A DNA stretch of 42,013 bases from an uncultured Candidatus Marinamargulisbacteria bacterium (GTDB lineage: Bacteria; Margulisbacteria; Marinamargulisbacteria; JABIPA01), in NCBI GenBank assembly GCA_964540745.1, contig CAZIOF010000163.1, positions 1 to 42,013 on the forward strand, written 5' to 3'. Both the position numbers and the translations under genes were made by a program. Of this stretch, positions 1-42,013 are shown one piece after another. Each line of letters opens with the position of its first letter. The stretch's first letter is position 1. The notes beneath the pieces are model-generated. The model was not told the origin of the DNA. It searched no databases and saw nothing but the letters and a program-made list of their open reading frames with translations.

Positions 1-930
1 TCAGAGGAAATCATGATCACAACGGGTGTCTCTGAGGGCGTAGATATTATTTTACGTGCGATTCTTAATCCTGGCGATGAAGTCCTTATCCCAGAACCCT
101 GTTACGTCTGTTACGAACCACTCGCACAATTAACCGGAGCCAAAGTATCCTATATCCCCACAGGGAAGAATAACTTTATTATCGATACTAAAGAGGTAGA
201 AAAAAGACTAACCCCAAAAACCAAAATTTTACTCGTATGTTCACCAAATAACCCCACAGGAACAACCATTCCAAAAAAAGAACTCAAACAACTTTCAGAT
301 CTATGCAAAAAACACAACATCTGGCTCATTTCAGACGAAATTTATGCAGAATTAAGCTATGATGACGACTATACATCCTTAGCCTCCTTTCCAAATAGCA
401 AAGATACCACCATTTTAATGAGTGGTTTTTCTAAAGCCTTTGCTATGACAGGGTGGCGAATTGGATTCATTTGCGGACCTAAAGACCTCATTGAACGTGC
501 TCTCAAAATTCATCAATATTGTGCACTAAGTTCACCAACAATCGCACAATATGCGGCCATAGAAGCACTAAAACAGGCCGATAATATCGTCCCTCCAATG
601 ATAAACTCCTATAAGCAAAGACGCCACTTAGTCGTAGAGGCCTTCAATAACATGGGATTAGACGTTCCCTATCCAACGGGCGCATTCTATTGTTTCCCTT
701 CGATCAAAAGTACGGGTTTAAGCTCCAAAGAATTTGCATTACAATTACTGCAAGAAGAAGCTGTTGCAGTTGTACCTGGACCGCCTTTTGGCCCATCAGG
801 CGAAGGGCATATTAGATGCTGCTATGCGACAGATATCTCTCTTTTAAAAGAAGCGTTATCACGCATAAAAAAGTTTACCACTCGTATAAAAACAAAGAAA
901 AAAACTGTTAAGAAAAATGCTAGACTATAA
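1..930 (+). CDS. Class I/II PLP-dependent aminotransferase (AspC/aromatic type), 5' end cut by window edge
   Basis: The frame is open from nt 1 (SEEIMITTGVSEG...), so the ATG at 13 is internal. Family motifs SPNNPTGT and ISDEIYAEL are present, as is the PLP-lysine box SGFSKAFAMTGWRIGF. TAA at 928-930. Confidence 0.9.
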   Translation, partial: SEEIMITTGVSEGVDIILRAILNPGDEVLIPEPCYVCYEPLAQLTGAKVSYIPTGKNNFIIDTKEVEKRLTPKTKILLVCSPNNPTGTTIPKKELKQLSDLCKKHNIWLISDEIYAELSYDDDYTSLASFPNSKDTTILMSGFSKAFAMTGWRIGFICGPKDLIERALKIHQYCALSSPTIAQYAAIEALKQADNIVPPMINSYKQRRHLVVEAFNNMGLDVPYPTGAFYCFPSIKSTGLSSKEFALQLLQEEAVAVVPGPPFGPSGEGHIRCCYATDISLLKEALSRIKKFTTRIKTKKKTVKKNARL

Positions 931-961
931 ACTATTACAAAAATAAGGAAGGTCAATTATT

Positions 962-1417
962 ATGTCAACACCTAAAGTAGCCATCATCATGGGATCAAAA
1001 TCCGATCTAGATATTATGCAAAAAGCCAGTGATTTCTTAACTGAAAAAAATATTGGCAATGAAGTCTTTATAGCTTCTGCACACCGAACTCCAAAAAAAG
1101 TTCACGATATTGCCGCACGAATAGAAGATGAATTTGATGTGGTCATCGCCGGAGCAGGGCTAGCTGCCCATTTACCAGGCGTTATGGCCTCTTTAGTCAC
1201 TAAACCCGTTATTGGAGTTCCTATTAATGCCTCCTCCCTTAATGGATTAGATTCATTGCTATCCATTGTCCAAATGCCCAGCGGCATTCCAGTAGCAACC
1301 GTTGCTGTAAATGGATCTAAAAATGCAGCTATATTAGCCTTACAATTCATCGCACTTAAGGATGATACAGTAAGAACAACCCTCAAGTCCTTTAGAGCTG
1401 AATTAAGTAACGCATAG
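962..1417 (+). CDS. purE: 5-(carboxyamino)imidazole ribonucleotide mutase PurE
   Basis: 151 aa. Motifs KVAIIMGSKSDLDIM, ASAHRTP, AGAGLAAHLPGVMAS and PVIGVP are typical of PurE. AGGAAGG Shine-Dalgarno at 946-952, 9 nt before the ATG. Confidence 0.93.
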   Translation: MSTPKVAIIMGSKSDLDIMQKASDFLTEKNIGNEVFIASAHRTPKKVHDIAARIEDEFDVVIAGAGLAAHLPGVMASLVTKPVIGVPINASSLNGLDSLLSIVQMPSGIPVATVAVNGSKNAAILALQFIALKDDTVRTTLKSFRAELSNA

Positions 1418-1444
1418 CGACGTATATATTAGTGAGGTGAGACC

Positions 1445-1972
1445 ATAAATATACTAGATGTAGGAATCATTATCGTCTTACTCTACAATGGGTTTACAGG
1501 ACTTCGACGAGGCCTATCTCGGATACTATTTAATATTATAGGGATAGGCTTAGGCGCTACATTAGGACTTGTTCATTATCCCCATATCGCCTCAGTATTA
1601 GAACAACTTCTATATATCCCATCGCCTTACTCCGAATTTTTGGGCTTTGGGATTATACTCTCTACCATCTTTATCATCTCTATCACCCTAGGGCAACTTT
1701 TTGAAAAAATACTCAAACTCACCTTTTTAGGATCATTTAATGCATTAGGTGGACTACTTTTAGGTAGTATAAAAGGTCTCTTTATTTGTCTCCCCTTTTT
1801 AATCCCCATGACCTATTTCAAAAGCCCTATTCTAGACACCTCTCATATTGCGCCTTACCTTCTACCACTGACTCGAAAACTTCTAAAATATATCAATACC
1901 TCATTACTTGAACTGCCTCCTGAAATAACGTCTAGTCTAGACATTATCTTCCAGGCACATCGGTTACTTTGA
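1445..1972 (+). CDS. cvpA: CvpA (colicin V production) family membrane protein; start codon unresolved (candidate ATA at 1445)
   Basis: The ORF track starts at TTG 1640. The same frame is open back to the TGA at 1433-1435 and encodes NILDVGIIIVLLYNGFTGLRRGLSRILFNIIGIGLGATLG, a typical CvpA N-terminus (compare E. coli MVWIDYAIIAVI...LIRGF, from memory). GAGGTGA Shine-Dalgarno at 1434-1440. There is no in-frame ATG/GTG/TTG between 1436 and 1639. Confidence 0.65.
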   Translation: MNILDVGIIIVLLYNGFTGLRRGLSRILFNIIGIGLGATLGLVHYPHIASVLEQLLYIPSPYSEFLGFGIILSTIFIISITLGQLFEKILKLTFLGSFNALGGLLLGSIKGLFICLPFLIPMTYFKSPILDTSHIAPYLLPLTRKLLKYINTSLLELPPEITSSLDIIFQAHRLL

Positions 1973-3366
1973 TACCCCCTCTCGACCCCATTGAAAACGC
2001 TATAAGACGCTATCTTGACCATAAGTATTCTCTTTTTGATCTACTTTCCCACGCAGAAAAGGCCCTCCATAATAATAGATGTACCCGCCCCTATAAAGTA
2101 GCCTCGGTAACAGTAAAAGGTGATAGCCTTTTATTTGGATCCTTTATCCCAAAAATCCTAATAAAAGCAGCAGGAATAGCCCTCGTTGAACATGATCAAA
2201 TGGAAACAGAGACCCTCATCCCAGCCCTAAGATCGACTAATCCAGACCTATTAATGATCTCATGTTTACTCAACTCCGCCCTTACCCATATCCAAAAGAT
2301 ACTCGTAATATTAACAAACCATCAGATACAGATCCCTATTATTCTTGGAGGTCCCCTCGCAACAAAACCATCAGTCCATCAACACTTAACAACGCTCTAT
2401 AAAGGACCTCTCTTTATCCCTAAAAATAGCGTCCATGCCGCCTACCAGATCATTCAAATAGGAACACAGACCCACCAATCAGACACGGTAAAGACGCGTG
2501 CACCTTCTCCTACTAAAAAAACAAACAAAAAACAAACATCATCCCACATACCCATCACCCGATCACCCCATATCCAACCCGTAACGATCATTCCTAAAGT
2601 CCCAGATTATGAGAGACATATTGAAGACACCTTCAATATAGAACAGTTATGGGGTCTTATTAATCCTCGGACATTGTACGGTATGCATTTAGGGTTTAGA
2701 GGCCCTTTCCAAAAACGACTATCTGAAGGCGACCCCACCGCAAAATCCCTCAACCGTCGAGTTACAGTTATCAAAAATAGTATCAAAGACACGCCCTCAC
2801 TTATCACACCAAAAGCTATCTGGCAGTTTTTTAGATGTCAATCTAAGGGAAACACTATCACCATAATGGCCCCTGACAGCAATAAAACCCTAGCTGTATT
2901 TAAATGTCCGAGACAATCACACAAAAAACGACTCTGTTTAGCCGATTTTATCGATGAAGAACGCCCAGATGTGATTGGCCTCATGGTCGTAACCATTGGA
3001 ACGACTATCCAAACCAAGCTAGACGCCATGATTGAAAAGAATCAACTTATAGATGCCCTCATCTTGAACGCTATTGGCATGCAAACAGCAGAAGCCTTAG
3101 CTGAACATGTCCATCAACAGATGCGGCAAAAACTTGGGCTCAAAGAAAAACGAATGACTCTTGAAACGGTAGTAACCGCTAACTATACCGGAAAACGCTA
3201 TAGTTTTGGGTATTCGGCATGTCCCGATCTCTCCCAACAAAAAATCCTCTTTGAACTTCTAAACCCAGAGGAGATTGGCGTCACATTAACCGATATTCAC
3301 ATGATGGTCCCCGAAGGAAGTGTCTCTGCATTAGTGTTTCATCATCCTCAAGCAACTTATTTCTAA
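1969..3366 (+). CDS. MetH C-terminal-like protein: degenerate B12-binding-like domain plus AdoMet activation domain; no Hcy or folate domains
   Basis: The C-terminus RYSFGYSACPDLSQQKILFELLNPEEIGVTLTDIHMMVPEGSVSALVFHHPQATYF matches the Met_synt_B12 activation-domain signature. The N-terminal Rossmann-like part carries GDSLLFG (2119-2139) where MetH has GDvHDIG. TTG start overlaps the cvpA stop (tTTGA, 1969-1972). Confidence 0.75.
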   Translation: MIPPLDPIENAIRRYLDHKYSLFDLLSHAEKALHNNRCTRPYKVASVTVKGDSLLFGSFIPKILIKAAGIALVEHDQMETETLIPALRSTNPDLLMISCLLNSALTHIQKILVILTNHQIQIPIILGGPLATKPSVHQHLTTLYKGPLFIPKNSVHAAYQIIQIGTQTHQSDTVKTRAPSPTKKTNKKQTSSHIPITRSPHIQPVTIIPKVPDYERHIEDTFNIEQLWGLINPRTLYGMHLGFRGPFQKRLSEGDPTAKSLNRRVTVIKNSIKDTPSLITPKAIWQFFRCQSKGNTITIMAPDSNKTLAVFKCPRQSHKKRLCLADFIDEERPDVIGLMVVTIGTTIQTKLDAMIEKNQLIDALILNAIGMQTAEALAEHVHQQMRQKLGLKEKRMTLETVVTANYTGKRYSFGYSACPDLSQQKILFELLNPEEIGVTLTDIHMMVPEGSVSALVFHHPQATYF

Positions 3367-3458
3367 AATTGAGTTTTAGCATTAATGATATCGCATCAAA
3401 TACTTTTAAAAAGAAATCTGTTCAAAATAAAAAATGGGTGCTCCTAGAATAATAATGA

Positions 3459-5135
3459 CTAATTCTTCTCAAAAGAAAAATCCCCCTTACTAAATATTTC
3501 AGGAACCCTCTCTCTAGCAATAAGCTCTTCAGTAACAATAAACTCATACGTGTCCCACCTCCCTGAAGCCCCTTCCATACGAGGTCGATACGTCTCTACT
3601 TTTACTTTTGTTACTTTATATGGAAAGCTATCCTCCAAAGTCCATATCATATTACACTTTTTATCTAAAAAAACCTCTGCTTGATACAACGGTTTATCAT
3701 CAACTGGATAAATCTTAAACTGAATTAATCCTTCTACACCCAAAGATAACAAAACCTTCAACTCCATAAAGAATTCACGCCGATGCAACATGTCCTTTAT
3801 CATAAGGGGCGCTAAGATGAAAGTACTTATAGCTCTCTGATAAACGCCCCCTGACAAATCATTACGAAAAACATGTTCGCTTATTAACATTGAATCTCTA
3901 TAATCTTTTATAGTTAGACCTGTTTTATGAAGAACACCTCTTCTGCCAGTTCCTTCGTAAAGCAATGCCGCATATTCTTTGACACAAATCTCTTTATCAA
4001 AGATAACAAATCCTTTCCTCCCCAAAAAACTGCACCAAACATAATAGTCCGATTCCCCACTCCCTATAAAATAACTAAACTCTTTTCCTTTAATTCGAAA
4101 TACATCTGTATCTAACACCTTTTGAAAAGGAATTGATAAACTTCCCTGCCATACGTTATCTCTCTCTTTTTCTTCAAAATAATAAATCGTCATAGAAGCC
4201 GCTGAATTTGAAAATAGATACTGCCGTAATAAAACTAAATGGGACGCCTGGTCACTCACCCAAAAATAATCCTCATTGTATGTGCTTTCGATAGGTAATA
4301 ATCGGTCTCCTACCCCATAGGTTTCTAAATGCTTTCCTATACCGGCAGTCCCCTCAACAAAGAAAATATTAGGCCGCGACAACACACTAAAGCTTGTAAT
4401 AAATGACTGTAATTGAGCCGAATCAAAAATCATATAAAGATATCTCTTTTTCGAGGAATACGTAAATCCTCGAACATATATTTTGTATGGTGTATAAATA
4501 GTGCTCATCTCTTCTTTCGTTAAATGCAATAGATAGCTATCAAATCCAAACTCTCTTAGCTTTTGAACAACATAATGACTTCGGGTACCAGCATAACATC
4601 TGAATACTATTGGCCTATCTAAACGAAATCCAAGTCCTCTTAAATAGGTTTCTACGCCCGTCTTATCATTAAGATAAAAGAAAGGGCTTAGAGAAACACC
4701 CAGTTTAACCGTAGAAAAAGCCTCATAGTTAATAACAGTATCAAGAGTCAATAAATTTGACATAAACTGAAAGGTCTTTGGGCTACCTACAATCTCTGCC
4801 ATTGTTATCTTATAATTCCCTTCATCTAAACCTTTCTTAATTAACCCCAGTTCTATATCCTTACTGATATCACCATAAATACTCTTCAAATCCATCTCTT
4901 TTAACTCTTGATAATCCAAAAAGATAAAAAAGCCCCCCACAATTAACATACCCACAGCACCTAACAAAAACAAAACCTTAAAGACAGGCTTAACCCGTTT
5001 AATAAAAAGCATTATCGTTGCCAAAAATGACGATATCAAATACCAAATCCCTGACCCCAACGCCCCCAATAATAATTGGGTTTCCGTAAGGGGCAAAAAG
5101 CCATATATGCCACTATAAATAAACTTATTTTTCAC
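3459..5135 (-). CDS. Membrane protein with rhodanese-like domain and ~350-aa C-terminal region of unknown function
   Basis: 558 aa with a GTG start. Two or three hydrophobic N-terminal helices (aa ~20-75). Rhodanese active-site loop FRCYAGTRSHYVVQKLREFGF (CxxGxRS; Cys codon 4596-4598). 11-nt overlap with the upstream ORF. Confidence 0.75.
   Translation of the reverse strand: MKNKFIYSGIYGFLPLTETQLLLGALGSGIWYLISSFLATIMLFIKRVKPVFKVLFLLGAVGMLIVGGFFIFLDYQELKEMDLKSIYGDISKDIELGLIKKGLDEGNYKITMAEIVGSPKTFQFMSNLLTLDTVINYEAFSTVKLGVSLSPFFYLNDKTGVETYLRGLGFRLDRPIVFRCYAGTRSHYVVQKLREFGFDSYLLHLTKEEMSTIYTPYKIYVRGFTYSSKKRYLYMIFDSAQLQSFITSFSVLSRPNIFFVEGTAGIGKHLETYGVGDRLLPIESTYNEDYFWVSDQASHLVLLRQYLFSNSAASMTIYYFEEKERDNVWQGSLSIPFQKVLDTDVFRIKGKEFSYFIGSGESDYYVWCSFLGRKGFVIFDKEICVKEYAALLYEGTGRRGVLHKTGLTIKDYRDSMLISEHVFRNDLSGGVYQRAISTFILAPLMIKDMLHRREFFMELKVLLSLGVEGLIQFKIYPVDDKPLYQAEVFLDKKCNMIWTLEDSFPYKVTKVKVETYRPRMEGASGRWDTYEFIVTEELIARERVPEIFSKGDFSFEKN
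4521..4823 (-). other. Rhodanese-like domain (approximate bounds) within the 558-aa ORF
   Basis: LLTLDTVINYEAF ... DRPIVFRCYAGTRSHYVVQKLREFGFDSYLL follows the rhodanese pattern: a substrate-loop Cys, then G-x-R-S, then the alpha helix and Gf..v..L. Confidence 0.6.
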
Positions 5136-5457
5136 AAAGATAAAGGCCGTCCTTTTCGATTATTAATTCACCCAATGGTGACAGAAGACGAGTTGTAATA
5201 CTTGGACTCACAATAATAGGTAATCGCTGTTCACGTGCAACAAGAGCAAGGTGCGATAAGGAGGATCCTGCTTGAGAAATAATTAACTGAATACGGCCAA
5301 GATACAATACATATTCAGAATAAAGGCCTGACACAACAATAATAGTCGTATTGTCATGAAGCTCTTTATACGACTGAACCATCTCGTACCTCCCCCGTTG
5401 AGGAAGACTCAACTCAGGGAATAGCGTTTGATACGAATCGCTCCCCTTAATCAACAT
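5125..5457 (-). CDS. Stand-alone PEP-utilizing enzyme mobile (swivel phosphohistidine) domain protein
   Basis: 110 aa. TTIIVVSG...LIISQAGSSLSHLALVAREQRLPIIV matches the PEP-utilizers signature G-G-x-x-S-H-x-A-I-x-A-R-E-x-G-I-P, with the His codon at 5251-5253. 11-nt overlaps with both neighbouring ORFs. Confidence 0.8.
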   Translation of the reverse strand: MLIKGSDSYQTLFPELSLPQRGRYEMVQSYKELHDNTTIIVVSGLYSEYVLYLGRIQLIISQAGSSLSHLALVAREQRLPIIVSPSITTRLLSPLGELIIEKDGLYLCEK

Positions 5458-6223
5458 CTATATCCCTCAATTTTTCACGAACCTCTGACCAAGAAAGGTC
5501 AAACACACAAGCCATCCCCATTCTCTTTTCCACACCCAAAAAAATGGCTCTCATCTCCGAAATAACTTTTAATGCCTCATATTTCCCCAACTCTCGTATT
5601 CCAACTAAGACTGCGACTTTATCAATATCATCATTATCTATCACCTGTGAAAAAGGTTGTTTATCCAAACATGATAATCGATTAGCTGCTTCTCCAAAAC
5701 GCATTAATTCGTCTGTTGATAGTTCAGAAAATCGTGGGCTAGAAAACTCATAAGGGTTCAAGCTGCAATGCCCAAATGACTTATCGAACGCCAATCGTTG
5801 AATATCACCTTTCGAAAGTAACGCCAATGTTTTATAGAGCTCTTCTTCTTTTGTCAAAAAAGGTAACGTTTCAAACGTTCTTTTAGGCCAAAAATAAGTC
5901 AATACCATATTATTAAACAATAGTTGTTCAAACAATTTAGAGAGCTCCAAATAACATACCTCTAATCGCTGTAAAAAGGTCCCTTGAGCATCTGTTTCAA
6001 ACATATAGTCTTCAAAAAAAGAAATTAAAGAACGGTAATCATGTCGAAAATAGGCATGAACCCTTGTTAAAAAAACTAATTTTTTAAATGGGTTTTTAGT
6101 TGATAATTGGTTGTGATAAGATACGGCAAACTGAGATTGAATAGCAATCAACGATCGAGATAATGGAGACGGGTCTCGTATCCATTCCTCATCACATACT
6201 GCGATTGTTGATTTAATACTCAA
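5447..6223 (-). CDS. Hypothetical helical protein; C-terminus resembles the segment preceding the His domain in PEP synthase / rifampicin-phosphotransferase-like enzymes
   Basis: 258 aa with a TTG start. GAGGTGG lies immediately upstream, too close for normal spacing, so the start is uncertain. The C-terminal VLVGIRELGKYEALKVISEMRAIFLGVEKRMGMACVFDLSWSEVREKL fits the ..RE..K....lR..l..lg..l.....dvF.L...E.. pattern, recalled from memory. Confidence 0.6.
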   Translation of the reverse strand: MSIKSTIAVCDEEWIRDPSPLSRSLIAIQSQFAVSYHNQLSTKNPFKKLVFLTRVHAYFRHDYRSLISFFEDYMFETDAQGTFLQRLEVCYLELSKLFEQLLFNNMVLTYFWPKRTFETLPFLTKEEELYKTLALLSKGDIQRLAFDKSFGHCSLNPYEFSSPRFSELSTDELMRFGEAANRLSCLDKQPFSQVIDNDDIDKVAVLVGIRELGKYEALKVISEMRAIFLGVEKRMGMACVFDLSWSEVREKLRDIDVD

Positions 6224-6667
6224 CCACCTCTAAATAAAGGTTATACCGCCCCTTAATCATATCTAATATATTCATTTCATACAGTGGGATAATCCTCATA
6301 ATCAAACTAATAGAATCTGATATCTTCGTCAAGTAGGAAGTATCCCGATAGTGAACCCTGAAATATATTGAAAGGGTTCCAAATGGCTAAGATCTACAAT
6401 GTCTCAGTCAACATGGGATAGCCATCCTATCTATATCGAAGGGAAATGTGACAATCTGTTATTTCGCGATAGGTCCAAGTAAAAACAATCCCTCAGAAGC
6501 CTAATCAAAAGAACCCAAGAATTGCACCGTTCTTAAGTTCAAGTTACAATAAACCCTGTTGCGTTAAAGAAGATATCGCTCAATGCTCTCTCTGTTCAAC
6601 CCTCCCCCTCATAGAACAGAATCGCAACACCAACATAATCGCCTAAAAAGGCACCGAAAGGGTTATC

Positions 6668-7744
6668 ATGTGGCAAGGCTTAATTAATGAATATCGTGAG
6701 TATCTTCCTGTTTCTGAAAAAACACCCGTTGTAACACTTATGGAAGGGAATACCCCTTTAGTAAAACTAAACCATCTCCCTAAAAAATATGGTATAGACG
6801 CTGACTGGTATGCTAAATTTGAAGGCAATAATCCCACTGGATCCTTTAAGGACCGAGGCATGACCATGGCCATCTCAAAAGCGAAAGAAGACGGGGCCAA
6901 AATCGTCATGTGTGCGTCAACAGGAAATACCTCTGCCTCCGCTGCAGCCTACGCCTCTAGAGCTGGCATGACCTGCTGTGTCCTTATCCCAAAAGGTAAA
7001 ATTGCACTGGGGAAATTATCACAGGCCATGATGCATGGCGCCATTGTCCTACAAATCGAAGGTAATTTTGATGTGGCCTTAAATCTTGTCCGAGACATTA
7101 CCGAAAACTACCCCATAGCCCTTGTTAATTCCGTTAATCCTTATCGAATTGAAGGCCAAAAAACAGGTGCCTTTGAAATTTCAGACGAACTAGGTGATGC
7201 CCCAGATTTCCATTTTATTCCTGTAGGTAACGCAGGAAATATTACGGCTTACTGGAAAGGCTATAAAGAATATTTGGACAAAGGAAAAATAACACACCTC
7301 CCAAAAATGATGGGCTTTCAAGCAGCCGGATCAGCGCCCATTGTTGAAGGAAGAATTATTGAACATCCTGAAACCATTGCCACAGCCATCCGTATCGGAA
7401 ATCCTGCAAGCTGGAAATCCGCCGAAAACGCACGTGATGAATCCCATGGCAACATCGATATTGTCACAGATGATGACATTACAGTAGGACAAAAAGACCT
7501 TGCTCTAGACGGCATCTTTTGCGAACCCGCCTCTGCGGCATCCATCGCTGGGGTGATTAAACATCATCAAAAATCACCATTCAAAAAAGGACAAACCATT
7601 GTCTCCATTATCACTGGCCATGGCCTCAAAGACCCTAATAGAGCCATCGAAATATCAGCAACCCCTCAATTAGTCAAAGGTTCAAAAGACGCTATTTTAT
7701 CTATACTAAGTCCTTATATGACAACAGAAACAACAACACGTTAA
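6668..7744 (+). CDS. thrC: Threonine synthase
   Basis: 358 aa. N-terminus [34 protein letters not shown]-lysine motif [11 protein letters not shown], and [10 protein letters not shown]. Confidence 0.93.
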
Positions 7745-7746
7745 CG

Positions 7747-8970
7747 ATGAACAATACAAAATTTATTCTTTGCTTAGGGGATGGCATGGCCGATCACCCT
7801 ATTGCCTCTCTACAAAATAAAACCCCTATAGAGGCCGCACACACACCTCATATGGACGCCCTTTCACAAGAAGGTCAGATAGGCATGGTTGACACTGTCC
7901 CCGAAGGGCTTCACCCTGGATCCGATGTGGCAAACATGGGCATATTAGGGTTCGATCCCCGTCAGTTCTACACAGGACGAGGCCCTATTGAAGCCGCAAG
8001 TTTAGGCCTCTCGCTACCAGACGATAAAATTGTCTTTCGCTGCAACCTTGTCCATATAGACAACAATCACATGAAAGACTTCACTGCCGATCATATTTCA
8101 ACAAACGAGGCAAACATACTAATAAATGACCTTAACCAAGCGTTTGAGGATTCTGAAATATCCTTTGTCGCTGGTGTTAGTTATCGACATATTATGATAG
8201 CCCCAAAACGTCTACTCCAACTTACAACAACCGCTCCCCATGACATTATCGGGAAAAACATTACACCTTATATTCCCAAAGGTAATGAGGAAGAAACCCT
8301 TGCTCAAATCATGGAAAAAGCGGCCAAGGTATTAACAGACTCGTCAGTAAATAAGAAACGACAACAGAAAAATAAAGGGTGGGCGTCTGCCATTTGGCCC
8401 TGGAGCCAAGGTCAAATACCAACCCTCCCCTCCTTTAAAGAAACCTATGGAATGACAGGCGGCATTATCACAGCCGTAGACCTCTTAAAAGGGTTAGGCA
8501 AACTCGCTGGATTAGAAACCCCGCATATCCCTGGTGCGACAGGGTTTTTAGATACTGACTATAGCGCAAAAATCGCCCATGCCTTCGATCTACTAAACGA
8601 CCATCAATTTGTTTACATTCATGTGGAAGCGCCTGACGAAGCAGGCCATATGGGGAATCCTAAACTAAAAACACAGGCCATTTCTGACTTTGATGCCCAT
8701 ATTATGGGCCCTGTTCGACAATACCAAAACCAACATCCCAATACCGTGATTCTTGTCTTGCCTGACCACCCAACGCCTTGTGCACTCAAAACCCATACCC
8801 GAGAAGCCGTCCCCTTTATCTTACATTACAAAGGAATCACCACAAATAATGCCACTTGCTATTCAGAAACAGAAGGAAAACAAACAGGTCTATTCTTCAA
8901 AACCCCCTGGGAACTTACCTCTCACTTTCTGTCTTCGAGTGTCCCTAACCTATCCCCTTTAACACCCTAA
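7747..8970 (+). CDS. Archaeal-type cofactor-independent phosphoglycerate mutase family protein (ApgM-like); candidate non-orthologous homoserine kinase
   Basis: 407 aa. Motifs FILCLGDGMADHP, GSDVANMGILGFDP, YTGRGPIEAAS, FRCNLV and HVEAPDEAGHMG. The ATG lies 2 nt after the thrC stop. Confidence 0.85.
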   Translation: MNNTKFILCLGDGMADHPIASLQNKTPIEAAHTPHMDALSQEGQIGMVDTVPEGLHPGSDVANMGILGFDPRQFYTGRGPIEAASLGLSLPDDKIVFRCNLVHIDNNHMKDFTADHISTNEANILINDLNQAFEDSEISFVAGVSYRHIMIAPKRLLQLTTTAPHDIIGKNITPYIPKGNEEETLAQIMEKAAKVLTDSSVNKKRQQKNKGWASAIWPWSQGQIPTLPSFKETYGMTGGIITAVDLLKGLGKLAGLETPHIPGATGFLDTDYSAKIAHAFDLLNDHQFVYIHVEAPDEAGHMGNPKLKTQAISDFDAHIMGPVRQYQNQHPNTVILVLPDHPTPCALKTHTREAVPFILHYKGITTNNATCYSETEGKQTGLFFKTPWELTSHFLSSSVPNLSPLTP

Positions 8971-8971
8971 T

Positions 8972-10003
8972 ATGAGGTGCCAAAAGGAAGCCTTTAATTT
9001 ATCCAAAAAAACTATCCTGATCACAGGAGGCGCTGGTCTTGTAGGCTCTCATATTGTAGATAATCTACTAAAAAAAAAGGTAAAACGCCTTTATATTTTA
9101 GACGACCTAAGCCGAGGAAAAACCGTCCATCTAAAAAACGCGTTAAAAACGGGCCGTATTGAGCTCATTAAAGAGTCCATAACCAATAAGACACTCGTCA
9201 CAAAACTTGTCTCAGAAAGTGATATGGTCATCCATTTAGCGGCACTCCGAATAAACCAATGTGTTCAAGACCCTAGGCATGCGTTCGATATTATGGCAGA
9301 CGGCACCTTTTCACTACTAGAGGCCTGCACTAAGTATCAAATAAAAAAAGTTCTCTTTGCCTCATCGGCATCTATCTATGGAACGGCAACTCAATTTCCA
9401 ACCCCCGAAAAACACCACCCCTACAACAACCGCACCCTATACGGAGCACTAAAACTATTTAATGAACAACTCTTTAGCGCCTTTAATGAAATGTCTCAGA
9501 TCAACGCCATAGGGGTTCGTTTTTTTAATATATATGGGCCACGAATGGATGCCACTGGAAAATATACGGAAGTCCTTATCAAATGGTATAACGCCATAAA
9601 AGAAGATAAGCCACCAACTATTTTTGGAGATGGGTCACAAACCATTGACCTCATTTATGTTAAAGATATTGCATCCATATGTGTCCAACTCTTAGAACAT
9701 CACACTACCAATACCATGGTCAATATTGGAACTGGTCAAGAAGTATCACTAAATATGCTTAGTAAGACCCTGATACACGTCATGAAGAAGACCCTTATTC
9801 CTATCCACAAACCGCTACCAAACCAACGCCAAAAAGTAGAAGTATTCCGTCGCCAAGCTGACATAAGCCACCTAAAGTCGTTACTGGGGCCCATTATATT
9901 CACCCCACTCCTAACAGGTCTAACAGAACTAGTAGACTACCTAGATAAGACACAAACGCCTCATAACGAACACTTGCTAACACCCCCTACACAACAACCA
10001 TGA
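8972..10003 (+). CDS. NAD-dependent sugar-nucleotide epimerase/dehydratase (extended SDR)
   Basis: ILITGGAGLVGSHIV (GxxGxxG) and the YGALK (YxxxK) catalytic motif. The start lies 1 nt after the preceding stop. ATGA overlap with the next ORF. Confidence 0.88.
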   Translation: MRCQKEAFNLSKKTILITGGAGLVGSHIVDNLLKKKVKRLYILDDLSRGKTVHLKNALKTGRIELIKESITNKTLVTKLVSESDMVIHLAALRINQCVQDPRHAFDIMADGTFSLLEACTKYQIKKVLFASSASIYGTATQFPTPEKHHPYNNRTLYGALKLFNEQLFSAFNEMSQINAIGVRFFNIYGPRMDATGKYTEVLIKWYNAIKEDKPPTIFGDGSQTIDLIYVKDIASICVQLLEHHTTNTMVNIGTGQEVSLNMLSKTLIHVMKKTLIPIHKPLPNQRQKVEVFRRQADISHLKSLLGPIIFTPLLTGLTELVDYLDKTQTPHNEHLLTPPTQQP

Positions 10004-12660
10004 CAAAACGATTATTACTGTCATTAGCCAGCATAACAGTCATCATCATCCTATTTTATCTCGGTCATATCTTTCAAAATCCACAAACCTCATCTGGGAT
10101 CCATCTCTTCATCGATCCCAAATATATCGCATTAATGGACGTCTACAAAAAAGAAGCTCGAAGCCATATCATTGAAAACAATAAAGGTATTATTCTCCCA
10201 AAACACAAACAAAAATTTCCTTGTAAAATACAGTTCAAGAATAAACAAATGAACGCCTCTATTCGGCTCAAGGGAGATTGGACCGATCACCTGGAAGACG
10301 ATAAGTGGTCATTTCGAATTACCCTGACTGGGAAAGATAGACTTTTCGGACTGAAATCATTTTCACTACAACACCCTAAACGACGCAATTACATCTATGA
10401 ATGGATCTATCATGCACTCTTAAAACAAAAACAACTCATCTCTCTTTATTATGACTTCATTCCGTTCTATCTCAATAATAGCTATCAAGGACTATACGCC
10501 ATAGAAGAGCATATGACTAAAAACCTCTATTTTCATAATCAACGACGAGACAGTGTTACCCTAAAATTTGATGAGACCCTATATTGGGCCGATCTAGCCT
10601 TAAATGGCCGTCACGGACACTATTTACAATCAAGAGAAACCGCGCCTATTAGACCGTTTCAAGAAAAAAATGTCCTTCATTCACCTAAAAAAAGAGCCCT
10701 CTTTGATCTAGGTCGATATCTATTAGAAGGCTTTTCTACAAAACAACTATCCACCTCACAAGCATTCAATATGGATACCCTTGCACAATTTATTATACTG
10801 TCCGAATTTATGGGCGCTAAACTTCATCAAATCTACTGGCATAATGCCCGCTTCTATGTGGATCCTATTACCGCAACACTAGAGCCCATCGGTTTTGATT
10901 CAGATTCAGGTGAAACACTTAAAAAAAGAGAGGCTCATCGATTCTTACTTGCTGAATTTGATAACTTCTTTTTCCTCTGGTTCGAAGACCCCCTGTTCTA
11001 CGCCACCTATATGAAACACTTATACACACTCGTTCACAACGATCTCTTAGCCCCTATCAAAACGCCTTTACTAAACCGTCACCAACAGCTAACCCAAACC
11101 CTACTAAATAGCCCCCCATTTACGGTCACATCCAATATTATTCTTGATAATCAACAGACACTAAAATCAGCATTCACACCTAAAAGCCCTTTTTCAATCA
11201 CGTCCAAATCGCCCAAAATGATCGGCATCACAAATGATGAAAAACTCCCCTTTGTCATTACTAAGATAAACACTGATTCTTCCCCAACTCTAATACAAGA
11301 ACGTCTCATTATCTACCCAAAAAGAACACATCCAAATCACCATCAAGAAACCATCGCACTCCCTTACCCTGTTCACGGTAATAACACCATAAATATTCAC
11401 TTCCATCCATTAGGACATCCCCATCTCACACAATCCTACAAGACCCAAATAAACAACAACAGTAAAAAAACCAAACAACAATACTCCTTCTCCACAAAGG
11501 CCCCCTCTAAACAACTCCCCTTCTTATTAGCCTATCATCACAGTCAGCCACAACATCACCTAATAGTTGGAAACCCTCATCCCGTGCCGATGATCGTCAC
11601 AGATGTGATACAACAAGAAAAAAGCCTAATAAAAGTATCACTAACACTTCCTAAAAAGACCGTTAACACCCCCATCACTTATCAGACAATCTCCTTACCA
11701 GATACTATAAAACAGGATGCCCCCATCACACTCCAGTATCATGACACAAATAACAAGCACAACACCTCTGAGGTCCTTGCTTGGGACAGATATCCCACTG
11801 ATATCACGCAACATAGTCCCTTTCTTAACCCAGCATTCAAAAAAACCCCCCCATTTTGTGAGATAAATCATGACACAAAGTTTATCCAAATAAAGCCAGG
11901 AAACTGGACCTTAGATCGACCATGGATAACACCAAAAGGATATCGCTTAAACTGCAATAAAAACACCTCTTTAACCCTAGAAAATAACGCCTTCATTATC
12001 AGCCAAGGCCCTTGCTATTTTAAGGGTACAAAAGAAGCCCCCATCCAGTTCATCGCGAAACACGACGGTCAAGGACTTCTCATTACAGCCAAAGTCCCTT
12101 CTCAATTTAGCTATGTCAATATCAGCGGATTACAACCACCCAAATATGGAAAATGGGACTTAACAGGCGGGCTTACCGCCTATAACACAACCCTCTCCCT
12201 CAGCCATTGTACATTTAGTAACAATCAAAGTGGCGATGATTACGTCAATATCATTCGGTCATCATTTTCCATCTCAGACTGTCATTTTCAAGAGACAAAA
12301 CGAGACGCTATTGATAGTGACTTCAGTTCTGGCTCTATTAAACACACCTCATTCAAATCTGTAGGCCAAGATGCTATTGATACGGCCAATAGCACACTCA
12401 CACTCTTGGATATTACGATTGAAGATGTAAAAGACAAAGGAATCAGCGCAGGTGAAAAAAGTCATCTCAATATCACCTCACTCACTATCAAAAATGCTGA
12501 AATCGGTATCGCTAGTAAAGACGACTCACTTGTAGAGGGTAGCAAGATAACAATTACAAAAACAAAAAAGCCGCTTTTAGCCTATTCTAAAAAGGCTGGT
12601 TTTGGAGACGGTCTGTTTGCCATCACAGACCCACCAACCAATCCTAACAAAAAACAGTGA
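10000..12660 (+). CDS. CotH-kinase-family domain protein with N-terminal TM anchor and C-terminal right-handed beta-helix repeats
   Basis: IRLKGDWTDHLEDDKWSFRITL...FSLQHPKRRNYIYEWIYHALL...YQGLYAIEEH fits the CotH pattern. The C-terminal ~230 aa shows PbH1-like repeats (LSLSHCTFSNN, FSISDCHFQE, SGSIKHTSFKS, LTLLDITIEDV, LNITSLTIKNA). A His/Pro/Gln/Thr-rich low-complexity insert sits at aa ~440-530. Confidence 0.7.
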   Translation: MTKRLLLSLASITVIIILFYLGHIFQNPQTSSGIHLFIDPKYIALMDVYKKEARSHIIENNKGIILPKHKQKFPCKIQFKNKQMNASIRLKGDWTDHLEDDKWSFRITLTGKDRLFGLKSFSLQHPKRRNYIYEWIYHALLKQKQLISLYYDFIPFYLNNSYQGLYAIEEHMTKNLYFHNQRRDSVTLKFDETLYWADLALNGRHGHYLQSRETAPIRPFQEKNVLHSPKKRALFDLGRYLLEGFSTKQLSTSQAFNMDTLAQFIILSEFMGAKLHQIYWHNARFYVDPITATLEPIGFDSDSGETLKKREAHRFLLAEFDNFFFLWFEDPLFYATYMKHLYTLVHNDLLAPIKTPLLNRHQQLTQTLLNSPPFTVTSNIILDNQQTLKSAFTPKSPFSITSKSPKMIGITNDEKLPFVITKINTDSSPTLIQERLIIYPKRTHPNHHQETIALPYPVHGNNTINIHFHPLGHPHLTQSYKTQINNNSKKTKQQYSFSTKAPSKQLPFLLAYHHSQPQHHLIVGNPHPVPMIVTDVIQQEKSLIKVSLTLPKKTVNTPITYQTISLPDTIKQDAPITLQYHDTNNKHNTSEVLAWDRYPTDITQHSPFLNPAFKKTPPFCEINHDTKFIQIKPGNWTLDRPWITPKGYRLNCNKNTSLTLENNAFIISQGPCYFKGTKEAPIQFIAKHDGQGLLITAKVPSQFSYVNISGLQPPKYGKWDLTGGLTAYNTTLSLSHCTFSNNQSGDDYVNIIRSSFSISDCHFQETKRDAIDSDFSSGSIKHTSFKSVGQDAIDTANSTLTLLDITIEDVKDKGISAGEKSHLNITSLTIKNAEIGIASKDDSLVEGSKITITKTKKPLLAYSKKAGFGDGLFAITDPPTNPNKKQ

Positions 12661-13451
12661 TCCGGCTCTAACTCAAATGATGTTTGCATCCATTCAAAAT
12701 CAATCCCACCCACAAGACAAAACCCCAATGAATAAGAGGCCTGTCGCATTCTGAGACGCTGTGTCAATTGCCCCAATTGAATAAAATGATTATCTACGCC
12801 CTGTTTACCCACAAAAAAGAAAGCAAATTGACCTCGCTTGATCAGGGGACCATTAACCCCTGTAAATACCTTTTCTATCATTTCATCCATAGACTTTACA
12901 AATATTAACGTGTCATCACAAAATGAATAAGTATAAAGTCCGGGGCAAAGAAAATCAAAAGCCCCTTCTCTAATCCAAATAAACAAACGAAAAGATATCG
13001 CCGTCTCCATAAAAACCATCGGCTCTGATAAATGAGACAAAAATAATAAAAAATCCTCTTTTGGGATACACTGATTAGAAAAATAGCGATGACTACGACA
13101 ACCACCCTCCTCAGAATCCTGAGATTGAGAATGCGTTTCAAGTAACACCGCTGGCTGATGAGCAATAGTCTTTTGCAATAACAAATCAGACTTATAATGC
13201 CTCAAAATTTCAGATAATGTAGGGTTAGCTATCAACGCATGAACATCAATATCAGACACTAAATAAGGCTGTAATGTATGATACAGCTGTACCATAAGCA
13301 AAGAAGTGGCTCCACATTCAAACAAATTTTTATCAAAAGGAATCTCTGTTACGGATAACCGGGGCCCCAAAATAGAACAAATCGCTTGAGAAACAGGGTC
13401 CTTCATAGACGCCACCAAAGAAAAGGATATCAGATTATCCATAAAAAGCAC
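12582..13451 (-). CDS. Stand-alone carrier protein (PCP) fused to a nitroreductase-like Ox domain
   Basis: N-terminal carrier motif LFECGATSLLMVQLYHTLQ (Ser codon 13302-13304). Then RSHRYFSNQCIPKEDFLLFLSHL ... PGLYTYS ... LGFCLVGGIDF ... HCFLLGLVGG, typical of an FMN oxidase of the nitroreductase superfamily. GTG at 13451, or ATG at 13442, overlaps the upstream stop. Confidence 0.72.
   Translation of the reverse strand: MLFMDNLISFSLVASMKDPVSQAICSILGPRLSVTEIPFDKNLFECGATSLLMVQLYHTLQPYLVSDIDVHALIANPTLSEILRHYKSDLLLQKTIAHQPAVLLETHSQSQDSEEGGCRSHRYFSNQCIPKEDFLLFLSHLSEPMVFMETAISFRLFIWIREGAFDFLCPGLYTYSFCDDTLIFVKSMDEMIEKVFTGVNGPLIKRGQFAFFFVGKQGVDNHFIQLGQLTQRLRMRQASYSLGFCLVGGIDFEWMQTSFELEPDHCFLLGLVGGSVMANRPSPKPAFLE
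12627..13124 (-). other. Ox (nitroreductase-like) domain (approximate)
   Basis: RxxRxF start motif, GLYxY, and a C-terminal G-rich strand, as in NRPS thiazoline oxidase domains. Confidence 0.55.
13182..13406 (-). other. PCP domain (approximate)
   Basis: G-A-T-S-L variant of the GxDS(L/I) phosphopantetheine attachment motif, followed by a helical pattern. Confidence 0.6.
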
Positions 13452-14130
13452 CCTCCAATTCAGGCAACAAAGAATCCCGTCTCATCAGCTTTAAAGGATT
13501 CCCCATATAAACACCCCCATCAGACAAATCCTCTAGAACAAGACTAGCGGCGCCTACTAAAACACCCACCCCTACGGAAATAGGAAGCGCAATCGTACTC
13601 CCCATCCCTATATAAGCATAAGGTTTAACCTGAACACGTGCCGTCAATCGTGTATCAAATGAGACAATCGCGCCCTCATAAATATGGCATTCAAAACCAA
13701 TTTTTGAGGACACAATTTGACAAAAATCGCCGATTTGAACACCTTTAGAAATCATTGATTGAGGAAAAACAATCACCCCATGTCCTAATACGGCAGACGA
13801 ATGGACATACGCTGTTGGATGAACCAAGGTTTCAAATCGATTCTTAGGGATTCCTAAGTCCTGCAATATCTTATGTCGAACTAACCGATTCTTAAATGAC
13901 GCAATACCAAATATGAATTGTACAGAGGGAAACGTCTTAACCATCGATAACAGACCTAAAACAGGCGTTCCCTCGATGGACTGATCATGCCACTGAGGAT
14001 CATCATCTAAAATTCCAATGACCCTATACCGTAATTGAACGGCATTAATATCATCTATCAAACCTAAAATCTCTGAAGAGGCTGAAGCCCCAATAATCAC
14101 CAAATCTTGACGTACTATACTCATACGCAC
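13435..14130 (-). CDS. NeuD/PglD-family hexapeptide-repeat acetyltransferase
   Basis: N-terminal Rossmann-like LVIIGASASSEILGLIDDIN...VIGILDDDPQ...GTPVLG. Left-handed beta-helix hexapeptide repeats follow (HSSAVLGHGVIVFPQSMISKGVQIGDFCQI...), ending in YMGNPLKLM. The start lies 1 nt after the upstream stop. Confidence 0.85.
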   Translation of the reverse strand: MRMSIVRQDLVIIGASASSEILGLIDDINAVQLRYRVIGILDDDPQWHDQSIEGTPVLGLLSMVKTFPSVQFIFGIASFKNRLVRHKILQDLGIPKNRFETLVHPTAYVHSSAVLGHGVIVFPQSMISKGVQIGDFCQIVSSKIGFECHIYEGAIVSFDTRLTARVQVKPYAYIGMGSTIALPISVGVGVLVGAASLVLEDLSDGGVYMGNPLKLMRRDSLLPELEGAFYG

Positions 14131-14131
14131 A

Positions 14132-17110
14132 TCATACCAAGACTTTTTGATTTAAACACAAGCAAACATAGGTACTCAGTCGATTAAAGGTCGGGTAATC
14201 ATGACACACAATAGGTTCAAGATTTAACATAAACTGTTTATTAATACGATCAATAACCTGCAAAATCTGAAGAGAGGTTAAACCCATTTCTACAAACGTT
14301 GAATCCGACAAAGAAATCACACATGTTTCTGGAAAACATGCCTTTAATGGGCCCAAAATATCGTCTATAGCCACAGTCGATCGACCCTTCGTGTCCAACA
14401 TAAACAGGTCTTTTCTAATAAGCTCTTCAATAACATAAGCACTTAATTCTTTAGGTGTTTCATAAGTATAAATGTCTATCTCAGATAACGATAAGGACAA
14501 CATGGTATTCATATCAGAAGCCAATCGCCTAGCCACAATAGAGTCAACGCCTAAATCAATGAATGAGACATGATAATCTTGAACTAAAAACGCACCTAAA
14601 ATACGTGTTAAACTAGACAGAAAAAGGGACATCACCCCATGAGAATAAGGGCAAGAACGAGAAACAAAGGAACTAAAAGTTCCAAAAAAATCATTATCTT
14701 CTATAGAAGAGCATGATTGAAAAGCCTTAATAAGGGTCGCAACTGTTGTAGAACCATCTAAAGCCTCTTTAGGTAAATAACCCAAGTAACACGTTAAATC
14801 ATCTAAAAATGTCTCTCTATTTGATAATGCGTTTAAGGTCACATCAAGGTGAGACTGGTCAATAGATTTTCCGGACAAAACACTCAAAATAGAATATAAC
14901 TCCATCATTAACAACCAGGACAACCACAGACGATAGCCTTGTGCACCAGAAGAATCACTATCGACAACACGTCTATCTGCGTCACTATTTAATCGTCTTT
15001 GCCGACAAAAAATATCCTTACGACCTAAGCGGTATTTTATCAAAACACCGTACCCCTCATTTTCTAAATCCTCGGGACGATAGTTAGGAATACAGGTTTC
15101 AATTGTGGCCCCATGCAATTGATGAAATCTTAAATTGGAATCGATTGAAAACCCATCCTTATCTTGAAACTCAATATAACGCTCATATGGAAGAGACACA
15201 ACAGACTTATATGCCTGACAAGAGGACACCCCTATCACATCTACTATTTTCGGATCTAATACGGCTTGATATAACAAATGATTGAGTAATACACTTGCTG
15301 CATCTGGCACGAGCTCACTAGAAGAAGTATGAATCCCTAGAATCTGTAAAAGAGTCCCTTCTTTATCTTGACTATCCAAAAGGTGATTAAACCTAAGAGA
15401 CGTTAAGTCAGTATTCTTTGGAATAGATTGAGCATAAATCACACCTATGACCTTCTCTTGTTCACACAACACCATACACCACCTAGGGTTGGACAATAAT
15501 CGTTCTCTTAAGACCGACTTATCAAGCCTTAACGACTCTGGCACACCGTCAGAAACTAATGTTAAACAATGGGGGACATCAGACAAACGAAGATAACGAA
15601 TGTGATACGGTTTTTTCTCATAGTGATTAAGTGTGATTCGGGTATAAGAAGTTGCCACTGGATAAAACTGAGCAGATAGATATTTAGGAAAAAGCCCCGA
15701 TTCTGAAGCTGACATATTAAACTGAAACGCATCTACCAGAAACTGAGATGAAAACCCATGAATAGCATCAAAAGAAATTGCAATACTTTCGTTACCGACC
15801 TGCCTCTTTACACTTGTACTCAAACCATGAACCTCTAAAAGGGTAATTCCTGCCCGCCCAACAATCTTAGCCCAACGTTTTAAATGGTCCCTCAAATTAC
15901 AAAGAATCACCGACTCTGAAATAATATCGCCCGTTGAGGAAACACACGGCTGGACACCTGATAATTGCATAGGTAAAAAGCACGCTTCTTGATCTGGTTT
16001 TATAAACATTCGATTATGATCAATAAAAGAATGAAGGTATAAGGTTCTATCAGAATCCGTATCGTCTATCATGTCCATAAAGACATCCGGCCTTGAAACA
16101 TCGCCTTGAACAACAATATAAGGATAACCATCTAATGTTTTTCGAGCTTCAGCCAAAGCCTCCTGATTATAATCCACACCTACTAACGTTAAAGGATACT
16201 TATCTAAAACATGGCCACGTTTAGTCTTAGTTAAAACCCTATCGTAGACCCGTCGTAACAACGTACCATCACCACAACCAATATCCATGATATATCGCGG
16301 TTGTTCATCAAAATCATCTGAATCAAAAAGAGATAAAGCGCTTTCAATTAATTGATTAAAATACACATCATGCTGAATCCCACTACCCAACACGTTCAGC
16401 GTCCTATCCACATGACCTTCAAACCCCAACGGCATCCGATTAAAAACAGACTGACAATCACCAAACAAAAGCGTATCCATATCGGATAACATGGGCTGAT
16501 AAGAACCAATAATAGCAGCACTCCAAATAACATCTAAAAGTTGTCTTCCTAAAGCGGTTAACACACGTGTCTCGGAGTTCACCCAACCCTTGACTTTAAA
16601 AAGCGTAAAAACATCCTTAGAAAGGCTATCCGGAATATCTAAAACATGATCCCATCGAGAGGTCTTAGGATTCTGTCGAAACATAGATCGTAACGATAAC
16701 AGAAAAGGAAGAAGCACAACCCCATCAAGATAATCAGCCACCCTATCATCAGATAAAGACCAACGATTTTCTATGTCCGTAAACCACTGTAAGGAACTAT
16801 ACACTGTATGATTGACAGTTTGAGAACGGGAATAAACGGTCACCAAAGAATCAGGAATTTTCGATATAGTCGCTTTAGAGAGACCCATCTGATAGTTCCC
16901 TAAAGAATCCACTGTAAACCACCCCATACTAACCAATAGGTTCAAAGCCACACTAAAATGACCCTGGTTAAGATTAAACTGGTGAGTCAACGACGAGAAT
17001 GAAATAGACGCCCCTTCAAAAAACACATCAAAAACCCCATGCTTTCTAAGAGAAAGAACCGTTGGGATGGCAACAAAACCTGTACAATAGTGATTAATAA
17101 GCATACTCAA
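14132..17110 (-). CDS. PKS-type MT - GNAT-like - ACP - ACP protein (SxtA/CurA/AprA-loading-module-like)
   Basis: 992 aa. N-terminus INHYCTGFVAIPTVLSLRKHGVFDVF, SAM motif IMDIGCGDGTLL (16265-16285), and a GNAT-like block at aa ~500-700. Two carrier motifs: IDLGVDSIVARRL (Ser 14540-14542) and EMGLTSLQILQVI (Ser 14273-14275). Confidence 0.8.
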   Translation of the reverse strand: MSMLINHYCTGFVAIPTVLSLRKHGVFDVFFEGASISFSSLTHQFNLNQGHFSVALNLLVSMGWFTVDSLGNYQMGLSKATISKIPDSLVTVYSRSQTVNHTVYSSLQWFTDIENRWSLSDDRVADYLDGVVLLPFLLSLRSMFRQNPKTSRWDHVLDIPDSLSKDVFTLFKVKGWVNSETRVLTALGRQLLDVIWSAAIIGSYQPMLSDMDTLLFGDCQSVFNRMPLGFEGHVDRTLNVLGSGIQHDVYFNQLIESALSLFDSDDFDEQPRYIMDIGCGDGTLLRRVYDRVLTKTKRGHVLDKYPLTLVGVDYNQEALAEARKTLDGYPYIVVQGDVSRPDVFMDMIDDTDSDRTLYLHSFIDHNRMFIKPDQEACFLPMQLSGVQPCVSSTGDIISESVILCNLRDHLKRWAKIVGRAGITLLEVHGLSTSVKRQVGNESIAISFDAIHGFSSQFLVDAFQFNMSASESGLFPKYLSAQFYPVATSYTRITLNHYEKKPYHIRYLRLSDVPHCLTLVSDGVPESLRLDKSVLRERLLSNPRWCMVLCEQEKVIGVIYAQSIPKNTDLTSLRFNHLLDSQDKEGTLLQILGIHTSSSELVPDAASVLLNHLLYQAVLDPKIVDVIGVSSCQAYKSVVSLPYERYIEFQDKDGFSIDSNLRFHQLHGATIETCIPNYRPEDLENEGYGVLIKYRLGRKDIFCRQRRLNSDADRRVVDSDSSGAQGYRLWLSWLLMMELYSILSVLSGKSIDQSHLDVTLNALSNRETFLDDLTCYLGYLPKEALDGSTTVATLIKAFQSCSSIEDNDFFGTFSSFVSRSCPYSHGVMSLFLSSLTRILGAFLVQDYHVSFIDLGVDSIVARRLASDMNTMLSLSLSEIDIYTYETPKELSAYVIEELIRKDLFMLDTKGRSTVAIDDILGPLKACFPETCVISLSDSTFVEMGLTSLQILQVIDRINKQFMLNLEPIVCHDYPTFNRLSTYVCLCLNQKVLV
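14156..14368 (-). other. ACP domain 2 (approximate)
   Basis: MGLTSLQ attachment-motif variant. Confidence 0.6.
14411..14638 (-). other. ACP domain 1 (approximate)
   Basis: LGVDSIV attachment motif. Confidence 0.7.
15011..15613 (-). other. GNAT-like domain (approximate)
   Basis: It sits between the MT and the ACPs. HIRYLRLSDV...WCMVLCEQEKVIGVIYAQS...LLQILGIHT...GYGVLIKYRL has a GNAT-like strand/helix pattern. The call rests on architectural analogy. Confidence 0.45.
15641..17110 (-). other. Class I SAM methyltransferase region with helical N-terminal lid (approximate)
   Basis: DIGCGDG motif I, VGVDYN motif II-like, LLEVHG. Confidence 0.65.
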
Positions 17111-17153
17111 ATGCCCACTCCCAGATGCCCCTCATTAATGAGGTCCCATAACA

Positions 17154-20100
17154 TCACCTTACCTCCACACATTCTGGCCAAAATGACGTCTTTGCAAAGG
17201 GATAGGTAGGCAATGATATACGACGCTTATCCCCATCTGGAAAACAAGACGACCAATCAACAGACTCACCACTAATCCATGCTTGACCTAACTGCGCTAA
17301 TGAGTCAAACATCTTTATAGGATCGCCAGAACGATCAGAATCTGAAACGTCTATACCTAAATGGTCTAAACTTACCGATGGTTTTAACGCCTGAATTTGG
17401 ACCAAAGAAGCCATTAAACTATCCAAGGAATCTGCCACAATAAACAGTCTCACCTGCATCCCCTGACGACCTCTTTGAAGCGTAAAACACACATCTTCTA
17501 AGGAAGGTTTATACATCTCTAAGAAACCATAACACCGCGTCACATACTGGACTAATTGTTCCCACGACATCGCAGATAAAATAAATAATTGAGACCCATC
17601 ACACGGGGTTGCAACATCATTAGAGATAAACTCCTCTAAAACAACACTTCCGTTTGTGCCCCCTGCACCAAAGGACATCACCGCACCCCTTCTAATAGGA
17701 TCTTTCCCTTCTTTTTGCCAAGGGGATAAGTCCGTCACAACCGATAAGTTTTGAGACAAATCAGAAATGAAGGAATGGGGTTCCGTCACACCAATAGTAG
17801 GTAAAAATTGTTTAAAATGAAGTTGTAAAACCATTTTGATAAAACTAATAATACCTGCAGCTGCTTCTAAATGGCCTACGTTAGGCTTAAGAGATCCTAT
17901 TTTAAGAGGCTCTCGCCTACCTTTCGAAAGAGAACTCAATGCCTTTAATTCAGACGTATCACCCAGATATGTTCCAGGCGCATGGCATTCTACATAATCT
18001 AAATTCGTAGGCAATAGCCCTGCACGATGTATAGCCTTCGTAATCACACGACACTGGTCCTGATCATTAGGCATTGTGTAGCCACGTCTATAACCCGTTC
18101 CAGAGATAGAAACCCCTTTAATAACGGCATAAATATGGTCCCCATCTTTCTTAGCTTGAGATAACGGTTTAATCAATACAGCCCCTACGCCTTCACCTGG
18201 TACAAACCCATCACCATGACTATTAAAACTATGACATTGTCCAGAGGGAGAGATCATATCATAACGATTAAGCACGTGATATTTCGTATCCTGAAGTGTT
18301 AAATTACAGCCCCCAACAATGGCTGAAGAGCAATCCCCCGCACGTATGGCTTTTACCGCCACATCTAAAGCTGAAAACGACGAACTACATAAACTATCTA
18401 CAGCAAAGCTAGGACCAGAAAAACAAAAATAATAGGATACGCGGTTAGCAATATGCCCCATCCCTGAACTCAAAGGCGTCGATCCTAAACCTACCCCTTT
18501 CCCCCAACGCTGATAATCAGAATAACTACTCCCTACAAACACGCCCACGCCTTCTTTAGAAACCTTATTCAATGCCATACTTGTATACCCAGCATCTTCC
18601 AAGGTCTCCCAAACACACTCTAAAAAAAGCCGTTCTTGAGGGTCCATAAATCTTGCTTCAGCCGGAGAATATTTAAATAAAGACGCATCAAATAAGTCTA
18701 CGCCTGATAAAAAAGCACCTTTTAGCCCTCTCTTATCACCAAACCAAGAGCGCCCCCAAGGCACCTCCGAAACAGCCGATTGTCCTTTTGATAAAAAATC
18801 CCAAAACGCATAAATCGATGGGCATTGAGGAAAGCGACCAGACATCCCAATAACAGCTAAATCACTTGATAGATGACCAGGAGAAACCGGTGTATTCACC
18901 ATATCATCTTGTACTAACCGACAATAAAGCTGCTTTATTATCTCTCTTTTTTGAATCAATCCTTCCAATTCTTGATGATTAACATCAGACAGCGACTCAA
19001 GGCTATAAGCGGATTGCTTAGCACTTAGTAAGCTCACCATACTCCCCAACTCTGTCAACATAAAGGAAGATGCGTGATCCCCATATTTAGACCGAATATA
19101 AGACGCATTGCTAGCAAAAATCAAATGACAGTCACCCACACACTGACCCTTGTCTTCAAAATCAAAAACCTCCCCACAATACAACAATAACTGTTGTCTC
19201 TGTTCTAAATAATAAAGGCCCTTCTTTAAATCTGACGATAACTCATGATGCATATAAAGATAAACTTTAATGGGATAACATGACCCCGCAGACGGATACT
19301 GAGCGCTATACTGGCCATTCACTTGGGTTAATAATAAAGGCTTAAGAAGCGTATATAAACGTGATCGTACAGCGTCTTTACCATAATGATTAAGCGCCAT
19401 TAGATCTACCACCCCTTGATAAGACGCCCACTTAAGCAATTGCCCTCTATCGACTTTCTGATTAGAAGTAAGAGGAAATGTATCCAAATAAATAAAATTA
19501 TTTGGAATCATATAGAGTGGGAGCCTATCCTTCAAATAATCCTTAAGCCGGTCCTGATCGATGGCATCCCTAGCCGTATAAAAACACACTAATGATTTCT
19601 CTGAATCCTTTGCCCCTTTTAAAACAACTATAGAGTGAACGCCCTCTGTATACTGATTCAGGTGATATTCAATATCCCCACACTCAATACGTAACCCATT
19701 TAACTTTACCTGATTATCTTTACGACCATGAATCCAAAAGAGTCCTGATTCGTCACAACTTACCAAATCACCTGTTTTATAAAACCGGCCAGAGTAGCCC
19801 AAAAATGATGACAAAATAAATTTATCATCAGTAAGCTGATCACGATTAACATAACCTTCGGAAACCCCTTTCCCACCAATATAAAGCTCCCCTATCTCAC
19901 CCTCATCACATAATCTCCCCTCCTCATTAACAACACATAGAATCTGATTAGAAAGAGGCTTACCATAAGGGATTGAAGACCAAGAAGAATCAACCACATT
20001 AATGGGATAGCAAACCGACCATATGGACGATTCTGTAGGCCCTCCCAAACTCACTATCTGCAAATCAGGATAATCACGACGTAATGTTAACGCCAACTCA

Positions 20101-23100
20101 ACAGGGATCCAATCACCACTTAATAAACATAGTCGCAATGTTGATAACCGACTCTTTCTCTTTACCTGTTTATGTAAAAGGGACATGAGAGACGGAACAC
20201 TGTTCCAAATCGTAATAGATTCCTGTTCAATAAGGTCAGCCCAATAATCAGAATTTAATCGTTGTAAATAGTCAGGAAAGACAAGTTTTCCACCAACACT
20301 TAAAATACCAAAAATATCAAAAATACTAAGATCAAAACCCAAGCTGGAGACATTTAGTACAGCATCCGTTTCAATGAGCTGAAATCGATACCGAATATCC
20401 TCCAATGTATTAATAATCGAACGATGTGTTAGCTTAACCCCCTTGGGCGCACCTGTAGACCCAGATGTCATGATGATATAAGCCAGGTCGGTATCACAAA
20501 TAGCTTCACTAAAGTTTTGATTATCAAACGTTATCCAATAGGACTCTAAAGAGACCTGAGGCTTAACAAAAATACACGTTGTAGAACTCTGTATATCTGG
20601 TTCAGATATCCCGTCAATCAAAACATCTAAGTTCAAATCACACGCTATAAAATCTTTTCTTCCATCAGGAAGCCGTGTATCTAAAGGAACAAAAACAGCG
20701 CCACATTTCATCACACCAATCAACAATGAAAGACACTCCCCACTATTAGGCAAGCAAATACCTACTCGAGAGTTCTTACAAACCCCTAAAGACACCAACC
20801 ACCGTGCACACTGATTACTGGCACACGCTAATTGAGTATAAGACAGGCGCTCATCCCCATAAACAACACCTATACGCTGAGGAAAAGTATCCACAGCTTT
20901 CGCAATATAATCCACTAGCGTCAATCCTGCCCCCCCCCTCTCTTCGTCAACCTCCTTAGACAGAGTAACTGGCCTCTTTTCGACATATTTAGAATCTAAC
21001 AACGGCATAGCCTTATTAAACACAAACGCTTCAAGCGTCTTAAGGTAGTGATCGTGAATATCTATTGCGAGCTTCTGGGAACAGTAGGAAGACTCTATAT
21101 CCCAATGAATAATAAGCTCATTATTAATAACCGAACAAAATTGGTCCCACTTAACATGAGGCGTCTGTGCCTTACACAATACAAATTCACTATTTGGCGG
21201 TAATTGAATATTAATATCTTCAGGTATCATCGAATAGACAAATGAAAAAGACGAGTTGTCTCCCTTTTGATAAGCCTTAAACTCCGACAACCTATCATAA
21301 GGAGCTAACGCCAATTCACCAGATAACCAACTATCTAGATCGGTAATCTGACGTTCAATGGAATCAGAAGCAGATCCATCAAAAGACAAGTAACTAAGCG
21401 TCGTAAATTCGCCAACCGCCTCTTTATAATTAAAATCAAACGGCTTTCGTGGCATTTTGACCACCACAACTGAAAACTGCTTATCTCTTACGTAGTGTTT
21501 AATAGTATGGCAAAGAAAAAACAAAAGAACACTATTCATGTGCCAAGATAACGACGTAACCTTTTTCTTCAATTCATCGTAAAACGAGCACCTCATTGAT
21601 AAACAATAACGCCCCTCATCAGAAGCATATTTAGATAAAAATTGTGGCTCCAAAGGATAAGTTTCAAAAGGAACAGGTTTGGGCGTTAATGTTGTTAATA
21701 GACTATGTCGATAGTGATTATATTTAGAATAATGTGGTTTTGGCTTTAGTCGAGCCCCTCCGTCCTGACCCAACATAGTAAAAAATGTCGCCACTAGAAA
21801 ATATGCTGATTGAGCATCAATAAAAAAGAAATCAAAACTAAAATGTAATGTTACGGCATCATTATCAAGTTTAGTAAGACGACATTCCCATAACTCATCT
21901 CGACTCAGATCCTTAACCGAATAAGCCATCTCCTGTCTAACAGACGCTAGGTGCGCCTCTATATCAGACAACGACCGAGACGAGAAATCATATATAACAG
22001 GAGAAGAAGGCGCTGATTCCTGTCGCTCAACTTGAAAATCTGAAGTCAATAATAGCCTTGAATCTTCAAACTCAGACATCAACAACATCCAAGTATCGGT
22101 TATAGTAGACGATGACACCGATCGTAATTTAAATTCAAGATATAATTGACAACTTTTTATATCTCCAGAAAAAGAAGCCTCTCTCCCAATTAAATATGAA
22201 TTTTGGACCTGACTCAACGAATAAACAGCTAAAGGTAGGCCCAAATTCTCTATCAACGAACAATAAGAATTAAACATCGTTAAGGCAATATCCTGATGAA
22301 TTTTAGAGACATCTACATCCCAAATAAGATGAACCTTTCCATCAATAGAAATCAACTGATGCTCTAATTGAACGCCCGCTGTTTTCACAAACGAAGAGTC
22401 CAAGTCAATCTGATAATGATCATAAGCAAAAATATCTTGCTCAACTTGACCCAAGAGACTCGAAAAAACAATTAATCCTCTATCACAGGATATATCCGAA
22501 TAATGCCGCATAATAGACGACGTAGAAACAGCGCCATAAGATAACACTTCAAATAATTGTTCCATAACGCGAGAGGCATTATCTAATAAATCCTCTGTTA
22601 AAGAATCAATGACTGGAAAAAATAAAGGTATCATAAAAAGCCCCAAAATATCGTTATCCTGGTCTTGCTGCAAAAATGGTATGACAACAGAAAAGTCCTT
22701 AACCAACGCCCAAGAAGAAAGTATTTGAATAAAGGCCGCTAAAAAGAATGCCGAAACTGTAATCCTTTTTTCCTTAGTGATCAATTGAATTTTCTCAACA
22801 TGATGGGCCGATAACTGATGGGTATATCGACCCATGGTTTGCTCAACCAACCCACTATCCTCTTCAGACAAAAAAACAGGTGGAATTAACTTATCCTGAA
22901 GTTTACCTTTCCTGTATTCAAGGTACTGTTCAACGCCCTTTTTTTCCTTATCTATAAGCGCCTCTATAGCGGTTTGATAACATCCTTTTTTCACATCACT
23001 AAGAGGCTGATTAGAAAACCACCGTCCAAATAAGGTATCAACAGATGTCAAATTAACAATGATTAAATCAAGAGCAACATGTATAATAAAATGATCAGAT

Positions 23101-25349
23101 TGTTCTGAAATTTGGATATCAAATAAGGGCCATTCTTGAGTCGAAAAATCTAAGGATCGATAATCCTCACGAATTGTTTCTAAATCCTTTGTAGTCATCA
23201 CAATTGAATAATGATAGGGCGCCTCTAATAATACGCGCTGGTTAGCCTCTTTATCAAAGACAACACGAAGAATAGCCTCACTAGCTACCAACTGATTCCA
23301 ACGTTCTTCTAAATCTACCGGCTCAATATCTGAGACAATAATCTCAAAATAGGCCATCGTTTTTCGCCCTGAAAGACGATGAAACATATAACTTTCCTGA
23401 AGAGCCGAAAGAGAAAAGAGCCCCTTCACATTCTGTTGTTTAACACTTGAGCTAGGACCTTCCCTTGGTATTTTAGGAATCCTCTTTATAAGATCCTTAA
23501 AGCAAGTATCCGTATCACATGATAAAAGAGACTGAAGCGATATCCTTATACCAAATAATCGCTCAAGTTCCGAAGCAAAGGCAACTAACTTCAGAGACGA
23601 CACCTCTAATGTCTGTTCAAAGTAATGATTATAAAGACTTTCTGGTGAAGAACACGCTACTTTCTCCTCACACACAGACTTAACTTCTAAGAGAGGCGTA
23701 ATAGCTAACAACTGTTGTCTACATTTAGAGCGTTGAATTTTTCCACTCGCTGTTTTAGGAATATCACCCTTCTGAACACATACAAATTCATCAATCGAAA
23801 TGCCTGCAACCTCTTCTATCGCTGAAAGGATATTGGCCCCTTTCTCTTTAAAAAACTGAAGATTCTTTTCCGAAGACGACATCTCCAATAAAATATATAA
23901 TCGCTCATTACCCAATTCATTATCCGAAAACGCAGCAATAAGCCCATGGTCAATCCCTTTAACTTGAGATAACACAAACGCCTCAATATCAGCAGGATAA
24001 TAATTCTTTCCATGCTTTATGATGAGCTCTTTCCGTCGCCCCGTAATATAAATATGATTATCTTTAACAAATCCTAAATCTCCTGAACGAAGATACGGGC
24101 CCTCATCTCCAATATAATTCATAAAAACATCTTGAGACGCTTCTTTTTGTTGCCAATATTGTGTTGCAAGTGAAGGCCCTTTAATCCACAATTCGCCTAT
24201 ATGATTAGGTTGACATCGTTGTTTTGTTTCTACATCCACAGAAAGAACCCGAGTATCTGATATGGCCACCCCACAAGACGAAATACGTTTACTCTTATGA
24301 TCAGGCTTAGTTCTAAATAAAAGTTTATTTTGTTTCAACCTAGACTTATCTAGTGTCAAAATAGGTGTATCCCCTTTCCCTTTAACCGTCATAATACTGG
24401 CTTCTGACATCCCATATACCGGAGTAAATACGTCTTTAGACACATTAAATAACGAGGGAAAGCGCTCAACAACACCTGGATTAATAATTTCGCCACCACA
24501 TAAGGCCTTGATTAAATGAGGTAAATCAACCTTTTTTTTAGGATTGTGTTCTAACCAAGAAAGACATCTCTCATACCCTGAATTTGAGCAAGCTGTATGA
24601 GACACCTTATATATATCTAAAACATCAATCCAATGTTCAGGGTTAACAAACCCAGATTTAGGCAACATAATAATGCACAAAGACCCCGAATATAGGGGAT
24701 ACAAAAAATTAAATAAAATCCCAAATCCATGGAACTGAGGAAGCCAAGACGCAGACACGGAATCGGTCGTATAAGTCAGTGAATGAACCAAGGCTTTAGC
24801 ATTATGCAATAACTGCTGATGCGTAATAGCAACCCCCTTTGGGTCACTCGTCGAACCCGATGTATAAATTAAAAAGGCAATCTCTTGCTTAGAAGCGTGT
24901 TGCACCTCCCTTTTTTCCGTTAATAATTCAAACGGACAAAGAACAGTCACCCCATTATCTTTGCTATCCAAAAATTGAGAAAGCGATACAGCGCCCTCTT
25001 TAGACGTCAAAACAGTTTGACTCCCAGAAGATCGAACAATAGTTTCTAATTGCCCATAGTCCTCTCCCTTAGGAAGGGGTACAGGAACAACAATAAGCCC
25101 ACATTTGAAACAAGCTAACGTGACCTCTATAAATGCTAGCGATTGAGGAAATAGCAGTATAACAGGTCCCTCTATACCAACAGAGGCTAACCTTGCACTA
25201 AGCCTATTAACCGACTGAAAAAGCTCCAAAAACGTTAAGTCGTGAACACCCTCGCATTGTTCCACCATTCTGAAGGCGACCTTATCCGGCTGGTTAGTAG
25301 AATGCCTAACTAAACTGTCATAAATATTAATCATGCTAAAACCAATCAC
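17154..25349 (-). CDS. Hybrid NRPS-PKS megasynthase: FAAL-ACP-Cy-Cy-A(Cys)-Ox-like-KS-linker
   Basis: 2731-aa uninterrupted ORF; domain motifs are listed in the sub-features. The GTG at 25349 is the longest start. ATG at 25334 (MINIYDSLVRH...) is the more typical FAAL N-terminus. The protein ends ~160 aa after the KS, with no AT, ACP or TE. Confidence 0.95.
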   Translation of the reverse strand: MIGFSMINIYDSLVRHSTNQPDKVAFRMVEQCEGVHDLTFLELFQSVNRLSARLASVGIEGPVILLFPQSLAFIEVTLACFKCGLIVVPVPLPKGEDYGQLETIVRSSGSQTVLTSKEGAVSLSQFLDSKDNGVTVLCPFELLTEKREVQHASKQEIAFLIYTSGSTSDPKGVAITHQQLLHNAKALVHSLTYTTDSVSASWLPQFHGFGILFNFLYPLYSGSLCIIMLPKSGFVNPEHWIDVLDIYKVSHTACSNSGYERCLSWLEHNPKKKVDLPHLIKALCGGEIINPGVVERFPSLFNVSKDVFTPVYGMSEASIMTVKGKGDTPILTLDKSRLKQNKLLFRTKPDHKSKRISSCGVAISDTRVLSVDVETKQRCQPNHIGELWIKGPSLATQYWQQKEASQDVFMNYIGDEGPYLRSGDLGFVKDNHIYITGRRKELIIKHGKNYYPADIEAFVLSQVKGIDHGLIAAFSDNELGNERLYILLEMSSSEKNLQFFKEKGANILSAIEEVAGISIDEFVCVQKGDIPKTASGKIQRSKCRQQLLAITPLLEVKSVCEEKVACSSPESLYNHYFEQTLEVSSLKLVAFASELERLFGIRISLQSLLSCDTDTCFKDLIKRIPKIPREGPSSSVKQQNVKGLFSLSALQESYMFHRLSGRKTMAYFEIIVSDIEPVDLEERWNQLVASEAILRVVFDKEANQRVLLEAPYHYSIVMTTKDLETIREDYRSLDFSTQEWPLFDIQISEQSDHFIIHVALDLIIVNLTSVDTLFGRWFSNQPLSDVKKGCYQTAIEALIDKEKKGVEQYLEYRKGKLQDKLIPPVFLSEEDSGLVEQTMGRYTHQLSAHHVEKIQLITKEKRITVSAFFLAAFIQILSSWALVKDFSVVIPFLQQDQDNDILGLFMIPLFFPVIDSLTEDLLDNASRVMEQLFEVLSYGAVSTSSIMRHYSDISCDRGLIVFSSLLGQVEQDIFAYDHYQIDLDSSFVKTAGVQLEHQLISIDGKVHLIWDVDVSKIHQDIALTMFNSYCSLIENLGLPLAVYSLSQVQNSYLIGREASFSGDIKSCQLYLEFKLRSVSSSTITDTWMLLMSEFEDSRLLLTSDFQVERQESAPSSPVIYDFSSRSLSDIEAHLASVRQEMAYSVKDLSRDELWECRLTKLDNDAVTLHFSFDFFFIDAQSAYFLVATFFTMLGQDGGARLKPKPHYSKYNHYRHSLLTTLTPKPVPFETYPLEPQFLSKYASDEGRYCLSMRCSFYDELKKKVTSLSWHMNSVLLFFLCHTIKHYVRDKQFSVVVVKMPRKPFDFNYKEAVGEFTTLSYLSFDGSASDSIERQITDLDSWLSGELALAPYDRLSEFKAYQKGDNSSFSFVYSMIPEDINIQLPPNSEFVLCKAQTPHVKWDQFCSVINNELIIHWDIESSYCSQKLAIDIHDHYLKTLEAFVFNKAMPLLDSKYVEKRPVTLSKEVDEERGGAGLTLVDYIAKAVDTFPQRIGVVYGDERLSYTQLACASNQCARWLVSLGVCKNSRVGICLPNSGECLSLLIGVMKCGAVFVPLDTRLPDGRKDFIACDLNLDVLIDGISEPDIQSSTTCIFVKPQVSLESYWITFDNQNFSEAICDTDLAYIIMTSGSTGAPKGVKLTHRSIINTLEDIRYRFQLIETDAVLNVSSLGFDLSIFDIFGILSVGGKLVFPDYLQRLNSDYWADLIEQESITIWNSVPSLMSLLHKQVKRKSRLSTLRLCLLSGDWIPVELALTLRRDYPDLQIVSLGGPTESSIWSVCYPINVVDSSWSSIPYGKPLSNQILCVVNEEGRLCDEGEIGELYIGGKGVSEGYVNRDQLTDDKFILSSFLGYSGRFYKTGDLVSCDESGLFWIHGRKDNQVKLNGLRIECGDIEYHLNQYTEGVHSIVVLKGAKDSEKSLVCFYTARDAIDQDRLKDYLKDRLPLYMIPNNFIYLDTFPLTSNQKVDRGQLLKWASYQGVVDLMALNHYGKDAVRSRLYTLLKPLLLTQVNGQYSAQYPSAGSCYPIKVYLYMHHELSSDLKKGLYYLEQRQQLLLYCGEVFDFEDKGQCVGDCHLIFASNASYIRSKYGDHASSFMLTELGSMVSLLSAKQSAYSLESLSDVNHQELEGLIQKREIIKQLYCRLVQDDMVNTPVSPGHLSSDLAVIGMSGRFPQCPSIYAFWDFLSKGQSAVSEVPWGRSWFGDKRGLKGAFLSGVDLFDASLFKYSPAEARFMDPQERLFLECVWETLEDAGYTSMALNKVSKEGVGVFVGSSYSDYQRWGKGVGLGSTPLSSGMGHIANRVSYYFCFSGPSFAVDSLCSSSFSALDVAVKAIRAGDCSSAIVGGCNLTLQDTKYHVLNRYDMISPSGQCHSFNSHGDGFVPGEGVGAVLIKPLSQAKKDGDHIYAVIKGVSISGTGYRRGYTMPNDQDQCRVITKAIHRAGLLPTNLDYVECHAPGTYLGDTSELKALSSLSKGRREPLKIGSLKPNVGHLEAAAGIISFIKMVLQLHFKQFLPTIGVTEPHSFISDLSQNLSVVTDLSPWQKEGKDPIRRGAVMSFGAGGTNGSVVLEEFISNDVATPCDGSQLFILSAMSWEQLVQYVTRCYGFLEMYKPSLEDVCFTLQRGRQGMQVRLFIVADSLDSLMASLVQIQALKPSVSLDHLGIDVSDSDRSGDPIKMFDSLAQLGQAWISGESVDWSSCFPDGDKRRISLPTYPFAKTSFWPECVEVR
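17640..18863 (-). other. Ketosynthase domain (approximate)
   Basis: DLAVIGMSGRFP, MDPQERLFLE, VDSLCSSSFSALD (Cys 18387-18389), ECHAPGTYLGDTSE, GSLKPNVGHLEAAAG, SFGAGGTNGSVVLEE. It is followed by a flanking linker ending in SLPTYPFAKTSFW. Confidence 0.9.
18915..19397 (-). other. SagB-type / nitroreductase-like Ox domain (approximate)
   Basis: QYPSAGSCYPIKVYLY (Tyr 19296-19298), KKGLYYLE, IRSKYGDHASSFMLTELGSMVSLLS. This matches the PSAGxxYPxExY ... GxYxY ... KYGxRxxRxxxxExG pattern of SagB/McbC-like dehydrogenases. Confidence 0.55.
19434..20924 (-). other. Adenylation domain, predicted Cys-specific (approximate)
   Basis: LAYIIMTSGSTGAPKGV (20439-20468), FDLSIFD, WNSVPS, LLSGDWIP, GGPTESSIWS, YKTGDL, GRKDNQVKLNGLRIE and NQKVDR (Lys 19455-19457). 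From memory, LSGDWIP and E(A/S)SIWS are hallmarks of Cys-activating A domains. Confidence 0.8.
20930..20938. repeat. C9/G9 homopolymer inside the NRPS ORF (Cy2-A linker, codons R-G-G-A)
   Basis: Read directly: ...tcctgCCCCCCCCCtctc...; the coding strand reads gag agg ggg ggg gca. Confidence 0.9.
20955..22232 (-). other. Heterocyclization (Cy) domain 2 (approximate)
   Basis: YSLSQVQNSYLIGRE start motif and canonical DFFFIDAQS (DxxxxDxxS) at 21807-21833. Confidence 0.8.
22245..23417 (-). other. Heterocyclization (Cy)-like domain 1, variant core motif (approximate)
   Basis: Cy-type N-terminal motif FSLSALQESYMFHRLSGR. The core motif is DLIIVNLTS (23043-23069), i.e. DxxxxNxxS instead of DxxxxDxxS. 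Confidence 0.65.
23454..23672 (-). other. ACP domain (approximate)
   Basis: FEQTLEVSSLKLVAFASELERLFG; Ser codons at 23595-23600, an atypical E-V-S-S-L attachment motif. Confidence 0.6.
23706..25334 (-). other. Fatty acyl-AMP ligase (FAAL) domain (approximate)
   Basis: FLIYTSGSTSDPKGVAITH, YGMSEA, GDLGFVKDNHIYITGRRKELIIKHGKNYYPADIE, TASGKIQR. Confidence 0.85.
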
Positions 25350-25554
25350 TTAACCAGGAGCACTTAAACACTACAATAAAACAAGGAATTACAGCTTTCG
25401 TTTATACATAATAATAAATAAACACTGAGAAAACCATGCTAAAGTTTTAACCCAAAATCCCCGTCACAACTAACCTCCTAAGCACTCTCTTTTTATAGCT
25501 AATAATACGTGTTATAGTAAATTCATCAACACATTTCATTCATATAGAAAAGCC

Positions 25555-26595
25555 TTGATCAATAAACACTATCTTTCTAAAAAAGTTCTGACAATATCGT
25601 CTCCTAACATTATTCTAATTATCCTATTTTTCAATCCCGTATTATGTATAGCCAGCCCTACTCCATCCCTATCTATTCAAAAGCAGTGTCCAATAGGATA
25701 CAAACTAATACAAAGTTGGCCTAAAGCTAATATCTTTATACTCAATAAAACAAAAACGTCGCCAAGAACACTCATATACACAACCAAACAAACGTTATTA
25801 AAAGCGGCACAATCGGTCCCCTCAGCAAACCAAATTCAACAAAAAAAAATCTTACAAGAGACCATCAACGATCTTGAGCAAACGACTCCCTCTCATTCTA
25901 TCCAGACCATAAAACAGTATCTAACCACACAACTAGAATTGCACAAAAAAAGACAACAAAACAAAAATAGACGCCTTTTATTTCAACAGCTAACAACCTC
26001 CGCTAACCGCCTCACAAAACCCATAAATAACCTGAAAAAAGAAGGGGTTCCCAAACGTCATTTAACCATTTTTCTTGAATACCCCTCACTCTTTCCCTAC
26101 ATACTAAAAAGTAGTAATGCCATGTGGGAAAGAACCAAATACCACTTTGGAAAAAATAATCTTGAACATGGCATTGAAAATGCAATTACCCATGCCTATT
26201 GGATGATATCTCTTGCAAAAAGCTTAGAAACGGTTTATTCATACCAGGAAATTTTGAAGATACTAGCTACACTATCTGAAATACACGAGCAATTCCCAGA
26301 AAACCCGCCCCTCATCAAAGCAATGGATATTCATAACAACTCAGTTGGAATAGCGTTATATAAAAAACACGCAACCGTTATCAAGCACTCTGTAACCCTC
26401 ACATGGCAGGAGACCCCCTTCAACTATCATTATAGCACCAGCGTCACATCGCCCTCGCTCGATTTCTTCTGGACAGAATGTCTCAAACAAAAAAAAGAAG
26501 CTACTATTATAACCACGCATAAAATACCTAAACAAAACCTCAACCGCCTGGTTTTTCTGTCACCGACAAGCCCATTGTCGCCCAAAAGGTTTTAA
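25555..26595 (+). CDS. Hypothetical secreted/membrane-anchored protein
   Basis: 346 aa with a TTG start. The N-terminus is hydrophobic (NIILIILFFNPVLCIAS). Conserved-looking motifs NAITHAYWMISLAK, IHEQFPE and MDIHNNSVGIALY are present, but I do not confidently recognise a family. Its stop overlaps the convergent rSAM stop by 4 nt. Confidence 0.55.
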   Translation: MINKHYLSKKVLTISSPNIILIILFFNPVLCIASPTPSLSIQKQCPIGYKLIQSWPKANIFILNKTKTSPRTLIYTTKQTLLKAAQSVPSANQIQQKKILQETINDLEQTTPSHSIQTIKQYLTTQLELHKKRQQNKNRRLLFQQLTTSANRLTKPINNLKKEGVPKRHLTIFLEYPSLFPYILKSSNAMWERTKYHFGKNNLEHGIENAITHAYWMISLAKSLETVYSYQEILKILATLSEIHEQFPENPPLIKAMDIHNNSVGIALYKKHATVIKHSVTLTWQETPFNYHYSTSVTSPSLDFFWTECLKQKKEATIITTHKIPKQNLNRLVFLSPTSPLSPKRF

Positions 26596-28076
26596 CCCCC
26601 CACCAACTGGACCTCAGGATCGTTTACTGACTGGGTAGGGACATCAAATTTACAAAGATTATCTCTTTTTTCTTGCCCATCTCGTCCTGTTCTAATAAAT
26701 ATTAAATTAATAAACTCACGAATCCGAAACAAAACCTTCATCTCTATATTATATTCCCTAAATATCTTTATCATCCTTAATACCCTAAAAGGGTTCAAAT
26801 GAAATAAGAACATCGTTACAGTTCTGATAAGTATCAATAACCATTGAGGAACATGTGATAAATTTTTCGTTCCATAAAAAAAGACATTACTCTCATTCGG
26901 CAAGGCATGTTCTTTCTTTAAATCATTGTATAGCTCTGTCCCTGGGTAAGGAAAGACGGTAGAAATATAAGCGATTGTTAACTTTGATGTTAAAACACAC
27001 CAAGACGTTTTAAGCATTTGCCATACTGTTTCATTAGGAAATCCCACCATAAAAAATCCGCCTGTATAAAGATCTAATCGATGTGAAATATCTAGAATAC
27101 GATTAATAACATCAAGCCTATTTTTCTTTTTAATCTTTATCTGTGTCATCATATCCGTCGTTTCGACAGCATAAAATATAATGCCTAAACCTGCTTTTTT
27201 GAGCAGAACCAACTGCTCTTCTGTCAACAAATCGGCTCTAACGCCATTAGGAAAATGGAACCTAATAGATAATTTCTTTTCGATGACTAACTCACAAAAC
27301 TCAACCAATCGCTTGGGATTAAGATTCCAGATATCATCTACAAATTCAAAATCATAAATATCATAGTCGTTAATTAAAGACTCAATTTGGCTCACCATAC
27401 GCTTAGCTGAAATTTCTCGAAATGTTTTCCCAAAAACATCATGACAAAATGTACACTTGTACGGACATGCACGTGACGTAAACAACCCCATATAACGTCG
27501 TTGCCCCACTGGAGTGGAACTTCGTGACGAATAGAATTCAATATCCACCATGTCCCAAGCAGGATCTGGCAAAGAATCTATATCTAAAGAAGGCCTTGGA
27601 ATAGCCAAAACCGGACACCCTTTCTCATCTCTAAAAATAGTCCCCGGAATATGCGTTAACGACTTATTTTCAACACGACGCTGAACAATCTCCAAAAAGG
27701 TTCCTTCTCCCTCACCCACAACAGCTAAATCAATCGCTGAATCATCCAGAACTGCTTCACGAGACGAGGAAGGGTAAGCCCCTCCTGCAACAATAAGTGC
27801 CTCAGGACAATGATAACGAAAATAGCGCGACATATGATGCATATTAACGTGATCATTTGAAAGCGCAGAAAGCCCCACAATATGTGGCTTTTGGGTATCT
27901 ACCAAAGCAAGAAGACGATCAATCTCGCCCGGCTTCATAGGATCAACCAATTCAATATTATCAAAGCCATTTTCACGAAGATAAGACGCTAAGCTCATTA
28001 ATCCTAGCGGATAAAAAACCATTTCATGATGTTTTGGCAAACCAGAAACACTACAACTAACAAGTAAAATATTCAT
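26592..28076 (-). CDS. B12-binding-domain radical SAM enzyme (class B rSAM)
   Basis: N-terminal cobalamin-binding-like Rossmann fold (NILLVSCS...PLGLMSLASYL...PHIVGLSALS). The radical SAM cluster motif is TSRACPYKCTFCHD (CxxxCxxC, 27444-27467). It starts 6 nt downstream of the preceding ORF's stop. Confidence 0.9.
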   Translation of the reverse strand: MNILLVSCSVSGLPKHHEMVFYPLGLMSLASYLRENGFDNIELVDPMKPGEIDRLLALVDTQKPHIVGLSALSNDHVNMHHMSRYFRYHCPEALIVAGGAYPSSSREAVLDDSAIDLAVVGEGEGTFLEIVQRRVENKSLTHIPGTIFRDEKGCPVLAIPRPSLDIDSLPDPAWDMVDIEFYSSRSSTPVGQRRYMGLFTSRACPYKCTFCHDVFGKTFREISAKRMVSQIESLINDYDIYDFEFVDDIWNLNPKRLVEFCELVIEKKLSIRFHFPNGVRADLLTEEQLVLLKKAGLGIIFYAVETTDMMTQIKIKKKNRLDVINRILDISHRLDLYTGGFFMVGFPNETVWQMLKTSWCVLTSKLTIAYISTVFPYPGTELYNDLKKEHALPNESNVFFYGTKNLSHVPQWLLILIRTVTMFLFHLNPFRVLRMIKIFREYNIEMKVLFRIREFINLIFIRTGRDGQEKRDNLCKFDVPTQSVNDPEVQLVGG

Positions 28077-28082
28077 AGAAGT

Positions 28083-30329
28083 TTATCTCCATACCATACT
28101 AGACTCTCCTTTCGCAGGATAGTCCCTATCGATTAGACAAGCCCCCGATTCTTCAATATAGTAACGACTATTCACCCCTAAGTTCTCAAAATTTTGGACA
28201 CGTCCAGACGGCCAATAAATCTGAATATTGTTAATTTTCTTTGCATATCCTAAACCTATTTCTTGCTGTAAACTATTACTTCCAAAGCTACCCCCTGTCC
28301 CCACCGTTCTATAAATATTGCGTTGTTTTCCATGTTCCTCTATAAGGATATTAATCCTTGCACCAATAGCCAACCTATTAGAATCAGTACCCTGCAACTT
28401 AAGCGTAACCCAATTCATATCATTACCTGGATTTTCATAAAAAACGTTTGGAAAAACATCTGTAGGGTACCAACCACCCATAACAGTCAAGATATCTTGG
28501 TCACCATCATTATCAAAGTCACCCCAAGAAATCCCATGGCCTTTTTGTAAATGACCAAATCCACCTGAAGTCGTCACATCCTGAAAAAATACCCCGCCTG
28601 TATTTCTATACATTTTGTTAGGCAATAGCGCACTTAAATCAGGTGCTCCTGTCCCAAAATAAGCATCTAAATAACCATCATTATCCAAATCTCCAAAGTT
28701 ACACCCCATAACTAATAGCAAGCCATCTACCCCAGAATCAGCCGTTATATCTGTAAACGTACCATCACCATTGTTTTTATATAAACAAGGCCTTTCATAT
28801 GCAACATTTGGATTTTGATAAAGTTCCGCGATTAATGAGGGATAGTCTAAGGCTATTTCATAATTTGCAACAAAAATATCCATCAAACCATCATTATTAT
28901 AATCCCAAAACCAAACCGAAAAACTAGCAGTAGGTCCCGCAACGCCTGCCTCCTTGGTCACATCACGAAATCGATTCCCAACACCTTCATTTCGAAAAAG
29001 AATATTATCTTCTTGATGTCTTGATATATAAAGATCTGGCCATCCATCATTATCATAATCACCCCAAACAACCCCCTTTACAAAGCCTGTAACTGAGACC
29101 CCATACTCATGAGCTACGTTTGTAAACGTTCCGTCTTGATTATTACGATAAAGATCACAAGGGTATTCTGAATCTTTATTAGATTCATTCCCTATAAAAA
29201 GATCTAAAAAACCATCTCTATCAAAATCTCCCCAAGCCGCAGTTTGAGTCGGTATATATTGCAGCAATCCAGACGCAACCGTTACATCTCTAAATCGCCC
29301 ACCGCCTAAATTTTTCAATAAGGAATTAGGTTGTTTTCCATATCGTCTAAACCAACCACCGCGTAATACAAAAATATCAGCCAGTCCATCATTATCATAA
29401 TCAGCATGAATCATATTGAGCCCACCCGTAATTCCTAAAAGACCAGCCTCATTTGTCTTATCAATAAAGCCCCCTTTCCCATCATTCTTATAAAATCGTA
29501 ACTGGTCATCTAAACCGTAAGACGAGACCATGATATCAAGGTAGCCATCACCATCTAAATCATCAAGAATGCTTCCTCCTGCTAAGCCTAGCTCGTTAAG
29601 GTTAAGCTTAGGTGCTATATCGGAAAACTGAGGCAACTGATAGCCCGACTCAAAATAGTCATATGGAATTACCCATTGATTAAGCAGGTTATCCGAAGAT
29701 AATCCTAGAGTTGAGCAGGCTAAAGTCGACAACCAGTGCAACCCTCTATACTCTGGATAGCGTTGAATAGCCATCTTCAACTCATTAATGAGCTTGGAAG
29801 CATATCCGGTTTCTTCATATACCCCCTTATTTCGAATCGGAAAAATACAACGGGAACAATTATGCTTTTGAATGCAGTTTAGTTGTTCTCCCAATCTAAT
29901 ATAACTAACTATTATTTGTTTATGAATATCTTCAAATTCTCTTGCGCGCGCTAAGGGCCCCAGATCATTCAGCCCCGTATTTAATAACTGCGTATATGCT
30001 TGTATCGCAGCATCTGTATCGCCACTTAAAAGAGAAAGCTCTGCCAATTGTTTAGATAATTGACGTTGTTCAACTTGGGAGTTAACACCGTTTTTTTGAG
30101 AGACCCGCGTTCTAATAGCCTCCTGAATCAAACTGTCAGGAACATTTCCTAATTCCCCTCTAACCTCATTAAGGCGATAAACCATATCAGACGAAAAGGC
30201 CCTTCTCTTCATAACGCCTTGTAGATAAAAAAGGATCAGTATCCCAATAAATAGGAGTAAGACACCTCCTTTAAACACCTTTAACTTACCCATTGATCGG
30301 TATCCCCGTGATGTTTTCCGTAATAACAA
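28083..30329 (-). CDS. CRTAC1-family protein: TM anchor, TPR-like region, FG-GAP/VCBS repeats, UnbV/ASPIC C-terminal domain
   Basis: Seven DxDxDGxxD-type repeats: DLDGDGYLDIMV, DYDNDGLADIFV, DFDRDGFLDLFI, DYDNDGWPDLYI, DYNNDGLMDIFV, DLDNDGYLDAYF and DFDNDGDQDILT. C-terminus GARINILIEEHGKQRNIYRTVGTGGSFGSNSLQQEIGLG...IQIYWPSGRVQ. An alternative ATG at 30293 shortens the overlap with the upstream ORF. Confidence 0.88.
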   Translation of the reverse strand: MLLRKTSRGYRSMGKLKVFKGGVLLLFIGILILFYLQGVMKRRAFSSDMVYRLNEVRGELGNVPDSLIQEAIRTRVSQKNGVNSQVEQRQLSKQLAELSLLSGDTDAAIQAYTQLLNTGLNDLGPLARAREFEDIHKQIIVSYIRLGEQLNCIQKHNCSRCIFPIRNKGVYEETGYASKLINELKMAIQRYPEYRGLHWLSTLACSTLGLSSDNLLNQWVIPYDYFESGYQLPQFSDIAPKLNLNELGLAGGSILDDLDGDGYLDIMVSSYGLDDQLRFYKNDGKGGFIDKTNEAGLLGITGGLNMIHADYDNDGLADIFVLRGGWFRRYGKQPNSLLKNLGGGRFRDVTVASGLLQYIPTQTAAWGDFDRDGFLDLFIGNESNKDSEYPCDLYRNNQDGTFTNVAHEYGVSVTGFVKGVVWGDYDNDGWPDLYISRHQEDNILFRNEGVGNRFRDVTKEAGVAGPTASFSVWFWDYNNDGLMDIFVANYEIALDYPSLIAELYQNPNVAYERPCLYKNNGDGTFTDITADSGVDGLLLVMGCNFGDLDNDGYLDAYFGTGAPDLSALLPNKMYRNTGGVFFQDVTTSGGFGHLQKGHGISWGDFDNDGDQDILTVMGGWYPTDVFPNVFYENPGNDMNWVTLKLQGTDSNRLAIGARINILIEEHGKQRNIYRTVGTGGSFGSNSLQQEIGLGYAKKINNIQIYWPSGRVQNFENLGVNSRYYIEESGACLIDRDYPAKGESSMVWR

Positions 30330-33300
30330 CTGTCGTATTTTTCGTAAAAGGCCCTTCTATAAGTTGCTTTTCGCCCCCAGGCCATATAACCCTTATACGA
30401 TCTGCTTTTATATGTTTTTTAATTCCAAAGGTAAGGGTGGTATCTTCTTGTGACAAATAATTACTCCCACAGGTTACATACTTAGTCTGCATAGGCAATC
30501 CCTCCGCAAAAAGTGTTACCTTGGACCCCACCCCAAAATAATTATGGTTTATTCCCCTTAACTTTACCTTCAACCAGTTATTATTAGCTAAATTTAAATT
30601 CTTAAATATAGACGGCGCATGAACAAGGTCCGTTACAACAAGATCCATTTTTCCCTTATTAGACAAATCAACCGCAGAAACAGCTCTACTCAATGACGCC
30701 TTAAATAGAGGAGACTCCTTGTCATAGCGATAAAAACCTCCATTATACTTAATATAAAAGTGATCCTTTTGGTAACCAACAGAAGACCCAGGAATCCAAC
30801 CATTAGCTAAATAAACATCTTCATCCCCATCCATATCATAATCAAAAAAGGCCGCTCCCCAACACCAACCTTTATCACCTTGACCAAAAGACATCCAGTC
30901 TGGAGTAAAGCGAGCCCCGTCTTGCTTAAGAAGCAACTTATTTCCAGAAAGATATAGAGATGTGTTTAATACCCTATCATCTAACGAAAAGGTATCCTGG
31001 GGTGTAGGAAATTTAAGCACCTCGGTTTTTGAATACATATCAACCATCGTTACATAAACATCAAGATTACCATCATGATTGACATCAACCACACTGGCGT
31101 TCATCCCATGCCCCCTGTCATTAAAATGATAGTGTTCCCCCATTTCGTCAAACTTACCCTCTTTATTATTAATAAAAAGCTGATCTTCACCAAAATCATT
31201 CACAACAATAAGGTCTTGCCATCCGTCACTATTAACATCCATAGACGCAGCAGCTAATGTCCATCGCGAACTAGCGAGGCCTGACTCATGAGTAACCTCG
31301 CTAAAGACGCCTTGTCCCATATTTTTAAATAACTGATTAGGAATACCATTACGGCCATCCGTAGAGGGCTTTCCTTTCCCATAGTTTCCGATAAAAAGGT
31401 CTAATAAACCATTCCCATCATAATCAAAAAATAACGATGTCTGCGCGCCAACATTCGTTTTAATCCCAGAAATCTTCGTAATATTCTTAAAGGTCTGATT
31501 ATGCAACTGCAAAAACAATTGAGAAGGAGATTGTGAATGAACAATGAACAGATCTTGTCTTCCATCATTATTAATATCTACAAATAAAGCTTGGCGTGAG
31601 TCTCTATAAAACGTATCATCTATCCCTATCTCGTAGGATAAATTATGAAACGAAAAATCGCCCTCATTTTTGTATAAATAATTACCTCCAACCCCAGGAA
31701 AAAAAAGGTCTGGCAAACCATCTTGATTATAATCGCCAACCGCAACCCCTGTACCAACCGTACGTTGACTAAATTCCTGTTTATTTAAATCAAAAACAGC
31801 CAAAGTAGAGCAAACTAATAATAATAAAACGCTAAAAGCAAGCAAATAATAGCCACCCCAGATGTAGAATATGGCCGTAACAAGAACCAAAGCAAGAACA
31901 GACCAAAAACATAGAAACAGCAACTCTTTATTAATAAAATTAGGAACCATCAAATGCCGGATCCCACTTCTCGACGAAACATCCTGAAAAAGGGGGTAAT
32001 TATAGTCCAAAAAAACGTGTTCTTCAGAGTCTCTTTTAACATCACTTGTATCTAACGTCTTCGTAGATGATGGTAAAAAAAAGAAATGCTGGTCTAAAAA
32101 CGATATCATAGTCTCTTCAGTGACTTCATCAATCCCCAAATTTAGACTATACAATTCACATTCTTTTAAATAAATCCCTATCATTTCTGACAATCTTTCT
32201 GAAAAGTATTCCAAGGCAAAAGGATCGATAGGTTTAATATCTGATTTTTGATATATGCGCTGCAGTATCTTCCAATGAAACATGGTATCCCGAATAGCAT
32301 CTAAATACACATCCGATACGCGCCGTATACGCGTCTCATCGTTAAGCTCATTATCATAAATCGTCACTGAAACATCGCCATCAGAATGACTTACTCGAGG
32401 AAATAACAACTCAAAAACAGTCGCAATAACACCAGTTGAAAGATACGCTTGAGGCGCTGCATTCTGATAAAGTTCCTTATGTAAAACATATCGGTGTATC
32501 GGCCGAAAAACAGGGGCGTTTTCTCTAGGAGAATATCCTCTTGCAATAAAATAAGATATCGCTTCTATCCGCCCCAAAAGACTATCCAAAGCGTCTTTGG
32601 TGAACGACACATTATAGTAACTACTAAGTTTAGAAAAAGGTTGTCCAATATCACTAGTATCCTGAACACGGTTCCAGGACATAAGAGAGTTGATTTTATT
32701 AGTAATATAGCGTGAGGTTATATCAAAAACAAAAGGAAGGGCATCATTCTCTACCAAATCATCAATCGGAGAATCGTCCTTACTATCGTAGCTCTGTACG
32801 TGGGTCAGATCTAATAAACGCTTATATGCATACTGTGCATCTGAATATATAACTTTAGGGTGATTAAGCACTTCCGCTCTCTTTTGAGAAAGAACCGTAA
32901 GGCACATTGAAAGCGTCGATATTTTTCCTGAAAAATAGACTAAGGCCTGTTTAGTAAACGGTTTTAATGCATACGCAATTTGAGACGATTTATAAGGGCG
33001 TAAGATCTCCTCTATAAGAACAGAAAGAAGACTTCGAAACCCTTCCGTAGTCTGATTAAAATTAGTTAATGCCAGATTAAAATAACCGGTTTGAAACAAA
33101 TCATAATCAGACAGTTCATCAAAAAGTTTATCATAAATAGGATCTATCTCTTCTTCGGAAATAAAGGAGGCATTAGTTTCCAAAGATAGGTGACGCCAGA
33201 ACCTATAAGCAAGTATCTTAATCGCTTCAATTTGAAGTATCACAGCCTTCTCTGATAACGGGATCTGTCCAGCATAGTTTTCAATTTTACGAATACTCGA

Positions 33301-33537
33301 CCAACAAACGGTATCATTATCACATTCTTTTACAAATATGTTTTCAAGAAGAACATCGCTCACTTCAAATAACGGATCCTGCTGTTGAGAAGAAGGATTC
33401 CCAAAAGAACTATCAGAACACAAAAGACTCATAACAACAGTCAACACAACAACAAAACGCATGATTGAAAGAGAGTCCCCACATCTAGGATCTAAAGCAA
33501 CACTGAACATACAGAAAATCCATTTTTTAAAAAGCAT
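30286..33537 (-). CDS. Large membrane protein: ~555-aa unrecognised N-terminal domain, TM segment, FG-GAP/VCBS repeats plus UnbV/ASPIC-like C-terminus
   Basis: Signal-like N-terminus MRFVVVLTVVMSLLCSDSSFG. TM region LLFLCFWSVLALVLVTAIFYIWGGYYLLAFSVLLLLVCSTLAVF. Repeats DYNQDGLPDLFF, DINNDGRQDLFI, DYDGNGLLDLFI, DVNSDGWQDLIV, DVNHDGNLDVYV and DYDMDGDEDVYL. C-terminus GVGSKVTLFAEG...GSNYLSQEDTTLTFGI...IRVIWPGGEKQ. Confidence 0.85.
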   Translation of the reverse strand: MLFKKWIFCMFSVALDPRCGDSLSIMRFVVVLTVVMSLLCSDSSFGNPSSQQQDPLFEVSDVLLENIFVKECDNDTVCWSSIRKIENYAGQIPLSEKAVILQIEAIKILAYRFWRHLSLETNASFISEEEIDPIYDKLFDELSDYDLFQTGYFNLALTNFNQTTEGFRSLLSVLIEEILRPYKSSQIAYALKPFTKQALVYFSGKISTLSMCLTVLSQKRAEVLNHPKVIYSDAQYAYKRLLDLTHVQSYDSKDDSPIDDLVENDALPFVFDITSRYITNKINSLMSWNRVQDTSDIGQPFSKLSSYYNVSFTKDALDSLLGRIEAISYFIARGYSPRENAPVFRPIHRYVLHKELYQNAAPQAYLSTGVIATVFELLFPRVSHSDGDVSVTIYDNELNDETRIRRVSDVYLDAIRDTMFHWKILQRIYQKSDIKPIDPFALEYFSERLSEMIGIYLKECELYSLNLGIDEVTEETMISFLDQHFFFLPSSTKTLDTSDVKRDSEEHVFLDYNYPLFQDVSSRSGIRHLMVPNFINKELLFLCFWSVLALVLVTAIFYIWGGYYLLAFSVLLLLVCSTLAVFDLNKQEFSQRTVGTGVAVGDYNQDGLPDLFFPGVGGNYLYKNEGDFSFHNLSYEIGIDDTFYRDSRQALFVDINNDGRQDLFIVHSQSPSQLFLQLHNQTFKNITKISGIKTNVGAQTSLFFDYDGNGLLDLFIGNYGKGKPSTDGRNGIPNQLFKNMGQGVFSEVTHESGLASSRWTLAAASMDVNSDGWQDLIVVNDFGEDQLFINNKEGKFDEMGEHYHFNDRGHGMNASVVDVNHDGNLDVYVTMVDMYSKTEVLKFPTPQDTFSLDDRVLNTSLYLSGNKLLLKQDGARFTPDWMSFGQGDKGWCWGAAFFDYDMDGDEDVYLANGWIPGSSVGYQKDHFYIKYNGGFYRYDKESPLFKASLSRAVSAVDLSNKGKMDLVVTDLVHAPSIFKNLNLANNNWLKVKLRGINHNYFGVGSKVTLFAEGLPMQTKYVTCGSNYLSQEDTTLTFGIKKHIKADRIRVIWPGGEKQLIEGPFTKNTTVVITENITGIPING

Positions 33538-33799
33538 GAAGAAAAACCAAAGAAGATCTAAACACTATTAAGAGAGGAAAACAAAGACATAATATACACT
33601 TTATTATTTAAAATTAAAAAAAGGGGAATGACCATCCTATAATATCATACTTTTAGGTTAGAGAGGAATCCCCTCTAAGGCGATTAGCACAGGATATTGA
33701 CAGGGTTCACTAGAACGATCAGAAAGCCTACTTCATCAAATAATCACGTTAAAAACAATATTAAGTAAACATCACTGAATTAACGATAGGTAATCCAAA

Positions 33800-33839
33800 T
33801 TGATCATATATTATCCCGATTGTAGAATTAGACTATAAT
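33800..33839 (+). promoter_or_regulatory. Candidate sigma70-like promoter for the enoylreductase gene
   Basis: TTGATC (33800-33805), a 17-nt spacer, then TAGAAT (33823-33828). A perfect TATAAT also lies at 33834-33839. The site is 43-54 nt upstream of ATG 33882. This is pattern match only, in an AT-rich region. Confidence 0.25.
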
Positions 33840-33881
33840 GACTTACCTATCTAAAAAATCCAAGGGATACTCGGTCTTACA

Positions 33882-35183
33882 ATGACAAAAAAAAGCACCC
33901 TATTTTGTCGGACATTTAATGTCGATCACCCCTATATCGCTGGGGCAATGGCCCTTGGGATATCCTCAAAAGAACTCGTCCACAACATGGCCCAACATAG
34001 ATTACTCTCATTTTTAAGCGTTGGCGGTCGACCTTTAAACGATATCGAAGCTGATATTAAGTGGCTTAAACAAAAGGCCTCTGGCTCTTGGGGTGTGAAC
34101 TATATCCATCACTTTAACCAACCAGAAAAAGAAATGAAACTAATGCAACTCTTATTGCGTTATAACATCACTCTAATCGAAGCCTCCAGTTTTATGTCCA
34201 TTACAAAGGAACTTGTACAATATCGAGTATCAGGATTAGAAAAAGTGGGGAATAAAACCCACTGTCATCATCATATTATTGCTAAACTATCACATCCAAA
34301 AGTTTCGGAAGCGTTCTTATCCCCACCCCCCAAAAAGTATCTTACAGAACTTCTAAATGAAGGTGCCATTTCATCTCAACAAGCAACATTAGCCACCTCA
34401 ATCCCCATGGCCGATGCCATTACCATAGAAGGTGATTCTGGAGGCCATACAAGCCAAGGACTATCTTTAGCCATATTTCCTACACTCCATGCATTTAAAA
34501 ACACCATTGAAACACAACACAACTACACCCAGGACATCTTTATAGGTCTAGGCGGTGGGATAGGAACGCCTCATGCAATCAACGCCGCCTTTTCTTTAGG
34601 CGCAGATTATGTGATGTCAGGGTCCATCAATCAATGTACCCTCGAGGCGGCTACAAGTTCTCTTGTAAAAGAATTATTATGTGAGGCATCGATTCAAGAT
34701 TTTTCTTATGCCCCAGCAGGTGACATGTTTGAAATAGGGGCAAAAGTACACGTCTATAAAAAAGGGATCTTATTTCCTGTTCGTGCAAACCATCTTTATC
34801 AACTCTATCAACACTATAACAATATCGAAGACATTCCATCTTCTGTTAAGGCTCGTTTAGAAAATGACTATTTCCAGGCGCCTTTAACAACAGTATGGGA
34901 GGAAATAGAACGTTACTCCCTAAAAAAGAACCATAATAATCACTCCCATACGCTACACTCAAAAAGAAAAATGGCCCTTATCTTCAAAACATACTTTAGA
35001 AACTCTTCTCAGTACGCCATTAAGGGTATGGAAAAAGAAAAATTGAACTTCCAAATTCATAGCAGCCCAGCAATAGCAGCATTTAATCAGTGGGCAAAAA
35101 TGTCGCCACTAAACGACTGGAAAAAAAGATCCGTTAGCGATATCAGTTTAAGATTATTAGAAAGCGCCTCTTTATCACACTAA
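33882..35183 (+). CDS. PfaD-family trans-acting enoyl reductase (FMN/TIM-barrel, nitronate monooxygenase-like)
   Basis: HPYIAGAMALGISSKELV, ITLIEASSFM, IIAKLSHPKVSEAFLSPPP, ITIEGDSGGHTSQG, FIGLGGGIGTPHAINAAFSLGADYVMSGSINQCTLEAATS, GDMFEIGAKVHVYKKGILFPVRA. These match the PfaD/PksE-type ER signature. Confidence 0.9.
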   Translation: MTKKSTLFCRTFNVDHPYIAGAMALGISSKELVHNMAQHRLLSFLSVGGRPLNDIEADIKWLKQKASGSWGVNYIHHFNQPEKEMKLMQLLLRYNITLIEASSFMSITKELVQYRVSGLEKVGNKTHCHHHIIAKLSHPKVSEAFLSPPPKKYLTELLNEGAISSQQATLATSIPMADAITIEGDSGGHTSQGLSLAIFPTLHAFKNTIETQHNYTQDIFIGLGGGIGTPHAINAAFSLGADYVMSGSINQCTLEAATSSLVKELLCEASIQDFSYAPAGDMFEIGAKVHVYKKGILFPVRANHLYQLYQHYNNIEDIPSSVKARLENDYFQAPLTTVWEEIERYSLKKNHNNHSHTLHSKRKMALIFKTYFRNSSQYAIKGMEKEKLNFQIHSSPAIAAFNQWAKMSPLNDWKKRSVSDISLRLLESASLSH

Positions 35184-35186
35184 AAC

Positions 35187-36956
35187 CTATCCACTACTAA
35201 ATAGATCCTTTCGAATAGCATGTAAATCTATCACACGCCAATCTAGAACATGATGTAATGTATACGCTTTTAATATGTCTATAAGTGGGTGAGGCGACTG
35301 GATTAATAAATGAGAGACCTCATACTCACATAAATCCTTTAAAACCGTTAATGTGGCTGTTGTCTGAGAATAAAATGCAATGACCACTGTTAACCGTTGT
35401 TTCCATTCTCCAAAATAATCATTATCTTTTTGAAACTTATTGGCAGGGATCTTTGTCCCAACTAAAATGGGAACCCCTGTTGTCAAACGAAAATCAATAA
35501 TATTAGGGGGGATCACATAAACCTGTCCAGATTGACGTGATAATTTAGCCCACTCCATAATACGGTGCAATCTAGAACCATTTTTCTCACGAAAATCAGA
35601 CCTCGTATAATCGACTCCCCAAAACACTGTAAGCACAATAAGAAAAGCCCCTACAAACGGAACAGCTATATAATGAGAAGCAGGTTTCAACCTTTCAATA
35701 ATCCAAGATAATAAAACAACTAACGCAAGGGGAACCATCACTACTGAAAGACGCCAAGGCATTAACTCATTGAAAAACAGATTCTCTAAAGAAGACGCCA
35801 CTAAGGCCATAAAAGATAGCCCTATAATAATAACGAGACCAAACCAAAAAAGGCGTTTGATAAACCCCTGACGTACTAAACATGCCGCCGTAATAACCAT
35901 TATCAATTGGAAAAGAACACTGCCATTAAACCAAACCATCGGGTCCGTATGAAACGCATACATGGTTTTAATAAAATAGTCGTGTGCCGGTAATAGTTTT
36001 GAACGAAGCGGATGAGAAAAAAATTGGATTAAATAATAAGCAAAGAGAGCCCCGTTAACTGTAAAGGTAAGAAAAAGTGCTTTAAAATACGGTTTTGTTT
36101 GATAACAAAGCCATAGCATCCCTATAAGAACGAGACCTGCAATCCCTATAATGGTGGGTAAAAATAATAAATAAGGCCCAAAAGAACTTCCCCACGATAC
36201 GACATAAAGAATCGAACTCATAATCACACCTAAAAGATTGAATAAAAGAAAGAGGCGATACTGAGAGAGCCTTTCTTTATACACAGATACAATTTTGAAT
36301 CCAACAATACAAAACACGACAAAAAACAAGCCAAAATGAAGAAAAACGGCAACAAAATCACATAAATACGATAACTTTCTTTGCCCCTTTATCCAAAACC
36401 ATATCCCAAGAAATAAAAATACACCGAACAAACTGGGCTGAAAATACGTATTCATCACATATTGATTAGCCACGCCCCAATGAAGAAAAGACGCCCCTTC
36501 ATTAAAATAAGCCTGAAACCCTGGGAAAAGATCAAGCCCCTTATTAAAAAAATCATAAAGAAAACGAGAATGAAAAAAGGTCAGCAAGGAAAAAAGGACA
36601 TAATACAATGTACTACCATAGTTTATTCCCGATAGAAAACAACTAATCCCAAGTAACGAATGAATATAAACACCTACCAAACATAACCAGTAGATGTAAA
36701 ACCATATCGAAGATAAATAGGTGAATGTAAGAAACGTAATGCCCGTAAATATGGGCATAGCTTCGCTTACTTTAACAATCCAATCATTAGCTAAAAAACC
36801 ATAACCCGCCTGTGCCATACCGTGCAGAAAATAATGATTTTGATTACTATAAAACAGAGGTTTCCAAGAATAGGCCAGACAAAACAATGCCGTTAAAATA
36901 ACAGTGTTTAATAAACGATAAAGAGTAATACGGTTAAATAATTTAAGTATTGTCAT
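35187..36956 (-). CDS. Polytopic integral membrane protein (about 12 or more TM helices) with ~130-aa C-terminal soluble domain; function unknown
   Basis: 589 aa and very hydrophobic, with conserved-looking NQNHYFLHGMAQAGYGFLANDW near the N-terminus. Its ATG overlaps the PKS stop (ATGA, 36953-36956). Confidence 0.75.
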   Translation of the reverse strand: MTILKLFNRITLYRLLNTVILTALFCLAYSWKPLFYSNQNHYFLHGMAQAGYGFLANDWIVKVSEAMPIFTGITFLTFTYLSSIWFYIYWLCLVGVYIHSLLGISCFLSGINYGSTLYYVLFSLLTFFHSRFLYDFFNKGLDLFPGFQAYFNEGASFLHWGVANQYVMNTYFQPSLFGVFLFLGIWFWIKGQRKLSYLCDFVAVFLHFGLFFVVFCIVGFKIVSVYKERLSQYRLFLLFNLLGVIMSSILYVVSWGSSFGPYLLFLPTIIGIAGLVLIGMLWLCYQTKPYFKALFLTFTVNGALFAYYLIQFFSHPLRSKLLPAHDYFIKTMYAFHTDPMVWFNGSVLFQLIMVITAACLVRQGFIKRLFWFGLVIIIGLSFMALVASSLENLFFNELMPWRLSVVMVPLALVVLLSWIIERLKPASHYIAVPFVGAFLIVLTVFWGVDYTRSDFREKNGSRLHRIMEWAKLSRQSGQVYVIPPNIIDFRLTTGVPILVGTKIPANKFQKDNDYFGEWKQRLTVVIAFYSQTTATLTVLKDLCEYEVSHLLIQSPHPLIDILKAYTLHHVLDWRVIDLHAIRKDLFSSG

Positions 36957-39900
36957 ATGTGTACCTTATCCTCTTCTTCTTTTTTTAGCCTCGCATAAAT
37001 AAGGGCCCCCACGTCACGCATGTGACGACATTCCATCAAGGAAGACATCGTTAATCCCACATCGTAAGTATCATTTATAAACGTATACAGCTCAATAAGA
37101 ATCACAGAAGAAGAAGACAGCTCAACTAAAGACGTATCAATCGTTACAGACTGAGATGAGGAACCCAGTCGCTGCTCAAGAAAAGAAAGACAATGACTAG
37201 CCATCTCAGAAATATCGTTATCGGAATCAGAGGATAATCCAAAAGTCTCTCCAGAAGAGGCCGTAATCCGTACTTGATGTTTCTCAGAAACTATTAAACG
37301 GTCTGAAGACGCTTCTTCCAAAATAACATGAGAATAAACATTTCCTGCCCCTAAAATTGTAAGCGCGCCACGTCGCGAAGTAGACCCTAAAGACCAATGC
37401 GTGATGTCTTTACAGAGGGTTACCTGTGAACTAATCGCCTTAAAAACCCCTGAGTTATCGTCAATACAGGACGGTAATTTTTCCTGACGCTCCAACTGCA
37501 TCATCACTTTAAATAAACTGGCAATACCAGAAGCTGCCTCTAAATGTCCTATAAGAGGTTTAACCGTCCCTACCAAAATACCTGTCCCAAAATACGATGA
37601 CACCGCTTCCAGTTCCACACTATCACTAAACGGAAATGAAGAGGCATGTAAGTCAAGACACCCGATTGTTTGAGCAGAACATCGTTGGTGATATGCGTTC
37701 TGTAACACTTGTGTCAATGCATGAGGATCCACAAACGGGTATTGGGCAATATTACCCACAGACACTTGAACACAATTCAATAGTTTACTCCGAACAGGAT
37801 CTCCATCACGAATTGCCCTCTTATACCCTTTTAAAATCAAAACCCCACCACCCTCACCCATGACACACCCGTCTCCAAACTCTGTAAACGGCGCCATAGT
37901 TTGGGTCTTCGATAAAACAGACGCTCTCTTTAAGGATTCAAAATGCTCAGAATAATGGAACAGATTAATCGCCCCCACTATGGCTAAATCAACATCATCA
38001 TTCACAAGTGCTTTATAAGCGAGATCCAAAGCAGAAATCGCTGAACTACAGGCCGTATCAAGCACTAAGCTCGGGCCCGACAAGTTAAAGGTAAACGAAA
38101 GCCTATTTGCCAAGGAATAGGCAATAGGTGAGGGGCCTGTTGCCCCTACATAAATACCGACTCGCTTATCTTTATAGGTTTGAATGAATGACTGTTTATC
38201 CAGCCCCATCTCTAAAATAGCGTGTTCAAGCCAATAATGAAGATAGGCCTCACGAATATCCTGATCAGGAGGCACCACTATCTGTTTAACAACGGCCTCT
38301 GGTAACTGTCCTATACGAAGAGGTGACGATAACCCCAACCCCGACTGATCCACACGATCCCCCTCATAAACCGAAAGCCCTGAGCGCGTTTCTTTCAACA
38401 GTGTCCAAAAATCATCTGGGCTTTCTGCGCCTGGGAAGGACCCAAAATACCCAATAATAGCAACGGTTTCATTAGGGGTTTCATTAGGGGGTTCATTGGG
38501 GGTTTCATTGGGGGTTTCAATGTCCTCATCAATATAAATCGAAGCGTCTGTATTATCAGAGAGCTCTTTATCTATAAGAACCTCCCTTTTAAAATACCCT
38601 ATAACGTCATTTAAAGTAGGATAATCATAAAAAAGTGATTTAGGTAACGACCCAAAACGCTCTTCTAAACGTACTAAAATACCCATCATTAAAATAGAGT
38701 CCAGCCCATAATCACGAAAAGGCTTATCTAAGTCAATCGAAGATATTTTCAGCTCTTCACAAATAGCCTGTTGAAGAAACACTCGATCAAGAGAACAATC
38801 ATCGCATTCCATTTTCTCTAAAGTATCAGGCGTTTCTGTCAATAAAGGGAGATCCTCTTTATCTACAGCTACCTGAGCTGATATAACTGCCTGATGATGC
38901 GCATAATCATGATAAACCCCATCAACAACAGAGGACACAAACCCTGCTTTCGAAAGACAATCACACCAACTTTGAGAGGACAACAACGGTGACAGAGATA
39001 ACCGAATCTCCGAATCCTTATAGGCCCACCAACCATCTGTAAGGCCAAATGTTAACGTGGAAAATTCAGAAACAGAAACGATCTCATTTAAAATTAACGT
39101 GCCTCCAGGTTTCAATACCTGGGTTAAATGTTCCAGTGCTCCTTGAATATCCGGAACCACATGCACCACGTTCGTCCCAACAATAATATCCACGCTAGCA
39201 GGGTCTATCCCTTGAGAAATGAGAGGCCGTTCAATATCAATAATCTGATACGACAGCCTTGGATAACGCTGCCCCCAACGCTTTTCAGCCTCCATTAAAA
39301 ATTTTCTTGATACATCAGAAAATATAAAATGAACGTTTTCAGAAGGCAAATTTTTCAAAAGGAATCCGGTGGTACTCCCTGTTCCTGCACCTATTTCTAA
39401 AATACAAAGAGAGCCTTTCTTCTGAGAAACAACCTCAGTAAAAACCTTAGCTGTTAACTGATTATAATAATCGGCTATAGGATTATCTCGATAAAGGCCC
39501 TCAACAAGATCCAGTTTACCTTCAGAAAAAAGTGCCATTGAACCAGAGATAACACCCCTTAACACATCAGAATAATGAGATATACAATGATCCAACAATC
39601 GGATATAGCCCCCCAATTGAATCCTTTTCAACGTTCCAATCACACCCTGTATATCTGTTTCTGGTAAAGTCGAAGACAAACAATATGTCTCGCCATCCCG
39701 GTGTAAGATCCCTGCTTGCTCAAGACAGGACAACTGACACCGTATAAATGAATGATATTTAGGAATAACGCCTAAATGTTCACAAACTTGTCCTTCGGTA
39801 TAAGCCTGCATCTCCGACACAAAAAGACCTTGTCTTTGATAAAAGATCAGCAAGTGGTGATGACAATAGGTAGCCAAGGTCAATAATCCCTCAAAAGCAC

Positions 39901-42013
39901 GCTGTTGCACCCCCGACATATCACGTGTAAAACCACGATTACCATTACTAGAAAAAGAGCGTATAACCCCCATCCGAGATAACGTTTGTAAATGCCCCTT
40001 GATAACACCTACCTGAGAGAGAGAAGACGCCTCAATCCTTTCAATCGTATCAAAACCTTCTTCTATTGAAAAAGGCTCAACCCCTAAATGTTCCATACTA
40101 CGTCGATACTTTTCACTTAAAAAGAGCTGCCCCAATCCCACATCCCAAAGGCCCCAATTAATCGTTTTAACAGGGCTCCCATTACAATAGTGATGGCGTG
40201 AAAAATAATCTAACCAAATATTGGCCATCCCATAGTCACTTTTTCCTAAAGCAGGTGCAATCGCTGCTATAGACGAAAAACACAGAAACAACACTAAAGG
40301 CTGGTCCTTGACCAACTCCCATAAATGACTCGTTCCTTGTACTTTAGGTGCATAAATATGTTGAATATCTGAAAGTTTCTTGTCCTGCCAATGAGTCTTA
40401 TTAGAAAGTGTTCGGGCGGCACAGTGATACACACGTCTAACCGGCCCCAACCGATGGATACTATGACTAACCTCATTCATCCTGTCCTTATCTTCAAGAG
40501 GGACCCAATGAAAGGAATACTCACACCCATTTTCGTCAAGATAGCCGCATAGATCTTGATAGGATCCATATCGTTCTGACTGTTCAGGCGTAGGTTCTGT
40601 TGAAGAAATACCAATAAATGTCTTTACACCTTTCGTAACCAAATATCGGATAAGTGCTAATCCAATCCCTCCAGTAAACCCCGTCACAACCACACATTCA
40701 GAAGAATAATGAACAGATTCAGCGCCCCCCAAGTTAATAGGCCTCCAAGACGATCGAAACCTAAAACCCTTGTCATAACAAATCTCAGGACCATCAGCCA
40801 TGGTCGATAATTCACCAAACCAACGGTCAGGCGTATTAACCTCATGAGTATCAATAGAAATTGTTTTATAGGGATAGTTATATTCCCGCGACAAAGAAAG
40901 AAGAAGACTGGCAGTCAAGGCCCCATGAAGTGTTCCTGAACGTTCTGACTGTGGAAACACAGTTTGATAAGTGACATGAATAATCCCCTGTTCAGCACCA
41001 TAAAACTGCGTATACAGTTGAAAAAAACGCCATTTACCTAAAGATTCACGCAAGGGATCCTGACCCTCGTAAATAACACAATCAGAAATATCAATCAGAC
41101 CCAAAATACCCGGATACTCCACACGTAACTGTTCAAAAAAGGAATCAACACCCTCCCGATCATAAAAATTAAATCCAAAACGAGACTCTTGTTGTTCTGT
41201 ATGAAAAAGAGGAACAAGATATGGGTGGGTGTCCTTCCAGTTTGAAATCTGGTCCTCTTGCTCTGGACAAAGTAATAAAAGGTAATAATTATCAGTTCTT
41301 AAAACAGAAGGGCTATCACAAACTTCCCAGTACTTTTCCGTACTCGTTAGAGGAATGCTAGAAGACAATCTCTCTTTCTTTGAAACCGAAACAGCTATCT
41401 CAGGCCCTGTATACGGCCTCGCTGAAAAAGGAAGCCATTGTTTATCAAATGAATAAAGAGGGAGTCCCTGCATCATAGGCACCGAAAAAGAGTATATTGT
41501 CGCCCAGGAAACCTCCTCCCCACGCATCCATTTAACACCCAATAACGGCGCCTCTTCTCCTCCTTCTTCGCAACAATCATCAATACATTTATAGGGACGC
41601 GGGCCTCCTTCTTGGAAAGACTGAATGTCTCGATTTAAAGACATCAATAACTGAGCCGTAGTTTCAACAGGAACTGCATACCGCCAAGCCATAGGCTCCC
41701 GTCCTGTCTGTAAGGTATAACAAAGGGACAAAAGCTGTTCATAAGACCACTCTTTACCCCAAAAAAAGTCACGATAAGAGAGGATTAACCGCTGAAGAGA
41801 CGCCTCACTAAAGGCAGACAGAACAAACCACAAATCAACAGTCTGTTGAACAGGACCAGAACGATGTTGTGGCGCTTGTTCTACAATAACATGGGCATTA
41901 GACCCACCTGCCCCAAATGAGCTAACACCCGCAATCAAAGAGTCCCCACCCCTATCCCAAGATTGCAATGTAGAAGGAATATACAACCCACTTCCCTCTA
42001 AAGAAATATCAGG
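36953..42013 (-). CDS. trans-AT-type polyketide synthase, N-terminus beyond the window: [KS]-linker-KR-cMT-ACP-KS-ACP
   Basis: The frame stays open to the window edge (PDISLEGSGLYIPSTLQSW...GVSSFGAGGSNAHVIVEQ is the end of a KS), so the Met at 41986 is internal. Domain motifs are listed in the sub-features. No GHSxG acyltransferase motif is seen. Confidence 0.95.
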   Translation of the reverse strand, partial: PDISLEGSGLYIPSTLQSWDRGGDSLIAGVSSFGAGGSNAHVIVEQAPQHRSGPVQQTVDLWFVLSAFSEASLQRLILSYRDFFWGKEWSYEQLLSLCYTLQTGREPMAWRYAVPVETTAQLLMSLNRDIQSFQEGGPRPYKCIDDCCEEGGEEAPLLGVKWMRGEEVSWATIYSFSVPMMQGLPLYSFDKQWLPFSARPYTGPEIAVSVSKKERLSSSIPLTSTEKYWEVCDSPSVLRTDNYYLLLLCPEQEDQISNWKDTHPYLVPLFHTEQQESRFGFNFYDREGVDSFFEQLRVEYPGILGLIDISDCVIYEGQDPLRESLGKWRFFQLYTQFYGAEQGIIHVTYQTVFPQSERSGTLHGALTASLLLSLSREYNYPYKTISIDTHEVNTPDRWFGELSTMADGPEICYDKGFRFRSSWRPINLGGAESVHYSSECVVVTGFTGGIGLALIRYLVTKGVKTFIGISSTEPTPEQSERYGSYQDLCGYLDENGCEYSFHWVPLEDKDRMNEVSHSIHRLGPVRRVYHCAARTLSNKTHWQDKKLSDIQHIYAPKVQGTSHLWELVKDQPLVLFLCFSSIAAIAPALGKSDYGMANIWLDYFSRHHYCNGSPVKTINWGLWDVGLGQLFLSEKYRRSMEHLGVEPFSIEEGFDTIERIEASSLSQVGVIKGHLQTLSRMGVIRSFSSNGNRGFTRDMSGVQQRAFEGLLTLATYCHHHLLIFYQRQGLFVSEMQAYTEGQVCEHLGVIPKYHSFIRCQLSCLEQAGILHRDGETYCLSSTLPETDIQGVIGTLKRIQLGGYIRLLDHCISHYSDVLRGVISGSMALFSEGKLDLVEGLYRDNPIADYYNQLTAKVFTEVVSQKKGSLCILEIGAGTGSTTGFLLKNLPSENVHFIFSDVSRKFLMEAEKRWGQRYPRLSYQIIDIERPLISQGIDPASVDIIVGTNVVHVVPDIQGALEHLTQVLKPGGTLILNEIVSVSEFSTLTFGLTDGWWAYKDSEIRLSLSPLLSSQSWCDCLSKAGFVSSVVDGVYHDYAHHQAVISAQVAVDKEDLPLLTETPDTLEKMECDDCSLDRVFLQQAICEELKISSIDLDKPFRDYGLDSILMMGILVRLEERFGSLPKSLFYDYPTLNDVIGYFKREVLIDKELSDNTDASIYIDEDIETPNETPNEPPNETPNETVAIIGYFGSFPGAESPDDFWTLLKETRSGLSVYEGDRVDQSGLGLSSPLRIGQLPEAVVKQIVVPPDQDIREAYLHYWLEHAILEMGLDKQSFIQTYKDKRVGIYVGATGPSPIAYSLANRLSFTFNLSGPSLVLDTACSSAISALDLAYKALVNDDVDLAIVGAINLFHYSEHFESLKRASVLSKTQTMAPFTEFGDGCVMGEGGGVLILKGYKRAIRDGDPVRSKLLNCVQVSVGNIAQYPFVDPHALTQVLQNAYHQRCSAQTIGCLDLHASSFPFSDSVELEAVSSYFGTGILVGTVKPLIGHLEAASGIASLFKVMMQLERQEKLPSCIDDNSGVFKAISSQVTLCKDITHWSLGSTSRRGALTILGAGNVYSHVILEEASSDRLIVSEKHQVRITASSGETFGLSSDSDNDISEMASHCLSFLEQRLGSSSQSVTIDTSLVELSSSSVILIELYTFINDTYDVGLTMSSLMECRHMRDVGALIYARLKKEEEDKVHI
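36983..37219 (-). other. C-terminal ACP-like domain with atypical attachment motif (approximate)
   Basis: SLVELSSSSVILIELYTFINDTYDV; four Ser codons at 37106-37117 where GxDS is expected. Confidence 0.5.
37322..38464 (-). other. Divergent ketosynthase domain (approximate)
   Basis: VAIIGYFGSFPG, LDTACSSAISALD (Cys 38048-38050), DLHASSFPFSDSVE in place of EaHGTGTxxGDxxE, GTVKPLIGHLEAASG, and GAGNVYSHVILEE. The usual MDPQ motif is not recognisable. Confidence 0.7.
38465..38520. repeat. 12-nt tandem repeat (about 4.5 copies) encoding (E-T/P-P-N)n in the ACP-KS linker
   Basis: + strand units: ggtttcattagg / ggtttcattagg / gggttcattggg / ggtttcattggg / ggtttcaa. They translate on the - strand as ETPNETPNEPPNETPNETV. 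Confidence 0.9.
38582..38809 (-). other. ACP domain (approximate)
   Basis: FRDYGLDSILMMGILVRLEERFG; Ser codon 38696-38698. Confidence 0.85.
38957..39889 (-). other. C-methyltransferase domain (approximate)
   Basis: ILEIGAGTGSTTGFLL (Glu 39395-39397), DIIVGTNVVHV, LKPGGTLILNE. Confidence 0.8.
39917..41389 (-). other. Ketoreductase domain including structural subdomain (approximate)
   Basis: VVVTGFTGGIGLALIRYLVTKG (about 40630-40700) and ...FSSIAAIAPALGKSDYGMANIWLDYF (catalytic Tyr/Asn). Confidence 0.8.
41876..42013 (-). other. C-terminal end of a KS domain (partial)
   Basis: AGVSSFGAGGSNAHVIVEQAP, followed by a KS flanking linker (FVLSAFSEASLQRLI...YTLQTGREPMAWR...LPLYSFDKQWLPF). Confidence 0.85.

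Follow-up and report, generated by a model that had tools for sequence, protein, structure and literature searches.

A candidate split dikinase component overlapping the gene of an orphan membrane protein

The locus described here lies in a 42,013-nt stretch of DNA that was analysed as a whole (hereafter the window), and comprises three minus-strand genes delimited by ORF search. ORF1 (5447-6223; 258 aa, TTG start) encodes a predicted all-helical protein; ORF2 (5125-5457; 110 aa, ATG start) encodes a protein matching PF00391, and ORF3 (3459-5135; 558 aa, GTG start) encodes an orphan membrane protein. The neighbouring genes on either side are on the plus strand as far as window coordinate 12660, which agrees with the antiparallel arrangement and the coordinates given in a preliminary description of this DNA, and both of the 11-nt start/stop overlaps that it had reported can be read in the sequence. 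The first, between the ORF1 stop and the ORF2 start (5447-5457, minus strand), reads ATGTTGATTAA; the ORF2 ATG has GAGGGA, with a Shine-Dalgarno-like GAGG, 7 nt upstream, and a TAG directly upstream of the ATG closes the frame. The second, between the ORF2 stop and the GTG start of ORF3 (5125-5135, minus strand), reads GTGAAAAATAA. One gene caller chose instead an ATG at 5010-5012 (M42) as the start of ORF3, which would mean a 112-nt gap to ORF2 and the loss of this overlap. The local DNA has 38% GC, and the three long ORFs run uninterrupted for 258, 110 and 558 codons. Scored against the codon usage of the bona fide minus-strand genes of the window, they reach +0.14 to +0.21 bits/codon in their own frames and -0.5 to -1.0 bits/codon in the other frames.

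Three more assemblies from the same study (L001, L082 and L083) contain the locus, and all three ORFs are intact in L001 only, L082 and L083 being short contigs that end inside the locus. The L083 contig, which comes from another sample, has a TAG at codon 49 of ORF3, and within ORF2 its sequence passes into an unrelated def gene. Both short contigs are below 1 kb in length and have foreign ends, and are most simply explained as assembly chimeras. Between L001 and the window there is a single, synonymous SNP in the 2.77 kb of the locus versus 27 SNPs in the other 10.9 kb that they share, a depletion between two assemblies for which a Poisson estimate gives P~0.008. With their native codon usage and the low, synonymous-only SNP count, the ORFs look maintained.

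The product of the middle gene corresponds to a swivel phosphohistidine domain and to nothing else, as had been proposed. ORF2 matches PF00391 (PEP-utilizers) with E=1.4e-7 and 31.4 bits, above the gathering score of 23.1; it reaches 28.9-31.7 bits against in-house HMMs of RPH-like C-terminal regions (shuffled sequences, <=3.9) and 12.7 bits against an HMM of four Roseobacter fusion proteins described below (shuffled sequences, <=2.6). The predicted phosphocarrier His69 (codon 5251-5253, minus strand) is located in SQAGSSLSH and falls in one alignment column with the catalytic residues of PEP synthase (8a8e) and Enzyme I (His189). Compared with the swivel His motif T/SxxGGxxxH as defined in PMC12167813, the loop keeps the Ser, the first Gly and the His but has Ser in place of the second Gly; ALVARE around the catalytic His is retained. 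ORF2 has the same extent as the whole swivel domains of its relatives, the His being preceded by 68 aa and followed by 41. By these comparisons ORF2 is a complete stand-alone swivel domain with a phosphocarrier histidine, whose phosphorylation is predicted.

ORF1 was traced to a single gene family. In a tblastn search of plasmids, 60 of 60 matches of ORF1 (best E=0.01) fell in one family of Roseobacter dikinase-fusion genes, and pairwise BLASTP aligned aa 133-248 of ORF1 with aa 1057-1172 of a Leisingera fusion protein (E=6e-9), a region that directly precedes the protein's own swivel domain (aa 1260-1325). The HMM of four Roseobacter fusion proteins gives ORF1 22.8 bits, compared with at most 1.0 in 500-1000 shuffles; HMMs of the substrate-binding domain (SBD) from outside the Roseobacters give -0.8 to 5.8 bits, which is no significant similarity, and a generic SBD-plus-swivel HMM ranks ORF1 second among all six-frame ORFs of the window. 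The SBD-homologous part found by BLASTP and the family HMM spans aa 138-249 (5477-5812, minus strand), the counterpart of Leisingera aa 1054-1172. It contains, in an alignment that took in Listeria RPH, Halorubrum, Thioclava and Roseobacter proteins, the RPH-family motif at aa 150-167 (FGHCSLNPYEFSSPRFSE; 5723-5776, minus strand), in which FGHR..gE.dLs.PRW.E is altered by an R to C and a W to F replacement (GHC and PRF). From this motif to His69 of ORF2 there are 177 aa, versus 222-274 aa in the relatives, i.e. about 45 aa fewer here. The N-terminal 137 aa of ORF1 matched nothing. As read from these alignments, ORF1 is the carrier of the distal part of an RPH-family SBD including the GH(R)...PR(W)xE motif, and the split is located exactly at the SBD/swivel boundary, where the genes overlap start to stop. 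The earlier suggestion that ORF1 ends with the segment normally preceding the swivel in RPH-like dikinases is thus supported by BLASTP, HMM and motif alignment alike. Its companion caveat, that ORF1 and ORF2 might be frameshifted fragments of one gene, is borne out insofar as the relatives have both as one gene; however, the boundary-exact split and the maintained look of the ORFs argue against simple pseudogenisation by a frameshift.

All relatives of ORF1 that could be detected are uncharacterised Roseobacter plasmid proteins of ~1320-1353 aa that are annotated as 'PEP/pyruvate-binding domain-containing protein', for example WP_260018694.1 (Leisingera sp. S132) and WP_102856130.1 (Phaeobacter inhibens P92). 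Their chain is composed, in this order, of a signal/transmembrane (TM) hairpin, two rhodaneses, a YidC-like core, an ATP-grasp domain (PPDK_N), an SBD and a swivel domain, and their genes adjoin those of a PhnD/SsuA-like binding protein and a hybrid response regulator. The architecture occurs on at least 80 plasmids of Roseobacters (Phaeobacter, Leisingera and Tritonibacter) and appears conserved; a search for a curated family or a paper on it found none.

ORF3 has no such relatives. A word-indexed search of 5.8 billion proteins and an exhaustive phmmer search of 1.84 billion representative proteins each returned only ORF3 itself, and neither plasmids at E<=10 nor scans of genomes and viral contigs gave any match; as ORF3 is without any homolog, conserved co-occurrence of the three families is not demonstrable. 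The N-terminal TM helices expected from the preliminary description are two in number, by hydropathy and in the AF2 model, and form a hairpin (TM1 aa 21-45, TM2 aa 54-73; 4917-5075, minus strand; hydropathy and charge count) with a +4 loop, KRVKPVFK, and an acidic stretch after TM2. Two AF2 models were unusable overall (pLDDT 38.5 and 40.2), the helices at aa 18-44 and 50-80 being the sole region of ORF3 with a pLDDT of 65-79. Under the positive-inside rule, the soluble part of ORF3 most likely faces the outside of the cell, and from there it would have no direct phosphate exchange with ORF2. Within this part, the C-terminal region (aa 221-558; 3462-4475, minus strand) has no TM segment and no match in Pfam, NCBIfam, PDB, PADLOC or PHROG, and a low-confidence model suggests a beta-rich fold. 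A match to 60KD_IMP (YidC-like) was likewise absent from ORF3, which has two TM segments only.

Between the hairpin and the C-terminal region, aa 165-203 (4527-4643, minus strand) weakly resemble a rhodanese beta-strand/Cys-loop/helix in a phmmer search of the PDB. Cys180 (4596-4598) is part of CYAGTRS, which fits the six-residue loop pattern CxxGx[R/T/S]. All four matches of the PDB search were rhodaneses aligned on the catalytic Cys, with E values of 0.15-1.1; in a control, the reversed ORF3 sequence also yielded matches with E~0.23 (catalase). Pfam (PF00581 included) and NCBIfam gave no rhodanese match, either with the whole of ORF3 (E<=1) or with the excised region by itself (E<=10), and an HMM of the Roseobacter rhodaneses gave -0.5 bits, a score equalled or exceeded by 409 of 5000 shuffles (P~0.08). 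The best local match of ORF3 in the 1344-aa Leisingera protein is the Cys loop of rhodanese 1, CHNGNRS, by each of BLASTP, HMM and hhalign, and is not significant. The spacing from TM2 to the Cys is ~108 aa in the N-terminal module of the Roseobacter proteins and 107 aa in ORF3, and both hairpins have a basic loop. Judged by its sequence, the rhodanese likeness of ORF3 is at the level of a motif only, covering ~40 residues, and is not statistically established; of the rhodanese domain with an intact catalytic loop described earlier, a Cys loop of fitting sequence is present, and the domain is not confirmed.

As the preliminary description had noted, the operon has no clear PPDK_N domain: Pfam, the in-house HMM, hhalign and a six-frame scan were all negative, the last covering every frame of the window and 13 kb beyond it in L001, 55 kb in total. 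The genes listed for L001 likewise include neither an ATP-grasp domain nor any other domain that could donate a phosphoryl group. Its suggestion that the C-terminal ~340 aa of ORF3 could be the missing ATP-grasp domain in permuted position did not survive the profile comparisons. An HMM built from 13 PPDK_N sequences (--max) scores this part at -3.0 bits, which ranks 446th among 2000 shuffles; the hhalign probability is 0.2%, PF01326 is unreported at E<=10, and the whole-protein Roseobacter HMM finds nothing in the region. By eye, there is a collinear motif resemblance between ORF3 aa 282-393 and Leisingera aa 646-755, which BLAST aligns with 13 bits; in this alignment the ATP-grasp VRSS Arg, SFAG and DiEw are not conserved.

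We propose that the locus encodes the H component of a two-component small-molecule dikinase of the RPH family, in a lineage-specific form that is fissioned and shares its transcript with an orphan membrane protein, and assign this reading a probability of roughly 0.55. The swivel domain of ORF2 together with the SBD homology of ORF1 points to a fissioned H component of the type known from the characterised two-component RPH-family dikinases HpeHI, CreHI and phenylphosphate synthase PpsAB (PMC12167813); since the ATP-binding piece is missing, the locus would be an uncommon form, confined to its lineage, of an enzyme type already known, and does not demonstrate a new system. ORF1 and ORF2 would assemble non-covalently, and His69 would receive its phosphate from a donor outside the locus, either a phosphorylated small molecule, from which HpeH alone can catalyse such a transfer, or an ATP-grasp I component whose gene lies in another part of the genome. 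Phospho-His69 would then swivel to the ORF1 pocket, where a small-molecule hydroxyl would be phosphorylated. ORF3 would be a bitopic hairpin membrane protein, with its rhodanese-like Cys-loop region and ~340-aa domain directed outward; it would not be the ATP-binding domain, and by analogy with the Roseobacter chains it may act as the membrane and extracytoplasmic partner of the cytoplasmic phosphotransfer module. Its link to ORF1 and ORF2 rests on gene overlap and domain-level analogy, because homologs of ORF3 are absent. Of the previously suggested split dikinase joined to a membrane rhodanese protein, the split and translationally coupled ORF1/ORF2 pieces hold, and the Roseobacter fusions add a link between the domains; the rhodanese is reduced to a motif and the ATP-grasp domain is absent.

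The degenerate motifs (GHC, PRF and GS), the short motif-to-His spacing and the 31-bit score of ORF2 are as compatible with a relic as with a divergent enzyme. We nevertheless consider it unlikely that ORF1 and ORF2 are nonfunctional leftovers of a single decaying H gene whose ATP-grasp partner was lost, with ORF3 being an unrelated fast-evolving or spurious lineage-specific ORF. Such decay would account for the lack of an ATP-grasp domain within 55 kb, the weak Pfam score of ORF2, the lack of homologs for the N-terminal half of ORF1 and for any of ORF3, and the ORF3 nonsense codon and internal def junction in L083, and against it stand the three long intact ORFs with native-like in-frame codon usage in 38% GC DNA, the boundary-exact split with start/stop overlap and a Shine-Dalgarno-like GAGG, the retained catalytic His with ALVARE, and a SNP density under that of the flanks with a sole, synonymous change. 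The L083 lesions, moreover, lie on one of the two sub-1-kb contigs that are probably chimeric.

Two further alternatives concern the role of ORF3. It is rather improbable, in our estimate, that ORF1 and ORF2 work as a split H component and that ORF3 is a functionally unrelated orphan envelope protein on the same transcript, with a rhodanese-like loop that arose by chance. The absence of homologs and of significant domain matches is in line with this, as are the reversed-sequence control, in which PDB matches at E~0.2 arise by chance, and the M42 start, with which the overlap disappears; on the other hand, the four forward matches are to different rhodaneses, three methods converge on the same Leisingera Cys loop, the hairpin-to-Cys spacing is that of the fusion proteins, and the nearest relatives of ORF1 are the rhodanese-fused subfamily. 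Very little credence is given to the reading of the operon as a whole dikinase in three pieces, circularly permuted, where the C-terminal ~340 aa of ORF3 would be a highly divergent PPDK_N domain, membrane-tethered beside a catalytic rhodanese and all on the cytoplasmic side. ORF3 does occupy the position where an ATP-grasp gene follows the H component in Rhizobium and Deinococcus, the parts of the Roseobacter fusion come in the order rhodanese, membrane region, ATP-grasp, and the 13-bit collinear alignment could be read in this way; the negative HMM, hhalign and PF01326 results, the lack of the key ATP-grasp residues, and the positive-inside rule, which would place everything after TM2 outside the cell and away from ATP, speak against it.

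The fissioned H component thus remains our preferred reading. A wider extension of it, which we consider speculative and unlikely, is that the operon and the Roseobacter fusions are three-piece and single-chain forms of one so far unrecognised class of transmembrane machines. In these, extracytoplasmic rhodaneses would detect or pass on thiosulfate or persulfide sulfur and act through a membrane module on a cytoplasmic swivel-His dikinase. If true, sulfur chemistry outside the cell would be linked to small-molecule phosphorylation or phospho-signalling inside. The Roseobacter fusions do support a real evolutionary association of rhodanese, membrane and dikinase parts, at the domain level only.

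Among known rhodaneses, the single-domain GlpE and the periplasmic, likewise single-domain PspE, as well as the membrane-anchored YgaP, have a CxxGx[R/S]S active-site loop between a beta-strand and a helix, which the Cys180 segment of ORF3 resembles. ORF3 differs from all three in scoring below rhodanese HMM thresholds, in lacking DVR...GHIpGA and GG..W, and in its extra 340-aa domain.

Listeria RPH-Lm (PMC4844700) has the same swivel-His mechanism and SBD family as predicted for the locus, its motif at 579 aligning with the ORF1 motif and His825 with His69 of ORF2, but is a single polypeptide of 867 aa whose ATP-grasp domain is N-terminal. HpeHI, CreHI and PpsAB resemble the locus in that the enzyme is distributed over separate polypeptides, the H component consists of an SBD and a C-terminal swivel His, and the H gene comes first. 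ORF1 and ORF2 together present the RPH-type SBD followed by a swivel domain that defines an H component, although split in two and with only the distal SBD half detectable. In HpeHI, CreHI and PpsAB the H component is undivided and ~600-640 aa long, in contrast to the 367 aa of ORF1 plus ORF2 split at the SBD/swivel linker, and the I component (PPDK_N) is encoded alongside, whereas the locus adjoins the orphan ORF3. Should the split H component be active, the RPH-type swivel would work as a free ~110-aa phosphocarrier, one step more modular than in the two-component enzymes. The pair on plasmid CP1 of Deinococcus radiodurans, WP_010884080.1 (408 aa, 'PEP-utilizing enzyme') and WP_162177806.1 (262 aa, PPDK_N), is a minimal one and has an H component of nearly the same size and extent as ORF1 plus ORF2 (motif at residue 121, the His at position 362 and 46 aa beyond it), which is, however, one polypeptide followed by a clear ATP-grasp gene, with neither a membrane nor a rhodanese partner.

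The Roseobacter fusions resemble the locus in having a TM hairpin, a CxxGxRS loop, a membrane region and an RPH-type SBD with swivel domain. They differ from it in combining, on a single chain, two Pfam-significant rhodaneses, a five-TM YidC/Oxa1-like core and a clear PPDK_N domain, all three of which are undetectable in the window, and in the order of the parts. The value of the window locus is limited by its occurrence in a single lineage, its two orphan proteins and the missing ATP-binding partner, and for the question of why sulfurtransferase-type domains are wired to a dikinase the Roseobacter fusion, whose hosts are cultivable and genetically tractable, offers a much better experimental entry than the ORFs of the window.

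The three minus-strand ORFs named in the preliminary description are present exactly where it placed them: ORF1 (5447-6223, 258 aa, TTG start), ORF2 (5125-5457, 110 aa, ATG start) and ORF3 (3459-5135, 558 aa, GTG start), with their nearest flanking genes on the plus strand. The two 11-nt overlaps that join them are confirmed in the sequence (ATGTTGATTAA and GTGAAAAATAA). A TAG directly upstream of the ORF2 ATG shuts the ORF2 frame, and 7 nt before the same ATG there is a GAGG. The start of ORF3 differs by gene caller, one taking the GTG and another an internal ATG (M42) that gives 517 aa. Plus-strand genes for an aminotransferase, purE, a CvpA-like fragment and the C-terminal half of metH flank one side of the locus, and thrC, apgM, an epimerase and a beta-helix protein the other. 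Scored by the codon usage of the bona fide minus-strand genes of the window, the three ORFs reach +0.14 to +0.21 bits per codon in their own frames and -0.5 to -1.0 in the other frames, and controls behaved alike; ORF1, ORF2 and ORF3 are real coding frames and chance is excluded.

A longer second assembly of the same study (L001) has the same genes and shares 13.6 kb with the window, with 28 SNPs. One of the 28, synonymous and located in ORF1, falls within the three ORFs (2.77 kb), against ~6.9 expected at the flank rate (Poisson estimate P~0.008). SNP clusters lie in two flanking genes, those for the aminotransferase (7 in 125-572) and the beta-helix protein, and thrC differs between the two assemblies by a 6-nt in-frame indel at 7068-7073. 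The best matches of thrC are 65-70% identical and mostly come from Candidatus Omnitrophota MAGs, from which an unsampled Omnitrophota lineage was taken as the probable host; 80 thrC-anchored loci of other genomes contained neither synteny nor homologs of the three ORFs. For the 444-nt region upstream of the operon, a riboswitch or structured leader was rejected on the lack of an Rfam match and a folding z-score of 0.07, and promoter and terminator scans scored no better than shuffles. A defence or phage origin was rejected, as PADLOC gave no match and PHROGs gave noise only. Two short contigs from other samples of the same study, L083 (1-445) and L082 (650-805), match the locus until unrelated sequence begins inside it. 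In L083 a peptide deformylase gene is joined to ORF2 at about codon 25 and an A-to-T change makes ORF3 codon 49 TAG; in L082 the divergence begins inside the second transmembrane (TM) segment of ORF3. These junctions probably arose through chimeric assembly of low-coverage contigs, with strain-level rearrangement as a lesser possibility.

ORF2 matches the PEP-utilizers mobile domain PF00391 above the gathering score (E=1.4e-7, 31.4 bits), and most of its weak NCBIfam matches are rifampicin phosphotransferase (RPH)- and PEP-synthase-like enzymes with this phosphohistidine, or swivel, domain at the C-terminus. In the alignment, His69 falls at the position of the catalytic histidine in both PEP synthase and Enzyme I, and the loop SQAGSSLSH agrees with the family signature T/SxxGGxxxH (PMC12167813), except that the second glycine is serine. 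Since 68 residues precede His69 and 41 follow it, the entire swivel domain lies within ORF2; in the Listeria RPH the histidine is residue 825 of 867. The PEP-utilizers_C TIM barrel, the Enzyme I N-terminal domain and GWD-type domains were discarded, having no Pfam matches. A word-indexed search of 5.8 billion proteins returned for each of the three ORFs only itself or 99%-identical fragments, and scanning genome, metagenome and viral contigs with back-translated patterns revealed no relatives.

No match to ORF1 was found in Pfam, NCBIfam, PDB, PADLOC or PHROG. Its tblastn comparison with plasmids gave 60 weak matches (best E=0.01), all 60 to one gene family of Phaeobacter and Leisingera plasmids. 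ORF1 aa 133-248 aligns with aa 1057-1172 of a 1344-aa protein of Leisingera sp. S132 (28% identity, pairwise E=6e-9), straight after which comes the swivel of that protein (aa 1260-1325), aligned by ORF2. An HMM of four such proteins (Leisingera, P. inhibens, Phaeobacter sp. G2 and Tritonibacter) scored 22.8 bits on ORF1 and 12.7 bits on ORF2, the best shuffles reaching 1.0 and 2.6 bits, respectively. The aligned block includes the RPH-family motif, which reads FGHRATGELDLSRPRWRENP in Halorubrum, MGHRSIFDYELSSPRYSEAP in the Roseobacter proteins and FGHCSLNPYEFSSPRFSE in ORF1, with the Listeria RPH counterpart also aligned. Generic non-Roseobacter profiles of the substrate-binding domain (SBD) gave non-significant scores of -0.8 to 5.8 bits, despite which ORF1 ranks second among all six-frame ORFs of the window. 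Its first 137 residues had no match in any search, and AlphaFold2 single-sequence models of ORF1 and ORF3 (pLDDT 40.2 and 38.5) were too poor for fold search. The preliminary reading of the middle ORF as a swivel domain only, and of the end of the first as the segment preceding it in dikinases, is thus borne out.

Two-component RPH-type dikinases have been characterised (HpeHI, CreHI and PpsAB), in which an H component (SBD and swivel) works with an ATP-grasp I component, and HpeH without its partner can move phosphate between phospho-product and substrate (PMC12167813). We conclude that ORF1 and ORF2 are the two pieces of an H component split where the SBD meets the swivel. Together they have 367 aa, with the motif at residue 150 and the histidine 177 aa further on, matching in extent the minimal H component of Deinococcus CP1 (408 aa, motif at residue 121, histidine at 362). 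The preliminary description saw no clear ATP-grasp (PPDK_N) domain in the three ORFs, and none of the reading frames of the window or L001 encodes a PPDK_N-like sequence. Dikinase genes of the RPH/PPDK-like type also occur in defence-like neighbourhoods. The Treponema saccharophilum plasmid pTS2 (L093) encodes a 623-aa PPDK_N protein, flanked by a cytidylyltransferase on one side and by a cysteine desulfurase and a viperin-family radical SAM gene on the other, and in Deinococcus radiodurans CP1 (L090) the minimal H/I pair is ~2.7 kb from a Qat anti-phage gene.

The Roseobacter proteins matched by ORF1 are fusions of ~1320-1353 aa found on at least 80 plasmids, within the plasmid collection in Roseobacteraceae only (Phaeobacter, Leisingera, Tritonibacter and Parasedimentitalea; e.g. 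L084:1833-5867, L086:7246-11271, L088:1494-5456 and L087:4180-8241). Pfam and NCBIfam recognise in them a pair of rhodanese domains, of which the first has a CHNGNRS loop, then a YidC/Oxa1-type membrane core matching 60KD_IMP at aa 412-584 and a PPDK_N ATP-grasp at aa ~611-875, and finally an RPH-type SBD followed by the swivel; no curated family in either database spans the whole protein, and no describing paper was found in the literature. The N-terminus has a signal-like segment and then a TM hairpin with a +5 loop. The YidC core runs from outside to inside, which predicts a periplasmic location for the rhodaneses and a cytoplasmic one for the dikinase. The gene adjoins one for a PhnD/SsuA-like binding protein in all three annotated loci inspected, and in two of the three a ~760-aa response-regulator hybrid follows. 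This uncharacterised rhodanese/YidC-like/dikinase fusion is a more interesting by-product than the window locus itself.

ORF3 has two hydropathy-predicted TM segments (aa 21-45 and 54-73), the only reasonably confident helices of its model. Because the inter-TM loop KRVKPVFK has a charge of +4 and the first 22 residues past TM2 a net charge of -4, the positive-inside rule predicts that the remaining ~485 residues face outward; translation from M42 would give a signal-anchor of the same orientation. By analogy with the fusion, the soluble part of ORF3 would lie outside and ORF1/ORF2 in the cytoplasm. The end of TM2 is 107 aa from the rhodanese-like cysteine in ORF3 and 108 aa from the rhodanese cysteine in the fusion. 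An exhaustive phmmer search of 1.84 billion representatives found only ORF3 itself and one chimeric fragment, and tblastn against plasmids found nothing at E<=10. The TM helices stand, and the rhodanese domain once assigned to ORF3 reduces to a likeness of ~40 aa (aa 165-203; IVFRC180YAGTRSHYVVQKLREFGFD) to the rhodanese strand-loop-helix. A 70-aa query hit four different rhodaneses in PDB, its only matches, with the catalytic cysteine aligned (E 0.15-1.1), and the Cys-loop segment is the top local match to VVLFCHNGNRS of the first Leisingera rhodanese by BLASTP, HMM and hhalign. No Pfam or NCBIfam rhodanese match was obtained, even for the excised region at E<=10. The rhodanese is unproven, since the reversed-sequence control gave similar E-values, to catalases, and the Roseobacter rhodanese HMM reached an empirical P of ~0.08. 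A C-terminal likeness to ribosomal protein S7 (E~1.3) was judged spurious, and the last ~340 aa of ORF3 have no assigned domain.

From 12582 to 41986 the window holds, mostly on the minus strand, a hybrid NRPS/trans-AT-style PKS natural-product cluster. Its products include a PP-binding protein, a hexapeptide acyltransferase and a loading module resembling AprA, with AprA_N, WH, MT2-like and two PP-binding domains. A 2731-aa megasynthase has a condensation domain, two AMP-binding stretches, a ketosynthase and a RhiE/CurL-type linker. There are also a B12-radical SAM enzyme, a PfaD/NMO-type enoyl reductase and two proteins of the FG-GAP/ASPIC-UnbV type, and a 1677-aa ORF (36953-41986) lies in the same range. 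A tie of the split H component to this cluster, 6 kb away, such as self-resistance by phosphorylation as in RPH, is conceivable and unsupported, since four housekeeping-type genes intervene. The metH half (1969-3366, plus strand; 465 aa, B12-binding and activation domains) stands alone, with no N-terminal Hcy/pterin modules nearby. The 110-aa ORF before it (1640-1972, plus strand) resembles the CvpA (colicin V production) profile over the C-terminal half of that profile only. It is absent from the L001 gene calls and may be a truncated gene. Every 1-kb bin of 1-42013 has a plus-strand GC skew below zero (-0.07 to -0.52), whichever way its genes point, and all bins but one have a positive AT skew. 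The monotonic fall of cumulative skew places the whole contig on a single replichore, whose strand bias is unusually strong, and codon usage therefore differs between plus- and minus-strand genes.

The best explanation, to which we give a probability of about 55%, is a maintained split H component for His-mediated phosphotransfer, co-translated with an outward-facing membrane partner. A donor not encoded at the locus would supply the phosphate, which the histidine of the split H component would carry and pass to a small molecule bound by ORF1, while the soluble part of the co-translated ORF3 would face outward. The Roseobacter fusion supports, at the domain level, a Rosetta-stone-type functional tie of rhodanese and membrane parts to this dikinase subfamily; such support does not show homology of ORF3 to the N-terminal module of the fusion, and a working H component beside an unrelated ORF3 is rather unlikely.

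A decaying relic, in which ORF1 and ORF2 no longer function and ORF3 is an orphan, is possible if unlikely: the motifs are degenerate, the SBD-to-swivel linker is shortened, the locus encodes no ATP-grasp, and ORF3 has orphan status. A frameshift pseudogene for ORF1/ORF2 was thought less likely because the split coincides with a domain boundary, the reading frames are undisturbed and SNPs are sparse. We give very little credence to the complete permuted dikinase of the preliminary description, with a tentative ATP-grasp in ORF3 aa ~255-558. This region scored -3.0 bits with a 13-sequence PPDK_N HMM, filters off (rank 446 of 2000 shuffles), and 0.2% probability in hhalign, on which the ATP-grasp was rejected, and the predicted topology of ORF3 also opposes such a machine.

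No rhodanese-dikinase system was found in the literature, and the split H component with ORF3 was seen in one lineage only. Of the suggestion that the system has no known counterpart, the fission and the membrane partner remain as new, whereas the dikinase type is that of HpeHI, CreHI and PpsAB. On present evidence the locus is not a new type of system; it is a variant that takes the splitting of the known two-component RPH-family dikinases one step further and has an unusual partner.

Follow-up and report, generated by a model that had tools for sequence, protein, structure and literature searches.

The three genes between the PKS and NRPS halves of a trans-AT PKS/NRPS cluster are read here, with a slight leaning in favour, as a composite operon in which a cluster-linked B12-binding radical SAM enzyme (rSAM) and a free-standing tandem cassette of two CRTAC1-like proteins (CrtA and CrtB), two unrelated modules, have become coupled. 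The CRTAC1-like pair appears to adjoin the rSAM in this lineage only. The genes of the unit and its surroundings in the window (the whole stretch of 42,013 nt that was analysed) are as follows.

14132-17110, minus: AprA-like loading module (profile matches)
17154-25349, minus: NRPS-PKS hybrid (profile matches)
26592-28076, minus: class-B (B12-binding) radical SAM enzyme, rSAM, 494 aa (ORF list)
28083-30329, minus: CrtB, short CRTAC1-like protein, 748 aa from TTG (ORF list)
30286-33537, minus: CrtA, long CRTAC1-like protein, 1083 aa (ORF list)
33538-33881, no strand: divergent intergenic region, 344 nt, common to CrtA and the trans-ER
33882-35183, plus: PfaD-family trans-acting enoyl reductase, trans-ER (TIGR02814, 489.8 bits, cutoff 449)
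35187-36956, minus: polytopic membrane protein, 589 aa (about 10 hydrophobic segments by hydropathy)
36953-41986, minus: trans-AT-type PKS (profile matches)

The initial annotation had described three tightly packed minus-strand ORFs placed between the two halves of the cluster, and both the ORF coordinates and the flanking genes bear this out, as does the gap of 6 nt that separates the TAA of CrtB from the ATG of rSAM. The 44-nt overlap that it gave for CrtA and CrtB stands only if the upstream TTG is taken as the CrtB start; from the ATG at residue 13 (MGKLKVFK; nt 30293), the start taken by an independent ENA gene call, CrtB has 736 aa and the overlap shrinks to 8 nt (ATGGGTAA). The coupling of CrtA and CrtB is tight with either start, and junctions of 8 nt and 6 nt imply that the three genes are expressed together. 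The same arrangement is found on three independent metagenome contigs at 99.8-99.9% identity, and the GC content and codon usage of CrtA and CrtB are those of the neighbouring genes, and so give no sign of a recent insertion from a foreign source. The promoter that serves the three genes presumably lies in the intergenic region 33538-33881; promoter-like matches there are no commoner than expected from shuffled sequence, and we therefore infer a three-gene promoter from the gene layout alone. As the initial annotation had noted, no plausible precursor-peptide ORF occurs in this region, and no Rfam match was obtained within the window. The flanking PKS genes are of the modular trans-AT/NRPS type, with KS, KR, MT, ACP, C and A domains. 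The 589-aa polytopic protein, the gene of which begins with a 4-nt overlap on the stop of the PKS gene upstream and which shows a weak DUF6798 match (22.5 bits, below the Pfam cutoff of 26.9), is context and lies outside the three-gene unit.

The domain claims made initially for the three proteins (propeller repeats, UnbV/ASPIC, B12-binding and radical SAM domains, and the CPYKCTFC motif) were confirmed by Pfam and motif searches, and a membrane anchor in each large protein was recovered by hydropathy and, for CrtA, by AF2 helices. The parts of CrtA and CrtB are as follows.

28161-28370, minus: CrtB UnbV_ASPIC domain (Pfam)
~28410-29612, minus: CrtB propeller, seven-blade Ca-blade (Pfam and seven motifs)
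30204-30293, minus: CrtB N-terminal membrane anchor, residues 13-42 (hydropathy)
30349-30534, minus: CrtA UnbV_ASPIC domain (Pfam)
~30568-31770, minus: CrtA propeller
31780-31938, minus: CrtA two-helix TM hairpin, residues 534-586 (hydropathy; AF2 helices 534-559 and 565-582)
31942-33390, minus: CrtA all-alpha N-domain, about 480 aa
33400-33462, minus: CrtA signal-like segment, residues 27-46 (hydropathy)

In both proteins UnbV_ASPIC (PF07593; 52.2 and 48.5 bits in the two, cutoff 23.4) follows directly C-terminal to the propeller, which is matched by FG-GAP_3 with 151 bits and 125 bits. The Dx[DN]x[DN]GxxD motif occurs seven times in CrtB and six times in CrtA, against a mean of 0.01 in shuffled sequences. 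Besides its anchor, propeller and UnbV_ASPIC domain, CrtB contains a helical Cys-containing region. The two proteins share only 25% identity. CrtB matches CRTAC1 (9etn) by sequence (phmmer, E 5.6e-8) and shares 40-52% identity with proteins encoded at 585 or more genome loci in many phyla. The AF2 model of CrtA (pLDDT 82, pTM 0.76, with the propeller mostly above pLDDT 90) gave murine CRTAC1 (9etn) as the top Foldseek match (E 6.4e-27, TMt 0.71, 538 columns), and its N-domain belongs to a family with 71 clusters in 1.84 billion representatives. The hairpin of CrtA is missing from all 37 aligned relatives (38 family members in all); it looks like a lineage-specific adaptation and may be a sign of recruitment.

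As the signal segment of CrtA precedes a hairpin of two helices, both domains of the protein would lie on the outer side of the membrane. CrtA-type relatives begin with signal peptides or lipoboxes, and 51 of 67 CrtB-type relatives carry an N-terminal hydrophobic segment. On hydropathy and the AF2 helices, used for the topology check that the initial annotation had suggested, the propellers would face outward, and the rSAM, in which hydropathy detects neither a TM nor a signal segment, is predicted to be cytoplasmic.

The rSAM contains a B12-binding domain (PF02310, 56.4 bits, cutoff 32.1, E 3.5e-15) and a Radical_SAM domain (PF04055, 41.9 bits, cutoff 29.5), located as follows.

27009-27479, minus: radical SAM core, residues 200-356, containing CPYKCTFC
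27444-27467, minus: CPYKCTFC [4Fe-4S]-binding motif, residues 204-211 (regex match)
27687-28019, minus: B12-binding domain, residues 20-130 (PF02310)

Pfam found these two domains only, with no SPASM or RRE domain, and a RiPP maturation system was rejected on the absence of a precursor ORF, SPASM and RRE. The cysteines of the motif are invariant in an alignment of 18 sequences of the clade (A1). Placement in a subfamily, which the initial annotation had proposed, reached no characterised model (BchE, HpnJ/HpnR, PhpK, ladderane-type, ApyD, AprD4, KedN5, TsrM and others): each of the 18 NCBIfam matches scores well under its cutoff, and the highest, BchE, has 151 bits against 481. The clade profile matches AprD4, OxsB, TokK, CysS and TsrM in the PDB, with AprD4, a dehydratase and not a methylase, as the best relative. 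The clade is small and otherwise found mainly in Candidatus Omnitrophota, in non-PKS contexts and often as tandem paralogue pairs.

Focusing on the tight coupling of the three genes, the initial annotation had proposed the rSAM and the CRTAC1-like proteins as a functional unit, and the surveys of both sides do not uphold it. Around relatives of CrtB (80 loci, 1.42 Mb) and of CrtA (80 loci, 1.48 Mb), with about 10 kb inspected around each, none of the 160 CRTAC1-like loci (2.9 Mb) contains an rSAM orthologue, a PfaD/trans-ER gene or a PKS cluster, and no CRTAC1-like gene was found in about 92 loci of rSAM relatives (78 metagenome, 8 genome and 6 further loci). The adjacency is therefore not co-conserved, the outcome that the initial annotation had set as refuting its proposal. 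The sole case of a B12-rSAM in the 160 loci, 26% identical and 7 kb from a CRTAC1-like gene, is in locus L018, where two CRTAC1-like genes, one of which carries a permease-like fusion, occur together with KS, FabA and PPTase genes; this combination may be more than coincidence. One B12-rSAM in 2.9 Mb of CRTAC1-like loci is not above background. CRTAC1-like genes have a single recurrent kind of neighbour, a further gene of their own family: at least two lie within 7 kb in 41 of 76 CrtB-type loci and are immediately adjacent on the same strand in 27, and each other neighbour family is limited to six of the 76 at most. Both subfamilies are found mostly near housekeeping or polysaccharide-utilisation genes, as where a CrtA-type tandem pair adjoins a ribosomal protein gene (L180) or CrtA-type genes adjoin housekeeping genes (L260-L265).

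The only close orthologue of the rSAM (P0002; 61% amino-acid identity, next-best relatives at most 47%) is found in L090, where it stands head-to-head and divergent, 122 nt apart, with an orthologue of the trans-ER that is 76% identical (next-best PfaD homologue, 47%). No CRTAC1-like gene lies between the two orthologues in L090, a single 2.6-kb metagenome contig, and CRTAC1-like genes could sit elsewhere in that cluster. The rSAM-PfaD adjacency is thus kept at these protein identities, while the DNA between the two genes is no longer recognisable as related, and the lack of other relatives above 47% for either protein fits co-inheritance as one cluster.

In the composite reading, the module that is proper to the trans-AT PKS/NRPS cluster would be the rSAM, as it stays beside the trans-ER in the sister lineage, and it would act on the polyketide-peptide as a tailoring enzyme with radical chemistry. 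The likeliest reaction would be the transfer of a methyl group, mediated by cobalamin, to an unactivated carbon, because this is the commonest chemistry of class B rSAM enzymes; counted against this is that the rSAM sequence does not reveal the type of reaction and that AprD4 is the nearest PDB entry. CrtA and CrtB would be a tandem pair of exported, membrane-tethered Ca-blade propellers from two old and widespread subfamilies, facing the periplasm or cell surface and presumably binding an extracytoplasmic ligand independently of the rSAM chemistry. With the pair placed between the promoter region and the rSAM in this lineage, it would be co-expressed with the cluster.

Among the other explanations, a lineage-specific recruitment, in which the CRTAC1-like pair was co-opted to bind, scaffold, mature or protect against the exported metabolite and may work with the PKS-adjacent polytopic membrane protein, is possible but rather doubtful. 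It would account for the translational coupling to rSAM and the promoter region common with the trans-ER, for the membrane hairpin unique to this CrtA among the 38 family members and for the coupling of the polytopic protein gene to a PKS gene, and it accords with the gene content of L018 and with the conservation of UNBV-type proteins in enediyne PKS cassettes. Set against these are the absence of the pair between rSAM and trans-ER in L090, the survey counts (no PKS cluster in 160 CRTAC1-like loci, and a B12-rSAM frequency equal to background) and the housekeeping or polysaccharide-utilisation setting of most members of both subfamilies. The extracytoplasmic handling of the product proposed initially, whether as a maturation or binding system or as a self-protection or export scaffold, survives only as such a recruitment. 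A broader and quite improbable version holds UnbV_ASPIC/CRTAC1-like propellers to be extracytoplasmic accessories that recur in polyketide- or lipid-type pathways and have been overlooked; here the pair and the polytopic protein would receive or hold the hydrophobic product on the outward side of the membrane, with the hairpin as the adaptation that docks CrtA. Such an accessory might be exemplified by the UNBV proteins of the enediyne cassettes, by L018 and by this trans-AT cluster.

It is unlikely that both the rSAM and the CRTAC1-like genes are passengers that do not act on the polyketide-peptide, the rSAM serving an envelope or lipid pathway, as may be the case for its Omnitrophota relatives, and its adjacency to the trans-ER in two lineages being inherited synteny. 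The rSAM relatives of 40-47% identity do adjoin outer-membrane proteins, RND efflux genes, glycosyltransferases and hexapeptide acyltransferases, and PKS genes were never found beside them in the surveyed loci; however, the rSAM-PfaD adjacency outlasted the divergence of the intergenic DNA, and the two proteins share the same lack of closer relatives. The remaining option, an independent rSAM-dependent pathway in which rSAM and propellers cooperate and were inserted as one unit, had been raised initially and would explain the tight packing of the three genes. It is largely refuted and very unlikely, given that the rSAM and propellers are predicted in different compartments, that they do not co-occur in about 250 surveyed loci and that there is no precursor peptide; it is contradicted by L090, because of the two modules only the rSAM is retained beside the PKS gene there.

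If the composite reading is true, tight packing in an operon within a biosynthetic cluster is not enough on its own to assign a gene a tailoring or handling role, and CrtA and CrtB would be over-annotated by cluster-mining tools. The rSAM would then be the one candidate worth pursuing, an unassigned class-B subfamily with a conserved place beside a trans-enoyl reductase in a trans-AT PKS/NRPS cluster that is without a close known relative and whose host is uncultured and probably Omnitrophota-like. If the recruitment is true instead, it would open a first way into the function of the very large, uncharacterised bacterial CRTAC1 family.

Class B rSAM tailoring enzymes in natural-product clusters include TokK, CysS, TsrM and the GenK-type methylases, as well as AprD4, a non-methylase. 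The rSAM of the window resembles them in its N-terminal B12-binding domain, its CxxxCxxC core and its assembly-line cluster setting, whereas it fits no characterised subfamily model and its clade mates occur in non-PKS contexts. For bacterial CRTAC1 members we know of no function for any; the plasmid-borne relatives of the window proteins bear the NCBI annotation 'CRTAC1 family protein'. Vertebrate CRTAC1 has a Ca-blade FG-GAP propeller followed by UnbV_ASPIC, as in CrtA and CrtB, which also carry putative export signals. Its EGF-like domain and O-glycosylated tail (PMC10477339) are absent from the window proteins (no Pfam match), whereas CrtA additionally has the N-domain of about 480 aa and the membrane hairpin, and CrtB the N-terminal anchor and the helical region. 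Bacteroidota-type loci with SusC/SusD and vanadium-haloperoxidase-like PAP2 genes share with the window a same-strand adjacent CRTAC1-like pair (L181), whereas SusC/SusD and PAP2 genes are lacking from the window and the pair is flanked by PKS/NRPS genes instead.

The UnbV half of the Pfam name comes from a conserved gene of the enediyne PKS cassettes, and the UNBV (E4) proteins of the minimal cassette were reportedly described by Zazopoulos and co-workers in 2003. The likeness to the window would be that of a UnbV_ASPIC protein, predicted to be secreted, in a polyketide cluster with an integral membrane protein. The window PKS is modular, of the trans-AT type with NRPS modules, whereas the enediyne PKSE is iterative. 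Three conserved genes of unknown function are part of the enediyne cassette (PMC9992847). No partners from that cassette (PKSE, thioesterase, E3/E5 genes) were identified among the PKS genes of the window, and the plasmid search returned no E4 sequences. To call such proteins unprecedented in biosynthetic clusters is probably an overstatement.

The radical SAM gene (rSAM) and the genes for a long and a short CRTAC1-like protein (CrtA and CrtB, respectively) were recovered by mechanical ORF calling as three minus-strand ORFs with exactly the coordinates of the initial annotation, within a trans-AT PKS/NRPS cluster that spans 12582-41986.

Features of the cluster and of the three genes considered here
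14132-17110, minus strand: AprA-like loading module (domain search)
17154-25349, minus strand: NRPS-PKS hybrid (domain search)
26592-28076, minus strand: rSAM ORF, 494 aa (mechanical ORF calling)
28083-30329, minus strand: CrtB ORF, 748 aa (mechanical ORF calling)
30286-33537, minus strand: CrtA ORF, 1083 aa (mechanical ORF calling)
31780-31938, minus strand: predicted two-helix membrane hairpin of CrtA, residues 534-586, between the N-domain and the propeller; present only in the CrtA of the window
31942-33390, minus strand: N-domain of CrtA, residues 50-532, modelled as four helix-strand-helix units
33882-35183, plus strand: PfaD-family trans-acting enoyl reductase (trans-ER; family profile match)
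36953-41986, minus strand: trans-AT-type PKS (domain search)

The domain assignments made on first reading were reproduced by Pfam matches above the curated cutoffs: rSAM contains B12-binding and Radical_SAM domains, with the motif CPYKCTFC at residues 204-211 (motif search), and CrtA and CrtB each combine several FG-GAP_3 repeats with an UnbV_ASPIC domain at the C-terminus, with seven calcium-blade motifs (Dx[DN]x[DN]GxxD) in CrtB and six in CrtA, where shuffled sequences average 0.01. The membrane anchor assigned to each large protein was also seen in the hydropathy profiles, as a single N-terminal anchor in CrtB and as a signal-like segment plus a 53-residue hydrophobic stretch in CrtA; rSAM has no membrane or signal segment. 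The CrtB stop codon, TAA, is followed after the annotated gap of 6 nt by the ATG of rSAM. The junction between CrtA and CrtB is likewise tight, although the annotated 44-nt overlap (30286-30329) hinges on an upstream TTG start; when CrtB starts at Met13, as in the independent annotation of a further contig, the CrtA stop overlaps the CrtB ATG in ATGGGTAA and the overlap is shorter. Three independent metagenome contigs carry the same gene arrangement at >99.7% identity. Matches in promoter and terminator scans were not above shuffle expectation, a result with no bearing on internal promoters, and an Rfam search of the whole window gave no riboswitch or other RNA family.

The flanking PKS, NRPS-PKS, trans-ER and loading module (AprA_N, winged helix, MT2-like domain and tandem ACPs) agree with the placement of the three genes amid PKS/NRPS genes, in a cluster without a close known relative, because the nearest trans-ER homologue beyond the fragmentary sister locus described below is only 47% identical. 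The PKS ORF opens with a KS C-terminal linker domain (KAsynt_C_assoc plus a RhiE-like linker, residues 8-122) and not with a KS, and therefore either the module is divided between genes or the real start is outside the window, past its end. The start codon of a 589-aa polytopic membrane protein (35187-36956, minus strand), the sole family match of which is a sub-threshold one to DUF6798, overlaps the upstream PKS stop by 4 nt; from this coupling, the protein may be the real export or handling component. On L001 (4832-13011), a contig of 99.8% identity from a different sample, two gene calls of 1540 and 1185 aa replace the 2731-aa NRPS-PKS ORF (17154-25349, minus strand); the break near residue 1540 reflects either a frameshift between strains or a difference in assembly. 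A DUF6973 protein gene with a signal-like N-terminus (25555-26595, plus strand) converges on the rSAM gene, with the 3' ends overlapping by 4 nt, and is called shorter (319 aa) on the variant contig L002. Further away (1640-3366, plus strand) stand two possibly split or truncated genes: a 110-aa ORF whose only match is to the C-terminal portion of CvpA and, after it, a 465-aa ORF in which methionine synthase is represented by its B12-binding and activation domains alone. Candidatus Omnitrophota proteins match the threonine synthase (6668-7744) at 65-68% identity, some proteins from Planctomycetales and other groups reach comparable identity, and the ThrC-apgM gene pair is common to many of the matching loci. 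Together with the mainly Omnitrophota membership of the rSAM clade described below, these matches make it probable that the host is Omnitrophota-like. On the plus strand of the window (1-42013), the GC skew is negative throughout (-0.10 to -0.38) and the AT skew positive, whatever the gene orientation. The species-representative genome collection contained no genome close to the source of the window.

The initial annotation read the packing of the three genes as a functional unit, and this reading was not borne out from either side of a survey of related loci. Relatives of CrtB, 40-52% identical over residues ~95-727, occur at at least 585 genome loci in Latescibacterota, Planctomycetota, Bacteroidota, Verrucomicrobiota, Acidobacteriota, Dehalococcoidia and other taxa. 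When all cluster proteins were used as queries, no rSAM orthologue, trans-ER or PKS cluster was found in 80 of these loci with 10-kb flanks (1.42 Mb), nor in 80 further loci found by means of a CrtA-family alignment (1.48 Mb). The sole exception among the CRTAC1-like loci was L018, from a Bacteroidetes MAG, in which a CrtB homologue has a 26%-identical B12-rSAM at a distance of 7 kb. By estimate rather than measurement, a single enzyme of this kind in 2.9 Mb does not exceed the background density of so common an enzyme class. Conversely, the clade of rSAM was located in only eight genome and 78 metagenome loci, plus six more by exact look-up, and none of these has a CRTAC1-like gene, trans-ER or PKS within 10 kb. 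The adjacency is thus unique to the lineage of the window, with no co-conservation elsewhere, which is an outcome that the initial annotation itself named as refuting its proposal, and the combination shows no sign of a conserved system.

Elsewhere, the CRTAC1-like genes keep company mainly with each other. When all ORFs within 7 kb of 76 CrtB-type genes were clustered, the only recurrent neighbour family was another CRTAC1-like gene: 41 of the 76 loci have two or more, in 27 one is directly adjacent on the same strand, and every other neighbour family occurs at six loci at most. CrtA and CrtB are 25% identical and therefore are old paralogues of different subfamilies. The architecture of CrtA is rare: a search of 1.84 billion representatives gave 71 clusters with its N-domain (~480 residues), nearly all of them proteins of 1000-1090 aa that share its layout. 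Two CrtA-type genes stand in tandem beside a ribosomal protein gene on a Marinamargulisbacteria contig, CrtA-type genes adjoin housekeeping genes in Myxococcota and Bradymonadia MAGs, and a more distant relative shares a SusC/SusD locus with another CRTAC1-like gene and one for a vanadium-haloperoxidase-like protein. Judged by these neighbourhoods, the CRTAC1-like genes form what appears to be a free-standing, usually tandem, envelope cassette. L018 (1-22088, MAG B1T1B10) is the only surveyed locus that combines CRTAC1-like genes with KS and B12-rSAM genes. It encodes a GT2, a PhyH dioxygenase, a PPTase, a KS, FabA, a PglD-like acyltransferase, a 1057-aa CRTAC1-like protein with a fused N-domain that is polytopic and permease-like, the CrtB homologue (48% identity), a DegT aminotransferase, a PMT_2-like membrane protein, an SDR, a GDSL lipase, an ABC-2 transporter, the B12-rSAM and a methyltransferase.

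The association of rSAM with the PKS genes is of a different kind. Its only close relative, P0002 (61% amino-acid identity; next best 47%), is encoded on L090, a 2.6-kb contig from another sample of the same study. The divergent upstream neighbour of P0002, 122 nt away, is a trans-ER orthologue (76% amino-acid identity over 288 residues). When further sister clusters were sought by searching 5.8 billion clusters with the PfaD protein of the window, the best match apart from that protein itself (100%) was 47% identical. In the window, trans-ER and rSAM are parted by a 344-nt intergenic region plus CrtA and CrtB, and the two lineages therefore differ by exactly the CRTAC1-like pair. On this gene order, the rSAM-PKS linkage appears conserved and the propeller genes dispensable for it. 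The intergenic DNA of L090 and the window shows no similarity above shuffles, so the ancestral arrangement is not recoverable from DNA, and the GC content, GC3 and codon usage of CrtA and CrtB equal those of neighbouring genes. These compositional measures do not mark the pair as a recent horizontal insertion; because of both results, insertion in the lineage of the window and loss in that of L090 cannot be told apart.

By both of its defining domains, rSAM is a class-B radical SAM enzyme, but the proposed placement in a subfamily led to no characterized one: the best family profile, BchE, scored 151 bits against a cutoff of 481. A ladderane-type enzyme was rejected (TIGR04072, 98 bits against 360). 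A RiPP pathway was likewise rejected, since there is no SPASM domain, no RRE domain and, as already remarked in the initial annotation, no precursor-peptide ORF in an ORF search. A search of genome contigs with the single protein gave no relatives, which were found only with a clade alignment (A1, 18 sequences, 39-61% identity). The clade profile matches the solved structures of AprD4, OxsB, TokK, CysS and TsrM, a group that includes both methylases and non-methylases. Methyl transfer to an unactivated carbon is the likeliest candidate chemistry of rSAM, because it is the commonest among class-B enzymes and because methylation functions recur in the cluster, which has both a C-methyltransferase domain in a PKS and the AprA-like loading module. 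The nearest clade is almost entirely from Omnitrophota, where its genes typically form tandem paralogue pairs beside outer-membrane protein, RND efflux or polysaccharide genes, neighbours that suggest an envelope-related role for the ancestral enzyme. Such pairs are seen on the Omnitrophota contigs L004, L006 and L091; they adjoin an outer-membrane protein (Phenol_MetA_deg or DUF3108), a small conserved ORF and an RND efflux system, and on L091 the pair directly follows glycosyltransferase and hexapeptide-acyltransferase genes.

An N-terminal hydrophobic segment was found by a 19-residue hydropathy scan in 22 of 37 aligned CrtA-type relatives, most of the others having signal-peptide- or lipoprotein-like N-termini on inspection, and such a segment occurs in 51 of 67 CrtB-type relatives; the mid-protein hairpin occurs in none of the 37. 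The full-length AlphaFold2 model of CrtA (38-sequence alignment; mean pLDDT 82, pTM 0.76) shows the hydrophobic stretch as a two-helix hairpin, and its C-terminal half matches murine CRTAC1 (9etn; Foldseek E 6.4e-27, TMt 0.71). Because a signal segment is followed by this hairpin, the N-domain and the propeller of CrtA would both lie on the outer side. On the question of which side of the membrane the propellers face, hydropathy and the model predict the outer one. Radical SAM enzymes need cytoplasmic cofactors, and a cytoplasmic rSAM and outward-facing propellers would be unable to work on one molecule simultaneously. Modelled alone (pLDDT 80.6, pTM 0.82), the N-domain, the conserved motifs of which include KDATCW, TENWR, DAxRDTxxHW and DPFAAE, has as its best PDB matches single-chain H2A-H2B dimers and the SOS histone domain, all weak (E 0.01-0.3, TMt 0.45-0.56). 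This likeness is a lead only; a histone-fold-like domain outside the cytoplasm would, if true, be unusual.

Taken together, the genes, domains, packing and setting first described are confirmed, whereas the initial interpretation is only partly supported. We lean, at slightly better than even, towards a composite operon, in which rSAM, linked to the cluster as the sister locus suggests, would be a tailoring enzyme and a free-standing tandem CRTAC1-like cassette would be co-transcribed with it. A lineage-specific recruitment of this cassette for extracytoplasmic handling of the product would draw on the tight coupling of the CRTAC1-like genes to rSAM, the hairpin unique to the CrtA of the window, the nearby polytopic membrane protein with its coupling to the PKS gene, and the parallel in L018; set beside the absence of co-conservation at the surveyed loci, it seems rather doubtful. 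That rSAM is itself a passenger, like the CRTAC1-like genes, would fit the rSAM-clade loci that have no PKS nearby, and is improbable given the trans-ER orthologue beside P0002. An independent pathway formed by the three genes, one of the options initially raised, is at odds with both the linkage of rSAM to the cluster and the lack of a conserved combination, and is very hard to credit.

As for known systems, the UNBV proteins of enediyne PKS cassettes are a possible precedent for proteins of this kind in a biosynthetic cluster. A literature search on UnbV yielded no enediyne paper, and a tblastn search of plasmids yielded no Streptomyces match. That UnbV_ASPIC propellers recur as extracytoplasmic accessories in polyketide or lipid pathways is decidedly unlikely. 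In the enediyne cassettes, three genes of still-unknown function are conserved (PMC9992847), and UnbV is said to denote proteins of Rhodopirellula and other bacteria (PMC10477339).
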